Assembly: GCF_046105845.1 (NCBI RefSeq) | Contig: NZ_CP151004.1 | Source: Escherichia coli | Lineage (GTDB): Bacteria; Pseudomonadota; Gammaproteobacteria; Enterobacterales; Enterobacteriaceae | Length of the DNA stretch: 64,000 nucleotides | Reading direction: 5' to 3' (one strand) | Shown here: one piece after another, positions 1 through 64,000 of the stretch | Numbering within the stretch: the first letter of the stretch is position 1 | Layout of the letters: every line of letters begins with the position of its first letter | Program-made: the position numbers and the translations under genes | Notes under the pieces: model-generated | What the model saw: the letters and a program-made list of their open reading frames with translations, nothing else | What the model was told of the DNA's origin: nothing | Database searches by the model: none

Positions 1-39
1 AGCCCAACCATGTGTGCCTATAACAATAGCAATGGTCAC
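1..39 (-). CDS. manX: 5' fragment (13 codons) of mannose PTS EIIAB component; gene continues beyond window start
   Basis: Minus-strand translation from GTG at 39 gives VTIAIVIGTHGWA, matching the remembered ManX N-terminus; divergent from yoaE. Confidence 0.6.
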   Translation of the reverse strand, partial: MTIAIVIGTHGWA

Positions 40-501
40 TTGCTACCTCCTTTATTATCGTTAACACCTCAACGTGCCAGATGTATTTTTGAATCGTCGT
101 CCACAATCGAATCGATTCAGATAAGGGCTACAACCAAAAACCCCTGCGTTTCGCGATTTATTTTAGATATCGAAAAAATTATTTTATGTGATGAAGATCC
201 GTAATTTAACTTTCGATTAGCAGAAATTTCGAAAGGTAAAATATCCTTGTCACATTCGTTTGCAAAGGAAGGTAAATCTTTGCCAAATCAGAGGCGTCTC
301 TGATATGTTTAACTCCCGTTTAACAACCATGGAGTATAGGGCAGTAGCCCGCAGTATGGATCGTCACCGACGTCATTTCAGCATCAGGCCTTTTAACGCC
401 TGTCTTTCTGGCACTCTATGCCGCACCTTTCGTTTGCATTTTGTCGTTACGCCTGCATTATTTCTGGCGTCGAATAGCTATTCCTTAAGCAGGAGCTTGT
501 C

Positions 502-2058
502 ATGGAATTCTTAATGGACCCCTCAATTTGGGCGGGGCTACTCACGCTTGTTGTTCTCGAAATTGTGCTGGGTATCGATAACCTGGTCTTCATCGCCATT
601 CTTGCTGACAAACTGCCGCCAAAACAACGCGATAAAGCGCGTTTGCTGGGATTATCACTGGCGCTGATTATGCGTCTGGGGCTGCTGTCGCTGATTTCAT
701 GGATGGTCACGCTGACCAAACCGCTATTTACCGTCATGGATTTCTCCTTCTCCGGACGCGACCTGATTATGTTGTTCGGGGGGATATTCTTGCTGTTCAA
801 AGCAACAACCGAACTGCATGAACGGCTGGAAAACCGCGATCATGATTCCGGCCACGGTAAAGGCTACGCCAGTTTCTGGGTGGTCGTCACACAGATTGTC
901 ATCCTTGACGCCGTCTTCTCGTTGGATGCGGTAATTACGGCAGTAGGGATGGTTAACCATCTGCCGGTGATGATGGCGGCGGTAGTGATTGCGATGGCGG
1001 TTATGTTGCTGGCATCGAAACCGCTGACGCGATTCGTTAACCAGCACCCCACGGTGGTGGTGCTCTGTCTGAGCTTCCTGTTAATGATTGGTCTGAGTCT
1101 GGTGGCAGAAGGTTTCGGTTTCCACATTCCGAAAGGTTACCTGTATGCCGCGATTGGCTTCTCGATCATCATCGAAGTGTTTAACCAAATTGCGCGTCGC
1201 AACTTTATTCGTCACCAGTCGACTTTGCCGCTGCGAGCGCGTACTGCCGATGCCATCCTGCGTTTGATGGGCGGGAAACGTCAGGCCAATGTTCAGCACG
1301 ATGCCGATAACCCGATGCCGATGCCGATCCCGGAAGGTGCATTTGCCGAAGAAGAACGTTACATGATTAACGGCGTACTGACGCTGGCGTCGCGTTCTCT
1401 GCGCGGGATCATGACGCCGCGCGGTGAAATAAGCTGGGTTGACGCTAATCTCGGGGTCGATGAAATCCGCGAGCAGCTGCTCTCCTCACCGCACAGCCTG
1501 TTCCCGGTATGTCGCGGTGAACTGGATGAAATCATCGGAATCGTACGTGCTAAAGAACTGCTGGTGGCGCTGGAAGAGGGCGTTGATGTGGCGGCGATTG
1601 CTTCGGCGTCTCCGGCGATTATCGTCCCTGAAACCCTCGATCCGATCAACCTGCTGGGCGTGCTGCGTCGTGCTCGCGGGAGCTTTGTTATCGTGACCAA
1701 CGAGTTTGGTGTGGTACAAGGTCTGGTCACGCCGCTGGATGTGCTGGAAGCCATTGCGGGTGAATTCCCGGACGCTGACGAAACGCCGGAAATCATTACC
1801 GATGGTGACGGCTGGCTGGTAAAAGGCGGTACAGATTTGCATGCCTTGCAGCAGGCGCTTGATGTTGAGCACCTTGCCGATGACGATGATATCGCGACGG
1901 TCGCGGGCCTCGTGATCTCGGCAAATGGTCACATTCCCCGTGTGGGCGATGTGATTGATGTAGGGCCACTGCATATCACCATCATTGAAGCCAATGATTA
2001 TCGTGTTGATCTGGTTCGCATTGTTAAAGAGCAACCGGCGCACGATGAAGATGAGTAA
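502..2058 (+). CDS. yoaE: TerC-family integral membrane protein with C-terminal CBS/CorC-type domains
   Basis: 518-aa ORF; hydrophobic N-terminal half, soluble C-terminal half; matches remembered YoaE length and sequence. Confidence 0.9.
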
Positions 2059-2061
2059 GCG

Positions 2062-3660
2062 TTAACGTAACGGCATAATGGGCGTGATATGTCCATTATG
2101 CCGGGCGGGCGGCGGTTGGCTGCCCGCCAGCCATTTGGGAAAATCACGTAGCGGCATCGGCTGTGCGTACAAATACCCTTGCAAAATATGCACGCCATGA
2201 CGGCGCAAATACTTCGCCTGTTCTTGCGTTTCCACGCCCTCCGCCACCAGTTCAATATTCAGTCTTTGCCCCAGCGCGATGATGATATCGGTCACCGTCG
2301 AGTTAACCGCGTCAGAACCTATAGCTGCGGTAAATGACTTATCAATTTTCAGCACGTCAGGACGTAATGTTTCAAGCCAGGAAAACGAACTGTTGCCGGT
2401 GCCGAAGTCATCAATCGCCAGTTTGACGTTTTTACGATGCAGCTCGCGGGCAATCCGATAATCAACATCCAGTAAGGCATCGCGTTCGGTGATTTCGAGG
2501 ATCAGTTGCTGAATCGGGTGAGCGCTAAACCAGTACTGATTGAGATCTTTTATCAGCACACCACGGCGAAAATGACTGGGTGCGACGTTAATGCCAACAT
2601 GAAACTGACTACTCATTGGGAAAACATGCCGCTGACGGATGGTTTCTGCCATCACATAGCGGGTCAGTGGCACAATTAAATGATGTTCTTCCGCGATAGG
2701 AATAAACACATCCGGTGAAATCCAGCCCTGACGTGGATTGTTCCAGCGCAGCAAAATCTCTACACCAATACATTGCTGGCTGCGCGCATTAAGCAAAGGC
2801 TGACAGAACAATTCGAACTCATGTTGCGCCAGGCCCAGATTGATTTCGCGGGAAAAGCTCATTCGGTAAGCGGTCGCCAGCCAGGCGATATAGCCCACCA
2901 GTAAACTTAGCAGCACCGCCAGCGGTAATTGTGTTGGAAGATAGTGCCATGCCAGCGCCGTAGCCCCCGGACCATTAACGTTAATGGTAAAAGGAAAGCG
3001 TTGCGAAGAAACCTGATAGTTTTCATTGTCTTCAGGTTGCGGAAGGGAATCTACCAGCCCATTACCATAGAGCAAATGCCGTTTGTCCACCGTCAGGCTG
3101 GCGCTACTGATTTGCGGCAGTTGTGGCTCAAGGAGCATTGCCGTCAGTAAGTCGATGTTAATCATCTCCATGACCCCAGCATTGCTACTGCCCGCTGCAG
3201 GTGTCCATTGAATCAAAACCGGACTGCCTTTAATCAGGGCATGGTCGGTCGTCAGGCGTAAAAGTGGTTGCGGTGCAGGAAGTTCAGCCAGAATGTCCAC
3301 GACGGGCACATTGCGATAACCAAAAATGCTGGAGCAATAAAGTGTGCCGTCTTGCACCAGGCCAATGGATCGCACAGTTTGGAGTTTTGCCGCCTGTTTA
3401 CGTAATGGCAAATGGGCGACAGAGCAGGGCAGACCAATCAGCGGAAGCAAGACTTCGCTACCTGCCTGTAGGGGAAGCAGTACTTTATCTAATTCCTCTA
3501 CAGCGTGATTGGCGAATTGTACTACCCGTTGTTGATTTAAGTTACGCTGTGAAATAAATCGCACGCTCAGGGTCGAAGCGAGCGTAACGAGTGCGCAAAT
3601 CGTACAAACAATCATTCGATTACGGCGATAGGTTTTAATGATCCGTTGTGCTTTTTGCAT
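2062..3660 (-). CDS. pdeD: CSS-motif-domain c-di-GMP phosphodiesterase (EAL domain)
   Basis: Track ORF 2062..3690; start moved to internal Met (MQKAQRII) giving 532 aa; N-terminal TM plus LYCSSIF (CSS) motif and C-terminal EAL-type domain. Confidence 0.85.
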   Translation of the reverse strand: MQKAQRIIKTYRRNRMIVCTICALVTLASTLSVRFISQRNLNQQRVVQFANHAVEELDKVLLPLQAGSEVLLPLIGLPCSVAHLPLRKQAAKLQTVRSIGLVQDGTLYCSSIFGYRNVPVVDILAELPAPQPLLRLTTDHALIKGSPVLIQWTPAAGSSNAGVMEMINIDLLTAMLLEPQLPQISSASLTVDKRHLLYGNGLVDSLPQPEDNENYQVSSQRFPFTINVNGPGATALAWHYLPTQLPLAVLLSLLVGYIAWLATAYRMSFSREINLGLAQHEFELFCQPLLNARSQQCIGVEILLRWNNPRQGWISPDVFIPIAEEHHLIVPLTRYVMAETIRQRHVFPMSSQFHVGINVAPSHFRRGVLIKDLNQYWFSAHPIQQLILEITERDALLDVDYRIARELHRKNVKLAIDDFGTGNSSFSWLETLRPDVLKIDKSFTAAIGSDAVNSTVTDIIIALGQRLNIELVAEGVETQEQAKYLRRHGVHILQGYLYAQPMPLRDFPKWLAGSQPPPARHNGHITPIMPLR

Positions 3661-3790
3661 GCGGGCCACCCTGTAAGCGTATGGCGACAAACGCCTGACG
3701 CAACAGTGGAAGTGTAGTGGGGAATATTACAGCAGACGAGAAAGCGGGGATAAATTCGCCCATCCGTTGCAGATGGGCGAGTAAGAAGTA

Positions 3791-5155
3791 TTAGTCACAC
3801 TGGACTTTGATTGCCAGACCACCGCGTGAGGTTTCGCGGTATTTGGCGTTCATGTCCTTACCGGTTTCGTACATCGTTTCGATGACCTTATCCAGCGAGA
3901 CGCGCGGTGCACTGGTGCGGCGCAGAGCCATCCGTGCGGCGTTAATCGCCTTCACAGAGGCAATGGCATTACGCTCAATGCACGGCACCTGAACCTGCCC
4001 TGCAACCGGGTCGCAGGTTAAACCAAGGTTGTGTTCCATGCCAATTTCCGCCGCCACGCAAACCTGTTCCGGGCTACCGCCCAGCAGTTCTGCAAGACCC
4101 GCAGCAGCCATTGAACAGGCAACACCCACTTCGCCCTGGCAACCAACTTCCGCACCGGAAATAGAGGCGTTCATTTTATACAATGCACCAATCGCGCCCG
4201 CTGCCATAAAGTAACGGGTATAGATGTCCGGGCTGACCGATTCAATAAAGTGGTCATAGTAAGCCAGCACTGCCGGAACGATACCGCAGGCACCGTTGGT
4301 TGGCGCAGTTACCACACGACCACCGGCGGCGTTTTCTTCGTTAACTGCCAGCGCAAACATGTTTACCCAGTCAATGACATTCATCGGATCGTTAGACAGT
4401 TTATCGCTGGAAACTAACATCCGGCGCAGGGCCGACGCACGACGCGGCACGCGCAGCGGGCCTGGCAGTACGCCTTCGGTATTCATCCCGCGATCGATAC
4501 ATGCCTGCATGGTTTGCCAGACATGAGCGAAATACTCGTCGATCTCTTTCTTGCTGTGTAGCGCCAGTTCGTTCTGCATAGCGAGACCAGAAAGCGAATA
4601 GCCGGTTTCATTACAGTACGCGAGCAGTTCGGTGGCAGATTTGAACGGATACGGCACGCTCACTTCGTTGGCGGCATCCTGACCAAAGTGTTCTTCATCG
4701 ACGATAAAACCGCCGCCGATGGAATAATAAGTTTTGCTGTAGACGACTTCATCGCCGTTATAGGCGTGGATTTGCATACCGTTTTCATGCAGCGGCAGGT
4801 TGCCGTTATGAAAACGCATCCCGTTGTCGCGCGGGAAATCCACTTCATGCCGTCCCTGTGCCAGCAGCAGACGTTCGCGCTCTTCTACGTCGCGAATAAA
4901 ACCGGGAATACTGTCGATATCCACGGTGGCAGGTTCGTTACCTGCAAGACCCATAATAATGGCGATATCGGTGTGGTGGCCTTTACCCGTCAGCGACAGT
5001 GAACCATAAACGTCCACGGCAACGCGAGTAACGCTATCCAGTAAGCCTTTTTCGACCAGATCATCGACGAACTGTTTACCCGCCTTCATAGGCCCTACGG
5101 TATGGGAAGATGAGGGACCAATCCCCACCTTAAACATGTCGAATAGACTAATCAC
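3791..5155 (-). CDS. sdaA: L-serine dehydratase 1 (4Fe-4S)
   Basis: 454-aa ORF beginning [23 protein letters not shown]; full-length match to remembered SdaA. Confidence 0.95.
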
Positions 5156-5338
5156 GATAATACTCCTGACAAGGTGACTGGACTTCCAGTAACGAACTAA
5201 TAACAGCGCATAGTGTAAGAGGGAACGCGGCGACTGGCTTAACTATTCACATGAATTAAACTAATCAAAAACCGCGATTTAACTAATATTGCGATGATTG
5301 TCTCAAGTAGTGTTTTGTAGATGTAAAGATAAGTATAG

Positions 5339-5917
5339 TCAGGGTTTCACACCAATTTGCAGCGCCAGTTCACGAATTATGCCTGCGGTCATTCCCCATA
5401 CAAAATACTGTTCGTACCAGGACAGCCATACCCGATGTGAATCGCCACGGCGGTAGATATCTAAAGGGTGATAACGACCCAGATGTAATGCCTGGGCGAG
5501 CGGCATTTCAAACACCGCCGAGACTTCATCTTCACTGGCGCGATACGGCAGATCGGGCGGGATAATGCCGACCACCGGGGTTACCTGGTAGCCAGTTACG
5601 CTATCGACGGGCGGCAGCACGCCGATAACTTCAACGGCGGAAGGCGGTATAGCGACCTCTTCTTCAGCTTCGCGCAGCGCGGCGGCGATAACTGATGCAT
5701 CCGTGTCATCGACTGCGCCTCCAGGGAATGCCACTTGTCCAGCGTGTTTACGCAGATGAATTGAACGCTGAGTCAGCAACAACCCCGGTTGCGGTCGACG
5801 GACGATGGGGATTAACACGGCAGCCTGACGATGATTTAGGGTTTCCCGGTTAATTTGCGGGCGCAAAAGTTGAAAGCGCGATAAAAAATCATCAAGCGTC
5901 AGGCTACGGTATTCCAC
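5339..5917 (-). CDS. nudL: Nudix-family CoA pyrophosphatase
   Basis: 192-aa ORF immediately downstream of pabB with a 3-nt gap; operon arrangement. Confidence 0.9.
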
Positions 5918-5920
5918 GTC

Positions 5921-7282
5921 TTACTTCTCCAGTTGGCGTAATATCTTATTAACTTTATCAAAAGTTTCCTGATATTCCGCTTCTTCCTGGCTATCGGCGA
6001 CAATTCCACCGCCCGCAGAGCAGTATATTTGTCCGTTAATGGCAGTCAGCGTGCGGATAGTAATGCTGGTATCCATGTTGCCGCAAAAGCTCAAATAGCC
6101 AATGCTGCCGCACCAGGCATTACGTCGCTGCGGTTCCAGTTCGTCGATAATTTCCATAGCCCGTACTTTCGGAGCCCCGGTTATTGAGCCACCAGGAAAA
6201 GCTGCGCGCAGCAGATCGCTGGCGTGTAACTGTTCTGGTAGTTGCGCCGTTATGGTGCTGACCAGATGATGCACGGCAGGGAAGGGTTCCACCACGAAGA
6301 GCTCTGGTACTTTTACCGAACCTGCTACGGCAACACGACCGATATCATTACGCATTAAATCGACAATCATCAGATTTTCGGCACGATCTTTCGCTGAGTT
6401 CGCCAGTTTCTCTGCTTGTTTGCTATCTTCCTGAGGATCGGGCAGGCGTGGTAGCGTGCCTTTAATCGGGCGGGTCTGGATTTCACTATTATCACAAAGA
6501 ATAAACCGCTCTGGCGAAAGGCTTAAAATTGCACTCTGTTCAAGACGTAAAAAAGCGCTAAATGGCGCGCGGTTGGCCTGATTAAGCTGAAGGAATGCCT
6601 GCCATTCATCGCCAGAATAGGTCGCATGAAAACGCTGGGCGAGATTCACCTGATAGCAATCACCGCTGTGCAGATATTCCTGTACCTGGCGAAATTTTTC
6701 GCCGTACTGCTCGCGGGTCATATTGGATTGCCAGTCGGAAGTGAGCGTGAAATCTTCCTGCGGGGAGAATTGCTGGCTTTCCAGCCAGGCCCGACGGGCA
6801 TTGACATCATTATGACTCAGCAAAGAAACTGTTTGACGCTGGTGGTCAACAACCAGCGCCCAGTCGTAGATACCCACTGCCATATCCGGCAGAACGATAT
6901 CTTGCTGCGCAATTTCTGGCAGTGACTCAAAACGGCGGCCCAGATCGTAGCCAAACAACCCCAGCGCGCCGCCCTGAAATGGCAAATCTTCGTTATGCGC
7001 TGGGCGAATGTCTGCGCGATCCAGCACCTGCTGGAGCACCTGTAGCGGGTCATCAGTGATCGTTGTGCGTTTTTCGTTTTCACTAACAACGGTTTCTTTA
7101 CCGAAAGTGGTTAAAGTGCAAATCGGCTCGGCGACCACAATATCAAAGCGGCTATATGGATGATCGGCATAGCCGGAGTGTAAAAGCATCGCCCACGGCA
7201 GGTGGCTTAAGCGTGAGAAATAAAATTCAGCGGCGTCCTGACGCCAGGGTAAAGTAATCACAGCGGGAGATAACGTCTTCAT
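5921..7282 (-). CDS. pabB: Aminodeoxychorismate synthase component I
   Basis: 453-aa ORF; chorismate-binding enzyme family; matches remembered PabB. Confidence 0.95.
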   Translation of the reverse strand: MKTLSPAVITLPWRQDAAEFYFSRLSHLPWAMLLHSGYADHPYSRFDIVVAEPICTLTTFGKETVVSENEKRTTITDDPLQVLQQVLDRADIRPAHNEDLPFQGGALGLFGYDLGRRFESLPEIAQQDIVLPDMAVGIYDWALVVDHQRQTVSLLSHNDVNARRAWLESQQFSPQEDFTLTSDWQSNMTREQYGEKFRQVQEYLHSGDCYQVNLAQRFHATYSGDEWQAFLQLNQANRAPFSAFLRLEQSAILSLSPERFILCDNSEIQTRPIKGTLPRLPDPQEDSKQAEKLANSAKDRAENLMIVDLMRNDIGRVAVAGSVKVPELFVVEPFPAVHHLVSTITAQLPEQLHASDLLRAAFPGGSITGAPKVRAMEIIDELEPQRRNAWCGSIGYLSFCGNMDTSITIRTLTAINGQIYCSAGGGIVADSQEEAEYQETFDKVNKILRQLEK

Positions 7283-7355
7283 CAGTCCTGACTCTACTGG
7301 CTATGTGCCGGGTAGCATGAAATAATTAGCGCCAACAATTTAGCAGGAGTTAACA

Positions 7356-7535
7356 ATGTTTGCAGGTTTACCTTCACTCACCCATGAACAGCAGCAAAAA
7401 GCTGTCGAGCGGATCCAGGAACTGATGGCTCAAGGGATGAGCAGCGGCCAGGCAATCGCGTTGGTGGCAGAAGAGCTGCGTGCCAACCATTCCGGCGAGC
7501 GAATCGTGGCGCGTTTTGAGGATGAAGACGAGTAA
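7356..7535 (+). CDS. yoaH: UPF0181 small protein (59 aa)
   Basis: Not in ORF track; ATG preceded by AGGAG, translates [59 protein letters not shown], stop TAA. Confidence 0.75.
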
Positions 7536-7654
7536 CACACTAATCCGTATCGCTTTCGTTATACAAGCCGATGGTTATTTGATTGTGAGAAAAAGGACGC
7601 TTTTCATATGTGATTAAAAGCGTCCTGACCCATTTATGCTGATGTAAATTTAAC

Positions 7655-7954
7655 TTAGACCAGTGCTTTTAGTTCTTCCTGCATATATGTTGAAAAGTAT
7701 TCAGGATTTTTAATCACAATGCGTTCACCAGACTCCATTTTTTTTGCCCATCCAACCATTTTTTCCGTGAACCCCGGGTTCCAGCCTTCCTGGTCAGCTC
7801 GCGCCGTAATATCGGCGGCGCTCGCGGGTACTCCCAGTTCTTTTAAATATTTAAAGATTCCCTTCGCCGTGCTTTCATTCATCGAACTTGGTGTTGGCGC
7901 TGATACATCCATGGCACCAATGAAATCCAGGGCTTTATCTATTACAGCAGGCAT
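7655..7954 (-). CDS. yoaC: DUF1889-family protein
   Basis: Track ORF 7655..8014 (119 aa); start moved to Met21 (MPAVIDKALD) giving the remembered 99-aa protein. Confidence 0.8.
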   Translation of the reverse strand: MPAVIDKALDFIGAMDVSAPTPSSMNESTAKGIFKYLKELGVPASAADITARADQEGWNPGFTEKMVGWAKKMESGERIVIKNPEYFSTYMQEELKALV

Positions 7955-8375
7955 ATTCTTATCCTTAAAATTAACCATGTTATCGATAAGGCTATATATG
8001 ACCTTAATTTGCATCTAATATCAAAGGGATTATAACGATATGGCACGAGTTAACCTGTTGACATTCAGGTGTTTTAAGGGTAGCAGCTCATGGTGTGTTA
8101 TCCAGTAAGAGGGAGAAAATTAACGGTCAGTTCTCACGCTATAACCAAATTGTTCAGCTAAGAAAGAAAACCAGAGATGCTAATCGAAGGGCGAACACAA
8201 CGGCATGGTTATGTTTATTTATATAGTTAGTTTTATAGCTAAAATTGAAATTATAAAAATAAATAATGAATTAGCAGGAGCATCAACAGTAATATCTTAA
8301 TCTCTGGTCGATTTATGTAAAACCGACCAGTATTATCGATAAATTATCGTCTGACTTATTTTGCTTCGATAAAGC

Positions 8376-8720
8376 TTACACCGCAGCCACAATCTTAATT
8401 TCAACTTTATACTTCGGGTTCATCAAACCCGCTTGTACCGTGCAGCGCACCGGCGCATGACCCGCGACAACCCAGGCATCCCACGCTTTATTCATCGCCG
8501 CGAAGTCGTTTTTATCGGCCAGGAAAATGGTGGCATCCAGAATGCTCGATTTATTGCTGCCCTGTTTTTCCAGCACGGCGTCAATTTGCGCCAGCGTGTT
8601 GGCAGTTTGCTCGAAAGCATCGGCGTCGAGGTTTTCCGGTACACCAGTGTAGTAGAGCGTGTTGTTGTGGATCACCACGTCAGACCAGCGGGCTTCAGCA
8701 TCGATACGAACGATAGTCAT
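8376..8720 (-). CDS. yoaB: RidA/YjgF-family protein
   Basis: Track ORF starts at an upstream GTG; start moved to MTIVRIDAEARW giving 114 aa. Confidence 0.85.
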   Translation of the reverse strand: MTIVRIDAEARWSDVVIHNNTLYYTGVPENLDADAFEQTANTLAQIDAVLEKQGSNKSSILDATIFLADKNDFAAMNKAWDAWVVAGHAPVRCTVQAGLMNPKYKVEIKIVAAV

Positions 8721-8851
8721 CATTTTGTCCTCATTATCCTTCCATTTTCGTGCTGCAAAGACTGCCACAATGTGAGGTCGCCGTCACCACTTCAACTGGC
8801 GAAAGCGCCCTCATCCTGACATAATCCCTGTTCAAATCAACAGGGGGTAGT

Positions 8852-10762
8852 GTGACGGACGATTTTGCACCAGACGGTCAGCTGGCGAAAGCGATACCAG
8901 GCTTTAAGCCGCGAGAACCACAGCGACAGATGGCGGTAGCCGTCACCCAGGCGATAGAAAAAGGCCAGCCGCTGGTGGTGGAAGCAGGAACCGGTACGGG
9001 CAAAACCTACGCTTACCTGGCTCCTGCGCTGCGGGCGAAAAAGAAAGTCATTATCTCGACCGGCTCAAAAGCGTTGCAGGATCAGCTCTACAGCCGCGAT
9101 TTGCCAACGGTCTCAAAGGCATTGAAATACACGGGCAATGTGGCGTTGCTGAAAGGGCGCTCAAACTACCTCTGCCTCGAACGTCTCGAACAGCAGGCGC
9201 TGGCGGGGGGCGATCTGCCGGTACAAATCTTAAGCGATGTGATCCTGCTGCGCTCCTGGTCTAATCAAACAGTCGATGGTGATATCAGCACCTGCGTCAG
9301 CGTGGCGGAAGATTCACAGGCGTGGCCGCTGGTCACCAGCACCAACGACAACTGTCTTGGCAGCGACTGCCCGATGTATAAAGATTGCTTTGTGGTCAAA
9401 GCACGTAAAAAAGCGATGGACGCCGATGTGGTGGTGGTAAACCATCATCTCTTTCTGGCGGATATGGTGGTTAAAGAGAGTGGATTTGGCGAGTTGATCC
9501 CGGAAGCGGACGTGATGATCTTCGACGAAGCCCACCAGCTACCGGACATTGCCAGCCAGTATTTTGGTCAGTCACTCTCCAGTCGACAACTGCTCGACCT
9601 GGCAAAAGACATCACCATCGCCTACCGCACCGAATTAAAAGACACCCAGCAGTTACAAAAGTGCGCTGACCGTCTTGCCCAGAGTGCGCAGGATTTTCGT
9701 CTGCAACTCGGTGAGCCAGGCTATCGCGGCAACCTGCGCGAACTGTTAGCCAATCCGCAAATTCAGCGGGCGTTTTTACTGCTCGATGACACTCTTGAAC
9801 TCTGTTACGACGTGGCGAAACTGTCGCTGGGGCGTTCCGCCTTGTTGGATGCGGCATTTGAGCGCGCCACGTTGTATCGCACACGGCTGAAACGGTTAAA
9901 AGAGATCAATCAGCCGGGCTACAGCTACTGGTACGAATGCACCTCACGCCATTTCACTCTCGCGCTTACACCACTGAGCGTGGCGGAGAAATTCAAAGAA
10001 TTAATGGAGCAAAAGCCCGGTAGCTGGATCTTTACCTCAGCAACGCTGTCGGTGAACGACGATCTGCATCATTTCACCTCGCGGCTTGGCATCGAACAGG
10101 CTGAGTCGTTGTTGTTGCCAAGCCCCTTTGATTACAGCCGCCAGGCGTTACTCTGTGTGCCGCGCAACCTGCCGCAAACCAATCAACCGGGTTCCGCACG
10201 TCGACTGGCGGCAATGCTGCGACCGATCATCGAAGCTAACAACGGTCGTTGTTTTATGCTTTGTACCTCGCACGCCATGATGCGCGATCTTGCCGAGCAG
10301 TTCCGCGCTACCATGACGCTTCCCGTTTTGTTGCAGGGGGAAACCAGCAAAGGGCAACTGTTGCAGCAATTTGTCAGCGCCGGTAACGCGCTTCTTGTGG
10401 CAACCAGCAGCTTCTGGGAAGGGGTGGACGTGCGTGGCGATACGCTGTCATTGGTGATTATCGACAAATTGCCGTTTACCTCACCGGATGATCCACTATT
10501 AAAAGCGCGCATGGAAGATTGCCGTTTGCGCGGAGGCGACCCGTTCGATGAAGTACAGCTGCCGGATGCGGTCATTACTCTCAAACAGGGGGTAGGGCGA
10601 CTGATTCGCGACGCCGACGATCGAGGGGTTTTGGTGATTTGCGACAATCGGCTGGTGATGCGCCCTTACGGCGCGACGTTTCTCGCCAGTCTGCCGCCCG
10701 CGCCGCGCACCCGTGACATTGCCCGTGCGGTTCGCTTCCTTGCGATACCATCCTCCAGGTAA
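8852..10762 (+). CDS. yoaA: DinG-family ATP-dependent DNA helicase (Fe-S, superfamily 2)
   Basis: 636-aa ORF with GTG start; Walker A GTGTGKT, DEAH box (DEAHQL) and a Cys cluster (CLGSDCPMYKDC). Confidence 0.9.
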   Translation: MTDDFAPDGQLAKAIPGFKPREPQRQMAVAVTQAIEKGQPLVVEAGTGTGKTYAYLAPALRAKKKVIISTGSKALQDQLYSRDLPTVSKALKYTGNVALLKGRSNYLCLERLEQQALAGGDLPVQILSDVILLRSWSNQTVDGDISTCVSVAEDSQAWPLVTSTNDNCLGSDCPMYKDCFVVKARKKAMDADVVVVNHHLFLADMVVKESGFGELIPEADVMIFDEAHQLPDIASQYFGQSLSSRQLLDLAKDITIAYRTELKDTQQLQKCADRLAQSAQDFRLQLGEPGYRGNLRELLANPQIQRAFLLLDDTLELCYDVAKLSLGRSALLDAAFERATLYRTRLKRLKEINQPGYSYWYECTSRHFTLALTPLSVAEKFKELMEQKPGSWIFTSATLSVNDDLHHFTSRLGIEQAESLLLPSPFDYSRQALLCVPRNLPQTNQPGSARRLAAMLRPIIEANNGRCFMLCTSHAMMRDLAEQFRATMTLPVLLQGETSKGQLLQQFVSAGNALLVATSSFWEGVDVRGDTLSLVIIDKLPFTSPDDPLLKARMEDCRLRGGDPFDEVQLPDAVITLKQGVGRLIRDADDRGVLVICDNRLVMRPYGATFLASLPPAPRTRDIARAVRFLAIPSSR

Positions 10763-10819
10763 TTTGTGATGGAGTATGGTATGATGCGCGCCTTTTTATT
10801 GATCTAAGCACGAAGACCC

Positions 10820-11515
10820 ATGCGAATTCTGGCTATCGATACCGCGACAGAGGCCTGCTCTGTCGCCCTGTGGAACGACGGTACTGTCAACGCTCATTTT
10901 GAGCTTTGCCCTCGTGAACATACTCAACGAATCTTACCGATGGTGCAGGATATCCTGACCACCAGCGGAACTTCCCTGACTGATATTAACGCTCTGGCTT
11001 ACGGGCGCGGCCCCGGTAGCTTTACCGGCGTGCGCATTGGTATTGGTATTGCGCAGGGGCTGGCGCTTGGCGCGGATCTGCCGATGATTGGCGTTTCCAC
11101 GCTCATGACCATGGCGCAAGGGGCGTGGCGCAAAAACGGCGCAACCCGCGTGCTGGCAGCCATTGACGCGCGAATGGGGGAAGTTTACTGGGCCGAATAT
11201 CAGCGCGATGAAAACGGCGTCTGGCACGGCGAAGAAACAGAAGCCGTACTGAAACCTGAACTCGTTCATGAACGGTTGCAACAGCTTTCCGGCGAATGGG
11301 TAACCGTGGGTACGGGCTGGCAAGCCTGGCCGGATCTCGGTAAAGAGAGCGGGTTGGCCCTGCGCGATGGCGATGTGTTACTGCCTGCCGCCGAAGATAT
11401 GCTGCCGATTGCCTGCCAGATGTTTGCCGAGGGAAAAACCGTCGCGGTAGAACATGCCGAACCGGTTTATTTACGTAACAACGTCGCGTGGAAGAAACTT
11501 CCGGGCAAAGAATGA
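10820..11515 (+). CDS. tsaB: tRNA t6A37 threonylcarbamoyladenosine biosynthesis protein TsaB
   Basis: 231-aa ORF beginning [18 protein letters not shown]. Confidence 0.9.
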
Positions 11516-11554
11516 ATCTTAAGAGTATGCCCTGAGAAAAAAAGGAGTCGCATC

Positions 11555-12136
11555 ATGGCGGTTCAAAAGAATGTTATCAAAGGCATACTGGCAGGTACGT
11601 TTGCGCTAATGCTCAGCGGTTGTGTTACTGTGCCGGACGCCATTAAAGGCAGCAGTCCCACGCCGCAACAAGATTTAGTTCGGGTGATGAGTGCGCCGCA
11701 GCTGTACGTTGGTCAGGAGGCACGCTTTGGTGGCAAAGTGGTTGCGGTACAAAACCAGCAAGGGAAAACCCGCCTGGAAATTGCCACCGTACCACTGGAC
11801 AGCGGAGCCAGACCGACGCTGGGAGAACCTTCACGCGGGCGCATTTATGCTGATGTGAACGGTTTTCTGGACCCGGTAGATTTCCGTGGACAACTGGTTA
11901 CGGTAGTTGGGCCAATCACCGGTGCGGTTGACGGCAAAATCGGCAACACGCCCTATAAATTTATGGTGATGCAGGTAACGGGTTACAAACGTTGGCATTT
12001 AACCCAGCAGGTGATTATGCCGCCTCAGCCGATTGATCCATGGTTTTATGGCGGTCGTGGCTGGCCCTATGGCTACGGTGGATGGGGCTGGTATAATCCC
12101 GGCCCCGCGAGAGTACAAACTGTTGTAACTGAATAA
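11555..12136 (+). CDS. yeaY: Slp-family outer-membrane lipoprotein
   Basis: 193-aa ORF; signal peptide with lipobox LSGC. Confidence 0.85.
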
Positions 12137-12157
12137 TTGCTTGTTTTTAAAGAAAAA

Positions 12158-12190
12158 GAAACAGCGGCTGGTCCGCTGTTTCTGCATTCT
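12158..12190 (+). terminator. Candidate hairpin terminator downstream of yeaY
   Basis: 10-bp perfect stem GAAACAGCGG/CCGCTGTTTC with a 5-nt loop just after the yeaY stop; weak U tract; coordinates approximate. Confidence 0.4.
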
Positions 12191-12340
12191 TACGGTAAAG
12201 ATAAAAATAAATAGTGACGCGCTTCGCAACCTTTTCGTTGGGTAATTATCAAGCTGGTATGATGAGTTAATATTATGTTAACGGCATGTATATCATTTGG
12301 GGTTGCGATGACGACGAACACGCATTTTAGAGGTGAAGAA

Positions 12341-14026
12341 TTGAAGAAGGTTTGGCTTAACCGTTATCCCGCGGACGTTCCGACGGAGATCAACCCTGAC
12401 CGTTATCAATCTCTGGTAGATATGTTTGAGCAGTCGGTCGCGCGCTACGCCGATCAACCCGCGTTTGTGAATATGGGGGAGGTGATGACCTTCCGCAAAC
12501 TGGAAGAACGCAGTCGCGCGTTTGCCGCTTATTTGCAACAAGGGTTGGGGCTGAAGAAAGGCGATCGCGTTGCGTTGATGATGCCTAATTTATTGCAATA
12601 TCCGGTGGCGCTGTTTGGCATTTTGCGTGCCGGGATGATTGTCGTAAACGTTAACCCGTTGTATACCCCGCGTGAACTTGAGCATCAGCTTAACGATAGC
12701 GGCGCATCGGCGATTGTTATCGTGTCTAACTTTGCCCACACTCTGGAAAAAGTGGTTGATAAAACTGCTGTTCAGCACGTTATTTTGACCCGTATGGGCG
12801 ATCAGCTATCTACGGCAAAAGGCACAGTAGTCAACTTCGTTGTTAAATACATCAAGCGTCTGGTGCCGAAATACCATCTGCCAGATGCCATTTCATTTCG
12901 TAGCGCCCTGCACAACGGCTACCGGATGCAGTACGTCAAACCCGAACTGGTGCCGGAAGATTTAGCTTTCCTGCAATACACCGGCGGTACCACTGGTGTG
13001 GCGAAAGGCGCGATGCTGACTCACCGCAATATGCTGGCGAACCTGGAACAGGTTAACGCGACCTATGGTCCGCTGTTGCATCCGGGCAAAGAGCTGGTGG
13101 TGACGGCGCTGCCGCTGTATCACATTTTTGCACTGACCATTAACTGCCTGCTGTTTATCGAACTGGGTGGGCAGAACCTGCTTATCACTAACCCGCGCGA
13201 TATTCCAGGGTTGGTAAAAGAGTTAGCGAAATATCCGTTTACCGCTATCACTGGCGTTAACACTTTGTTCAATGCGTTGCTGAACAATAAAGAGTTCCAG
13301 CAGCTGGATTTCTCCAGTCTGCATCTTTCCGCAGGCGGAGGGATGCCTGTTCAGCAAGTGGTGGCAGAACGTTGGGTGAAACTGACTGGACAGTATCTGC
13401 TGGAAGGTTATGGCCTGACCGAGTGTGCGCCGCTGGTCAGCGTTAACCCGTATGATATTGATTATCATAGCGGTAGCATCGGTTTGCCGGTGCCATCGAC
13501 GGAAGCCAAACTGGTGGATGACGACGACAACGAAGTACCACCGGGTCAACCGGGTGAGCTTTGTGTCAAAGGACCGCAGGTGATGCTGGGTTACTGGCAG
13601 CGTCCGGATGCTACCGATGAAATCATCAAAAATGGCTGGTTACACACCGGCGACATCGCGGTGATGGATGAAGAAGGATTCCTGCGTATTGTCGATCGCA
13701 AAAAAGACATGATTCTGGTTTCCGGTTTTAACGTCTATCCCAACGAGATTGAAGATGTCGTCATGCAGCATCCTGGCGTACAGGAAGTCGCGGCTGTTGG
13801 CGTACCTTCTGGCTCCAGTGGTGAAGCGGTGAAAATCTTCGTAGTGAAAAAAGATCCATCGCTTACCGAAGAGTCACTGGTGACCTTTTGCCGCCGTCAG
13901 CTCACGGGCTACAAAGTACCGAAGCTGGTGGAGTTTCGTGATGAGTTACCGAAATCTAACGTCGGAAAAATTTTGCGACGAGAATTACGTGACGAAGCGC
14001 GCGGCAAAGTGGACAATAAAGCCTGA
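12341..14026 (+). CDS. fadD: Long-chain fatty acid-CoA ligase
   Basis: Track ORF 12275..14026; start set to in-frame TTG ([14 protein letters not shown]) giving the remembered 561-aa FadD; AMP-binding motif [12 protein letters not shown]. Confidence 0.9.
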
Positions 14027-14046
14027 GCGTTAAGTCAGTCGTCAGA

Positions 14047-14071
14047 CGCCGGTTAATCCGGCGTTTTTTTT
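14047..14071 (+). terminator. Rho-independent terminator of fadD
   Basis: Stem CGCCGG/CCGGCG with loop TTAAT followed by a run of 8 T, about 20 nt after the fadD stop. Confidence 0.6.
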
Positions 14072-14095
14072 GACGCCCACTAAAGAGAATACAAT

Positions 14096-15223
14096 TTGAA
14101 TTACCAAATGATTACCACGGACGATGCGCTGGCTTCTTTGTGTGAAGCCGTCCGTGCCTTTCCGGCGATAGCCCTGGATACTGAATTTGTTCGTACGCGC
14201 ACTTATTACCCGCAGCTGGGGTTGATTCAACTTTTCGATGGCGAGCATCTGGCGCTAATCGATCCACTCGGGATCACCGACTGGTCACCGCTGAAAGCGA
14301 TCCTGCGCGATCCGTCCATCACAAAATTTCTCCATGCAGGCAGTGAAGATCTGGAAGTGTTCCTCAATGTCTTTGGCGAATTACCACAACCCCTGATTGA
14401 CACGCAAATCCTTGCTGCCTTCTGCGGACGCCCGATGTCATGGGGTTTCGCTTCCATGGTGGAAGAGTATTCCGGCGTTACGCTGGACAAGAGTGAATCG
14501 CGCACCGACTGGCTGGCCAGACCGCTGACCGAACGTCAGTGTGAATACGCAGCGGCGGATGTCTGGTATCTGTTACCGATCACCGCAAAGCTTATGGTAG
14601 AAACGGAGGCCTCCGGCTGGCTACCTGCGGCGCTGGATGAATGCCGCCTGATGCAAATGCGTCGTCAGGAAGTCGTTGCTCCGGAAGATGCCTGGCGTGA
14701 TATCACCAATGCCTGGCAGTTACGCACACGCCAACTGGCCTGTCTGCAACTGTTAGCCGACTGGCGACTGCGCAAGGCTCGGGAGCGCGATCTGGCAGTG
14801 AACTTTGTCGTGCGTGAAGAGCATTTGTGGTCCGTAGCGCGTTATATGCCGGGAAGTTTAGGCGAACTGGACAGCCTGGGCTTATCCGGTAGCGAAATCC
14901 GCTTTCACGGTAAAACGCTGCTGGCGCTGGTGGAAAAAGCGCAGGCATTGCCGGAAGAGGCCTTACCGCAGCCGATGCTTAACCTGATGGACATGCCGGG
15001 TTATCGTAAAGCGTTTAAAGCGATTAAGTCGTTGATTACTGACGTGAGCGAAACGCACAAGATCAGCGCCGAATTGCTGGCATCGCGTCGGCAAATCAAC
15101 CAACTGCTGAACTGGCACTGGAAACTGAAACCGCAGAATAATTTGCCGGAGCTGATTTCCGGCTGGCGTGGTGAGCTGATGGCGGAAGCATTACACAATT
15201 TATTGCAGGAATATCCGCAGTAA
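14096..15223 (+). CDS. rnd: Ribonuclease D
   Basis: 375-aa ORF beginning MNYQMITTDDALASL; initiation codon is TTG. Confidence 0.9.
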   Translation: MNYQMITTDDALASLCEAVRAFPAIALDTEFVRTRTYYPQLGLIQLFDGEHLALIDPLGITDWSPLKAILRDPSITKFLHAGSEDLEVFLNVFGELPQPLIDTQILAAFCGRPMSWGFASMVEEYSGVTLDKSESRTDWLARPLTERQCEYAAADVWYLLPITAKLMVETEASGWLPAALDECRLMQMRRQEVVAPEDAWRDITNAWQLRTRQLACLQLLADWRLRKARERDLAVNFVVREEHLWSVARYMPGSLGELDSLGLSGSEIRFHGKTLLALVEKAQALPEEALPQPMLNLMDMPGYRKAFKAIKSLITDVSETHKISAELLASRRQINQLLNWHWKLKPQNNLPELISGWRGELMAEALHNLLQEYPQ

Positions 15224-15229
15224 AATCTT

Positions 15230-15272
15230 CCGAAGCCGGACTGGGCGCGCTCAGCGCCACATCCGGCTTCGG
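15230..15272. terminator. Large hairpin between convergent rnd and yeaX
   Basis: Perfect 11-bp arms CCGAAGCCGGA/TCCGGCTTCGG around a GC-rich loop; likely bidirectional terminator or REP-like element; coordinates approximate. Confidence 0.4.
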
Positions 15273-15276
15273 CAAA

Positions 15277-16242
15277 CTACAAATCCAACACCAGGCGTTT
15301 ACCCTTCGCGCGCGAACAACAGATCAACATACTTTGCTGGCTGGCACGCTCTTCATCGCTAAAATACTGATCCCGATGGTCAGCTTCACCTTCCAGTATT
15401 GCCGTTTCGCAGGTTCCGCATACCCCTTCACGACATAAACATTCCACTTTCGCTGCTTTATTATTTTCAATAACCTGCAAAATAGTCATCTCTTCCGGCA
15501 CCACAAACTCTTTTCCGGAACGGGCAAGCACCAGGGTAAATGCATCGCCGGTTTTGTCTTCAATCGCAAATTGTTCAAAGTGCAGCGTATCGGCGGCGAT
15601 GTCCAGACGCGCAGCTTCACTTCTTACCGCCTCATTTAGCGCCTCGGGGCCACAGGTATAAACATGTGTGCCAGGTTCGATATCCGCCAATAATCGCGCT
15701 AATTCCAGTCGTGTTCCGGTTGATGAATGATGCAAATGGACTTTCTCAGCCTGCGGATGCTGGACTAGCTCATCACGAAATGCGCAACTTTCTGGATTTC
15801 GCGAGCAGTAATGTAACTGCCAGTCGACGTCGCTGTGTTGCAGCTCTGCCATGTGCGACAGGAAAGGGGTGATACCAATGCCGCCCGCGATAAACAGATG
15901 CTTTCTGGCCGAGGGAATTAGCGCAAACAGATTATTAGGCGTCGAAATGGTCAACCGATCGCCTGCTTTCATCTGCTGATGCAAAAAGCGCGAACCACCG
16001 CGCGAGTTTTCTTCCAGTCGAACGGCAATCTGATAATGAGTTGTATCGAGCGGCGAACTCAGCAGTGAATACGCATTGCTGTACTGGTTATCACCATCGC
16101 TCATCTGCACAATGACGTGACTTCCTCCGGTAAATGCAGGTAATGGTTTGCCATCGGTTGCCACCAGCGTGAAGCGTTTCACCTGTTCGGTAAGCGGTTC
16201 CACCTGACTCACCTGTACTTCAAACATTTGATAGTCTGACAT
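15277..16242 (-). CDS. yeaX: Carnitine monooxygenase reductase subunit (ferredoxin-NAD(P) reductase with 2Fe-2S)
   Basis: 321-aa ORF; C-terminal plant-type ferredoxin Cys motif CREGVCGTCE. Confidence 0.9.
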   Translation of the reverse strand: MSDYQMFEVQVSQVEPLTEQVKRFTLVATDGKPLPAFTGGSHVIVQMSDGDNQYSNAYSLLSSPLDTTHYQIAVRLEENSRGGSRFLHQQMKAGDRLTISTPNNLFALIPSARKHLFIAGGIGITPFLSHMAELQHSDVDWQLHYCSRNPESCAFRDELVQHPQAEKVHLHHSSTGTRLELARLLADIEPGTHVYTCGPEALNEAVRSEAARLDIAADTLHFEQFAIEDKTGDAFTLVLARSGKEFVVPEEMTILQVIENNKAAKVECLCREGVCGTCETAILEGEADHRDQYFSDEERASQQSMLICCSRAKGKRLVLDL

Positions 16243-16297
16243 TGCTGTACTCCATCAAAAATCAGCCCGGCGGCGGAAAATACCGCCGCCGATGTCA

Positions 16298-17422
16298 TTA
16301 GTCCTTAAACACCTGCGCCAGCAGATTATGGAAGTGGGCGATACCATGTTCGGAAATTCCGCTACCGCTACTGTCGGCCATGATGCGCCCTTGACCACGA
16401 TAGCCACGCGATTTCAGCCCTTTCTGTACGCTTTCAACCAGACGTAAATCTTCCGGACGGAACACATCGCGATACCACTCAATCAGCGATTTTTGCTCGT
16501 CGGTTAACTCTTCATTGGTGAAGTAAATATCGTAGTTTTGCAGGGTAGTTTCAGAATCCACTGGGAATTCATAAATGACCGTCATCATCCCTTTGATCGG
16601 GGTGACGTTCAGCATCGTGCACGGCCACAGCCAGAAACCGTGGAATGCCGCATCCGTGCCCTCTTCGAATTTGAAAGACTGTTCGGACGGTTTGGCGAAA
16701 CCGTACTGCAGCGTCCAGTTACCGTGCATGGTGTGCCAGTAACGATCAACCTGTACGGAGTCGGAGAAACCTGGATGCGCCGGACCACAGTGATAGCACT
16801 CGAGATAGTTATCGACAATGTTCTTCCAGTTGGCAGGCGTGCGGGTGGTAAAGCGGGCAGCCAGTTTCAGGTCGTGGACTTCCGAGCAGGCTTCCAGCAC
16901 TTTCGCGCCCAGACCGGGTAACTGATCTTCTACGCTGGTGGCGTTAGGGTCCATGTTGATGAAGACGAATCCGGCATATTCTTCCAGAAGCACCGGAACC
17001 AGTTGCGCTTTGTCGCTATCGAAATTGGCGACGTTTTCGCAGTTACGTGCATGGGCCAGGTTGCCATCGAGTTTGAATGCCCAGGCATGATACGGGCAGG
17101 TAATCACATTTTTCGCTTTCCCTTCGCCGCTCAATAACTGATGACCACGGTGCGGACACACGTTATAGAACGCGCGCAAAACCTTATCACGACCGCGTAC
17201 CAGCACAATGCTTTCGCCAATGATCTCACGCGTCACATAATCATTGGCATTCGCCAGTTCGCTGCTGTGAGCGACGCAAATCCAGCTTTTGGCGAAGACG
17301 TTCTCTTTTTCGTGTTCAAAGGCGTTCTGATCGGTATAAAAACGGGCAGGAATGGTCCACGCCTCTTGCGGGTTAGCGCAAAAATTTTCGGGTAGTACAA
17401 AGTCAGGGCTCAGATTGCTCAT
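16298..17422 (-). CDS. yeaW: Carnitine monooxygenase oxygenase subunit (Rieske non-heme iron oxygenase)
   Basis: Track ORF 16298..17542; start moved to Met41 (MSNLSPDF) giving 374 aa; Rieske motif CPHRGH...CPYHAW. Confidence 0.9.
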   Translation of the reverse strand: MSNLSPDFVLPENFCANPQEAWTIPARFYTDQNAFEHEKENVFAKSWICVAHSSELANANDYVTREIIGESIVLVRGRDKVLRAFYNVCPHRGHQLLSGEGKAKNVITCPYHAWAFKLDGNLAHARNCENVANFDSDKAQLVPVLLEEYAGFVFINMDPNATSVEDQLPGLGAKVLEACSEVHDLKLAARFTTRTPANWKNIVDNYLECYHCGPAHPGFSDSVQVDRYWHTMHGNWTLQYGFAKPSEQSFKFEEGTDAAFHGFWLWPCTMLNVTPIKGMMTVIYEFPVDSETTLQNYDIYFTNEELTDEQKSLIEWYRDVFRPEDLRLVESVQKGLKSRGYRGQGRIMADSSGSGISEHGIAHFHNLLAQVFKD

Positions 17423-17453
17423 AGGGATACCTTTATCGTTAGGATGATGGCGC

Positions 17454-19064
17454 TCAGTTGTCGCCTTTGAATACGGTTCCCGCAGGGAGCACTGGCGTTT
17501 TTTCCAGGACTTCAACCGGTGTCTGCGGGAGATAATGTTCAACTTGATGAGCCGGAATGTCGGCGTAATCCTGTTTCAGCCAGCGAATAAATCCGCCGAC
17601 TTTCACCAGTAAAATGACGAGGAACGGAAGGGCTGTGAGTACGACGGTGGTTTTCATCGTTTCCAGCGACGCGCCAGTGAAAAGAATTGAAAGCGGGATC
17701 AGGGTAATTACCACGCACCAGAAAAGACGCAGCCCACGGTCAGGATCGTCACCTTCCTGGAGATTACGCGTACTGGTTGCCGCCATGGTGTAGGCCACCG
17801 CATCCATATGCGAGGCAAGGAAAATAATCATCACGCCCAGGTATGCGGCGAGGAATAATTTACCGGCTGGCAACGACATCAGAACTTGCTGCACAGCTGT
17901 CTCGCCGCCCAGTGTTTCCAGCACCTGTGGGACGTTGATTACGCCATTGATAAACTGGTGAATGGCATAGCTTTCCATTACGCCGAAGAAGAACCAGCAA
18001 CCGACGGTGCTGCCGAGGATCAGTCCCCAGATAACTTCTTTAATCTTACGACCGCGCGAAACGCGGGTGACAAACATTGCTACGCCAGGCGTGTATGAGA
18101 TCCACCACAGCCAGTAGAAAACGGTCCAGTTGCGGGTAAATGAACCATCGCCAAGCGGATCGGTGAATAAGCTCATTTGCAGGAAGTTTTGCGTGGTCAG
18201 GCCGATGGCATTGATGATGCTGTTGGTAATAAATTCGGTTGGACCGACAATCAGCACCAGTAATGGCAGCAGGAACGCGCCCCAGCCAACCATTTTGCTC
18301 AGACGTTGCAAACCGTTGTTGATACCAATCCACGAGCTTAGGCAAAAAATGCCGCCGGAAAGCAGGATCACAAATGCCTGCACGGTGAAGTTATCGGGTA
18401 AACCGGTCAGCGCGGAAAGCCCACGAGTAAAGGTTGCTGCGGTAACAACAAGGGAAATGGTCAGCGCACCGACAGTGGCGATCAGGAACATCAAATCGAC
18501 CAGTTTTCCCCACGGGCCTTGCGGGCGAACGCCGGTAATCGCGGCAATAATCCCGGAAAGACTCAGACCTTTGTTTTTCCGCACATGAAAGTGATAAGCC
18601 ATGATTAATGAGGCCAGCGTATAAGTTGCCCAGGCGCTGATGCCCCAGTGGAAGAAGGAGTAAGGGACGCTAAATTCGAGTGCCTGTTGTGAACGCGGTG
18701 CGATATTTAATCCAGGTGTTTGATAATAATAGGCCCATTCAGCAACCCCCCAATAAAGCGTAGAAGAACCTAAACCGGCACAAATAAACATAAACAGCCA
18801 GGAGAGCGTGCTGTATTCCGGTTTTCCTTCGCCAAGACGAATATTGCCGTATTTACTGGTGGCTAAATAAATCACCAGTCCCATTGCCAGCAAAACCAAT
18901 ACCTGTACGGCGGAACCTAACGTACGCGTAACAAAAGTGTATATTGCGTTGGCCGCGTCGGCCGATTGTTGTGGGAAAAGGCTTAATGCAGCTGCGATGA
19001 AAAGAATGGCCACCAGGCTGATGCTTATCAGCGGCACATCTTTTTTCTTAACATTGCTCATCAT
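17454..19064 (-). CDS. yeaV: BCCT-family transporter (betaine/carnitine/choline type)
   Basis: 536-aa polytopic ORF; AGGAGA 6 nt upstream of the ATG; resembles CaiT/BetT; exact annotated start not verified. Confidence 0.8.
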
Positions 19065-19314
19065 GAGTCATCTCCTGGGCATAAAAGCCCGTCTCTGGCT
19101 TTTGCCAGTTGTAATTATTTGCAGGGTAATGAGTTGCATATTGTGTTTAACAAATTGATTATTTGCATGTTACATAAATTAAACAATTAAGAATACGGAA
19201 AGCCATAAAACACGAAACGGAAACAATAAAAGGTGAAATGACGCAGGTTATTAACTGCAAAGAACGAATAAAAAAACCGCGTCAGTGACGCGGTTCAAAT
19301 AAACTGGTTTGACC

Positions 19315-20400
19315 TTAACGCAAAATAATTTTGCAAATCGCGTCGGCAACCTGTGGCGTGGTGGCATTGCCTTTCATATCAGGTGTTTTCGGCCCGTGAG
19401 CAATCACTTCTTCAATCGCGGCCAGAATACCGTTATGCGCTTGCTGGAAACGCTCATCGCCATTGCCGAGAAAATCGAGCATCATTGCACCGGCCCAAAT
19501 TGTGGCGATAGGGTTAGCAATGTTTTTCCCGTAGATATCCGGCGCGGAACCGTGGACTGGCTCGAAGAGCGACGGGAAAGTGCGTTCCGGATTCAGGTTG
19601 GCGGATGGGGCAATGCCAATGGTGCCGGTGCAGGCCGGGCCAAGATCGGAAAGGATATCGCCAAACAAATTGGACGCCACTACCACATCGAAGCGTTCCG
19701 GCTGCATCACAAAACGTGCGCAAAGAATGTCAATATGCTGCTTGTCCCAGCGGATCTCCGGGTAATTCTCAGCCATTGCTTCCACTCGCTCATCCCAGTA
19801 CGGCATGCTGATGGCTAAACCGTTCGATTTAGTGGCAGAAGTTAGCGTCTTACGTGGGCGGCTTTGTGCAAGTTCAAAGGCATAACGCAAAATGCGATCG
19901 ACACCACGACGCGTAAATACCGATTCCTGAATGACGACTTCATGCTCTGTACCTTCATTCACTCTACCGCCGAGCGAGGAATATTCTCCTTCGGTGTTTT
20001 CCCTGACCACGTAAAAATCGATGTCGCCAGGCTGTTTTCCCGCCAGCGGGCAGGGAACGCCAGGAAAGAGACGAACCGGGCGCAGGTTGACGTACTGGTC
20101 GAATTCACGACGAAATTTCAGCAGCGAACCCCACAACGAAATATGGTCCGGAACGGTGTCCGGCCAGCCGACGGCACCAAAATAGATGGCGTCGAAACGG
20201 CTAAGTTGCTCATGCCAGTCGTCCGGCATCATTTTACCGTGATGGCTGTAATACTCGCAGCTCGCCCACTCCATTTGCTCAAAACTCAAGGCGAAGCCCC
20301 AGCGCTCAGCGGCAGCCTGTAACACGCGAATCCCTTCAGGAAGGACTTCTTTGCCAATCCCGTCTCCCGGGATCGCAGCAATACGCATCGTTTTCATCAT
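19315..20400 (-). CDS. dmlA: D-malate dehydrogenase (decarboxylating), isocitrate/isopropylmalate dehydrogenase family
   Basis: 361-aa ORF; divergent from LysR regulator dmlR. Confidence 0.9.
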   Translation of the reverse strand: MMKTMRIAAIPGDGIGKEVLPEGIRVLQAAAERWGFALSFEQMEWASCEYYSHHGKMMPDDWHEQLSRFDAIYFGAVGWPDTVPDHISLWGSLLKFRREFDQYVNLRPVRLFPGVPCPLAGKQPGDIDFYVVRENTEGEYSSLGGRVNEGTEHEVVIQESVFTRRGVDRILRYAFELAQSRPRKTLTSATKSNGLAISMPYWDERVEAMAENYPEIRWDKQHIDILCARFVMQPERFDVVVASNLFGDILSDLGPACTGTIGIAPSANLNPERTFPSLFEPVHGSAPDIYGKNIANPIATIWAGAMMLDFLGNGDERFQQAHNGILAAIEEVIAHGPKTPDMKGNATTPQVADAICKIILR

Positions 20401-20502
20401 TGGGTTCTCACTTCCTGACCATCAAAATTGACAATACCCTCATCCTATAATTGACTGAAAAGGAATTAATCCCCGTAACTGGTGAAACATAAAACACGAA
20501 TC

Positions 20503-21426
20503 ATGAATAATTTACCGCTGCTGAACGATTTGCGCGTCTTTATGCTGGTGGCTCGCCGGGCTGGTTTTGCTGCCGTGGCGGAAGAACTGGGCGTTTCTCC
20601 GGCGTTCGTCAGCAAGCGCATCGCCTTGCTGGAGCAAACGCTAAACGTGGTGTTGTTACACCGCACCACCCGCCGCGTCACCATTACCGAAGAAGGAGAG
20701 CGGATTTATGAATGGGCGCAGCGGATTTTGCAGGATGTCGGTCAGATGATGGACGAACTTTCTGACGTGCGTCAGGTGCCACAGGGGATGCTGCGTATTA
20801 TCAGCAGCTTTGGTTTTGGACGACAGGTGGTGGCCCCGGCGTTATCAGCGCTGGCGAAGGCGTATCCGCAACTGGAATTACGTTTTGATGTGGAAGACCG
20901 GTTGGTCGATTTGGTCAATGAAGGTGTCGATCTCGATATTCGCATTGGCGATGATATCGCCCCTAATTTAATCGCCCGCAAACTGGCGACTAATTACCGC
21001 ATTCTCTGCGCGTCGCCGGAATTTATTTCGCAACATGGCGCGCCGAAACATTTAAGCGATCTTTCTGCATTGCCGTGCCTGGTCATTAAAGAGCGCGATC
21101 ATCCTTTTGGTGTCTGGCAATTACGCAATAAAGAAGGCCACCATGCGATTAAAGTTACCGGCCCACTGTCGTCTAATCATGGAGAAATTGTCCATCAGTG
21201 GTGTCTCGATGGGCAGGGGATTGCTCTGCGCTCCTGGTGGGATGTTAGCGAAAACATTGCCAGTGGTCATTTAGTACAAGTGCTACCGGAATATTACCAG
21301 CCAGCGAACGTCTGGGCCGTTTATGTTTCAAGGCTGGCGACGTCAGCGAAAGTGCGGATAACGGTAGAATTTTTACGCCAGTATTTTGCCGAGCACTACC
21401 CGAATTTTTCACTGGAGCATGCTTGA
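20503..21426 (+). CDS. dmlR: LysR-family transcriptional regulator of dmlA
   Basis: Track ORF starts at GTG 20482; start moved to ATG (MNNLPLLNDLRVFMLV) giving 307 aa; N-terminal HTH. Confidence 0.85.
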   Translation: MNNLPLLNDLRVFMLVARRAGFAAVAEELGVSPAFVSKRIALLEQTLNVVLLHRTTRRVTITEEGERIYEWAQRILQDVGQMMDELSDVRQVPQGMLRIISSFGFGRQVVAPALSALAKAYPQLELRFDVEDRLVDLVNEGVDLDIRIGDDIAPNLIARKLATNYRILCASPEFISQHGAPKHLSDLSALPCLVIKERDHPFGVWQLRNKEGHHAIKVTGPLSSNHGEIVHQWCLDGQGIALRSWWDVSENIASGHLVQVLPEYYQPANVWAVYVSRLATSAKVRITVEFLRQYFAEHYPNFSLEHA

Positions 21427-21483
21427 TTAATGATTCAATTATCGGGTTGATATCAGGTTAAAACCTGATTTTCTCCTTTCTAA

Positions 21484-22191
<708 letters not shown>

Positions 22192-22274
22192 TGCATTCAG
22201 CCCGCGTTGTCGCGGGCTTCCCACCTGTAATCCTCCCTGATTCTTCTCTGATACGGTGCTAAATAGTAACCAAT

Positions 22275-22297
22275 AAATGGTATTTAAAATGCAAATT
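22275..22297 (+). promoter_or_regulatory. Candidate NsrR-type operator upstream of yeaR
   Basis: AAATGGTATTT-A-AAATGCAAATT, an imperfect 11-1-11 inverted repeat resembling the NsrR consensus, about 70 nt upstream of the yeaR start. Confidence 0.35.
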
Positions 22298-22363
22298 ATC
22301 AGGCGTACCCTGAAACGGCTGAAATAAACCGTTTTCAGCGCATTCACCGAAGGAGGGAAAAGG

Positions 22364-22723
22364 ATGCTGCAAATCCCACAGAATTATATTCATACGCGCT
22401 CAACGCCTTTCTGGAATAAACAAACTGCGCCTGCCGGAATATTCGAACGTCATCTTGATAAAGGAACGCGCCCGGGGGTTTACCCACGCCTTTCCGTTAT
22501 GCATGGGGCGGTCAAATATCTCGGCTACGCTGATGAACACAGTACAGAGCCTGATCAAGTGATCCTTATCGAAGCGGGGCAGTTTGCGGTGTTCCCTCCA
22601 GAAAAGTGGCACAACATTGAAGCCATGACTGACGACACTTATTTCAACATTGACTTCTTCGTTGCTCCTGAAGTCCTGATGGAAGGCGCGCAACAACGGA
22701 AAGTCATTCATAACGGGAAATGA
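22364..22723 (+). CDS. yeaR: DUF1971-family protein
   Basis: 119-aa ORF; first gene of yeaR-yoaG pair. Confidence 0.85.
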   Translation: MLQIPQNYIHTRSTPFWNKQTAPAGIFERHLDKGTRPGVYPRLSVMHGAVKYLGYADEHSTEPDQVILIEAGQFAVFPPEKWHNIEAMTDDTYFNIDFFVAPEVLMEGAQQRKVIHNGK

Positions 22724-22726
22724 ATC

Positions 22727-22909
22727 ATGGGCAAAGCAACGTATACCGTGACCGTCACCAATAACAGCAATGGCGTTTCTGTCGATTATGAAACAGAGAC
22801 GCCGATGACTTTGCTGGTGCCAGAAGTGGCGGCTGAAGTGATAAAAGATCTGGTGAATACCGTGCGTTCTTATGACACGGAAAACGAACATGATGTTTGT
22901 GGTTGGTAA
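22727..22909 (+). CDS. yoaG: DUF1869-family small protein
   Basis: 60-aa ORF 3 nt after yeaR. Confidence 0.8.
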   Translation: MGKATYTVTVTNNSNGVSVDYETETPMTLLVPEVAAEVIKDLVNTVRSYDTENEHDVCGW

Positions 22910-23056
22910 TTATCTCTGATCGTTGATGGCGCAATTTCTGCGCCATCGCAAAAAAATCGTCCGTGATGCTCGTCACAAATCTTGCCCTCCCGATGTTGTG
23001 CTATGCTTTTTATCAGCGACTAACCCGCTAATGCAAAACAGATAAGTGAGGAAACA

Positions 23057-23305
23057 ATGGGCATTCTGTCATGGATTATTTTTGGGCTTATTGCCGGTAT
23101 TCTGGCGAAGTGGATCATGCCAGGTAAAGATGGTGGTGGATTCTTTATGACTATCCTGCTGGGGATAGTCGGTGCCGTAGTCGGCGGATGGATCAGCACG
23201 CTGTTTGGCTTTGGTAAAGTCGATGGCTTCAATTTTGGCAGCTTCGTGGTTGCCGTTATTGGCGCGATTGTCGTGCTGTTTATCTACAGAAAGATTAAAA
23301 GTTAA
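23057..23305 (+). CDS. yeaQ: GlsB/YeaQ/YmgE-family small membrane protein
   Basis: 82-aa glycine-rich two-TM ORF (MGILSWIIFGLIAGILAKWIMPGK). Confidence 0.85.
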   Translation: MGILSWIIFGLIAGILAKWIMPGKDGGGFFMTILLGIVGAVVGGWISTLFGFGKVDGFNFGSFVVAVIGAIVVLFIYRKIKS

Positions 23306-23317
23306 CGCGTAAATTGC

Positions 23318-23350
23318 ACAAAGGCTGCACACAGGCAGCCTTTGCTATTT
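23318..23350. terminator. Hairpin terminator between yeaQ and yoaJ
   Basis: AAAGGCTGC-ACAC-AGGCAGCCTTT stem-loop followed by a T-rich tract, directly after the yeaQ stop. Confidence 0.4.
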
Positions 23351-23363
23351 TCTAGATGTGACG

Positions 23364-23438
23364 TTACCACCATCCCAGCTCAGTGCCGAGTACGACAATA
23401 ATCGCCACACCCATCATAATAATCGTTGTTTTTTTCAT
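23364..23438 (-). CDS. yoaJ: Small membrane protein (24 aa)
   Basis: Not in ORF track; minus-strand ATG translates MKKTTIIMMGVAIIVVLGTELGWW, matching remembered YoaJ. Confidence 0.6.
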   Translation of the reverse strand: MKKTTIIMMGVAIIVVLGTELGWW

Positions 23439-23440
23439 CT

Positions 23441-23539
23441 TTATGCTCCCGGGGCAGCATAGCCGCCAATAAAAAACCATGCTAAAAATACGACCGCTGT
23501 AATAAAGATTACAACCGGAAAAATAATACCGATTCGCAT
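23441..23539 (-). CDS. yoaK: Small membrane protein (32 aa)
   Basis: Not in ORF track; minus-strand ATG translates MRIGIIFPVVIFITAVVFLAWFFIGGYAAPGA; stop abuts the yoaJ start. Confidence 0.6.
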   Translation of the reverse strand: MRIGIIFPVVIFITAVVFLAWFFIGGYAAPGA

Positions 23540-23571
23540 GTTATCACCAATCAAAAGGATGTGAATACGCC

Positions 23572-24597
23572 TCAGGAATGTAGCGCTGGATGCGCGACAA
23601 AAGGTGTTTTCTGTTTGTGTTTTTTCTCCTGATACATCGCGATATCGGCAGCATGCAGGGCACTGTCTGCATCGGTCGTTTCAGGATCGACTTCTACTAT
23701 GCCAAGACTGGCACCGGGATAATACAAATCAACATCACCTAAGTGATATTCTCCACGTATTTGCTGCTGAATACGTTCTCGCAGAGACGAAATATCCGCA
23801 TTCTCGTTGTTCAGTGAAACAACCAAAAACTCATCACCGCCGAGACGACCAATAACTTCGCCATTTTGCTGGAGCGTATTAAGGCGCTCGCCAACCTGAA
23901 TGAGGAACAAATCACCACTATTATGACCAAAACGATCGTTGATTAATTTGAAGTTATCCAGATCGATAAACGCGATCATTATCTTATGGTTAAGATGTCG
24001 GGCGAGAGAAAACAGCGTCGTCAGGTTTTCAAAAATCGCCCGCCGATTCGGTAGCCCGGTTAACGAGTCGGTATACGATTGCGCAATCAGCGCAGCATTG
24101 GCTTCGCGCAGCTGTTCAACCAGTGCTTCTTTTTGAATATATTGTGCAATCAGTCCGGCGAATAACTGCAAAACCTGTTCCGCGCGTTCACTCCACTGGC
24201 GCTTCTCACTGCTGGCGGCGCAAAGCGTGCCATAGAATGATCCATCCGGTAAGTGAATTGGCGTGCTCAGAAATGTGGTGATGCCAAGATTGCGTGCCGC
24301 AATACAGTCGCCCCAACGGTCGGGGACTTCATCGCTGAAAAAGCAGTTTTCATCAATGGCGCGTTTGCATAACGAGTAATCCCACGAGACGGTAAAATTC
24401 TCCGGGATGTGCATTTTCTGGCTGTTACGGGCAAACATTATATGCTGCAGGCGCGCTTCGACATCCACTTTGGTCAGGTAGGTTGATTCCATATCAGTGA
24501 CCATTTCCAGCATCTCCAGAAGCTGTCGGACCAGACTTTCCAGTGACTGTTCTTTGGCAAGGGATTGCGAGACGCGGGCGATAATCTGATCTGACAC
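23572..24597 (-). CDS. dgcP: Diguanylate cyclase (GAF-GGDEF)
   Basis: Track ORF 23572..24726; start moved to in-frame GTG (SDQIIARVSQ) giving 341 aa; intact GGDEF (RLGGDEFLV). Confidence 0.85.
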   Translation of the reverse strand: MSDQIIARVSQSLAKEQSLESLVRQLLEMLEMVTDMESTYLTKVDVEARLQHIMFARNSQKMHIPENFTVSWDYSLCKRAIDENCFFSDEVPDRWGDCIAARNLGITTFLSTPIHLPDGSFYGTLCAASSEKRQWSERAEQVLQLFAGLIAQYIQKEALVEQLREANAALIAQSYTDSLTGLPNRRAIFENLTTLFSLARHLNHKIMIAFIDLDNFKLINDRFGHNSGDLFLIQVGERLNTLQQNGEVIGRLGGDEFLVVSLNNENADISSLRERIQQQIRGEYHLGDVDLYYPGASLGIVEVDPETTDADSALHAADIAMYQEKKHKQKTPFVAHPALHS

Positions 24598-24779
24598 GAA
24601 ACAACTCCAGGATACGGCGGGTAAATGCTGATTATTTAATCTTTGCAGGCATGATAAAACATCATCAACAAAGATGAAACAAGGCGTAATATGATTTGAG
24701 TGAATGTAATAAAAATAGTGCTGCAAAACAAAACGATACCGCGATACTCTAAGTCTGGATAAATATGTGAGATCAATAA

Positions 24780-25034
24780 ATGAAAATTATCAGTTTTGTT
24801 CTGCCTTGCTTGCTGGTCCTGGCTGGTTGTTCAACCCCTTCTCAGCCAGAAGCACCCAAACCGCCGCAGATTGGTATGGCAAATCCGGCGTCGGTCTATT
24901 GCCAGCAGAAGGGCGGGACGCTCATTCCAGTGCAGACAGCGCAAGGGGTCAGCAACAATTGCAAATTACCGGGCGGTGAAACGATTGATGAATGGGCATT
25001 GTGGCGACGGGACCATCCGGCTGGTGAAAAATAA
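24780..25034 (+). CDS. yoaF: DUF333-family lipoprotein
   Basis: 84-aa ORF with lipobox LVLAGCS. Confidence 0.85.
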   Translation: MKIISFVLPCLLVLAGCSTPSQPEAPKPPQIGMANPASVYCQQKGGTLIPVQTAQGVSNNCKLPGGETIDEWALWRRDHPAGEK

Positions 25035-25055
25035 CCGCCGGATGCCGTACTAAAA

Positions 25056-25403
25056 TCACAAGCTACGTAGCCAGTCGGCCAGCACCAGCGCATGGTTCTG
25101 CGTGGTGTTTTTTGCTGAGTAGAGCAGGGTCAGCGGCTGTTTTTTGGCGATGTCCGCCAGCCGCTTTCCTTCTTGCTCGTGTTGCGCCAGTTCTGCAAGA
25201 TATTGCTCGCGAAAGGTTGCAAAATCGACGACTTCGCCGTGAAAGGCTTTGCGCAGTTCCGTTGACGGCGTGATTTCTTTATCCCACTCATCAAGGGCTA
25301 AATCGGTTTTTTTGATACCACGCGGCCAGAGGCGGTCGACCAGTACGCGATAACCATCGCTCTGTTCTGCCGGATCATAAACGCGTTTGCACTGAATATT
25401 CAT
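25056..25403 (-). CDS. yeaO: DUF488-family protein
   Basis: Track ORF 25056..25424; start moved to Met8 (MNIQCKRVYD) giving 115 aa. Confidence 0.85.
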   Translation of the reverse strand: MNIQCKRVYDPAEQSDGYRVLVDRLWPRGIKKTDLALDEWDKEITPSTELRKAFHGEVVDFATFREQYLAELAQHEQEGKRLADIAKKQPLTLLYSAKNTTQNHALVLADWLRSL

Positions 25404-25457
25404 CGTGTTTGTTCTCCCTTCCACGCATGATTGGTAACGTCACTATAGCACCGGATA

Positions 25458-26639
25458 TTAGCGAATTTCTTTGTCTCTCCCGGCGCAAAGTCCGAAAATC
25501 GCCATCAGTAGTGAAAGTATGGCAACACCCATCAGTGGTATGGACCAGTCACCGTTAGTATCGTGTATTTTACCCATCAGCGGCGGCCCACAGGCTGCCA
25601 GCAAATACCCGACGGATTGTGCCATCCCCGAGAGTGCCGCCGCCTGATGCGCAGAACTTGCCCGAAGACCAATGAACGTCAACCCCAGTATCATTGTTGC
25701 GCCGGAACCAAAACCGAAAAGCAGAGTCCAGGTGATCGCGTGCGCTGGCATAAAGCAGAGCCCAACCGCGCCCACTGCGCACATCAAGGCAACGAACGCT
25801 GCAATACCACGCTGATCTTTCACATGATGTAAGAAAAGTGGGATCAGCAAACCGGGAGCTGCTGTGGCTAGTTGCAGCAAACCATGCAGTGAACCCGCCT
25901 GTGCTTCGCTATAGCCGTGACTGATGAGGATCGCCGGAAGCCAGCCAATAATCACGTAATAGACCAGTGAGTTGATCCCAAGAAACAATGTTACCTGCCA
26001 GGCAAGCGGAGAACGCCAGATACCCCGAGTATGTAAGGCGCGTGAGGTACTCAAATTTGCATGTTGTTGACTTCGCCACTGTGGCAGCCATAAAAAAAGA
26101 GCCAGCAGAGGAAAACACATCAGCATGAGCAACGCGCCTTGCCAGCCAAAACCGTTCAAAGCCAGCGGCACGACCATAGCCGATCCCAGTGCCGCTGCAG
26201 CTCCCATTGTCAGGGAATATGCGCCGGTAAGTCTGGCGACGGAATGAGGGAAATCGCGTTTAATTAATCCTGGCAGTAAGACATTGCCTAATGCAATCCC
26301 ACCGCCAATGACCGCTGTACCGCCAAATAAGAAGTAAGGCGAAGGGAGAGAGCGAATTGCGATGCCAGCACAGATCAAAAGTAACGCGGCAAACAGGCTA
26401 CGTTCCATACCAAAACGTCGCGCCACCGGGGCAGCCAGAGGTGAGATTAGCGCAAAGGCTAATAATGGCAGGGTGGTCAATAAGCCGGTTTGCGCCGTCG
26501 TCAGCGAGTAAGCGGAACGAATCGTATCCAGTAACGGTGCTGCGCCGGTAAAGGTGACGCGTAATGTTGTGGCAATCATTAAAATGCCAGCGATAAGGAC
26601 AATCCTGTTTTTGCCGCTTAATGAAGTTGAACAGGTCAT
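25458..26639 (-). CDS. yeaN: MFS transporter
   Basis: 393-aa 12-TM-like ORF. Confidence 0.85.
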   Translation of the reverse strand: MTCSTSLSGKNRIVLIAGILMIATTLRVTFTGAAPLLDTIRSAYSLTTAQTGLLTTLPLLAFALISPLAAPVARRFGMERSLFAALLLICAGIAIRSLPSPYFLFGGTAVIGGGIALGNVLLPGLIKRDFPHSVARLTGAYSLTMGAAAALGSAMVVPLALNGFGWQGALLMLMCFPLLALFLWLPQWRSQQHANLSTSRALHTRGIWRSPLAWQVTLFLGINSLVYYVIIGWLPAILISHGYSEAQAGSLHGLLQLATAAPGLLIPLFLHHVKDQRGIAAFVALMCAVGAVGLCFMPAHAITWTLLFGFGSGATMILGLTFIGLRASSAHQAAALSGMAQSVGYLLAACGPPLMGKIHDTNGDWSIPLMGVAILSLLMAIFGLCAGRDKEIR

Positions 26640-26735
26640 ATGCTTCTCATTGTTACAAACGAGGCTGTACCTTACCGTTTTTATTGTTATGTTGAATCAA
26701 GCTAAAATGACAAATTATCGCTAAATTCGGACAAA

Positions 26736-27557
26736 ATGATGCACAGGTTGAATCTCAATGGCTATGAACCCGACCGACACCATGAAGCCGCGGTCGCATT
26801 TTGTATTCACGCCGGAACGGATGAGTTAACCAGTCCTGTACATCAGCACCGCAAAGGACAGCTGATACTGGCGCTACATGGTGCAATTACCTGTACGGTG
26901 GAAAATGCTTTGTGGATGGTGCCACCGCAATATGCGGTTTGGATACCGGGAGGGGTGGAACATAGCAATCAAGTGACAGCTAACGCTGAACTCTGTTTTC
27001 TGTTTATCGAACCCAGCGCAGTGACAATGCCGACAACCTGTTGCACATTGAAAATATCGCCCTTATGCCGGGAATTAATTTTAACCCTGGCAAACAGGAC
27101 GTCGACTCAGCGTGCTGAGCCGATGACCCGCAGATTAATTCAGGTCCTGTTTGATGAACTCCCTCAGCAGCCACAACAACAGCTGCACCTACCCGTTTCT
27201 TCTCATCCTAAAATTCGCGCGATGGTGGAGATGATGGCGAAAGAGCCCGTCGAGTGGGGGTCATTGGGGCAATGGGCTCGCTTTTTTGCGATGAGTGAAC
27301 GCAATCTTGCCCGACTGATAGTGAAAGAGACGGGGTTGAGTTTTCGCCAGTGGCGTCAGCAGTTACAGCTGATTATGGCGCTTCAGGGATTAGTGAAAGG
27401 CGATACTGTACAGAAAGTTGCTCATACGCTGGGGTATGATTCAACAACGGCCTTTATTACTATGTTTAAGAAAGGCCTGGGGCAAACGCCAGGCCGATAT
27501 ATTGCGGGATTAACTACTGTTTCCCCACAATCAGCGAAACCAGACCCGCGGCAATAA
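26736..27557 (+). CDS. yeaM: AraC-family transcriptional regulator with N-terminal cupin domain
   Basis: 273-aa ORF; C-terminal AraC-type HTH region. Confidence 0.85.
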
Positions 27558-27960
27558 GCGGGCCAACCGGTACGCCGCGAAACAGCGCCACGCCCAAAAC
27601 AGTGCCCACCAGCAGCCCGGCGACCAGTTGCGGCTGGCTGCCCATTAACGTCACGCCGCGCCCACCTAGCCAGGAGACAATAACGCCTACTGCAATTGCC
27701 ACCAGCGATTTCCAGTTCAGAAACGAGTGAATCAGGGTTGAGGGCGGTAGCGTCCCGCTGGCGATGGGGGCCATAACGCCAATCGTCAGAATGATTATCC
27801 CGATACTTAGCCCCTGTTTTTCAATCCACGGGAAAAAGGTGCTTAACGGTGTGACGCGGACAATGATTAACACCAGAATTGAAACGGCGACAGTGGTGTT
27901 ATGACTGATAAAGCCCAGCGCAGCTAACCCGAGCAGGATCAGCAAAGTGACATCAAACAT
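27514..27960 (-). CDS. yeaL: DUF441-family membrane protein
   Basis: 148-aa hydrophobic ORF; 3' end overlaps the yeaM 3' end by 44 nt. Confidence 0.85.
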
Positions 27961-28129
27961 CGTGGTTTCCTTGCCAAAAAATAATAAGCCTGCTTACTTT
28001 ACGCTTGCTGCAGGAAGGAAGTAGATAATCTTTACGTTTTTTGCATAAAAAATCAGGCGAACTGTCATCAAACTGCCATTTGCGCACGCTAACAATAACG
28101 TGAAAACAGCTATCTCCCGGGGGCATACT

Positions 28130-28234
28130 ATGAACGATCAAATGTTCGTCGAGACACTGATTATCACGTCATCGTTTTTTGCCATTGCTGTTGTGCTGGT
28201 TTTGTCCGTTCTTCTTATCGAACGGACAGGCTAG
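28130..28234 (+). CDS. yoaI: Small membrane protein (34 aa)
   Basis: Not in ORF track; translates [34 protein letters not shown]; its TAG stop directly abuts the yeaK stop on the opposite strand. Confidence 0.6.
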
Positions 28235-28738
28235 TTACGCAGTGCGGCGGAAATTGACCAGTTCTGGTTGCGCAATGCGCAAATAATCCGCGGTTTTCAA
28301 AATAACGGATTTATCCAGCATGCCTGCATTGAAGGCGATTTCATCAAATCGTTCGAAGAGTAGGGGATCGGCAACCAGTTTGAGTTTTGGATGGAAGCTG
28401 AAAGGGGGGATCGCGCCGAAGACACAGCCTGTGAGTTCATCGACTTCCGCCGGGCTGGCCAACGAAGCGCGTAATCCGCCTATATGGCTGGCGAGTTGGC
28501 TCAGATCGGCCTGTTGATCGGCCGCGAGGATCGCCAGAACATGTTGATTTACACCATTGCCTTTGACTTTACATACCAGTGCCTTAGCCCCCTGGCCTAA
28601 AGCGGTGCCACGAATTTCTGACACCGCTTCACATTTACCTACCGCTTCATGGGTAACGACGCGGAAGTCAGCACCTTCTTGTGATAATAAAGCGATTAAC
28701 CGCTGATGCGTCACGCTTCCTTTAGCCATTTCAGTCAT
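28235..28738 (-). CDS. yeaK: YbaK/ProX-family aminoacyl-tRNA deacylase
   Basis: 167-aa ORF. Confidence 0.85.
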   Translation of the reverse strand: MTEMAKGSVTHQRLIALLSQEGADFRVVTHEAVGKCEAVSEIRGTALGQGAKALVCKVKGNGVNQHVLAILAADQQADLSQLASHIGGLRASLASPAEVDELTGCVFGAIPPFSFHPKLKLVADPLLFERFDEIAFNAGMLDKSVILKTADYLRIAQPELVNFRRTA

Positions 28739-28780
28739 TTCATGCTCCTGAGATTACAAGCAAACAACCACAGAAGATTA

Positions 28781-30271
28781 TCATGAACGGCTGTTTTTGT
28801 TCTGCTTATTGACATATAAACGCTCATCGGAAGCTTTATACGCATCATGTAACGTATCGTTTTCTTTCATCGCGTAAATACCGGAAGAGAAGCCGATCTC
28901 TTTCTGCGGCGCGATATGTTGCAGACGTTTTTCGATACGTTCAGGCAGTTGTGCTGCAATTTGCGGCGTCGAATCGACAAGAATGATGCAGAATTCATCG
29001 CCACCGAGTCGGATGGCATAATCACTTTTACGAATCGATTGTTTAATCGCCTGAGCTAATAACGTAATCGCTAAATCCCCCTCCTGATGACCAAGGGTGT
29101 CATTTATTTGCTTTAACTTGTCCATGTCAATTGCAATAAACATCACCGAAGAACCGGATTGCACCAGTTTTTGCAACCGCTGCTCCAGTTCAGGGGTTAA
29201 AATTTTGCGATTATACAGTCCTGTCATCGCATCACTAATATTTTCTCGCGACACATTTTGGTATAAACGGAAGTGCATCCGCACCATATTCAGCAAAATT
29301 AACGCCGTCAAAATCCAGAACAGAACGCTTTTCCACGAAGACGTGATAAAGTAAAGAATATCAATGGATAACGAGACACGAATGCCGCCCGGTAAGTCAT
29401 GGACGTAACTGACATACTGGAACAGATTATCTTCGCTCTGGTTGATGATAATGTCGCGCCCCGAATCGGTATCGGTTAGCGTGACATTGAGAAAACGCCA
29501 GAGGAGAGGGCGATCATGAGTGTAAAAGATATTCCGCAGATTGTTTTTGTTAATATCCAGCAGCACAATCCCTTTTAGCTGCCCTGCGACATATACCGGC
29601 GTCAGCAAACTCATCACGTTCTGTTTAGTACGCTGATCCTGGTAAATGCTCGATAAAACGGTACGCCCGGTAAATACCTTTTCAATATCTTTGCGATCGA
29701 TGCCAATACTTCCTGACTGCAGGAAAGACCAGTTATTCATCGCAAAGTACTCAACATTAACCGGCTCATAAAAATAGACATAGCGGTCATTGAGATCGAG
29801 ATAATAGTGAAATTTCTCTTCGGCCATCCCAAGACCTGAACCGTAATCATCCTGGTGGCGGTTGCCTTCCACTGCCTGATCAAAAGCGGGTAATAGTGCT
29901 GCAGCTTCCACAATTGTGTCGCAGTCAGTGGATGCGGTTTGTAGTGTGCCGCGTAAGCCAGGGTATTTATGGGCAGTCAGGTTTAAGCCATGGGTATTAT
30001 TGGCAGACTCAAAAGCCTCGCAGATGGCGCGCCGCTGTTCTGGCGACACTTCCGACTGCTCAGCAGCGAGAGCGCGCATCACATGCGCGGCAATACTCTG
30101 ATTCTGATACTTATCATAAAGAAAGGAGGAGTCAGCTCTCTGCACGATATAGCGCAGATAGGCACTCATTGCTCTGTCGCTGGCGACAAGTTCAAAAATA
30201 AGGAAGGAAGATGTCAGCACAATGACACTTGCGGCGATAAAATGCCGGAGCATTCTATGGTGCAATTTCAT
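28781..30271 (-). CDS. dgcJ: Membrane-anchored diguanylate cyclase
   Basis: Track ORF 28781..30451; start moved to Met61 (MKLHHRMLRHF) giving 496 aa; GGDEF intact (RLGGDEFCI). Confidence 0.85.
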   Translation of the reverse strand: MKLHHRMLRHFIAASVIVLTSSFLIFELVASDRAMSAYLRYIVQRADSSFLYDKYQNQSIAAHVMRALAAEQSEVSPEQRRAICEAFESANNTHGLNLTAHKYPGLRGTLQTASTDCDTIVEAAALLPAFDQAVEGNRHQDDYGSGLGMAEEKFHYYLDLNDRYVYFYEPVNVEYFAMNNWSFLQSGSIGIDRKDIEKVFTGRTVLSSIYQDQRTKQNVMSLLTPVYVAGQLKGIVLLDINKNNLRNIFYTHDRPLLWRFLNVTLTDTDSGRDIIINQSEDNLFQYVSYVHDLPGGIRVSLSIDILYFITSSWKSVLFWILTALILLNMVRMHFRLYQNVSRENISDAMTGLYNRKILTPELEQRLQKLVQSGSSVMFIAIDMDKLKQINDTLGHQEGDLAITLLAQAIKQSIRKSDYAIRLGGDEFCIILVDSTPQIAAQLPERIEKRLQHIAPQKEIGFSSGIYAMKENDTLHDAYKASDERLYVNKQNKNSRS

Positions 30272-30451
30272 GATAAATGGCACTCCTTCGGTTAGTGAAA
30301 CGAGAAAACCAGATAAAGTTCGATTGCGGCCTGGCACAGGGGCGCTAATTATACTCATCTCTGCGCCGCTGGGGAGGGGAAATTTAGGGGTAATAGTAAT
30401 AAATTGTATGCAAAAGCCACGCAAAAAGCATGGCTCTGAATATTTTTGCAC

Positions 30452-31927
30452 TTAAATATGATGAATAATCACTTTGTTGCCCCCCTCGCTTTTCGCTTCG
30501 CGTAAGGCTTTATCTGCTTCCGTCATGACAAGCGAGATATTACGTGTGTCACCCGTTGAAAAAACCGTGCCAATACTGATGGTCATTTGCTCAGGAACAT
30601 CATATCTGTTACTAAAGCCGGTCAGGAGTTCGACATTTTTACGCATACGATCCGCAATGATTTTTGCCTGGGCACTATTGAGTTCGGTAAATAGCAAGCC
30701 AAACACCTCACCCTCCAGTCGCGCTAAAATATCATCGGGGCGGATGCTTTGCTGGATAATATCGACAATTGATACCAGCACTTTATCACCCACACGATGT
30801 CCCCATTGGGCATTGATGCGTTTGAACTGATTAATATCAACCAGCATGACACAAAAGTCCTTAACAACAGGTCGCGACAATAATGACTCTACGCTGTTGA
30901 AAAAGTAGCGCCGATTATAAATATTGGTCAGTACATCATGAACTGCCAGTTTGCTGGAGAGTTGCAGTTCCTGAAAAATGTTATAAATCAGAAAAGACAC
31001 AACAAACAGTTTACTGGAGACTTCAATCCCGCGACTGATATACCAGATGGTGTAATTATACTCATCCAGAGTTAGTAGAAGTAAGTTGCAGCATAGCGAT
31101 GCCAGACATAATAATGCTATTAACGGCCATAGTTCGCTGGCTAATCGTGTACGCATGATAATAAAGAACAGTAAAAATGCCCACAGACAAACCAATATTT
31201 TTGTATAGTTGATTCCCCAGGTCGCAGTATGGTTGTCCGGACAGTAATCGACGACATACAAAGAATAGTCAGCGTTATAACTGCTCAGATTGTGTGCCAG
31301 AAGGGGAAAAACTAAAAAAGGAATCAGCGCCAGTAACAGAATGCCAGTTTTTTTCTTATTGTTGTCAAGGATGTTGTCTTTCCCATAACAAAAGAGCGCC
31401 AGCGAGGTTAAACAAATGAAACTTAGTTGGCGGAAAATATAGAAAATAGAAACATCATTCGACTTTGTCTGGATCAGTGTACTGCCGTTGATTGGTTTAT
31501 GGATAATTACAATGGTTTCAACTAAATAGATAAGGCCACTTAAAAATGCAAGGCTTAAAATGAGTGTTGGTAAAATTTGTTTGTTAGTGAAATACTTCAT
31601 TAACATGAAAAGAAAAATGACGGCGTTAAGGAAAAACAAAGCCACAACAACCATCAGGTAATTCATCTGTGGGATGAGTTTTACATTCGTGTTTTCGTTA
31701 TATAAGGTAGTAATGCAAAATAAAATTAACGTCAGCAATAAGCTGAAAATAAAAAAGCCTTGAGCTTTTAATTTTTGTGTACCCATAGAAGCCATAAAAA
31801 GGAGAGCAATGTGAGTGCTGGATTTTATTGATGGCAGAGATATATAGTTTTGACCAGGATCAATTTTCGTTAACGATAAAAAATATTTAAAGAATAACCC
31901 CAGGGAAACACGTGTTGACCGAATCAT
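30452..31927 (-). CDS. cdgI: Degenerate GGDEF-domain membrane protein (probable c-di-GMP binding protein)
   Basis: 491-aa ORF (yeaI); multi-TM N-terminus; GGDEF position reads EGEVF. Confidence 0.85.
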   Translation of the reverse strand: MIRSTRVSLGLFFKYFLSLTKIDPGQNYISLPSIKSSTHIALLFMASMGTQKLKAQGFFIFSLLLTLILFCITTLYNENTNVKLIPQMNYLMVVVALFFLNAVIFLFMLMKYFTNKQILPTLILSLAFLSGLIYLVETIVIIHKPINGSTLIQTKSNDVSIFYIFRQLSFICLTSLALFCYGKDNILDNNKKKTGILLLALIPFLVFPLLAHNLSSYNADYSLYVVDYCPDNHTATWGINYTKILVCLWAFLLFFIIMRTRLASELWPLIALLCLASLCCNLLLLTLDEYNYTIWYISRGIEVSSKLFVVSFLIYNIFQELQLSSKLAVHDVLTNIYNRRYFFNSVESLLSRPVVKDFCVMLVDINQFKRINAQWGHRVGDKVLVSIVDIIQQSIRPDDILARLEGEVFGLLFTELNSAQAKIIADRMRKNVELLTGFSNRYDVPEQMTISIGTVFSTGDTRNISLVMTEADKALREAKSEGGNKVIIHHI

Positions 31928-32029
31928 TTTTCCGAATGATTGTTTTCTGGAACTAAATTGTGTAAAGGTTATGCTGTCATATTTAAAGCGATTGTAAGCT
32001 AACGTATGTAATAAATGAGATAATTTACA

Positions 32030-32070
32030 GTGAGCTAAAAATCAGCCAGGCGATAATGACCCGGCTGATA
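32030..32070 (-). terminator. Candidate terminator hairpin downstream of yeaH
   Basis: Imperfect inverted repeat TCAGCCAGG...CCCGGCTGA just past the yeaH stop with a T-rich tract on the minus strand; coordinates approximate. Confidence 0.35.
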
Positions 32071-32073
32071 GTT

Positions 32074-33369
<1,296 letters not shown>

Positions 33370-33469
33370 CTACATTTGCCAACTGTATGCTACGCCTGTG
33401 TTGCCGCTTCTCTGGCCCACGGTTCGCTGTCGTTGTAGGCCCGGTAGCATGTGTACCGGGCCAGGGTTG

Positions 33470-35404
33470 TTAAGACGATTTACGTACGCGCAAATACCAT
33501 TCGCACAGTAAACGCACCTGTTTACGGGTGTAGCCTTTTTCCATCATACGGTCGACAAAATCGTCGTGTTTCTTTTGCTCGTCGGTTGACGTTTTGGCGT
33601 TAAACGAAATAACCGGCAACAGCTCCTCGGTATTGGAGAACATTTTCTTCTCGATAACCGTGCGCAGTTTTTCATAGCTGGTCCAGTTCGGATTGCGTCC
33701 GCTGTTATTCGCTCTGGCGCGCAGTACGAAGTTAACAATCTCGTTGCGGAAATCTTTTGGATTACTGATCCCCGCCGGTTTCTCGATTTTCTCCAGCTCG
33801 GCGTTAAGAGACTCGCGGTCAAACAACTGCCCGGTATCCGGATCGCGATACTCCTGATCCTGAATCCAGAAATCCGCGTAGGTAACATAACGGTCGAAAA
33901 TGTTTTGCCCATATTCGGAATAGGATTCAAGGTAGGCCGTCTGGATCTCTTTGCCAATAAACTCGGCATATTTCGGGATCAGATAACCTTTCAGGAACTC
34001 CAGATAGCGTTCTGCCTGCTCTTGTGGGAACTGCTCGCGCTCGATCTGCTGTTCCAGGACGTAGAACAGATGGACCGGGTTTGCCGCCACTTCTACATGA
34101 TCGAAGTTGAACACGCGGGAGAGGATCTTAAACGCAAAACGCGTCGACAGACCGTTCATCCCTTCATCGACACCGGCGTAGTCACGATATTCCTGATACG
34201 ACTTGGCTTTGGGATCGGTGTCTTTCAGACTTTCGCCATCATAAACCCGCATCTTTGAATAAATGCTGGAGTTTTCTGGCTCTTTAAGGCGCGAAAGAAT
34301 GGAAAAACGTGACAGCGTTTCCAGCGTGCCAGGGGCGCAGGGGGCGTGAGTCAATTCACTGTGATTAAGCAATTTCTCGTAGATTTTGATCTCTTCGGAA
34401 ATGCGCAAGCAATACGGCACCTTCACGATGTAAACACGATCGAGGAAGGCTTCGTTGTTTTTGTTATTACGGAAAGTGACCCATTCGGATTCGTTCGAGT
34501 GGGCGAGAATAATCCCGTTGAACGGCAGGGCGGAGATACCTTCCGTCCCGTTGTAGTTACCTTCCTGAGTGGCGGTTAGCAAGGGATGCAGCACTTTAAT
34601 CGGTGCTTTAAACATCTCAACGAATTCCATGATCCCCTGGTTGGCGCGGCACAGTGCACCGGAATAGCCGTAGGCGTCCGGGTCATTCTGCGCGTAGTGT
34701 TCGAGTTTACGAATATCGACTTTCCCAACCAGCGCGGAGATGTCCTGGTTGTTCTCATCACCGGGTTCCGTTTTGGCGATAGCAATTTGTTGCAGAATTG
34801 ACGGCCAGACCTTCACTACCCGGAACTTAGTGATATCGCCACCAAATTCATGCAGGCGTTTTGCCGCCCACGGCGACATGATGGTGCCGAGATAACGGCG
34901 AGGAATGCCATACTCTTTTTCCAGAATCTGCGCATCTTCCTGCGGATTGAAAAGACAGAACGGATGATCGTTGACCGGGCTACGCTCACCGTTGGCGCTC
35001 AATACATAAATCGGTACGAGCTGCATTAATGATTTCAGTCGCTCAGCAAGCGATGATTTACCCCCACCCACAGGCCCCAGCAGATACAGGATTTGTTTCT
35101 TCTCTTCCAGCCCCTGAGCCGCGTGTTTCAGATAAGAGACAATCTGTTCAATCGCGTCTTCCATGCCGTAAAACTCTTCAAATGCCGGATAACGTGCTAT
35201 GACCCGGTTAGAAAAGAGTCGAGAAAGTCTGGGTTCCTGGGCTGTATCGACCATGACAGGCTCACCGATAGCCATCAATAGCCGCTCAGCCGCGTTGGCA
35301 TAAGCACTGCGATCTTGCCGACAAGTGGTAAGAAACTCCTGCAGTGTGAACTCTTCGTCCTTGGCAGCTTCATATCGCTGGCGATAGTGATCGAATATAT
35401 TCAT
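33470..35404 (-). CDS. yeaG: PrkA-family serine protein kinase
   Basis: 644-aa ORF; Walker A-like GPVGGGKSS. Confidence 0.9.
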   Translation of the reverse strand: MNIFDHYRQRYEAAKDEEFTLQEFLTTCRQDRSAYANAAERLLMAIGEPVMVDTAQEPRLSRLFSNRVIARYPAFEEFYGMEDAIEQIVSYLKHAAQGLEEKKQILYLLGPVGGGKSSLAERLKSLMQLVPIYVLSANGERSPVNDHPFCLFNPQEDAQILEKEYGIPRRYLGTIMSPWAAKRLHEFGGDITKFRVVKVWPSILQQIAIAKTEPGDENNQDISALVGKVDIRKLEHYAQNDPDAYGYSGALCRANQGIMEFVEMFKAPIKVLHPLLTATQEGNYNGTEGISALPFNGIILAHSNESEWVTFRNNKNNEAFLDRVYIVKVPYCLRISEEIKIYEKLLNHSELTHAPCAPGTLETLSRFSILSRLKEPENSSIYSKMRVYDGESLKDTDPKAKSYQEYRDYAGVDEGMNGLSTRFAFKILSRVFNFDHVEVAANPVHLFYVLEQQIEREQFPQEQAERYLEFLKGYLIPKYAEFIGKEIQTAYLESYSEYGQNIFDRYVTYADFWIQDQEYRDPDTGQLFDRESLNAELEKIEKPAGISNPKDFRNEIVNFVLRARANNSGRNPNWTSYEKLRTVIEKKMFSNTEELLPVISFNAKTSTDEQKKHDDFVDRMMEKGYTRKQVRLLCEWYLRVRKSS

Positions 35405-35839
35405 GGTATGCCGTCCTTTCGTTTTTTAGCACAGGTTAAGAGCCGTTCATATGAATAGTAGAGGCTCCCGGAAGAGGTAAACTGAACGACGTCTCTTGCT
35501 AAAACACAGCAACTCTCATGCCATTTTATCGACGATGAGAACAACGTGCCCGGTGATACACCTTCAAAATTAAGCGTAGATGGCAAATGGAAAACTTGCC
35601 TGCACGGCTTTCTTAATTTCAATGGCATATCAACAACTCATCCATAAATTTTGCATAATTAATGTAAAGACCAGGCTCGCCAGTAACGCTAAATTCATTT
35701 GGCTGTAAGCGCGGTGTCATCCGCGTCAGGAAAATTAAACAGTTACTTTAAAAAATGAAAACGTAAAAAGGTTGGGTTTCGATGTATTGACGGGTAAACT
35801 TTGTCGCCCGCTAAACATTTGTTTAAGGAATGATTAATT

Positions 35840-36586
35840 GTGACCAAACTCAAACTTCTGGCACTTGGAGTGCTTATCGCAACGTCTGCAGGCGTAGCGC
35901 ACGCTGAAGGTAAATTTTCCCTGGGCGCAGGCGTAGGTGTCGTTGAACACCCATATAAAGATTACGATACCGATGTTTACCCAGTACCGGTAATCAACTA
36001 TGAAGGCGATAACTTCTGGTTCCGTGGCTTAGGTGGTGGTTACTACCTGTGGAATGACGCAACGGATAAACTTTCAATTACCGCTTACTGGTCGCCGCTT
36101 TACTTCAAAGCGAAAGACAGTGGCGATCACCAAATGCGTCACCTGGATGACCGTAAGAGCACCATGATGGCTGGTCTGTCTTATGCTCACTTTACCCAGT
36201 ACGGTTACCTGCGTACCACCCTGGCTGGCGATACCCTGGATAACAGCAACGGCATTGTTTGGGATATGGCCTGGTTGTATCGTTACACCAACGGCGGCCT
36301 GACCGTGACCCCGGGTATCGGTGTGCAGTGGAACAGCGAAAACCAGAACGAATACTATTATGGCGTATCGCGCAAAGAGTCCGCTCGCAGCGGTCTGCGT
36401 GGCTATAACCCGAACGACAGCTGGAGCCCTTACCTGGAGCTGAGCGCCAGCTACAACTTCCTCGGCGACTGGAGTTTTTACGGTACCGCGCGCTACACCC
36501 GTCTGTCTGATGAAGTTACTGACAGCCCAATGGTGGATAAATCCTGGACTGGCCTGATTTCTACCGGGATCACCTACAAATTCTGA
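35840..36586 (+). CDS. mipA: MltA-interacting outer-membrane protein
   Basis: 248-aa ORF with GTG start; signal peptide and beta-barrel-like alternating pattern. Confidence 0.9.
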   Translation: MTKLKLLALGVLIATSAGVAHAEGKFSLGAGVGVVEHPYKDYDTDVYPVPVINYEGDNFWFRGLGGGYYLWNDATDKLSITAYWSPLYFKAKDSGDHQMRHLDDRKSTMMAGLSYAHFTQYGYLRTTLAGDTLDNSNGIVWDMAWLYRYTNGGLTVTPGIGVQWNSENQNEYYYGVSRKESARSGLRGYNPNDSWSPYLELSASYNFLGDWSFYGTARYTRLSDEVTDSPMVDKSWTGLISTGITYKF

Positions 36587-36616
36587 TAATGCATCTTTCC
36601 AGGGCATTTTGTGCAT

Positions 36617-36645
36617 AAAAACAGGGCGTCATGCCCTGTTTTGCA
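36617..36645 (+). terminator. Rho-independent terminator of mipA
   Basis: AAAACAGGGC-GTCAT-GCCCTGTTTT perfect hairpin followed by TTGCATT. Confidence 0.5.
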
Positions 36646-36675
36646 TTACGGTGGTGCAATACCTGGGAGGAAACA

Positions 36676-37530
36676 ATGCAACAAAAAATGATTCAATTTA
36701 GTGGCGATGTCTCACTGCCAGCCATAGGGCAGGGAACATGGTATATGGGCGAAGATGCCAGTCAGCGTAAAACAGAAGTTGCTGCACTACGCGCGGGCAT
36801 TGAGCTCGGTTTAACCCTCATTGATACCGCCGAAATGTATGCCGAGGGCGGTGCCGAAATGGTGGTTGGGGAAGCATTAACCGGCCTACGTGAGAACGTC
36901 TTTCTCGTCTCTAAAGTCTATCCGTGGAATGCTGGCGGGCAAAAAGCGATAAATGCATGCGAAGCCAGTTTACGCCGTCTCAATACTGATTATCTCGATC
37001 TCTACTTATTACACTGGTCTGGCAGTTTCGCTTTTGAAGAGACTGTCGCAGCGATGGAAAAATTGATCGCCCAGGGAAAAATTCGCCGCTGGGGCGTTTC
37101 TAACCTTGATTATGCCGATATGCAGGAACTCTGGCAGCTGCCGGGGGGAAATCAGTGTGCCACTAATCAGGTGCTTTACCATCTCGGTTCACGAGGGATT
37201 GAGTACGATCTACTTCCCTGGTGCCAGCAACAATATATGCCAGTGATGGCTTACAGTCCATTAGCCCAGGCCGGGCGGTTGCGCAATGGACTGTTAAAAA
37301 ACGCGGTAGTCAACGAAATTGCACATGCTCACAATATCAGCTCGGCACAAGTATTGTTGGCGTGGGTGATCAGTCATCAGGGTGTGATGGCGATTCCAAA
37401 AGCGGCCACGATTGCCCATGTCCAACAAAATGCGGCTGTGCTTGAGGTCGAACTTTCATCAGCGGAATTAGCTATGCTGGATAAGGCATATCCGGCACCA
37501 AAAGGAAAAACTGCGCTGGATATGGTGTGA
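36676..37530 (+). CDS. yeaE: Aldo-keto reductase
   Basis: Track ORF 36631..37530; start moved to Met16 (MQQKMIQFSG) giving 284 aa; upstream extension would run through the mipA terminator. Confidence 0.85.
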   Translation: MQQKMIQFSGDVSLPAIGQGTWYMGEDASQRKTEVAALRAGIELGLTLIDTAEMYAEGGAEMVVGEALTGLRENVFLVSKVYPWNAGGQKAINACEASLRRLNTDYLDLYLLHWSGSFAFEETVAAMEKLIAQGKIRRWGVSNLDYADMQELWQLPGGNQCATNQVLYHLGSRGIEYDLLPWCQQQYMPVMAYSPLAQAGRLRNGLLKNAVVNEIAHAHNISSAQVLLAWVISHQGVMAIPKAATIAHVQQNAAVLEVELSSAELAMLDKAYPAPKGKTALDMV

Positions 37531-37580
37531 TGTTGATACGTGCCGGATGCATCGCACCCGGCACACAACATTAACGCAAA

Positions 37581-38465
37581 TTAACGTTTCGCAACGCGAA
37601 TGGATTGCGCCAGATGTGCAGGTTTCTCTTTGGTGACTTTTTGCGTTTCTGAGGCGTAAGCTGTTTCTACACAAACAAAGGTCTTGTAGCCATCATCCGG
37701 CATATCGCCCATGCTAACTGAAAGCGCCGGTCCTGGGTTCCAGCCTACAACGTTCAGATGATGCTGGTGGCCTACGGCGATAATACGATTCAGCGCTTCG
37801 TCATTAATCACGCTGCAATCTTGCGGATTCAGATACACGCGATCGGTACGGTCAGGGAAGGTCTGAATACCGTCGGTCAGTACATCTTCTTTCGCGTCAT
37901 TCACTTTATCAATGAAGCGATCGCCCAGTCCACTGACGCTTACCTTAGTGATATCACCCACGTTAAAGTAGGTATGCAGGGCAGAGGTGGTTTCAAATTC
38001 GCCGTGTGCTTCAAGATCGATTTCACAGGCTTTACCCACGCGGAAATGCGCTAATAGCGTAAAGTCGTGCGGCCAGAATTTTTTCGTCTCTTCGCTTTGT
38101 GTCAATTCAAAAGTCAGCGCTACGCCATCAGCATCTTCACGATGTGATTTCAGCGTCCACGGCAGGTTGCGGGCAAAACCGTGCGCAGGCAGACCTTGTT
38201 GTGCAGCCGGACCAAACCACGGCCAGCAAACCGGTACGCCACCGCGAATAGCGACGCCATTTTTGAACGGTGTGTTGTTGCTCAACCACAGAACTTCTTC
38301 TTCGCCCGCAGGTTTCCACGAGAGAAGGTGTGCGCCCTGTAATGCAAAAGAGGCTTTTACCTGGGGATGATCGACCACAATGAGGTCCAGTTCATCCAGT
38401 TTACGACGGGAGAGGACAGGGGAGATTTGTTCGATGACCGGAAGGGCAAAAATTTTCTTAATCAT
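37581..38465 (-). CDS. yeaD: Putative glucose-6-phosphate 1-epimerase (aldose epimerase family)
   Basis: Track ORF 37581..38486; start moved to Met8 (MIKKIFALPV) giving 294 aa. Confidence 0.85.
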   Translation of the reverse strand: MIKKIFALPVIEQISPVLSRRKLDELDLIVVDHPQVKASFALQGAHLLSWKPAGEEEVLWLSNNTPFKNGVAIRGGVPVCWPWFGPAAQQGLPAHGFARNLPWTLKSHREDADGVALTFELTQSEETKKFWPHDFTLLAHFRVGKACEIDLEAHGEFETTSALHTYFNVGDITKVSVSGLGDRFIDKVNDAKEDVLTDGIQTFPDRTDRVYLNPQDCSVINDEALNRIIAVGHQHHLNVVGWNPGPALSVSMGDMPDDGYKTFVCVETAYASETQKVTKEKPAHLAQSIRVAKR

Positions 38466-38493
38466 GACGCAGTCCTTTAACTTCATTTTATCA

Positions 38494-38528
38494 GGTAAAA
38501 AAAAGAGCGACCGAAGTCGCTCTTTTTA
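38494..38528 (-). terminator. Rho-independent terminator of gapA
   Basis: Minus-strand AAAGAGCGAC-TTCG-GTCGCTCTTT stem-loop followed by a U-run, directly after the gapA stop. Confidence 0.6.
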
Positions 38529-38548
38529 GATCACAGTGTCATCTCAAC

Positions 38549-39556
<1,008 letters not shown>

Positions 39557-39885
39557 CTATTTGTTAGTGAATAAAAGGTTGCCTGTAAAATTACAAAAAC
39601 CTTACGCAGCGTCAAGCGGAATCGTGTCAATCATTGCGACAAATCAATCCTGTGCCTAAGCATTACGCGACTGACTCGCCTCACTCTTCCTTTGGGCTTG
39701 AGACCACATGGGGTCGGCGTCCCGAATTTTAAAGGGCAATTACGATAAAAATGTGATTTTCATCACGATTTAGGTGCAGCCATTTCGTCGAGATCAAGTT
39801 TAGGACAAATTTTTACCAGTTGGTGTTAATGTTTTGTTAGAATCAGTCGCGTAATGTGAGCACGATTAAAGTGAGATGTGAGCAA

Positions 39886-40299
39886 ATGGCTAATAAACCT
39901 TCGGCAGAAGAACTGAAAAAAAATTTGTCCGAGATGCAGTTCTACGTGACGCAGAATCATGGGACAGAGCCGCCATTTACGGGTCGTTTACTGCATAACA
40001 AGCGTGACGGCGTATATCACTGTTTGATCTGCGATGCCCCGCTGTTTCATTCCCAAACCAAGTATGATTCCGGCTGTGGCTGGCCCAGTTTCTACGAACC
40101 GGTGAGTGAAGAATCCATTCGTTATATCAAAGACTTGTCACATGGAATGCAGCGCATAGAAATTCGTTGCGGTAACTGTGATGCCCATCTGGGGCATGTC
40201 TTCCCTGACGGGCCGCAGCCAACGGGCGAACGTTATTGTGTTAACTCTGCTTCTTTACGCTTCACTGATGGTGAAAACGGCGAAGAAATCAACGGTTGA
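39886..40299 (+). CDS. msrB: Peptide methionine sulfoxide reductase B (zinc, CxxC pairs)
   Basis: Track ORF 39856..40299; start moved to [10 protein letters not shown] giving 137 aa; CLIC and CGNC motifs. Confidence 0.9.
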
Positions 40300-40340
40300 A
40301 AAAACGATTCAGCAACTTATTCCACAGGAGCGGAAAAATT

Positions 40341-40613
40341 ATGAATCTTGATGACATTATCAACAGCATGACGCCTGAGGTATACCAGCGTTTGTCGACC
40401 GCCGTTGAACTGGGGAAATGGCCTGATGGCGTTGCGTTGACCGAGGAACAAAAAGAGAACTGCCTGCAACTGGTGATGCTGTGGCAAGCCCGCCATAATA
40501 CCGAAGCACAGCATATGACAATTGACACAAATGGTCAGATGGTTATGAAGAGCAAACAGCAGTTAAAAGAAGATTTTGGTATCTCAGCAAAGCCGATTGC
40601 CATGTTTAAGTAA
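40341..40613 (+). CDS. yeaC: DUF1315-family protein
   Basis: Track ORF starts at TTG 40296; start moved to MNLDDIINSM giving 90 aa. Confidence 0.8.
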   Translation: MNLDDIINSMTPEVYQRLSTAVELGKWPDGVALTEEQKENCLQLVMLWQARHNTEAQHMTIDTNGQMVMKSKQQLKEDFGISAKPIAMFK

Positions 40614-40982
40614 GTGGTTTGTCCCCTTTTTGCCGCGGCTATGAAGGGGATAGCCAACAATGACCCCACGACTCATCTCAATTATCTCGCCATGACCTGG
40701 CTAAGTCCCAGTCCGATCTCTTGCCGTCGCGTTCACGCCTGAATGACTTCTCCTGAACTTAAGTCTCAGACCTATTTGGCCGGTAATCCCTCTCGAATTT
40801 GCTCTTTTTGCGTTCCGCCTTCCACCAACCTGTAACAGACCCAGCCATTTTCTGCGTAATTGTGATCTGAGTTGTAAAACGCAGATCATTATCTGTGTTT
40901 TACAGATTTAATGTTGACCTCAAAAATCATGTGGGTAAGTATGATGACCATCTAAGCAAAACAAAACACAGAGGATGACGCA

Positions 40983-42059
40983 ATGAAAGCACTGGCTCGG
41001 TTTGGCAAAGCCTTTGGCGGCTACAAGATGATCGATGTCCCACAACCCATTTGTGGCCCGGAAGATGTAGTGATTGAAATTAAAGCCGCGGCAATCTGCG
41101 GCGCAGACATGAAGCACTACAATGTCGATAGCGGTTCTGATGAGTTTAACTCTATCCGCGGCCATGAGTTCGCAGGTTGTATTGCGCAGGTTGGTGAAAA
41201 AGTCAAAGACTGGAAAGTGGGGCAACGCGTCGTGTCAGATAACAGCGGTCACGTCTGCGGCGTTTGTCCGGCCTGTGAACAAGGTGATTTTCTGTGTTGT
41301 ACAGAAAAAGTAAACCTTGGTCTGGATAACAATACCTGGGGCGGTGGTTTTTCCAAATATTGTCTGGTTCCTGGTGAAATTCTCAAAATTCATCGTCATG
41401 CGTTGTGGGAAATCCCTGATGGTGTTGATTATGAGGACGCAGCCGTACTTGACCCTATCTGTAATGCCTACAAATCCATCGCGCAGCAATCGAAATTCCT
41501 TCCTGGTCAGGATGTGGTCGTCATCGGCACTGGCCCACTCGGGCTGTTCTCCGTACAAATGGCGCGGATTATGGGGGCGGTAAATATCGTCGTCGTTGGT
41601 CTGCAAGAAGATGTGGCGGTCCGCTTTCCGGTTGCAAAAGAACTGGGTGCGACGGCTGTAGTAAATGGTTCTACCGAAGATGTGGTGGCGCGCTGCCAGC
41701 AAATTTGTGGCAAAGACAATCTGGGACTGGTGATTGAATGCTCCGGTGCCAATATCGCACTGAAACAAGCCATCGAAATGCTCCGTCCGAACGGGGAAGT
41801 GGTACGCGTTGGAATGGGCTTCAAACCTCTTGATTTCTCGATTAATGACATTACCGCCTGGAACAAAAGCATCATTGGGCATATGGCCTATGACTCCACC
41901 TCATGGCGTAACGCTCTCCGGCTATTAGCCAGCGGCGCTATCAAAGTCAAACCGATGATCACGCATCGTATCGGCCTGTCGCAATGGCGCGAAGGGTTTG
42001 AAGCGATGGTCGATAAAACCGCAATCAAAGTGATCATGACTTACGACTTTGATGAATAA
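40983..42059 (+). CDS. ydjL: Zn-dependent alcohol/polyol dehydrogenase (MDR family)
   Basis: 358-aa ORF; Zn-ligand Cys cluster and GxGxxG. Confidence 0.85.
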   Translation: MKALARFGKAFGGYKMIDVPQPICGPEDVVIEIKAAAICGADMKHYNVDSGSDEFNSIRGHEFAGCIAQVGEKVKDWKVGQRVVSDNSGHVCGVCPACEQGDFLCCTEKVNLGLDNNTWGGGFSKYCLVPGEILKIHRHALWEIPDGVDYEDAAVLDPICNAYKSIAQQSKFLPGQDVVVIGTGPLGLFSVQMARIMGAVNIVVVGLQEDVAVRFPVAKELGATAVVNGSTEDVVARCQQICGKDNLGLVIECSGANIALKQAIEMLRPNGEVVRVGMGFKPLDFSINDITAWNKSIIGHMAYDSTSWRNALRLLASGAIKVKPMITHRIGLSQWREGFEAMVDKTAIKVIMTYDFDE

Positions 42060-42085
42060 CTACTCTCCTGAAGGAACGTTATCGC

Positions 42086-43465
42086 ATGGAACAGATAACA
42101 AAACCGCATTGTGGTGCACGGCTGGATCGCTTACCGGATTGCCGCTGGCATTCGTCAATGTTTGCTATCGTCGCGTTTGGCTTGCTTGTCTGCTGGAGTA
42201 ATGCCGTTGGTGGCTTGATCCTCGCGCAGCTGAAAGAGTTGGGCTGGACAGATAATTCCACCACTGCCACATTCTCAGCAATCACGACCGCCGGAATGTT
42301 TCTCGGTGCGCTGGTTGGCGGCATCATCGGTGACAAAACCGGTCGCAGAAATGCGTTCATCCTCTATGAGGCCATTCATATTGCCTCGATGATGGTCGGT
42401 GCTTTTTCACCGAATATGGATTTCCTTATTGCCTGCCGTTTTGTGATGGGCGTTGGGCTGGGAGCTTTACTGGTGACGCTGTTTGCTGGGTTCACCGAAT
42501 ATATGCCCGGTAGAAATCGCGGAACGTGGTCCAGTCGGGTTTCCTTTATTGGCAACTGGTCATATCCGCTCTGTTCATTGATTGCGATGGGACTCACGCC
42601 GCTGATTAGTGCTGAGTGGAACTGGCGGGTACAACTGCTTATCCCTGCAATATTGTCGCTTATCGCTACGGCGCTGGCCTGGCGCTACTTTCCTGAATCC
42701 CCGCGCTGGCTGGAATCGCGCGGACGGTATCAGGAAGCCGAGAAAGTCATGCGGAGTATAGAAGAAGGCGTCATACGCCAGACGGGTAAACCTTTGCCGC
42801 CCGTGGTTATTGCTGATGACGGTAAAGCGCCACAAGCGGTGCCGTATTCAGCCTTACTGACAGGAGTATTACTGAAACGCGTGATATTAGGTTCTTGTGT
42901 GCTGATTGCCATGAACGTTGTGCAGTACACACTAATTAACTGGTTGCCAACGATATTCATGACCCAGGGGATTAATTTAAAAGACTCGATTGTTTTAAAT
43001 ACCATGAGTATGTTTGGTGCGCCATTTGGTATTTTTATTGCCATGCTGGTGATGGATAAAATTCCGCGTAAAACAATGGGTGTGGGGCTATTAATCCTGA
43101 TTGCGGTGCTCGGATATATCTATTCACTGCAAACCAGTATGTTGCTCATAACGCTGATTGGTTTCTTCCTGATTACTTTCGTCTATATGTACGTTTGCTA
43201 TGCCTCGGCAGTGTATGTCCCTGAGATCTGGCCGACAGAGGCCAAATTACGTGGCTCCGGTCTGGCGAATGCAGTAGGGCGAATCAGTGGTATTGCCGCA
43301 CCTTATGCCGTTGCAGTGCTGCTCAGTAGTTATGGCGTAACGGGAGTCTTTATTCTTCTGGGGGCGGTTTCAATTATTGTCGCAATTGCTATCGCCACCA
43401 TTGGAATTGAAACCAAAGGTGTCTCCGTTGAAAGTTTAAGTATTGATGCAGTAGTCAATAAATAA
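42086..43465 (+). CDS. ydjK: MFS sugar transporter
   Basis: 459-aa polytopic ORF. Confidence 0.85.
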   Translation: MEQITKPHCGARLDRLPDCRWHSSMFAIVAFGLLVCWSNAVGGLILAQLKELGWTDNSTTATFSAITTAGMFLGALVGGIIGDKTGRRNAFILYEAIHIASMMVGAFSPNMDFLIACRFVMGVGLGALLVTLFAGFTEYMPGRNRGTWSSRVSFIGNWSYPLCSLIAMGLTPLISAEWNWRVQLLIPAILSLIATALAWRYFPESPRWLESRGRYQEAEKVMRSIEEGVIRQTGKPLPPVVIADDGKAPQAVPYSALLTGVLLKRVILGSCVLIAMNVVQYTLINWLPTIFMTQGINLKDSIVLNTMSMFGAPFGIFIAMLVMDKIPRKTMGVGLLILIAVLGYIYSLQTSMLLITLIGFFLITFVYMYVCYASAVYVPEIWPTEAKLRGSGLANAVGRISGIAAPYAVAVLLSSYGVTGVFILLGAVSIIVAIAIATIGIETKGVSVESLSIDAVVNK

Positions 43466-43481
43466 TACTGGTGGATTCAAA

Positions 43482-44525
43482 ATGAAAAATTCAAAAGCAA
43501 TATTGCAGGTGCCGGGCACAATGAAAATTATTTCAGCAGAAATACCTGTGCCTAAAGAAGATGAAGTTTTGATTAAAGTAGAATATGTCGGTATTTGTGG
43601 TTCAGATGTACATGGTTTTGAATCAGGCCCGTTTATTCCGCCTAAAGACCCAAATCAAGAAATTGGCCTGGGACATGAATGCGCCGGGACGGTTGTGGTT
43701 GTGGGAAGCCGTGTGCGCAAATTTAAAGCGGGGGATCGGGTAAATATCGAACCTGGCGTTCCTTGCGGTCACTGTCGTTACTGTCTGGAAGGCAAATATA
43801 ACATCTGCCCGGACGTTGATTTTATGGCGACACAACCTAACTACCGCGGCGCATTAACGCACTATCTGTGTCATCCGGAGAGCTTTACTTACAAACTGCC
43901 CGACAATATGGACACGATGGAAGGGGCGCTGGTGGAGCCTGCCGCAGTCGGGATGCATGCCGCGATGCTGGCAGATGTTAAACCGGGTAAGAAGATAATT
44001 ATTCTGGGAGCGGGTTGTATTGGTTTGATGACGTTGCAAGCGTGCAAATGCCTGGGAGCTACGGATATTGCCGTCGTTGATGTACTGGAAAAACGTCTGA
44101 CAATGGCGGAACAGCTCGGCGCGACAGTAGTTATTAACGGCGCAAAAGAAGACACTATTGCACGCTGTCAGCAATTTACTGAAGAAATGGGCGCAGATAT
44201 TGTTTTCGAAACAGCGGGTTCTGCGGTCACCGTTAAACAGGCACCTTATCTGGTAATGCGCGGCGGTAAAATTATGATTGTTGGTACTGTACCGGGCGAT
44301 TCGGCAATCAATTTCCTCAAAATCAATCGCGAAGTCACTATTCAGACAGTATTCCGCTATGCCAATCGTTATCCTGTCACGATTGAAGCTATTTCCTCAG
44401 GGCGATTCGATGTGAAATCGATGGTGACACATATTTACGATTATCAGGATGTACAACAGGCATTTGAAGAGTCGGTTAACAACAAACGCGACATTATTAA
44501 AGGCGTTATTAAAATTAGCGATTAA
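43482..44525 (+). CDS. ydjJ: Zn-dependent dehydrogenase (MDR family)
   Basis: 347-aa ORF; structural-Zn motif CGHCRYC. Confidence 0.85.
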   Translation: MKNSKAILQVPGTMKIISAEIPVPKEDEVLIKVEYVGICGSDVHGFESGPFIPPKDPNQEIGLGHECAGTVVVVGSRVRKFKAGDRVNIEPGVPCGHCRYCLEGKYNICPDVDFMATQPNYRGALTHYLCHPESFTYKLPDNMDTMEGALVEPAAVGMHAAMLADVKPGKKIIILGAGCIGLMTLQACKCLGATDIAVVDVLEKRLTMAEQLGATVVINGAKEDTIARCQQFTEEMGADIVFETAGSAVTVKQAPYLVMRGGKIMIVGTVPGDSAINFLKINREVTIQTVFRYANRYPVTIEAISSGRFDVKSMVTHIYDYQDVQQAFEESVNNKRDIIKGVIKISD

Positions 44526-44545
44526 TTAATACGGGAGAACAGAAT

Positions 44546-45382
44546 ATGCTCGCAGATATCAGATATTGGGAAAACGATGCCACAAATAAACATTATGCAA
44601 TTGCCCATTTTAACGTATGGAATGCAGAAATGTTGATGGGCGTTATCGACGCAGCCGAAGAAGCGAAATCACCGGTTATTATTTCTTTTGGTACAGGTTT
44701 TGTCGGCAACACCTCATTTGAAGATTTCTCTCACATGATGGTATCAATGGCACAAAAAGCAACGGTGCCGGTAATAACTCATTGGGATCATGGTCGGAGT
44801 ATGGAGATTATTCATAACGCCTGGACTCATGGTATGAATTCACTAATGCGTGATGCTTCCGCGTTTGATTTCGAAGAAAATATTCGTTTAACCAAAGAGG
44901 CTGTTGATTTTTTCCATCCGCTGGGTATTCCGGTAGAGGCGGAATTAGGGCATGTCGGTAATGAAACCGTTTATGAGGAAGCTCTGGCGGGCTATCACTA
45001 TACCGATCCTGACCAGGCGGCTGAATTTGTTGAACGTACGGGCTGTGACTCATTGGCTGTCGCCATCGGCAACCAGCATGGGGTTTATACGTCAGAGCCA
45101 CAATTGAACTTTGAGGTCGTCAAACGCGTACGCGATGCCGTTTCTGTTCCGCTGGTTTTGCACGGTGCATCGGGGATCAGTGATGCCGACATTAAAACTG
45201 CAATTTCGTTGGGTATCGCGAAAATCAACATTCATACGGAGCTCTGTCAGGCCGCAATGGTAGCAGTGAAAGAAAACCAGGATCAGCCTTTCCTGCATTT
45301 AGAACGTGAAGTACGTAAAGCTGTAAAAGAACGGGCATTGGAAAAAATTAAACTGTTCGGTTCTGATGGCAAAGCGGAATAA
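44546..45382 (+). CDS. ydjI: Class II (metal-dependent) aldolase
   Basis: 278-aa ORF, tagatose/fructose-bisphosphate aldolase-like. Confidence 0.85.
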   Translation: MLADIRYWENDATNKHYAIAHFNVWNAEMLMGVIDAAEEAKSPVIISFGTGFVGNTSFEDFSHMMVSMAQKATVPVITHWDHGRSMEIIHNAWTHGMNSLMRDASAFDFEENIRLTKEAVDFFHPLGIPVEAELGHVGNETVYEEALAGYHYTDPDQAAEFVERTGCDSLAVAIGNQHGVYTSEPQLNFEVVKRVRDAVSVPLVLHGASGISDADIKTAISLGIAKINIHTELCQAAMVAVKENQDQPFLHLEREVRKAVKERALEKIKLFGSDGKAE

Positions 45383-45386
45383 TGAT

Positions 45387-46334
45387 ATGGATAATCTCGA
45401 CGTTATTTGTATAGGTGCCGCTATTGTTGATATTCCATTGCAACCGGTCAGTAAAAATATCTTTGATGTGGATTCTTATCCTCTTGAAAGAATCGCAATG
45501 ACCACCGGGGGTGATGCAATAAATGAAGCAACAATTATTTCTCGTCTGGGCCATCGCACAGCATTAATGAGTCGTATTGGTAAAGATGCCGCCGGGCAAT
45601 TTATTCTCGACCATTGCCGCAAAGAGAATATTGATATTCAAAGCCTGAAGCAGGACGTCAGCATAGATACCTCTATTAACGTTGGACTGGTGACGGAGGA
45701 TGGCGAGCGGACGTTTGTCACAAACCGTAACGGCAGTCTGTGGAAATTGAATATTGACGATGTTGATTTTGCGCGGTTTTCTCAGGCGAAATTATTATCA
45801 CTGGCCAGTATTTTCAACAGTCCCCTATTGGATGGTAAAGCGCTAACAGAAATTTTTACGCAAGCTAAAGCCCAGCAGATGATTATCTGTGCCGATATGA
45901 TCAAACCGCGGTTGAATGAAACGCTGGATGATATTTGCGAAGCATTGAGTTATGTCGATTATCTGTTTCCTAATTTTGCCGAGGCAAAATTACTCACCGG
46001 GAAAGAGACACTGGATGAAATTGCTGACTGCTTTCTTGCGTGCGGCGTAAAAACGGTGGTGATTAAAACGGGTAAAGACGGCTGCTTTATCAAGCGTGGT
46101 GACATGACGATGAAGGTGCCGGCGGTCGCAGGAATAACCGCCATCGACACTATTGGCGCAGGCGATAACTTTGCTTCTGGCTTTATAGCGGCTCTGTTAG
46201 AAGGCAAAAATCTGCGTGAATGCGCACGCTTTGCCAATGCAACGGCGGCTATCTCGGTTCTAAGCGTCGGTGCCACCACCGGCGTAAAAAACAGAAAGCT
46301 GGTCGAACAATTGCTGGAAGAATACGAAGGATAA
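45387..46334 (+). CDS. ydjH: PfkB-family sugar kinase
   Basis: Track ORF 45366..46334; start moved to Met8 (MDNLDVICIGAAIVD) giving 315 aa; C-terminal GAGDNF motif. Confidence 0.85.
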   Translation: MDNLDVICIGAAIVDIPLQPVSKNIFDVDSYPLERIAMTTGGDAINEATIISRLGHRTALMSRIGKDAAGQFILDHCRKENIDIQSLKQDVSIDTSINVGLVTEDGERTFVTNRNGSLWKLNIDDVDFARFSQAKLLSLASIFNSPLLDGKALTEIFTQAKAQQMIICADMIKPRLNETLDDICEALSYVDYLFPNFAEAKLLTGKETLDEIADCFLACGVKTVVIKTGKDGCFIKRGDMTMKVPAVAGITAIDTIGAGDNFASGFIAALLEGKNLRECARFANATAAISVLSVGATTGVKNRKLVEQLLEEYEG

Positions 46335-46343
46335 TGAAGGCAA

Positions 46344-47324
46344 ATGAAAAAGATACCTTTAGGCACAACGGATATTACGCTTTCACGAATGGGGTTGGGG
46401 ACATGGGCCATTGGCGGCGGTCCTGCATGGAATGGCGATCTCGATCGGCAAATATGTATTGATACGATTCTTGAAGCCCATCGTTGTGGCATTAATCTGA
46501 TTGATACTGCGCCAGGATATAACTTTGGCAATAGTGAAGTTATCGTCGGTCAGGCGTTAAAAAAACTGCCTCGTGAACAGGTTGTAGTAGAAACCAAATG
46601 CGGCATTGTCTGGGAACGAAAAGGAAGTTTATTCAACAAAGTTGGCGATCGGCAGTTGTATAAAAACCTTTCCCCGGAATCTATCCGCGAAGAGGTAGAA
46701 GCCAGCTTGCAACGTCTGGGTATTGATTACATCGATATCTACATGACGCACTGGCAGTCGGTGCCGCCATTTTTTACGCCGATCGCTGAAACTGTCGCAG
46801 TGCTCAATGAGTTAAAGGCCGAAGGGAAAATTCGCGCTATAGGCGCTGCTAACGTCGATGCTGACCATATCCGCGAGTATCTGCAATATGGTGAACTGGA
46901 TATTATTCAGGCGAAATACAGTGTCCTCGACCGGGCAATGGAAAGCGAACTGCTGCCGCTATGTCGTGATAATGGCATTGTGGTACAGGTTTATTCCCCG
47001 TTAGAGCAGGGATTGTTGACCGGCACCATCACGCGTGATTACGTTCCGGGCGGCGCTCGGGCAAATAAAGTCTGGTTCCAGCGTGAAAACATGCTGAAAG
47101 TGATTGATATGCTTGAACAGTGGCAGCCACTCTGTGCTCGTTATCAGTGCACAATTCCCACTCTGGCACTGGCGTGGATATTAAAACAGAGTGATTTAAT
47201 CTCCATTCTTAGTGGGGCTACTGCACCGGAACAGGTACGCGAAAATGTCGCGGCATTGAATATCAACTTATCGGATGCAGACGCAACATTGATGAGGGAA
47301 ATGGCAGAGGCCCTGGAGCGTTAA
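46344..47324 (+). CDS. ydjG: Aldo-keto reductase (NADH-dependent)
   Basis: 326-aa ORF. Confidence 0.85.
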   Translation: MKKIPLGTTDITLSRMGLGTWAIGGGPAWNGDLDRQICIDTILEAHRCGINLIDTAPGYNFGNSEVIVGQALKKLPREQVVVETKCGIVWERKGSLFNKVGDRQLYKNLSPESIREEVEASLQRLGIDYIDIYMTHWQSVPPFFTPIAETVAVLNELKAEGKIRAIGAANVDADHIREYLQYGELDIIQAKYSVLDRAMESELLPLCRDNGIVVQVYSPLEQGLLTGTITRDYVPGGARANKVWFQRENMLKVIDMLEQWQPLCARYQCTIPTLALAWILKQSDLISILSGATAPEQVRENVAALNINLSDADATLMREMAEALER

Positions 47325-47460
47325 ATACTCAACACGATTCACCTCTGTTTCTGTGAAAACTGTGATGAAAATCTGTGATTCAAACAGGTTATTTTGAAAG
47401 TAAACATCGGTTATGCGATAATCGCGCTAATGTGATGTAAAAAGATACAGGGGTGTAATC

Positions 47461-48219
47461 GTGGCGGCAAAAGACAGGATTCAGGCAATTAAGCAAATGG
47501 TTGCCAACGATAAAAAGGTGACAGTCTCAAATTTGAGTGGGATTTTTCAGGTAACCGAAGAAACCATTCGCCGCGATCTTGAGAAGCTGGAAGATGAAGG
47601 CTTTTTGACCAGAACCTATGGTGGTGCTGTTTTAAATACAGCGATGTTGACGGAGAATATCCATTTTTATAAGCGCGCTTCATCGTTTTATGAAGAGAAG
47701 CAGCTTATTGCACGCAAGGCACTATCCTTTATCGACAATAAAACCACTATGGCAGCCGATTCCAGTAGTACCGTTATGGAATTGCTCAAATTGTTGCAGG
47801 ACCGTAGTGACCTGACGTTGCTAACTAACTCGGCGGAAGCGATTCATGTTCTGGCTCAATCAGAAATTAAAGTCGTTTCAACGGGGGGGGAACTAAACAA
47901 AAATACACTTTCCCTGCAAGGAAGAATTACTAAAGAGATCATCAGCCGCTACCATGTCGATATCATGGTAATGAGTTGTAAAGGTCTTGATATTAACAGC
48001 GGCGCGCTGGACTCTAACGAAGCGGAAGCTGAAATCAAAAAGACAATGATCCGTCAGGCGACAGAGGTTGCGTTATTGGTTGATCACTCTAAGTTTGATC
48101 GCAAAGCTTTTGTCCAGTTAGCTGACTTTAGTCATATTAATTACATAATAACTGATAAATCACCGGGTGCAGAGTGGATAGCATTTTGCAAAGACAATAA
48201 TATCCAGCTGGTGTGGTAA
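47461..48219 (+). CDS. ydjF: DeoR-family transcriptional regulator
   Basis: 252-aa ORF with GTG start; N-terminal HTH and C-terminal DeoR sugar-binding-type domain. Confidence 0.85.
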   Translation: MAAKDRIQAIKQMVANDKKVTVSNLSGIFQVTEETIRRDLEKLEDEGFLTRTYGGAVLNTAMLTENIHFYKRASSFYEEKQLIARKALSFIDNKTTMAADSSSTVMELLKLLQDRSDLTLLTNSAEAIHVLAQSEIKVVSTGGELNKNTLSLQGRITKEIISRYHVDIMVMSCKGLDINSGALDSNEAEAEIKKTMIRQATEVALLVDHSKFDRKAFVQLADFSHINYIITDKSPGAEWIAFCKDNNIQLVW

Positions 48220-48335
48220 TTTAAGCACACGTTGTCAATATTATTTGTTCCTGCGCCTGGAAATAAAATGATGATAAAGATGCGGCAAGTGAATTTGCCG
48301 CAATTGCTACCTTTTTAGCAAATCCGAGGCACCTA

Positions 48336-49694
48336 ATGGAACAATATGATCAAATTGGCGCAAGACTGGACCGCTTGCCTTTGGCCCGGTTTCATTATCG
48401 TATATTTGGTATTATAAGCTTTAGTCTGTTATTAACGGGTTTTTTGAGTTATTCAGGCAATGTTGTTTTAGCAAAGCTGGTAAGCAATGGATGGTCAAAT
48501 AATTTCCTCAATGCCGCCTTTACCTCGGCATTAATGTTTGGTTATTTCATCGGCTCTCTTACCGGTGGGTTCATCGGTGATTATTTTGGGCGGCGCAGGG
48601 CTTTTCGCATAAATCTTCTCATCGTCGGTATTGCGGCAACAGGGGCCGCTTTTGTCCCTGATATGTACTGGCTCATTTTCTTTCGCTTCCTGATGGGCAC
48701 AGGAATGGGGGCGCTGATTATGGTTGGCTATGCTTCGTTTACGGAGTTTATCCCCGCGACGGTGCGTGGAAAATGGTCCGCGCGGCTGTCATTTGTCGGT
48801 AACTGGTCGCCCATGCTGTCTGCGGCGATAGGCGTGGTGGTTATCGCTTTTTTTAGTTGGCGGATAATGTTTCTGCTGGGTGGTATTGGCATACTGTTAG
48901 CCTGGTTTCTCTCAGGTAAATACTTTATTGAGTCGCCTCGATGGTTGGCGGGGAAAGGGCAAATCGCAGGTGCAGAAAGCCAACTTCGTGAAGTAGAGCA
49001 GCAAATTGAAAGAGAGAAGAGTGTTCGTTTACCCCCGCTTACTTTGAATCAGAGCAACAGCAAGGCTAACGTAATCAATGGTACTTTCTGGCTGCTGTTT
49101 AAAGGGGAAATGTTACGACGTACATTAGTCGCGATTACTGTTTTAATTGCAATGAACATTTCACTTTATACCATCACCGTATGGATACCGACCATATTTG
49201 TTAACTCCGGCATTGATGTCGATAAATCAATATTAATGACTGCTGTTATTATGATTGGCGCTCCGGTAGGAATATTTATTGCGGCATTAATTATTGATCA
49301 TTTTCCTCGTCGATTATTTGGCTCCGCCTTACTTATTATTATTGCCGTGTTAGGCTATATCTATTCAATTCAAACTACAGAGTGGGCGATTTTAATCTAT
49401 GGCCTGGTGATGATCTTCTTTTTATACATGTATGTTTGCTTCGCGTCGGCGGTTTATATCCCGGAGCTTTGGCCAACGCATTTACGCTTGCGCGGTTCGG
49501 GTTTCGTTAATGCCGTCGGACGGATCGTCGCGGTCTTCACGCCTTATGGCGTTGCGGCACTATTAACGCATTATGGGTCAATCACGGTGTTTATGGTGCT
49601 TGGCGTGATGTTAGTGCTCTGTGCGCTGGTCCTCTCCATTTTTGGCATCGAAACGCGGAAGGTGTCATTGGAAGAGATTTCTGAGGTGAATTAA
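48336..49694 (+). CDS. ydjE: MFS transporter, paralogous to ydjK
   Basis: 452-aa polytopic ORF with the same N-terminal motif as YdjK (LDRLP...RFHY). Confidence 0.85.
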   Translation: MEQYDQIGARLDRLPLARFHYRIFGIISFSLLLTGFLSYSGNVVLAKLVSNGWSNNFLNAAFTSALMFGYFIGSLTGGFIGDYFGRRRAFRINLLIVGIAATGAAFVPDMYWLIFFRFLMGTGMGALIMVGYASFTEFIPATVRGKWSARLSFVGNWSPMLSAAIGVVVIAFFSWRIMFLLGGIGILLAWFLSGKYFIESPRWLAGKGQIAGAESQLREVEQQIEREKSVRLPPLTLNQSNSKANVINGTFWLLFKGEMLRRTLVAITVLIAMNISLYTITVWIPTIFVNSGIDVDKSILMTAVIMIGAPVGIFIAALIIDHFPRRLFGSALLIIIAVLGYIYSIQTTEWAILIYGLVMIFFLYMYVCFASAVYIPELWPTHLRLRGSGFVNAVGRIVAVFTPYGVAALLTHYGSITVFMVLGVMLVLCALVLSIFGIETRKVSLEEISEVN

Positions 49695-49786
49695 ATCTTT
49701 CGTTGATGGCGTCAATTGCCAGATGTACCACTGACGTGTTTTATCTGGCCTACAATGGCAGTACAGAATTGTAGGCCAGCATAAAA

Positions 49787-50428
49787 TTACTCCTGCGTCT
49801 CTTCCCAATCTGCCAGCGTATATAGCGTTGCCCCAGCTGCTGACATCTCCATAAACGCGTGCGCACTGTCCTGTGGCTGGATATTCACGCCACGACAACC
49901 ATCGGTAATCACATTAACCTTATAACCTAACTGTAACGCGTCCAGCACGGTAAACTTCACGCAATAGTCAGTAGCCAGGCCCATAATGATCAATTCATCG
50001 ATTTCATGATCGCGTAACCAGTCATCGAGCGTGGTTTTCTGCCGACGGCCGTTATCAAAAAAGGCACTGTAACTGTCAACTAAAGGATTTTCGCCTTTAT
50101 GGAACACCGCTGCGATCGCTTTTTGGTTCAGTAACGGATGTAATTGTGCGCCTTCACTGTTCTGCACACAGTGATCTGGCCAGAAGGTTTGTGGCAAACC
50201 GTCGAGTTGGCCTGGCGTATAAGGCTCTACACCGTGCTGACTGGCAAAACTGCCGTGATTCGCCGGGTGCCAGTCCTGACTGGCGATAACCGCTTCACCG
50301 CGCGACTGGCACCAGTCAATCAGGCGGTTAGCGACATCCACCGTACTGTCACCTTCCGGCACGGCGAGCGCGCCACCAGCACAGAAATCATTTTGTAAAT
50401 CGACCAGTAACAGGGCGCGAGGGGGCAT
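49787..50428 (-). CDS. pncA: Nicotinamidase/pyrazinamidase
   Basis: Track ORF 49787..50446; start moved to MPPRALLLVDLQNDFC giving 213 aa. Confidence 0.9.
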   Translation of the reverse strand: MPPRALLLVDLQNDFCAGGALAVPEGDSTVDVANRLIDWCQSRGEAVIASQDWHPANHGSFASQHGVEPYTPGQLDGLPQTFWPDHCVQNSEGAQLHPLLNQKAIAAVFHKGENPLVDSYSAFFDNGRRQKTTLDDWLRDHEIDELIIMGLATDYCVKFTVLDALQLGYKVNVITDGCRGVNIQPQDSAHAFMEMSAAGATLYTLADWEETQE

Positions 50429-50438
50429 TGCAGTCTCC

Positions 50439-51455
50439 TTAATCATCCGGCGTCAGTTCGCCGCGCAGGTTTTGGCTCATGGCCTTGCGAATGGTTTCAG
50501 TATCCAGTTCCTGGCTAAGCAGGTAATGCAGTTTGGTTAGTGTGGCTTCTACAGTCATATCTGCACCGCCAATAACGCCGGCATGGGCGAGGGCGTTACC
50601 GGTGGCATAACCACCCATGTTCACTTTACCGGACATACATTGTGTCAGGTTGACCACCACAATACCGCGATCGCTGGCTTCTTGTAATTCCTGCAGGAAG
50701 GCTTTGTTTTGTGGCGCATTACCCACGCCATATGAGCGCAGAATCAATGCTTTCACAGGTTGGCGCAGAAAATTGCGCACGACGTCAGCAGAAATCCCCG
50801 GATAAATCGTCACTACGCCAATTGGTTGCGGCGTGATTGGATGAACGATCAATTCCCCTTCACCGTGCGGGGCGGGTGGCGTATTCAAACGACGAATATG
50901 GATACCTGCTTCCAGTAACGGAGGAAGGTTTGGAGAGGCAAACGCATCAAAACCATCGGCATGGGCTTTGGTGGTACGGTTGCCACGATAAAGTCGGTTA
51001 TTAAAAAAGAGAGTTACTTCGTTGGTAGGATAATTCGCCGCAACGTACAACGCATTCAGCAGATTAATTTGTCCGTCAGAGCGTAACTCAGCTAGCGGGA
51101 TTTGTGACCCTGTCACAATAACCGGTTTACCGAGATTCTCGAGCATGAACGACAGCGCAGAGGCGGTATACGCCATCGTGTCGGTGCCGTGCAGAATGAC
51201 AAAACCATCATAGTCGTCATAATGCGCTTTAATATCTTCAGCAATATGCTGCCAGTCTTCTGGCGTCATATCTGAAGAGTCCATCAGCGGCGTATATTCA
51301 TGAATGGTGAAATCTGGCATCTCCGGGCGATGGAATTCCGGCATCAGCGCCAGTTGGCGCTGTAGATGACCTGACACCGGAATATAACCCTGCTCGGAAC
51401 GCTGCATCCCGATGGTCCCGCCCGTGTAGGCGACGTAAATTGATTTCTTTTGCAT
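50439..51455 (-). CDS. ansA: Cytoplasmic L-asparaginase 1
   Basis: Track ORF 50439..51647; start moved to Met65 (MQKKSIYVAYTGGTIGM) giving 338 aa. Confidence 0.9.
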   Translation of the reverse strand: MQKKSIYVAYTGGTIGMQRSEQGYIPVSGHLQRQLALMPEFHRPEMPDFTIHEYTPLMDSSDMTPEDWQHIAEDIKAHYDDYDGFVILHGTDTMAYTASALSFMLENLGKPVIVTGSQIPLAELRSDGQINLLNALYVAANYPTNEVTLFFNNRLYRGNRTTKAHADGFDAFASPNLPPLLEAGIHIRRLNTPPAPHGEGELIVHPITPQPIGVVTIYPGISADVVRNFLRQPVKALILRSYGVGNAPQNKAFLQELQEASDRGIVVVNLTQCMSGKVNMGGYATGNALAHAGVIGGADMTVEATLTKLHYLLSQELDTETIRKAMSQNLRGELTPDD

Positions 51456-51619
51456 GATATTGATATGAATGATATCGAAAGAGCAAAAGTATATACGTGA
51501 GGCAGGGGGAGCGCACCTGATACTATGCGGATAAGGAAATATGGGGCGAGACAGCGGGAAGAGGATTCGTCGAGGTAAAAAAATGTGGCCGACGATCTGT
51601 CGGCCACTCAGTACAAGAC

Positions 51620-53476
51620 TTAACGCACGTTGGCGCAGGTCAGGCAAAACGCATAACGGTTTTGTGGGTCGTTAAACGCTGCCAGCTTGTCGCTTTCACT
51701 TTTAACGGTAGAGGCTACCGAGGCCAGCGGTGCAGGTAACATGGCCTGGAACGCATCTGGCAACATTGCCCGGACAGAACCAGACATGTTGTCCATCACT
51801 TTGTCGAAGAAGGTCGGTTCATCAACGTAGTATTCCAGATGCCACTGTTTCACTTTTGCCAGCTCTGCTGCTTTGGCGACCGCATCATCGAAATCACCGA
51901 GACTATCGACCAGCCCGTTAGCTTTTGCATCCTGACCGGTCCAGACGTGGCCCTGGGCGATTTTATCAATCTGCTCCGGCGTCGAATGACGCGCATCAGC
52001 AACCAGCGTGATAAAGCGTTTATAGCCATTCTCAATGCTTAACTGCATCATCTGCTGCGCTTCCGGCGGCAGTGCCTTGGTGATAGAAACATCCGCCAAC
52101 GGTGAAGTTGATACACCATCAGTATGAACACCAATCGAATCCAGACTATTTTCTACGGTGGTGATCACGCCGAAGATACCGATAGAACCGGTCAGGGTGC
52201 TGGGGTTAGCCACAATGTAATTAGCTGGTGTGGAAATCCAGTAACCACCAGATGCCGCCATGCCGCCCATCGATACAACCACAGGCTTACCCGCTGCCCG
52301 GGCTGCTGCCAGTTCAGCGCGAATCACTTCAGACGCGGTAACGCTGCCACCTGGGCTATTAACACGCAGAACAATCGCTTTCACTTTCGGGTCAAGGCGA
52401 GCGTCGCGGATTTGTGCCGCAGTGGTATCACCGCCAACATTCCCCTGAGTTTCCTCGCCATCCATAATTGCGCCATTAGCGAAGACGACACCGATACTGT
52501 CACCGGTATCTGCCGGCGTTTTCAATGCGTAATCGTAATAACTGATGGCGCGATAATTTTTATCAGTCTTACTCCAGCCGAACTCTTTGGTCAGAGCTTT
52601 TTCGATTTCCGCACTCGATGCCAGTGCATCGACCAGCTTGTTTTCCAGCGCATATTTCGCGGTATCGCCACCGGTTTTGGTTAAACCCTCAAGCAACCCT
52701 TGCGCGCCAGGGAATACCTGCTGAGCAGGGATCTGCCGGTTAGCGGCAACAGTATTCAGATAGTTTTGCCACAGCTCACCAATCCAGCGGCTGTCAGCTT
52801 CGCGAGCTGCCGGCGACATATCATCACGAATAAACGGTTCAACGGCAGATTTATACGTACCCACGCGGAACACATGGGTGGAAACTTTCAGCTTATCCAG
52901 TAACGATTTGTAGTACAGACCGTTGGTGGCAAAACCGTGCAGATCAACCACGCCTTGCGGAGACAGCCAAATTTTATTGGCGAAACTGGCGAGATAATAT
53001 TGCCCCTGGCTGTAGTTCTCGCCAACGGCATAAACCGGTTTCCCGCTGTCACGAAACTCTTTCAGGGCTTTGCCGATGTATTGCATAGACGGCTGGTCGC
53101 CGCCTGCGAAGTTTTTCAGATCCATCACGATACCGGTGATATTGCGGTCATCCTTCGCCTGGCGAATGGTATTGACGATATCAAACAGTGAGTTTTCCTG
53201 CAGACGATCGGAACTGGCACCAAGCAGTTGGCGGCTTAATTTACTAAACCGCTGAGAACTGTCGGGTTTATCGACGATCACACCAGAAATGTCCAGCAGC
53301 AGTGCGCCACGACTGGCCGTTTCTTTCGAATCACCACCACTGACCTGCATCCAAATCCCCACACCAACCAGTACGAGAAAAATAAAGAACAGGTTAAGTA
53401 CCATTTCACGGACGAAATTCAGCAGACGCCACGTCCATTTAAAAAATCCGGCAATAAATCGCCAAAGGGTTCGCAT
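51620..53476 (-). CDS. sppA: Signal peptide peptidase A (protease IV)
   Basis: Track ORF 51620..53488; start moved to [10 protein letters not shown] giving 618 aa. Confidence 0.9.
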
Positions 53477-53636
53477 GTATTCTCCCAACTTAAGGTCACA
53501 CCTGTTTCAGGCGCAATAGATGTGGTTATCGTAATGACCCAACCGGCACTTGTCAGCAGGAATTGCGGACTGTGCTGTAACAAAATCCACTCTCGTGTTA
53601 ATTTTGTGAATAAATATCATGACAGGAGTTAATCAA

Positions 53637-54188
53637 ATGGATGCACTCGAACTATTGATCAATCGCCGTAGCGCCTCCCGCCTGGCTGAACCTGCGCCAA
53701 CGGGTGAACAACTGCAAAACATCCTGCGTGCGGGTATGCGTGCCCCGGACCATAAATCCATGCAACCGTGGCATTTTTTTGTGATTGAAGGGGAAGGACG
53801 CGAGCGTTTCAGCGCATTATTGGAACAGGGGGCGATTGCTGCCGGTAGTGATGACAAAGCTATCGACAAAGCGCGTAATGCGCCGTTCCGCGCACCGCTC
53901 ATCATAACGGTGGTGGCAAAATGCGAAGAAAATCATAAAGTCCCGCGCTGGGAACAGGAAATGTCTGCGGGATGCGCGGTCATGGCGATGCAAATGGCAG
54001 CAGTTGCCCAGGGGTTTGGCGGCATCTGGCGCAGTGGCGCATTAACTGAAAGTCCGGTAGTGCGTGAAGCATTCGGTTGCCGTGAGCAGGATAAAATTGT
54101 CGGTTTTCTCTACCTTGGTACGCCGCAGTTGAAAGCATCTACGTCGATAAACGTTCCGGACCCGACGCCGTTTGTGACTTATTTCTGA
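53637..54188 (+). CDS. ydjA: Nitroreductase-family protein
   Basis: Track ORF 53619..54188; start moved to [16 protein letters not shown] giving 183 aa. Confidence 0.85.
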
Positions 54189-54304
54189 TAATTGTCGCGA
54201 AACTGTCTGGATTGTGAGCAAAGGCGCAGGAATTCAGACACTCTCACTTATCACTTCACGGAATGAGGGTTACCATACCCGGATTGCATTGACAGGAGAT
54301 GTCC

Positions 54305-55348
54305 ATGAGCGAGAACTCGATTCGTTTGACCCAATACAGCCACGGAGCTGGTTGCGGCTGTAAAATTTCCCCAAAAGTGTTGGAAACCATCCTGCACAGT
54401 GAGCAGGCGAAGTTTGTTGATCCGAATTTGCTTGTGGGTAATGAAACCCGCGACGATGCGGCGGTGTACGATCTGGGCAATGGCACCAGCGTTATCAGTA
54501 CCACCGACTTCTTTATGCCGATCGTTGATAATCCTTTCGATTTTGGCCGCATTGCGGCGACTAACGCCATCAGCGATATCTTCGCGATGGGGGGCAAACC
54601 GATTATGGCGATTGCGATCCTCGGCTGGCCTATTAACAAACTTTCCCCTGAAATTGCCCGCGAAGTAACCGAAGGTGGACGCTATGCATGCCGTCAGGCG
54701 GGTATTGCGCTGGCTGGCGGTCACTCCATCGATGCGCCGGAGCCGATTTTTGGTCTGGCGGTAACGGGGATCGTACCGACCGAGCGAGTGAAGAAAAACA
54801 GTACCGCACAAGCCGGATGTAAACTGTTCCTGACGAAACCGCTGGGGATCGGCGTTCTTACCACGGCTGAGAAAAAATCACTGCTGAAACCAGAACATCA
54901 GGGACTGGCGACGGAAGTGATGTGCCGGATGAACATCGCAGGCGCGTCCTTTGCCAACATCGAAGGCGTAAAAGCGATGACCGACGTTACGGGCTTTGGT
55001 CTGCTGGGGCATTTAAGCGAAATGTGTCAGGGGGCTGGTGTGCAGGCGCGCGTCGACTATGAAGCGATCCCGAAACTGCCGGGGGTTGAAGAGTACATTA
55101 AGTTGGGCGCAGTGCCTGGCGGCACCGAACGTAACTTTGCCAGCTACGGTCATCTGATGGGTGAAATGCCGCGTGAAGTGCGCGATCTGCTGTGCGATCC
55201 GCAAACTTCTGGCGGTCTGCTGCTGGCGGTCATGCCGGAAGCAGAAAATGAGGTCAAAGCTACAGCCGCCGAGTTTGGCATTGAACTGACGGCGATTGGC
55301 GAACTGGTGCCAGCGCGCGGCGGTCGTGCCATGGTTGAGATCCGTTAA
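54305..55348 (+). CDS. selD: Selenide, water dikinase (selenophosphate synthetase)
   Basis: Track ORF 54299..55348; start moved to [24 protein letters not shown] giving 347 aa. Confidence 0.9.
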
Positions 55349-55352
55349 TTCA

Positions 55353-57299
55353 ATGCGGTTGTTTATTGCCGAAAAACCGAGTCTGGCGCGCGCCATTGCT
55401 GATGTCCTGCCCAAACCGCACCGGAAAGGCGATGGCTTTATCGAGTGCGGTAATGGTCAGGTGGTGACCTGGTGTATCGGTCACCTGCTTGAGCAGGCGC
55501 AGCCAGACGCCTACGACAGCCGCTATGCGCGCTGGAATCTTGCGGATTTGCCGATTGTCCCGGAAAAGTGGCAATTACAGCCCCGACCCTCCGTGACTAA
55601 ACAACTTAATGTCATCAAACGCTTCCTGCATGAAGCCAGCGAAATCGTTCACGCCGGTGACCCGGATCGCGAAGGGCAATTACTGGTGGATGAAGTGCTG
55701 GACTATCTGCAACTGGCACCGGAAAAGCGCCAGCAGGTACAGCGTTGTTTGATAAACGACATGAACCCGCAGGCGGTTGAGCGGGCGATCGATCGTCTTC
55801 GTTCCAACAGTGAGTTTGTGCCGTTGTGCGTTTCTGCACTGGCGCGGGCCCGAGCCGACTGGCTGTACGGCATCAATATGACCCGCGCTTACACCATTCT
55901 CGGTCGCAATGCGGGTTATCAGGGCGTGCTTTCCGTGGGACGCGTGCAGACGCCCGTACTCGGACTGGTGGTGCGCCGCGACGAAGAGATTGAAAACTTC
56001 GTGGCGAAAGATTTCTTTGAAGTCAAAGCGCATATCGTGACACCTGCCGATGAGCGGTTTACCGCTATCTGGCAACCGAGCGAAGCGTGTGAACCTTATC
56101 AGGATGAAGAAGGACGCTTGTTACATCGTCCGCTGGCGGAGCATGTGGTTAACCGCATCAGCGGTCAACCGGCTATTGTCACCAGCTATAACGATAAACG
56201 GGAATCAGAATCCGCGCCGCTGCCGTTTTCGCTTTCGGCGTTGCAGATTGAAGCGGCTAAACGCTTTGGTCTGAGCGCGCAGAACGTGCTTGATATCTGC
56301 CAGAAGTTGTACGAAACGCACAAGCTAATCACTTATCCGCGTTCCGATTGTCGCTATCTGCCGGAAGAGCATTTTGCCGGACGCCACGCAGTGATGAATG
56401 CCATCAGCGTTCATACACCGGGCTTGTTACCGCAGCCAGTGGTCGATCCAGATATACGCAACCGCTGCTGGGATGACAAAAAGGTCGATGCGCACCACGC
56501 CATCATCCCGACCGCACGGAGTTCTGCGATCAACCTGACGGAGAACGAAGCGAAGGTCTATAACCTGATTGCCCGTCAGTATTTGATGCAATTCTGCCCG
56601 GATGCGGTGTTCCGCAAGTGTGTTATCGAACTGGACATTGCCAAAGGCAAATTTGTCGCTAAAGCCCGTTTTCTTGCTGAAGCAGGCTGGCGCACGCTGT
56701 TAGGCAGCAAAGAGCGCGATGAAGAAAACGACGGCACGCCGCTGCCTGTGGTGGCGAAAGGCGATGAATTGTTGTGCGAAAAAGGTGAAGTGGTAGAGCG
56801 GCAAACCCAGCCGCCGCGCCATTTTACCGATGCAACACTGCTTTCGGCGATGACCGGGATCGCGCGCTTTGTGCAGGACAAAGATCTGAAAAAGATCCTT
56901 CGTGCGACCGATGGTCTGGGGACAGAAGCAACGCGTGCCGGGATTATTGAACTGTTGTTCAAGCGTGGTTTCCTGACCAAAAAAGGGCGCTATATCCACT
57001 CCACCGACGCCGGAAAAGCGTTATTCCATTCGCTGCCAGAAATGGCTACGCGACCGGATATGACCGCGCACTGGGAATCGGTGCTGACGCAAATCAGCGA
57101 AAAGCAGTGTCGCTACCAGGACTTTATGCAGCCGCTGGTGGGGACGCTTTACCAACTGATTGATCAGGCTCGTAGCACTCCGGTCAGACGGTTTAGAGGA
57201 ATTGTGGCACCAGGTGGGGGGGCTGTTAAAAAAGCACCCAATAAGCGAGTAAAAAAAGCGGCAAAGCCCAAAAAAGATAATACGGATTCTGCTAATTAA
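55353..57299 (+). CDS. topB: DNA topoisomerase III
   Basis: Track ORF 55296..57299; start set to [14 protein letters not shown], 4 nt after the selD stop; lysine-rich C-terminus. Confidence 0.9.
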
Positions 57300-57320
57300 T
57301 TCGTTTTCCACTCTAAAACA

Positions 57321-57360
57321 AAGCCAATGGTAGATATTCCGCCATTGGCTTTATTGGTTA
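57321..57360 (+). terminator. Candidate terminator of topB
   Basis: Perfect 10-bp stem AAGCCAATGG/CCATTGGCTT with 11-nt loop followed by TTATTGGTT, about 20 nt after the topB stop. Confidence 0.5.

Positions 57361-64000: not shown

Follow-up and report, generated by a model that had tools for sequence, protein, structure and literature searches.

The locus raises two linked questions: what a protein whose GGDEF position reads EGEVF does, and whether it came from the intact cyclase encoded next to it. The preliminary description of this stretch of Escherichia coli DNA (64,000 nucleotides, hereafter the window) proposed a tandem duplication followed by conversion of one copy into a c-di-GMP receptor. 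We examined the two halves of that proposal separately, and they fared differently.

Identity and layout of the locus

The window comes from the chromosome of E. coli: it matches strain CFIAFB20140388 at 99.7% identity, and in that strain the genes in question are annotated cdgI and dgcJ. The region is a core, well-studied E. coli gene pair, cdgI (yeaI) and dgcJ (yeaJ). The gene is the one that encodes CdgI (YeaI, b1785) in E. coli K-12; at 98% identity over 491 aa, the K-12-type protein cluster shares EGEVF, the RPDD I-site, MASE4 and the slot between yeaH and dgcJ, differing only by strain-level substitutions such as I3/V7 at the doubtful N-terminus and D426 versus E. The features considered below are as follows.

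2062..3660, minus strand: pdeD (yoaD), CSS-motif EAL phosphodiesterase, reads EIL; about 25 kb from cdgI-dgcJ
23572..24597, minus strand: dgcP (yeaP), GAF and GGDEF domains, canonical GGDEF without RxxD; not adjacent to cdgI-dgcJ
28781..30271, minus strand: dgcJ (yeaJ) CDS, GAPES1 periplasmic sensor and canonical GGDEF, 496 aa (NF040885)
28991..29005, minus strand: canonical A-site G423-G-D-E-F427 of DgcJ (alignment)
29021-29032, minus strand: I-site R414-K-S-D417 of DgcJ (alignment)
30272..30451, minus strand: cdgI-dgcJ intergenic region, 180 bp, with GGAG about 10 nt before the dgcJ ATG
30452..31927, minus strand: cdgI (yeaI) CDS as annotated, 491 aa
30473..30946, minus strand: degenerate GGDEF domain of CdgI, aa 328-485 (Pfam PF00990, E=4e-44, model positions 1-161 of 161)
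30701..30715, minus strand: degenerate A-site E405-G-E-V-F409 of CdgI, replacing GG(D/E)EF (alignment)
30731..30742, minus strand: intact primary I-site R396-P-D-D399 of CdgI, RxxD, five residues before the A-site (alignment)
30971..31666, minus strand: MASE4 integral-membrane sensor domain of CdgI, aa 88-319 (Pfam PF17158, E=1.6e-48)
32041..32069, minus strand: terminator-like hairpin and T-run just past yeaH, parting yeaH from cdgI (consensus scan only)

Domain and motif searches found in the window all four c-di-GMP genes that had been listed (pdeD, dgcP, dgcJ and cdgI), and alignment showed the GGDEF motifs of dgcP and dgcJ, described as intact, to be canonical. The reading of pdeD as a CSS-EAL protein also stands, with the CSS motif present and the EAL position reading EIL, as does the placement of cdgI, with its EGEVF motif, immediately 5' of the co-oriented dgcJ across a 180-bp gap. 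The word "cluster" suits only the adjacent cdgI and dgcJ; unrelated genes separate them from dgcP, at a distance of about 4 kb, and from pdeD, at about 25 kb. E. coli carries 29 GGDEF/EAL genes in 4.6 Mb (PMC5635695), from which about 0.4 would be expected per 64 kb; by our own arithmetic the Poisson probability of four in one window is about 8e-4 per window, or roughly 0.05 genome-wide. A consensus scan of the cdgI-dgcJ gap found no convincing promoter or terminator above shuffle expectation.

Active site and I-site of CdgI

Both proteins match the GGDEF profile (PF00990) over its full length, CdgI as listed above and DgcJ at aa 346-494 (E=6e-40). Alignment of their A-sites and I-sites, which the preliminary description had put forward as a check, gave EGEVF and RPDD for CdgI and GGDEF and RKSD for DgcJ (in the string RKSD-YAIRL-GGDEF). 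CdgI lacks the GG(D/E)EF A-site of competent diguanylate cyclases, and DgcJ has it. In PleD numbering the replacements in CdgI are G368E, E371V, D329N and D336A, the last two corresponding to N366 and A373, at four positions that are invariant in 12 of 12 E. coli cyclases and in 12 canonical MASE4-GGDEF relatives. The other catalytic and substrate residues scored were PleD D327, D329, K332, N335, D336, H340, D344 and R366; apart from the replacements named, the signature residues are retained. PleD numbers were carried onto CdgI by means of the alignment offset. The arginine change R446G (CdgI G483) was considered as a further inactivating change and set aside as not diagnostic, since that arginine is also missing from DgcJ, DgcN and DgcP, which are active cyclases.

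The E. coli protein retains the guanine-binding residues N372 and D381, the Mg ligands D364 and E407, and K369 and R403. Because N372, D381, D364 and E407 are kept, nucleotide could still bind at the A-site of E. coli CdgI. The I-site consists of R396-P-D-D399 together with a second arginine, R427 (PleD R390), and among the degenerate orthologues R396 is conserved in 11 of 12, D399 in 12 of 12 and R427 in 12 of 12. PopA (Caulobacter) and PelD (Pseudomonas) likewise pair a dead A-site with a surviving RxxD I-site, and c-di-GMP binding there makes receptors of their GGDEF domains. Those proteins differ from CdgI in their partner domains (receiver domains in PopA, transmembrane and GAF domains in PelD) and in having known outputs, and CdgI shows no specific sequence relationship to them beyond the GGDEF fold.

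The degenerate motif, the intact I-site and c-di-GMP binding are all already published for CdgI, so that the finding is an ordinary one with little discovery value; the gene name cdgI already encodes the function. Purified His6-GGDEF(CdgI) binds c-di-GMP (PMC5635695, Fig. S4B), and the same study reported the degenerate A-site with its intact I-site, strong heteromeric two-hybrid contacts between GGDEF(CdgI) and several GGDEF domains, and a protein that was undetectable under laboratory conditions and toxic on overexpression. Another paper calls YeaI (CdgI) "catalytically non-functional" and counts it in the MASE4-GGDEF family (PMC10459773).

The literature is nonetheless at odds on cyclase activity, as YeaI has also been listed with "verified diguanylate cyclase activity", the source being given as Sanchez-Torres et al. 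2011 (PMC3484386). That listing, the set of A-site residues retained in E. coli (D364, E407, N372, D381, K369 and R403), and the ability of WspR, a foreign cyclase, to correct the yeaI biofilm defect in no-salt LB (PMC3484386) would all be compatible with a weak or conditional cyclase that works despite EGEVF. The RefSeq name for most E. coli copies, "sensor domain-containing diguanylate cyclase", points the same way, but we regard that label as a mislabel that overstates function. Against residual catalysis are the four replacements at otherwise invariant positions, the failure of WspR to rescue the yeaI biofilm defect in glycerol medium (PMC3484386), the judgement of the later specialist papers that the protein is catalytically inactive (PMC5635695, PMC10459773), and drift among orthologues of E407 to D, N or K and of K369 to R, which a catalytic site would not tolerate. 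We therefore think it quite improbable that CdgI is still a cyclase.

CdgI is most likely no enzyme but a non-catalytic c-di-GMP-binding protein that serves as a receptor, or as a modulator through contact with other GGDEF domains. It would be an inner-membrane MASE4-GGDEF protein whose GGDEF domain lacks the residues needed for c-di-GMP synthesis, with c-di-GMP presumably bound at the I-site and a cellular output that may consist of modulating partner proteins.

Ancestry of CdgI

The preliminary description took cdgI for a paralogue of dgcJ, one cyclase gene having doubled into a tandem pair of which one copy then degenerated into a receptor. The two genes are indeed adjacent and co-oriented, and their products are close in size (491 and 496 aa) and each have a C-terminal GGDEF domain. 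Their N-terminal domains, however, are unrelated (MASE4 in CdgI, GAPES1 in DgcJ), and BLASTP aligned the proteins at 27% identity over only 153 aa. When 13 E. coli GGDEF domains were aligned, CdgI and DgcJ were 21.4% identical, the second-lowest value for CdgI, below that with 10 of 11 other E. coli cyclases and among the lowest of any E. coli pair. The NCBIfam DgcJ model gave CdgI just 66 bits, under the DgcN, DgcQ and PleD models, and Citrobacter already has the two as distinct proteins, each of them canonical.

The affinities of CdgI lie instead with DgcT (YcdT). GGDEF identity between them was 44.8% in the same alignment, and homology extends over the full length of the proteins (37% over 449 aa, E=2e-99), CdgI having the PF17158-then-GGDEF arrangement of the MASE4-GGDEF family. 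In a neighbour-joining tree (our own implementation, Kimura distances, 300 replicates), bootstrap support was 0% for a clade of CdgI with DgcJ, 99% for CdgI with the syntenic Citrobacter GGEEF proteins, and 80% for all MASE4-GGDEF proteins. These results agree with published assignment of CdgI to the YcdT/DgcX/YeaI family (PMC10459773, PMC4287979). DgcT and DgcX, which are active MASE4-GGDEF cyclases, have the architecture and RPDD-type I-site in common with CdgI, but unlike it they keep GGEEF and all catalytic residues and are encoded at other loci, dgcT adjoining pgaABCD.

Tandem duplication of a cyclase into cdgI and dgcJ is thus refuted at the level testable here, and we give it almost no credence. 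The paralogues of CdgI are DgcT and DgcX, and cdgI and dgcJ are neighbours rather than duplicates; CdgI derives from a DgcT/DgcX-like MASE4 cyclase lineage, and dgcJ is not its parent.

Orthologues, selection and loss of catalysis

The gene order yeaG-yeaH-X-dgcJ-yeaK-yeaL-nimR-nimT is kept in Citrobacter sp. R56, Awk 4 and NCU1; Salmonella is not known to carry a gene in the X slot. In the three Citrobacter, X is a MASE4-GGEEF protein 57-61% identical to CdgI, a positional orthologue in the yeaH-X-dgcJ-yeaK slot that differs from CdgI in having a catalytic signature canonical at every residue. GGEEF is the reading in the syntenic Citrobacter orthologues and in all other MASE4-GGDEF relatives. 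Orthologues from the Escherichia clade carry drifting dead motifs (EGEVF, EGEEF, DGEVF, EGDVF, EGNVF and EGKRF). Within this degenerate clade 6 of 15 catalytic-signature sites vary, compared with 92 of 157 other sites (p=0.18); among the canonical MASE4-GGDEF relatives only 1 of 15 signature sites varies, compared with 130 of 157 others (p=3e-9). Recent horizontal acquisition of cdgI, considered on account of its low GC content (0.39), was rejected, as the orthologues in Citrobacter are just as rich in AT and lie in synteny.

Among Escherichia species, dN/dS of CdgI was 0.07-0.11 in the GGDEF domain and 0.03-0.10 in MASE4, indicating purifying selection. These values are two- to five-fold above those of DgcJ, and the constraint on cdgI is therefore weaker. 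That excess is one of several observations that would fit a silent relic without present function and on its way to becoming a pseudogene; the protein is undetectable in standard conditions (PMC5635695), the gene is missing from S. flexneri 2457T (PMC11327459), and public data contain alleles truncated by a nonsense codon, by deletions that fuse cdgI to dgcJ or, abundantly in the protein database, by insertion of IS1 or loss of 1 bp at codon 346. The 1-bp deletion and the junction with IS1, however, occurred in 0 of 5426 complete E. coli genomes, and we dropped the idea of frequent pseudogenisation in E. coli when both of these tested lesions proved missing there. The gene itself is present in 5418 of the 5426, and in 5408 it is covered to at least 80% and full length at the DNA level. 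Low dN/dS across both domains, conservation of the I-site while the A-site drifts, and reported deletion phenotypes and SrsR regulation (PMC3484386, PMC9181523) also speak against a relic, which we judge to be very improbable.

The proposal that a cyclase turned into a receptor is, by contrast with the duplication, supported: a canonical Citrobacter orthologue occupies the same slot, the dead motifs drift, RxxD is kept, and dN/dS is about 0.1. The ancestor of CdgI would have been a canonical MASE4-GGEEF cyclase that already occupied the slot flanked by yeaH and dgcJ when Escherichia and some Citrobacter last shared an ancestor, and the orthologues from the two genera offer a clean natural before-and-after pair for the study of a cyclase becoming a receptor. 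Taken as a whole, we consider it highly probable that CdgI is a degenerate, c-di-GMP-binding protein of MASE4-GGEEF ancestry with DgcJ as a non-duplicate neighbour. Domain architectures, motif states, synteny, phylogeny and selection were computed here, while c-di-GMP binding by GGDEF(CdgI), the GGDEF-GGDEF two-hybrid contacts and very low expression come from the literature.

DgcJ and the adjacency of the two genes

DgcJ scored 747 bits against the NCBIfam DgcJ equivalog NF040885, for which the cut-off is 500, and the protein in the window retains Y210 and D239. In these residues, in GAPES1 and in the equivalog match it resembles Salmonella YeaJ (STM1283), an AI-2-sensing GAPES1 cyclase, a likeness seen at the level of sequence. 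YeaJ/GAPES1 senses AI-2, which binds to GAPES1 of the EHEC homologue (PMC9637222). DgcJ is a canonical GAPES1-GGDEF cyclase unrelated to CdgI, with a sensor that in homologues responds to AI-2.

The adjacency of cdgI and dgcJ is older than the Escherichia/Citrobacter split, and it might reflect a functional couple. In it CdgI, once expressed and carrying c-di-GMP in its I-site, would form heterodimers with the GGDEF domains of DgcJ or other cyclases and so gate AI-2-driven c-di-GMP output according to a membrane signal sensed through MASE4. Two-hybrid contacts between GGDEF(CdgI) and several other such domains hint at such a couple (PMC5635695), which we nevertheless think unlikely.

Start codons

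The mechanical open reading frame of dgcJ reaches back to a GTG (30451), 60 codons before the ATG at 30271, but a GGAG Shine-Dalgarno sequence precedes that ATG. The first 44 annotated codons of CdgI look non-coding, resembling a conserved leader, and the conserved coding part of cdgI probably starts at M45 (31795) or M48 (31786), a point that matters to anyone cloning or tagging the protein.

Gene order and domain content

The window is chromosomal E. coli DNA. The 3147 bases spanning cdgI and dgcJ are found at 95-99.7% identity in 5419 of 5426 complete E. coli genomes; in the best-matching genomes the two genes carry these names. The preliminary description of this pair was correct as to a real, already known feature, with cdgI directly upstream of dgcJ on the same strand (a 180-bp gap, both on the minus strand). 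It also spoke of a c-di-GMP cluster; all four genes were located in the window, dgcP and dgcJ with GGDEF intact, but "cluster" overstates the arrangement, since cdgI and dgcJ are the only two that adjoin. The annotated order is yeaG-yeaH-cdgI-dgcJ-yeaK-yoaI-yeaL-nimR-nimT...dgcP.

Genes and predicted domains of the c-di-GMP proteins in the window
30452-31927, minus strand: cdgI, 491 aa; MASE4, aa 88-319 (Pfam, E=1.6e-48); GGDEF, aa 328-485 (Pfam, E=4e-44); EGEVF at the A-site position, aa 405-409, preceded by RPDD, aa 396-399
28781-30271, minus strand: dgcJ, 496 aa, as in the RefSeq annotation; GAPES1, aa 31-304 (Pfam, E=1e-150); GGDEF, aa 346-494 (Pfam, E=6e-40); motifs RKSD...GGDEF
23572-24597: dgcP, GGDEF intact
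2062-3660: pdeD, CSS motif, EIL

Alignment of the GGDEF domains bore out the degenerate EGEVF A-site of CdgI beside a retained RPDD I-site, and the GGDEF and RKSD motifs of DgcJ. RefSeq/PGAP names most E. coli cdgI copies "sensor domain-containing diguanylate cyclase" and a minority "GGDEF domain-containing protein"; the cyclase name overstates CdgI function, because the A-site reads EGEVF. The mechanical dgcJ ORF extends 60 codons further upstream to a GTG, and a GGAG precedes the ATG at 30271, where a start yields the RefSeq protein. DgcJ passes the NCBIfam DgcJ equivalog (747 bits, cut-off 500) and keeps Y210 and D239, reported as needed for binding of AI-2, which activates the Salmonella YeaJ cyclase and is bound by GAPES1 of the EHEC homologue (PMC9637222).

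CdgI is a MASE4 family member and not a copy of DgcJ

The proposed origin of cdgI by tandem duplication of dgcJ is wrong. The sensor halves, MASE4 and GAPES1, are unrelated Pfam families, and BLASTP aligns CdgI with DgcJ in the GGDEF domain alone (27% over 153 aa, E=2e-13); K-12 DgcT, an active MASE4-GGDEF cyclase, aligns at 37% identity along 449 aa (E=2e-99). Among 13 GGDEF domains, aligned with the other K-12 cyclase genes included, CdgI is 44.8% identical to DgcT and 21.4% to DgcJ, with only CdgI-DgcP lower. Neighbour-joining of 35 GGDEF domains recovered a CdgI+DgcJ grouping in none of 300 bootstraps (0%) and all MASE4-GGDEF proteins as one group at 80%, in agreement with published work assigning YeaI (CdgI), YcdT (DgcT) and DgcX to one family with a common N-terminal domain (PMC4287979, PMC5635695, PMC10459773).

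Ancestry of the degenerate A-site

Searching about 5.8 billion proteins turned up close relatives of CdgI as well as MASE4-GGDEF proteins at greater distance (clusters with P handles), a scan of one genome per species gave 11 loci, and synteny was assessed by tblastn with the proteins neighbouring cdgI in the window. Several Escherichia species maintain the order yeaG-yeaH-X-dgcJ-yeaK-yeaL-nimR-nimT, and so do Citrobacter sp. R56, Awk 4 and NCU1, whose X proteins share 57-61% identity with CdgI; the metagenomic relatives P0012 and P0018 are flanked by yeaH and/or dgcJ.

Catalytic and I-site positions were numbered after the PleD structure, with an alignment offset of +37. The canonical set (D, D, K, N, D, H, D, R, GGEEF) is complete in the four syntenic proteins of Citrobacter type and in each of the eight remaining MASE4-GGDEF relatives. 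On the Escherichia side the first A-site glycine is E or D in 12/12 clade members and the fourth-position glutamate is lost in 11/12, P0007 retaining it. The PleD D329 position is N in all Escherichia members, and the D336 position is A, T, N or D.

A-site motifs on the Escherichia side
EGEVF: E. coli, E. whittamii, sp. E1V33, P0012
EGEEF: P0007
DGEVF: Escherichia sp. E69
EGDVF: P0009, SCPM-O-B-8794
EGNVF: E. albertii
EGKRF: P0018

Neighbour-joining bootstrap support was 100% for the degenerate clade and 99% for this clade joined with the syntenic Citrobacter GGEEF proteins. Read parsimoniously, these sequences indicate a canonical MASE4 cyclase that already stood beside dgcJ and whose A-site was damaged a single time, on the Escherichia side, with drift ever since. 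The small additions made here are the syntenic canonical Citrobacter orthologues, the dead motifs that keep drifting, and the neutrality of codons 1-44, described below. YeaI/CdgI is also present in related genera (Cimdins-Ahne et al.), and the supplementary figures of that study may therefore already cover part of the first two additions.

Between Escherichia and Citrobacter (loci L016, L018, L019), cdgI and dgcJ evolve far faster than their neighbours: CdgI is 57-61% and DgcJ 63-64% identical, YeaG 98%, YeaL 96%, YeaH 94-96% and YeaK 86-88%. At L022, which like L023 comes from a metagenomic relative, DgcJ (68%) and NimT (81%) are as distant from E. coli as those of Citrobacter, and CdgI is 85% identical in MASE4 but only 60% in the GGDEF core; at L023, CdgI is only 63% identical and DgcJ 84%. 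These identities suggest recombination in or around cdgI between enteric lineages, and hence a mosaic locus history.

Constraint and maintenance

In canonical MASE4-GGDEF relatives 1/15 catalytic-signature sites vary, versus 130/157 others (Fisher p=3e-9). The counts for the degenerate clade are 6/15 and 92/157 (p=0.18), and the special constraint on catalytic positions is therefore gone. The I-site is retained among the 12 degenerate members (R396 in 11/12, D399 and R427 in 12/12). Together with the canonical syntenic orthologues, these patterns make the suggested conversion of a cyclase into a receptor a sound one. The lone exception at R396, HPDD for RPDD in the single genome of Escherichia sp. 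MOD1-EC7003 (L011), also has T at the D336 position and is 97% identical in the rest of the protein; this is an oddity of the sequencing or of the strain, or else a copy that has lost c-di-GMP binding too.

Nei-Gojobori dN/dS, window versus five other Escherichia species
CdgI GGDEF domain: 0.07-0.11
CdgI MASE4: 0.03-0.10
DgcJ: 0.02-0.04 (E1V33, E. whittamii and E69 only)
YeaH: 0.004-0.01

CdgI is clearly under purifying selection, less strongly than its neighbour. That cdgI is a silent relic is unlikely given a dN/dS of 0.03-0.11 and a DNA sequence of full length in 5408/5426 complete E. coli genomes; CdgI is therefore a non-catalytic protein that is being maintained, not a relic in decay.

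Predicted function

CdgI would be held in the inner membrane via MASE4 and be unable to condense GTP, because the A-site glycine-glycine turn and the second acidic residue are gone. Residual cyclase activity is unlikely. The study of Sanchez-Torres et al. 2011 reportedly drew on the phenotypes of mutants and on c-di-GMP levels in cells rather than on enzymology. It is the source cited where YeaI is listed with "verified" cyclase activity (PMC3484386), which speaks for such activity.

The purified His-tagged GGDEF domain of CdgI binds c-di-GMP (Sarenko et al. 2017, PMC5635695), presumably at RxxD/R427, and in two-hybrid assays it contacts several other GGDEF domains strongly (PMC5635695). Through this binding CdgI most likely serves as a receptor, or else modulates other GGDEF proteins, as a partner or inhibitor, in a c-di-GMP-dependent way. 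The protein is below detection under standard conditions, with CsrA repression given as the cause, and its overexpression is toxic (PMC5635695); SrsR, which binds upstream of the gene, increases cdgI mRNA (PMC9181523). Deletion of yeaI in CFT073 reduces biofilm, a defect that a foreign cyclase rescues in no-salt LB and not in glycerol minimal medium (PMC3484386).

Truncated alleles, N-terminus and base composition

Public protein data contain large clusters of truncated CdgI: P0013 (639 members; a 1-bp deletion at codon 346, followed at once by a stop), P0019 (249 members; a nonsense codon at 296) and P0023 (934 members; insertion, near codon 273, of an IS1 end recognised by its terminal repeat). 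Deletion fusions of the type cdgI'-'dgcJ (P0026, P0035) are rare, and lesion-bearing relatives of the window cdgI lie at L025:3501-3571 and L026:3285-3348. The 1-bp deletion and the IS1 junction each occur in 0/5426 complete E. coli genomes, and both lesions probably derive from Shigella or from further lineages that this set does not include. S. flexneri 2457T has no cdgI (PMC11327459).

Annotated codons 1-44 (31796-31927, minus strand) look non-coding. Against three Escherichia species their dN/dS is 0.42, 1.14 and 1.24 (rest of cdgI 0.03-0.11), with unusually low dS (0.10-0.18). The E69-type species lack an in-frame ATG here, L015 has another frame and E. whittamii a TTG; E. albertii CdgI is 447 aa long, and DgcT and the Citrobacter orthologues begin to align at M48. 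Translation probably begins at M45 (31795) or M48 (31786), and the stretch upstream may be a conserved regulatory leader.

cdgI stands out as AT-rich, with a GC content of 0.388 over the gene, 0.361 across its MASE4 part and down to 0.32 in 500-bp windows (whole window 0.492). The syntenic Citrobacter orthologues are equally AT-rich (GC 0.37-0.38), so this composition is old and does not point to recent import; it could be one reason why cdgI is reported to be silent.

Follow-up and report, generated by a model that had tools for sequence, protein, structure and literature searches.

The eight ydj genes in the window (the whole 64,000-nt stretch of Escherichia coli DNA analysed here) are best explained as an inducible catabolic module that converts an acidic substrate to DHAP, under the joint control of CRP and of YdjF acting at a 15-bp operator; taken whole, we consider this explanation likely. 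The cluster itself is already known, and the earlier note was right in its gene call and in reading the locus as catabolic in appearance, as gene identity and enzyme families bear out. Its classification as a real, known orphan pathway is unchanged. The operator model and the cross-phylum conservation described below are computational additions of the present analysis.

The genes ydjL-K-J-I-H-G-F-E are intact, co-directional ORFs spanning 40983-49694, on which the ORF list of the window and the RefSeq annotation agree:

40983-42059, + strand: ydjL, Zn-dependent medium-chain dehydrogenase
42086-43465, + strand: ydjK, MFS transporter
43482-44525, + strand: ydjJ, Zn-dependent medium-chain dehydrogenase
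44546-45382, + strand: ydjI, class II (metal-dependent) aldolase, DHAP-forming
45387-46334, + strand: ydjH, PfkB sugar kinase (raw ORF start at 45366)
46344-47324, + strand: ydjG, NADH-dependent aldo-keto reductase
47461-48219, + strand: ydjF, DeoR-family regulator, GTG start
48336-49694, + strand: ydjE, second MFS transporter

The best E. coli match (99.1% identity) has the same eight genes annotated by RefSeq, in this order and in the normal E. coli arrangement between yeaC upstream and pncA downstream; genes, order and flanks are those of ydjLKJIHG-ydjF-ydjE in K-12. At about 97.5-97.9% identity to most E. coli, the copy in the window is by sequence comparison a divergent allele of the K-12 locus, with no difference in kind. 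Intergenic gaps from ydjL to ydjE measure 26, 16, 20, 4, 9, 136 and 116 bp, which suits the description of short gaps for the first five (4-26 bp) and not for the last two, both of which contain conserved regulatory sequence. There would be at least two transcription units, ydjLKJIHG and ydjF, with ydjE transcribed with ydjF or alone. The genes had also been called duplicated, a term that fits the transporters (YdjK and YdjE are 44% identical) and is weak for the dehydrogenases (YdjL and YdjJ, 28%).

The family calls hold. YdjI belongs to the class II ketose-bisphosphate aldolase subfamily (TIGR00167, 325.1 bits, cut-off 215.6) and falls below every FBP/TBP aldolase equivalog cut-off (best 246.6 against 343, TIGR01859). 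It is identical to PDB 6OFU over 278 aa and scores 171-186 bits against solved class II aldolases. Fold and metal-binding motif are shared with the GatY, KbaY/AgaY and FbaA-type aldolases, whereas according to the literature YdjI acts on acid-tailed ketose-1-phosphates and not on bisphosphates. All 81 orthologues compared keep two arginines, R84 and R102, where aligned FBP and ketose-bisphosphate aldolases with solved structures carry Ser and Ile/Phe; the invariant arginines fit a substrate with an anionic tail. YdjH matches PDB 3H49/3IN1 full-length (685 bits) and PfkB PF00294 over residues 5-300 (E = 5e-74), reaching no NCBIfam equivalog cut-off. YdjG passes the equivalog for YdjG NADH-dependent methylglyoxal reductase (NF049922, 627.8 bits, cut-off 550). 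YdjF carries both DeoR/GlpR domains (PF08220 HTH_DeoR, E = 5e-17; PF00455 DeoRC, E = 2.5e-49), below all cut-offs of named NCBIfam equivalogs. The remaining four proteins, YdjL, YdjJ, YdjK and YdjE, are below every NCBIfam equivalog cut-off, and their roles are inferred from family. Assignment of YdjL and YdjJ as MDR proteins follows from RefSeq annotation and below-cut-off matches to Zn-dependent dehydrogenases, namely the L-threonine 3-dehydrogenase, scyllo-inosose 3-dehydrogenase and L-idonate 5-dehydrogenase equivalogs (best scores 217 for YdjL and 203 for YdjJ, against 380). YdjK is an MFS protein; YdjE has below-cut-off NCBIfam MFS matches and is an 'MFS transporter' in RefSeq.

Two of the enzymes, YdjI and YdjH, were reportedly characterised in vitro by Huddleston and Raushel in 2019 and are said to favour carboxylate-ended 2-ketoses of 7-9 carbons, with catalytic efficiencies that the abstracts reportedly give as modest. 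YdjH reportedly phosphorylates the ketose at C1, and YdjI is said to cleave the ketose-1-phosphate to DHAP and a shorter aldehyde-acid. UniRef names YdjI 'L-glycero-L-galacto-octuluronate-1-phosphate aldolase', and crystal structures exist under those names (6OFU for YdjI, 3H49/3IN1 for YdjH). A passage in a 2022 paper, itself a secondary citation, repeats that long carboxylate-terminated ketoses are favoured in vitro and says of the substrate on which YdjI does best in vitro that it 'has no natural abundance' (PMC9602453). The natural substrate of the pathway is named in no searchable paper up to mid-2026, so the earlier statement that no physiological substrate is assigned stands; it was incomplete in leaving out the 2019 in vitro specificities, the crystal structures, a CRP EMSA and induction in the gut. 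The ydjLKJIHG promoter is bound by CRP in EMSA and activated by it (PMC8085971), and it shows no activity in vitro but becomes active in the mouse gut (PMC6561318); these two results underlie the catabolic logic. YdjG induction in germ-free mice, as cited in the latter paper, argues for an inducer derived from diet or host and not from other microbes. The natural substrate is probably a gut-available compound with an anionic tail of the carboxylate type.

A pathway consistent with these data would run as follows: (i) the MFS symporter YdjK and/or YdjE would import an acidic polyol or sugar acid; (ii) YdjL and/or YdjJ, judging by their family, would oxidise the carbon beside the terminal CH2OH with NAD+, yielding a 2-ketose; (iii) YdjH would phosphorylate C1; (iv) YdjI would cleave the ketose-1-phosphate to DHAP and a shorter aldehyde-acid; and (v) YdjG or the second dehydrogenase may reduce or oxidise that aldehyde. 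L-fucose and L-rhamnose catabolism (FucK/FucA/FucO with FucR; RhaB/RhaD) likewise proceeds from a C1-phosphorylated 2-ketose to DHAP and an aldehyde that is reduced, with a DeoR-family regulator that probably senses the ketose-1-phosphate and a requirement for CRP. In contrast, the ydj kinase is PfkB and not FGGY, the aldolase is of FbaA/GatY class II and not FucA/RhaD type, the ketose would come from dehydrogenases and not an isomerase, and the proposed substrate is acidic and longer. EMP-type sulfoglycolysis (YihS/YihV/YihT/YihU) resembles ydj in pathway logic: a 2-ketose with an anionic tail, a PfkB C1 kinase, DHAP plus an anionic aldehyde that is then reduced, and a DeoR-type regulator (YihW/CsqR); it differs in its class I aldolase, sulfonate tail and isomerase first step.

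A module for aldehyde or methylglyoxal detoxification centred on YdjG has in its favour that YdjG is annotated, and has been demonstrated by others, as an NADH-dependent methylglyoxal reductase. We regard it as highly improbable: the cluster combines a kinase and a DHAP-forming aldolase with two transporters, a DeoR regulator and activation by CRP, which is a catabolic pattern, and it is the whole gene set, not ydjG alone, that is conserved across phyla. The order ydjLKJIHGF is kept in 80 loci from Enterobacterales, Lachnospiraceae, Veillonella, Anaerococcus, Atopobiaceae, Synergistaceae and Gilliamella, and, like the operator motif, this order is shared between Enterobacterales and gut Lachnospiraceae, Erysipelotrichaceae and Atopobiaceae. 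Across these four groups YdjI and YdjL are 75-86% identical (YdjL about 83% to its Lachnospiraceae orthologues), even though host GC ranges from 31 to 64% and the DNA has drifted to host GC. Such unusually high protein identity despite GC drift, with a core and a regulator-operator pair common to many gut Firmicutes and Actinobacteria, points to one specific, ecologically common compound.

Among the transporters, ydjE is mostly confined to Enterobacterales, and many Firmicutes loci add a DctA/GltP-like carboxylate-type transporter; outside the phylum the alternatives belong to the DctA/GltP and Liv/Urt types and are not typical sugar transporters. This bears on whether the pathway could serve a neutral hexitol or ketohexose (sorbitol, galactitol, allitol or allulose type), the activity on 7-9-carbon acids being a side activity. 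YdjL and YdjJ do resemble polyol and aldonate dehydrogenases, YdjK and YdjE match Sugar_tr, and 29 Firmicutes loci carry an inserted gene close to the cut-off of the D-allulose-6-phosphate 3-epimerase model (254.5 bits against 271). We nevertheless find a neutral substrate unlikely, given the alternative transporters, the published in vitro preference for carboxylate-terminated substrates, the two orthogroup-specific invariant arginines flanking the YdjI active site, and the presence of the cluster in weakly or non-saccharolytic Veillonella, Anaerococcus and Synergistaceae. A more specific proposal, decidedly speculative, is that ydj is a strongly conserved cross-phylum gut regulon (YdjF, the TCTKTG-N3-YAMAGA operator and the L-J-I-H-G enzymes) that breaks down naturally occurring acidic sugars of 7-9 carbons 'from the tail end': the penultimate carbon would be oxidised and the terminal CH2OH phosphorylated before aldol cleavage to DHAP. 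By our own stereochemical reasoning, Kdo read from its CH2OH end would present the left-right-right C3-C5 configuration of the best in vitro substrate. Candidates of this kind are ulosonic acids of the Kdo or Dha type and sialic-acid-like compounds, derived from diet or host.

Control of the module was examined through the following elements, all candidates from sequence comparison:

40858-40879, unstranded: CRP-type site candidate AATTGTGATCTGAGTTGTAAAA, left half perfect TGTGA, right half poor
40876-40885, + strand: auxiliary half-site AAAACGCAGA, exact match to AAAACRCAGA
40892-40906, unstranded: proposed main YdjF operator O1 TCTGTGTTTTACAGA, one mismatch to TCTGTG-N3-CACAGA
40914-40942, + strand: proposed ydjL promoter, -35 TTGACC at 40914-40919, spacer 16-17 nt, weak -10 TAAGTAT at 40936-40942
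40963-40972, + strand: possible half-site AAAACACAGA, exact motif match adjoining the ydjL ribosome-binding site
41291-41305, unstranded: intragenic operator-like site O2 TCTGTGTTGTACAGA, inside ydjL, one mismatch, 399 bp from O1
47372-47386, unstranded: operator-like site at the ydjF promoter TCTGTGATTCAAACA, two mismatches, 7 bp upstream of the -35 as for O1
47394-47422, + strand: candidate ydjF promoter TTGAAA-17-GATAAT with upstream TG, conserved, the best promoter-like match in the region (10/12)

Upstream of ydjL the earlier note had proposed a palindrome as the DeoR operator. The palindrome GATCTGAGTTGTAAAACGCAGATC (GATCTG-N12-CAGATC) is real and conserved, an inverted repeat with 11-nt arms (91%) occurring exactly once, at 40864-40887, but it is quite unlikely to be the YdjF operator as a unit. 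In its favour, both arms are conserved in most Enterobacterales and the right arm has the CAGAT core of the repeat family. Against it, the left arm overlaps a CRP-type half-site TGTGATCT at a CRP-binding promoter, with TGTGATC invariant in 22/22 Enterobacterales upstream regions; the right arm falls in the auxiliary half-site; the most distant Enterobacterales (L021, L022) have lost the right arm and kept TGTGATC and the 40892-40906 site; and the 12-bp-spacer geometry is absent at the ydjF promoter and in Firmicutes, where the N3-spaced motif is present. What the earlier note took for the operator is probably a composite of the CRP-type half-site and the auxiliary repeat. Relative to the consensus TGTGA-N6-TCACA, the left CRP half is perfect and invariant and the right matches at 2/5 positions, so that the exact position 40858-40879 should be read as an inference. 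AAAACRCAGA has only three exact matches in the 64 kb, all within 40876-40972; the copy at 40876-40885 takes part in a 14-nt inverted repeat (93%, 40873-40886/40891-40904), and that at 40963-40972 is only partly conserved in other genera (CACAAAGG).

The motif that tracks ydjF across phyla is TCTKTG-N3-YAMAGA at 40892-40906, which makes this 15-bp inverted repeat the better operator candidate. O1 starts 5 bp after the palindrome ends and lies 7 bp upstream of the TTGACC -35, whose TTGAC is invariant in Enterobacterales and appears as TTGACA in Firmicutes. Across phyla an O1-type 15-mer stands 6-8 bp upstream of the TTGAC -35 before ydjL (7 bp in 39/80 loci). In the loci the motif occurs 79 times, compared with 0-5 times in shuffles, lying upstream of ydjL, within that gene and ahead of the extra transporter gene, and it co-occurs with ydjF (44/20 against 4/9); 20 loci have a YdjF orthologue without a strong site upstream of ydjL. 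The operator-like block at the ydjF promoter is conserved in all Enterobacterales compared. O2 has the exact consensus at the same place in two other loci (L005 and L020), and its 6-codon windows take ranks 1-3 among 258 when ordered from the least variable third codon positions upwards, a sign of synonymous-site constraint; it is absent from Firmicutes loci. The searchable literature contains no experimentally mapped YdjF operator, and no demonstration of YdjF binding to any site, of the sign of its action or of its effector. What the earlier note named as counting against it, an assigned substrate with an operator mapped elsewhere, is therefore only half in hand.

YdjF most likely represses through TCTKTG-N3-YAMAGA, 7 bp upstream of the -35 of both ydjL and ydjF. 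The auxiliary half-sites and O2 may permit cooperative binding or looping, and the analogy with DeoR, GlpR, FucR and LacR suggests a phosphorylated pathway intermediate as the likely inducer, the product of YdjH being the probable one. cAMP-CRP would activate from a site whose centre lies some 30 bp upstream of O1. Multi-operator DeoR/GlpR repression offers a parallel, with related sites upstream of the promoter, at the regulator's own promoter and about 400 bp downstream in the first gene, while TCTKTG-N3-YAMAGA appears specific to the ydj regulon. Most DeoR-family members are repressors, which weighs against YdjF being an activator, as FucR is. That role is improbable in our estimate, though the centre of O1 lies near -50, directly upstream of the -35 and not over the core promoter, a position that also suits an activator; YdjF reaches 138 bits against the FucR model, and the E. 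coli ydjL -10 is weak. Against activation, Firmicutes promoters by the site are near consensus (TTGACA-17-TAAACT or TACTAT) and have one more half-site within the spacer and one close to the ribosome-binding site, and the presence of this site at the strong promoter of ydjF itself fits negative autoregulation. The operator model would let YdjF be used with the ydjL promoter as a biosensor in the search for the inducer. With in vitro activities and crystal structures for two enzymes and a promoter specific to the mouse gut, ydj is among the better-documented E. coli orphan pathways.

Both long gaps and the right edge of the locus hold predicted structures:

47341-47352, + strand: upstream arm ACCTCTGTTTCT, with complementarity to the Shine-Dalgarno region of ydjF
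47443-47454, + strand: ydjF Shine-Dalgarno arm AGATACAGGGGT, pairing with 47341-47352 in a predicted helix
48281-48302, + strand: conserved hairpin between ydjF and ydjE, terminator-like scan match
49723-49779, unstranded: REP-like hairpin, with a sub-threshold naRNA4 match, at the right edge of a 9.1-kb presence/absence segment

The ydjF leader fold has an MFE z-score of -3.84, and RNAalifold retains its helix across 18 genera, with U-A pairs changing to U-G. The GTG start of ydjF is conserved. The hairpin after ydjF (z-score -3.5) has compensatory stem changes, seen by eye, in L006 and L016. A search of 40300-50000 with Rfam 15 families gave two sub-threshold matches only, which both lie close to the REP-like element downstream of ydjE. 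The whole 9.1-kb ydj segment is missing from about 21% of complete E. coli genomes, and this clean absence in about one fifth of genomes offers natural controls. In ydj-negative strains the empty site joins yeaC to pncA, and the REP-like hairpin is the first sequence that they share with the window again.

The ydj cluster is already known; what we add is useful but incremental and computational throughout, namely its conservation across phyla, an operator model, an intragenic site and a clean presence/absence polymorphism. In the window it consists of eight co-directional open reading frames, separated by 4-26 bp from ydjL through ydjG, by 136 bp between ydjG and ydjF, and by 116 bp between ydjF and ydjE:

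40983-42059, + strand, ydjL
42086-43465, + strand, ydjK, MFS/Sugar_tr
43482-44525, + strand, ydjJ
44546-45382, + strand, ydjI, class II ketose-bisphosphate aldolase, above the subfamily cut-off
45387-46334, + strand, ydjH, PfkB
46344-47324, + strand, ydjG, above the YdjG-reductase equivalog cut-off
47461-48219, + strand, ydjF, HTH_DeoR and DeoRC
48336-49694, + strand, ydjE, second MFS candidate

RefSeq annotation of matching E. coli has the same eight genes, flanked by yeaC and pncA, which together with the + strand frames confirms the cluster as the earlier note described it; the family assignments made there also hold, by profile matches, identity and RefSeq annotation. YdjE has NCBIfam MFS matches, all below cut-off, 44% identity to YdjK, and the RefSeq name 'MFS transporter'. 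YdjL and YdjJ share just 28% identity, and their MDR assignment combines RefSeq annotation with matches to Zn-dependent dehydrogenase equivalogs that are all below cut-off. YdjI is identical to PDB 6OFU ('YdjI aldolase'), and YdjH matches 3H49/3IN1.

The view that this is a catabolic cluster lacking an assigned natural substrate was right on the main point, as the literature searched assigns none. The biochemistry behind it is out of date, given the in vitro work on YdjH and YdjI and the structures from 2019; two Biochemistry papers of that year, by Huddleston, Raushel and colleagues, are said to treat these two enzymes. In vitro work by others describes phosphorylation of C1 of 2-ketoses by YdjH and interconversion by YdjI of ketose-1-phosphate and DHAP plus aldehyde; YdjG, also in vitro and in the hands of others, reduces methylglyoxal with NADH. 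According to PMC9602453, YdjH and YdjI favour long-chain monosaccharides ending in a carboxylate, and the compound that YdjI uses best, L-glycero-L-galacto-octuluronate, has 'no natural abundance'; UniRef names YdjI 'L-glycero-L-galacto-octuluronate-1-phosphate aldolase', and PMC11194214 describes a reaction of DHAP with L-arabinuronate. R84 and R102 of YdjI do not vary among 81 orthologues, and aligned FBP/ketose-bisphosphate aldolases of known structure have Ser and Ile/Phe at these positions. Judged from the alignment, the two arginines, which may be those discussed in the structure paper, would fit a conserved anionic tail on the substrate. The 'YdjH' of an alginate paper is a KdgK-like kinase of Acinetobacter and was set aside.

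In the pathway that we envisage, uptake would proceed via YdjK and/or YdjE, a ketose would be produced by YdjL and/or YdjJ, and after the kinase and aldolase steps the aldehyde would be disposed of through YdjG or the second dehydrogenase, with YdjF acting as a repressor whose inducer would be a phosphorylated intermediate. A 2016 listing places YdjF among uncharacterised regulators, and no YdjF-ChIP-exo link was found in the searched literature. A memory switch on the ydjL promoter was off before gavage and on after mouse-gut passage, in 30% of colonies on day 2 (PMC6561318); that paper also cites YdjG as 3.5-fold higher in the caecum of germ-free mice.

Scanning with YdjI, at one genome per species, gave 80 loci. 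The order ydjL-K-J-I-H-G-F is kept in Escherichia, Citrobacter, the Klebsiella oxytoca group, Raoultella, Yokenella, Budvicia, Enterobacillus and Symbiopectobacterium, in many Lachnospiraceae, Clostridium puniceum, Megamonas, Veillonella, Anaerococcus and Erysipelotrichaceae, and further in Atopobiaceae, one Synergistaceae MAG and Gilliamella. Outside Enterobacterales, identity is 73-87% for YdjI and 69-86% for YdjL. Cluster GC tracks that of the host in each case (range 31-64%), which rules out very recent horizontal transfer as the source of the high Firmicutes identity and points to constraint. Gene content varies at the edges: ydjE is largely restricted to Enterobacterales, an AlsE/Rpe-like 3-epimerase gene, scoring 254.5 bits where the cut-off is 271, is inserted in 29 Firmicutes loci, a DctA/GltP/SstT-like transporter follows ydjF in 27, and loci lacking ydjK have a Liv/Urt-type ABC transporter, in some cases together with a rhamnulokinase-like kinase. 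Across the 80 loci the recurrent extras are thus the AlsE-like epimerase and alternative transporters, with the rhamnulokinase-like kinase in a few; no glycoside hydrolase or other tell-tale enzyme travelling with the cluster is conserved among them. Between yeaC and ydjL, Citrobacter, Klebsiella, Raoultella and Yokenella have a gene for a secreted GH18 chitinase-like protein that points away from ydjL (4906-6219 in locus L006, 4446-6164 in L007; also L011, L012, L013 and L017), and in several of these a small HNH-motif gene adjoins it; neither gene is present in the window or in Escherichia. The GH18 gene adjoins ydjL only in some Enterobacteriaceae and was not counted as a member of the system.

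Words enriched upstream of ydjL in Firmicutes (AACAAAGA, AACACAGA and AAATCTTTGAAACACAGAAA) stand directly before TTGACA and define a 15-mer, TCTKTG-N3-YAMAGA, as the candidate YdjF operator motif. The window has the following copies:

40892-40906, candidate operator TCTGTGTTTTACAGA, 7 bp before TTGACC (40914-40919)
41291-41305, intragenic copy TCTGTGTTGTACAGA within ydjL, 399 bp from the first copy
47372-47386, ydjF-promoter copy TCTGTGATTCAAACA, followed after 7 bp by TTGAAA-17-GATAAT

The motif occurs at 79 sites over the 80 loci, against 0-5 in block shuffles; 43 sites lie in the 320 bp preceding ydjL, another 19 within the gene and 17 elsewhere, most of the last at positions that, in the Lachnospiraceae loci mapped, fall between ydjF and the gene for the additional DctA-like transporter. 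In 39 of the 80 loci, precisely 7 bp separate the best site from the TTGA-type hexamer that follows; in most others the distance is 6 or 8 bp. A strong site is present in 44 of 64 loci with a YdjF orthologue and in 4 of 13 without one, three of these four being truncated contigs. The helix-turn-helix segment of YdjF, VTEETIRRDLEKLE, is almost invariant, but is largely a family-wide signature. In loci L023-L042 the motif recurs at ~13,960-14,190, where mapped loci have it before the DctA/GltP-like transporter, which places this Lachnospiraceae transporter in the same putative regulon.

The intragenic copy coincides with the lowest third-position variability in ydjL: in 24 Enterobacterales sequences, those 6-codon windows that cover the copy take ranks 1-3 out of 258, at 0.38-0.49 bits where the mean is 1.14. 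Substitutions there keep or improve the motif in Enterobacterales, and the copy is absent in Firmicutes. At ydjF, TTGAAA-17-GATAAT is the best promoter-like match of the region, and the block of operator-like site and promoter is conserved across genera. It is possible that YdjF is instead an activator, as the predicted operator position near -50 would allow; three features point to repression: the near-consensus Firmicutes promoters, a half-site within the promoter spacer, and the operator-like site at the strong promoter of ydjF itself.

Upstream of ydjL, conservation among 22 Enterobacterales begins abruptly near 40858, with the consensus TTTGTGATCTGAGTTGTGAAATGCAGATC-ATnATCTGTGTTTTAAAGATTT-nnTGTTGACC and TAAGTAT 16-17 nt further on. 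The ~200 bp before it have no conservation in other genera; they follow a strong hairpin directly after the yeaC stop codon (40615-40660, -21 kcal/mol, z = -3.9), probably the yeaC terminator. AAAACRCAGA has three exact matches in the 64 kb, every one within 40876-40972. The earlier note had proposed a palindrome, GATCTG-N12-CAGATC, as the DeoR operator. It is real and occurs once in the window, at 40864-40887, but is weaker than the inverted repeat 40873-40886/40891-40904 (14 nt, 93%), and conservation makes its operator role probably wrong. Its left arm overlaps TGTGATCT, the perfect left half of a candidate CRP-type site at 40858-40879 whose right half is poor, and its right arm is the end of an auxiliary half-site, AAAACGCAGA. 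TGTGATC is invariant in Enterobacterales; in the most distant of them the right arm has decayed, while TGTGATC and the 40892-40906 site are retained. Because the arms fall in separate elements with separate fates, we take the palindrome, on this comparative evidence, to arise incidentally from two elements that lie side by side. The promoter of ydjLKJIHG is among those bound by CRP in EMSA and activated by CRP (PMC8085971).

A promoter scan also gave TTTACA (40899)-17-AAAAAT, which was dropped because the invariant hexamer is TTGACC at 40914. Similarly, the 16-nt complementarity 40886-40901/40963-40978 was rejected as RNA structure, its upstream arm sitting upstream of the proposed -35, and is read as repeat copies. 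In 16 Lachnospiraceae loci (~5190-5210 in L037, and 15 others) the ydjL 5' leader has a conserved perfect palindrome after the promoter, GTTTCCGGCCGGAAAC, which matches nothing in Rfam and might serve either as the binding site of a second regulator or as an RNA hairpin.

Between ydjG and ydjF, the 12-nt arm ACCTCTGTTTCT (47341-47352), upstream of the ydjF promoter and inside the read-through transcript from ydjG, is complementary to the Shine-Dalgarno region of ydjF (47443-47454). In RNAalifold this helix is kept in 18 genera, mostly via U-A to U-G changes, with few true compensatory changes; in the window the RNA folds at -39.5 kcal/mol (z = -3.84). By masking ydjF translation on read-through transcripts only, the helix could prevent transcription that runs on from the operon from increasing the amount of repressor made; another reading is that both arms are further protein-binding repeats. 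A conserved GC-rich hairpin without a clean T-run lies between ydjF and ydjE (48281-48302, z = -3.5), with stem changes that look compensatory in Yokenella (L006) and a Citrobacter sp. (L016); it may act in partial termination, or in RNA processing or stability. Rfam gave no match above threshold in 40300-50000.

Within E. coli, at least 80% of the segment is present in 4,260 of 5,426 complete genomes; ~21% fall below 80%, and all six sampled from these match the yeaC end only. In one such strain, H3, pncA comes directly after yeaC: ~88 unrelated bases (4112-4200 of the ydj-negative locus L082) replace 40612-49722 (9.1 kb), and homology picks up again at a REP-like hairpin before pncA. At the REP-like element after ydjE, sub-threshold Rfam matches (49684-49803; naRNA4 at 29 bits against 59.5, and a microRNA model) are most likely chance or REP-related. 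In some carriers (H15, H25 and H32) the cluster itself is interrupted by IS903B or IS3 or is partly deleted. The window locus has 99.1% nucleotide identity to the best E. coli chromosome and ~97.5-97.9% to most, and its 40500-49800 copy is unusually divergent for the species, with identity of at least 99% in only 6 of 5,425 genomes.

Follow-up and report, generated by a model that had tools for sequence, protein, structure and literature searches.

The selD-topB junction of Escherichia coli: an ordinary operon junction that may weakly couple topoisomerase III synthesis to selD translation

Genes and signals at the junction

The DNA analysed here is a 64,000-nt stretch of Escherichia coli (hereafter the window), in which ydjA, selD and topB follow one another on the same strand, with a terminator-like hairpin beyond topB (Table 1). 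Positions 55340-55360 of the + strand read atccgtTAAttcaATGcggttg and hold the selD stop codon, the spacer and the topB start. The first-pass annotation had described selD and topB as being 4 nt apart and topB as having no visible Shine-Dalgarno (SD) sequence, and both descriptions hold: positions 55346-55355 exactly cover stop, spacer and start, and the best pairing of the topB leader with the 3' end of 16S rRNA reaches only -2.7 kcal/mol, from a GAG 13 nt off.

The identities of both products are supported by family profiles. SelD scores 618.6 bits against NF002098 (cut-off 299) and 445.6 bits against TIGR00476 (cut-off 125), while TopB scores 1009.7 bits against TIGR01056 (cut-off 515.75) over residues 1-635, the N-terminus included, and aligns residue 1 on residue 1 with PDB chain 1d6m_A (E = 0). 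The mechanical list of open reading frames begins selD at 54299, two codons earlier than the start adopted here; in the RefSeq annotation of E. coli 042, selD is 1044 nt long and ydjA, at the homologous place, 552 nt.

Table 1. Features of the ydjA-selD-topB locus, in window coordinates
Feature	Position	Strand	Remarks
ydjA (NAD(P)H nitroreductase)	53637-54188	+	116 nt before selD; from the list of open reading frames
selD (selenide, water dikinase), 347 aa	54305-55348	+	upstream cistron
TTG opening the 667-codon open reading frame	55296-55298	+	not the topB start
GAG (selD Glu codon)	55337-55339	+	sole SD-like element, 13 nt before the topB ATG
selD stop codon TAA	55346-55348	+	direct reading
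Spacer TTCA, 4 nt	55349-55352	+	direct reading
topB (DNA topoisomerase III), 648 aa	55353-57299	+	downstream cistron; start ATG 55353-55355
Terminator-like hairpin	57313-57357	+	14 nt past the topB stop; RNA fold

Downstream of topB, the segment 57300-57370 folds with -18.9 kcal/mol into a hairpin with the stem AAAGCCAAUGG...CCAUUGGCUUU. A simple terminator scan overlooked it, owing to its long loop and poor T-run, but as a predicted structure it probably closes the selD-topB unit. An Rfam scan of 53000-58000 by E-value returned no family at the junction; two sub-threshold matches from the same scan sit in a repeat downstream of topB.

Ribosome-binding signals were scored by pairing the 20 nt upstream of each start with the 16S 3' end (ACCUCCUUA). 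By this measure topB ranks 43rd among the 46 genes of the homologous 50-kb region of E. coli 042, where the median is -6.1 and selD reaches -7.4; the K-12 aSD values given by Burkhardt et al. are likewise -2.28 for topB and -7.78 for selD. The GAG inside selD is too distant from the topB ATG to serve as a normal SD. Such a weak signal is common to all 19 relatives in which selD and topB are tightly joined, and the same GAG, which derives from conserved I/V-E-I codons, is present in relatives as well. Photorhabdus and Arsenophonus carry a stronger GAGGT upstream of topB, yet it lies about 14 nt away.

Nor does RNA structure cover the start. The minimum free energy of the 120-nt junction is -36.2 kcal/mol against -40.7 ± 3.4 for shuffled sequences (z +1.35), that is, the junction is less stable than its shuffles, and in the minimum-energy fold the selD stop and the topB AUG both fall in the loop of a 4-bp hairpin. 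The topB start region, with an unpaired probability of 0.52, is more open than in about two-thirds of the 46 genes compared. Two hallmarks of known coupling mechanisms were looked for at this junction. A stable structure over the downstream start, by which coupling through RNA unfolding would be recognised, is not predicted, so that coupling of this type is unlikely and nothing physical stands in the way of de novo initiation. Termination-reinitiation would be marked by an SD inside the upstream cistron, close to its 3' end, and this is all but missing, which predicts a low efficiency of reinitiation but does not exclude it.

Conservation, transcription and output

The locus is close to universal in the species. 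The 3.8-kb ydjA-selD-topB stretch has a match in 5425 of 5426 complete E. coli genomes, with a best identity of 97.9%, which places the window in an Escherichia lineage a little away from the mainstream. The 56-nt junction occurs once and at full length in 5425 of the 5426 and is at least 99% identical in 3353 of them; even in PA45B, the most divergent E. coli strain inspected, where the spacer reads GTCG, its length is still 4 nt. Across 115 nt the window differs from K-12 by one synonymous base, so experimental data obtained in K-12 apply to it. Gene order, 4-nt gap and topB start are all as in K-12 selD-topB (b1764-b1763); the differences lie beyond, in the C-terminal tail of TopB and in what follows topB, namely Hsp70/J-domain genes in the window and ynjI in K-12.

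Across 19 enterobacterial species, the gap measures 2-6 nt in 19 loci from 10 or more genera (among them Escherichia, Citrobacter, Enterobacter, Pseudocitrobacter, Superficieibacter, Mangrovibacter, Photorhabdus, Morganella and Arsenophonus): 4 nt in 11 loci, 3 nt in four, 5 nt in three and 2 nt in one. Seven different spacer 4-mers were seen (ttca, cccc, ttcg, ctcg, gtcg, accg and aaac), and the retention of the length while the letters vary points to a constraint on distance and not on sequence. On the other hand, short gaps are common. Of the 33 neighbouring pairs that share a strand in the corresponding 50 kb of E. coli 042, 11 are separated by at most 4 nt, and two others (ydjX-ydjY and ydjI-ydjH) have a gap of exactly +4; a published genome-wide count puts 707 of 2987 co-directional E. 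coli pairs (24%) at -8 to +6 nt (PMC10666635). Spacing alone therefore carries little information. The selD-topB junction is an ordinary operon junction, already annotated and catalogued, with a gap that is not rarer than chance, and as an arrangement of the textbook type it is in itself of little consequence.

The evidence that the two genes share one mRNA is indirect. RegulonDB-derived tables hold a transcription unit selD-topB with a distance of 4, and a proteomics table assigns selD and topB to one operon id and ydjA to another. The genes share a strand, a gap of 4 nt is too short to accommodate a promoter or a terminator, and our consensus scan detected no terminator-like site at the junction. 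Abundances of K-12 mRNA are 118 for ydjA (about half of selD), 256 for selD and 142 for topB, a pattern consistent with transcription from the 116-nt spacer between ydjA and selD, with read-through to topB and some 3' decay, and with the lack of a strong internal promoter. We infer that selD and topB are co-transcribed in the window's strain as well.

Much less TopB than SelD is made. In K-12, ribosome density is 39.6 for TopB and 265.8 for SelD (ratio 0.15), translation efficiency 0.278 and 1.037 (ratio 0.27), and the number of protein copies per cell 39 and 749 (ratio 0.05); the Gini value of topB in the data of Burkhardt et al. is high (0.516). From the ratio of translation efficiencies it follows that at most about one in four of the ribosomes finishing selD on an mRNA proceeds to make TopB. 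Taken together, the low ratios mean either that any coupling is inefficient or that TopB comes from a weak independent site.

Coupled or independent initiation of topB

Our preferred reading, which we hold to be probable though far from assured, is that TopB synthesis depends measurably on the translation of selD through reinitiation of low efficiency. A single mRNA starting upstream of selD would carry both genes; after release of SelD at the UAA, the ribosome or its 30S subunit would remain on the message with the topB AUG a few nucleotides downstream, and a minority of these ribosomes would restart there, a weak form of coupling by termination-reinitiation. The unstructured, A/U-rich topB start would probably also attract some ribosomes de novo. 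The expected result is a low output of TopB that roughly tracks selD expression, at about one-seventh of the rate of SelD synthesis. We infer that reinitiation, and not independent initiation, is the source of most TopB.

Several observations are in keeping with this reading. The junction has the short stop-to-start distance of coupled pairs (+4 nt, held at 2-6 nt in the 19 loci), and in E. coli reporters coupling is best at -4 to +3 nt, declines beyond this range in a context-dependent manner and is still appreciable for a few nucleotides more. In K-12, topB is one of 137 among 2801 transcripts whose translation is resistant to kasugamycin (KEV > 2), a class enriched in distal operon genes (44% versus 16%) and in gaps of less than 15 nt (28% versus 13%); the authors of that study suggested coupling as the cause. 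For topB, the resistance is a mere correlate of coupling. We found no experiment in the literature searched that stops selD translation and reads out topB; in a Salmonella diarizonae paper, the topB mentioned is a plasmid topB only.

Comparison with characterised systems yields a mixed picture. Like the termination-reinitiation pairs hyfH-hyfI, ydbH-ynbE, menD-menH, trpB-trpA and prfA-prmC, selD and topB are co-directional and separated by a very short stop-start distance. Those pairs, however, mostly overlap (-4 or -1) and usually have a needed SD inside the upstream gene, whereas selD-topB stands at +4 with next to no SD, and its products are not subunits of one complex. The pairs coupled by RNA unfolding, atpH-atpA and rplK-rplA, resemble selD-topB in having a distal gene that follows a short gap on a polycistronic mRNA, but they need an inhibitory structure over the downstream start, and none is predicted at topB.

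The SD is of particular importance in this respect. Its removal lowered reinitiation by 60-100% in four of five E. coli pairs, and since such removal usually cripples the process, the SD-less selD-topB junction should reinitiate poorly. Poor reinitiation agrees with the low output of TopB, yet it does not discriminate between the models: an output of 0.15x in density and 0.05x in copies is equally well explained by weak independent initiation. This leads us to the most serious alternative, which we regard as possible but doubtful, namely that selD and topB are co-transcribed and translationally independent. The topB AUG would then be selected de novo by free 30S subunits, with its unstructured, A/U-rich context (UUAAUUCAAUG) standing in for an SD, and the 4-nt gap would reflect genome compaction. 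Such a model gains from the accessibility of the start region, in a junction less structured than its shuffles, and from a translation efficiency that would suit a poor stand-alone site. It also gains from the wider literature. Saito et al. found coupling unchanged by RRF depletion, in reporters as well as genome-wide, and take this to mean that reinitiation plays no major part in E. coli, data that oppose it as a general explanation; according to Burkhardt et al., overlapping pairs vary in relative translation as much as other pairs do, and translation efficiency follows ORF-wide structure. There is, moreover, a precedent in bioB-bioF, an overlapping E. coli pair without coupling. What weighs against independent initiation is the narrow range of the gap (2-6 nt in different genera, with a freely changing spacer sequence), the bridging ORF retained in Yersinia, with a spacer length of 1 modulo 3 in seven of eight species (see below), and the kasugamycin resistance of TopB translation, which is unlike typical de novo initiation. 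On balance, reinitiation coupled to selD translation is a reasonable and partly supported reading, albeit one that concerns a common operon junction already present in the catalogues.

A different objection, raised in the first-pass annotation as the observation that would overturn coupling, is that topB may have its own promoter. Located inside the selD coding region, it would produce a mainly separate mRNA for which the proximity of stop and start is irrelevant. This we judge very unlikely, as neither the promoter scan nor the level of topB mRNA nor the selD coverage lends it support. The scan detected no promoter-like site on the + strand in 53300-57800, with counts at or below the shuffle expectation; it is a crude consensus-based scan that does not cover non-sigma-70 promoters, and this leaves such a model some room, as does a topB/selD mRNA ratio of 0.55, which is not strictly equimolar. 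Nevertheless, topB mRNA lies below selD mRNA and not above it, read coverage across selD in K-12 is even (Gini 0.265, passing the authors' filter of 0.45 against internal promoters and terminators), and the RegulonDB-derived table lists topB solely as the distal gene of the selD-topB unit and gives it no separate 5'-UTR. Neither topB nor selD is mentioned in the supplements of the tetracycline start-site paper or of SMRT-Cappable-seq.

The same annotation had pointed to a longer topB ORF overlapping selD by 53 nt in a different frame, and mechanically this ORF does exist (TTG 55296..57299, 667 aa, overlap 55296-55348). That topB begins there, or at the GTG or TTG at -27 or -18, so as to encode an N-terminally extended protein with a selD overlap of up to 53 nt, is nonetheless exceedingly improbable: although in Escherichia the frame is open for 21 codons 5' of the ATG and offers TTG and GTG codons, an in-frame stop lies 1-6 codons 5' of the ATG in 12 of the 19 relatives (in species with a 3-nt gap, the selD stop itself), the alignments with the NCBIfam topB profile and with five distinct topoisomerase III chains of the PDB begin at residue 1 of MRLFIAEK, RefSeq places the start at the ATG, with a 4-nt gap, in the E. 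coli 042, PA45B and K-12 records inspected, and the TTG lacks an SD (-1.8 kcal/mol). We thus rejected TTG 55296 as a mechanical artefact, opposed by the family profile, the PDB chains and the in-frame stops of relatives alike, and ATG 55353 is confirmed as the correct start of topB.

A practical aspect concerns the interpretation of selD mutants. Insertions and nonsense mutations in selD may exert a polar effect on topoisomerase III, a point to consider when selD mutant phenotypes are read, for example in transposon screens.

The place of selU and the Yersinia spacer

The mildly novel element of our analysis lies outside the window only: a putative relay ORF derived from selU in Yersinia, and the conserved tethering of topB behind selenium genes. 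In a scan of SelD with one genome per species, which gave 80 loci, topB was found immediately after selD solely in Enterobacteriaceae, Morganellaceae and Yersinia. In Hafnia, Serratia, Budvicia and Edwardsiella, a gene of 370 aa stands between the two, and it encodes the tRNA 2-selenouridine synthase SelU/MnmH (NF008749, 621 bits). In these genera selD and selU overlap by -1 or -4 nt, and selU and topB overlap by -1 nt in five of six loci, the sixth, E. hoshinae, having an 8-nt gap. Photobacterium has selD-selU with topB 148-247 nt further on. More broadly, selU directly follows selD in 46 of the 80 loci, and in Pasteurellaceae, Aeromonas, Pseudomonas and others the scan found no topB within 3.5 kb downstream of selD.

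As in the Proteobacterial selD-selU (mnmH) operon for selenium utilisation, selD leads; in contrast to it, selU is absent from the locus in Escherichia and other Enterobacteriaceae, and topB abuts selD. The ancestral enterobacterial order was probably selD-selU-topB. If the junctions of this ancestral operon overlapped, loss of selU from the locus may have left Enterobacteriaceae with a selD-topB junction of 2-6 nt, and Yersinia may have retained an in-frame remnant of 11-16 codons as a relay ORF.

The evidence from Yersinia is as follows. Judged by its sequence, the 31-52-nt spacer between selD and topB is a relic of selU. In all eight Yersinia species examined, an ORF of 11-16 codons starts at an ATGA or GTGA on the selD stop; it ends at a TGATG or TAATG on the topB start in six of the eight, and falls 3 and 8 nt short of it in the others. 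The ends of these ORFs (...MYSCGE*, ...MYQCGE*) resemble the C-terminus of Serratia SelU (...TYSQNSGE*). Measured to the ATG of MRLF or MQLF, the spacers are 31, 31, 32, 43, 46, 46, 46 and 52 nt long, a length of 1 modulo 3 in seven of the eight. With composition-preserving shuffles, a bridge of this kind arises in 12-21% of the trials for each species, and as the Yersinia species are related to one another, the pattern is suggestive and falls short of statistical proof. A bridging ORF of this kind is what one would expect if translation must be delivered to an SD-poor topB start, which makes it suggestive of coupling.

One could go further and propose that, throughout Enterobacterales, the translation of TopB is obligatorily fed by ribosomes arriving from selenium genes, and that selection has kept this feed in place. 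We offer this as a tentative idea that we would not expect to hold in full. If true, the Yersinia remnant would be a naturally occurring case of a vestigial ORF that survives solely as a translational relay, and the dosage of topoisomerase III would be tied to the expression of genes for selenium utilisation. In any case, selD-selU-topB synteny and the Yersinia mini-ORF offer a cheap natural test of how far distal genes without an SD rely on upstream translation. A further feature of these genomes is a GGTGA motif 5' of topB in Hafnia, Serratia and Yersinia, which we considered as a possible extended match to the anti-SD.

Gene order between selD and topB in related genera

The order selD-selU(mnmH)-topB, in which selU encodes tRNA 2-selenouridine synthase, was found in Hafnia, Serratia, Budvicia, Edwardsiella and Photobacterium. 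Among the Enterobacterales with selU, selD and selU overlap by 1-4 nt, and selU and topB do likewise in five of six loci, the sixth (E. hoshinae) having an 8-nt gap; in Photobacterium, topB is preceded by a gap of 148-247 nt. The topoisomerase III gene is tethered behind selenium-utilisation genes in these genera.

Across the eight Yersinia species examined, the selD-topB spacer measures 31-52 nt (1 mod 3 in seven of them) and contains an ORF of 11-16 codons, which starts upon the selD stop (ATGA/GTGA) and, in 6/8 species, ends upon the topB start (TGATG/TAATG). Because its C-terminal codons are similar to the C-terminus of SelU, this ORF looks like an in-frame selU relic, possibly retained as a translational bridge.

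Features of selD, topB and their flanks (L numbers denote selD loci of related species, each with its own coordinates)
Feature	Location	Strand	Source
ydjA and ydjA-selD spacer	53637-54304		window
Strong hairpin and repeat-like stretch	57313-57545		window, just 3' of topB stop
Hsp70-family gene and overlapping J-domain gene	57744-61375	+	window, 3' of topB
Spacer ORF	L015 4544-4591; L016 4544-4580; L083, L084, L086-L089 around 2544-2600		Yersinia
selD-selU(mnmH)-topB	L017 3501-7596; L019-L021, L023, L025; L028, L029, L032		other genera
selD with in-frame TGA	L030, L034, L035, L037, L038, L040, L042, about 3537-3548		Pasteurellaceae
Apparently disrupted topB	L085 about 2590-4047		Yersinia enterocolitica CP124245

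In Haemophilus, Aggregatibacter, Rodentibacter and Cricetibacter, the selD frame itself carries an in-frame TGA, located about 13-16 codons into a tblastn match that runs on for ~330 codons past it. This TGA agrees with the presence of selenocysteine in SelD of Haemophilus influenzae.

The junction and its upstream flank in E. coli

In the E. coli genome collection, 2/5425 matches to the selD-topB junction fell on records labelled as plasmids, and the search found the junction to be absent altogether from one complete genome. Upstream, published K-12 data give ydjA about half the mRNA of selD (118 vs 256) and a different operon id, which is suggestive of a separate promoter for selD-topB within the 116-nt ydjA-selD spacer; a simple scan detected no consensus promoter in this spacer.

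Variation within and beyond topB

The final ~25 residues of TopB in the window (around 57210-57296) differ from those in K-12 and in the PDB sequence. Downstream, E. coli 042 has the same Hsp70-family and J-domain genes as the window, whereas ynjI (DUF1266) occupies their place in K-12. Given that both the TopB tail and the downstream genes differ from K-12, the variable region seems to start within the topB 3' end. Immediately past the topB stop lies a hairpin of -18.9 kcal/mol, followed by a repeat-like stretch (...cccagtcacttacttatgtaagctcctcgggattcac...) which we take to resemble an ERIC/IRU intergenic repeat. An Rfam search of 53000-58000 gave no match above threshold, the only hits being the sub-threshold AaHKsRNA22 (E = 0.12) and isrH (E = 0.53), both within the repeat-like stretch.

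In Yersinia enterocolitica CP124245, topB is normal over its first ~107 codons, up to ...HAGDPDR, and then gives way to an element that carries a phage-integrase-like gene. A mobile element therefore seems to have interrupted topB in this strain.
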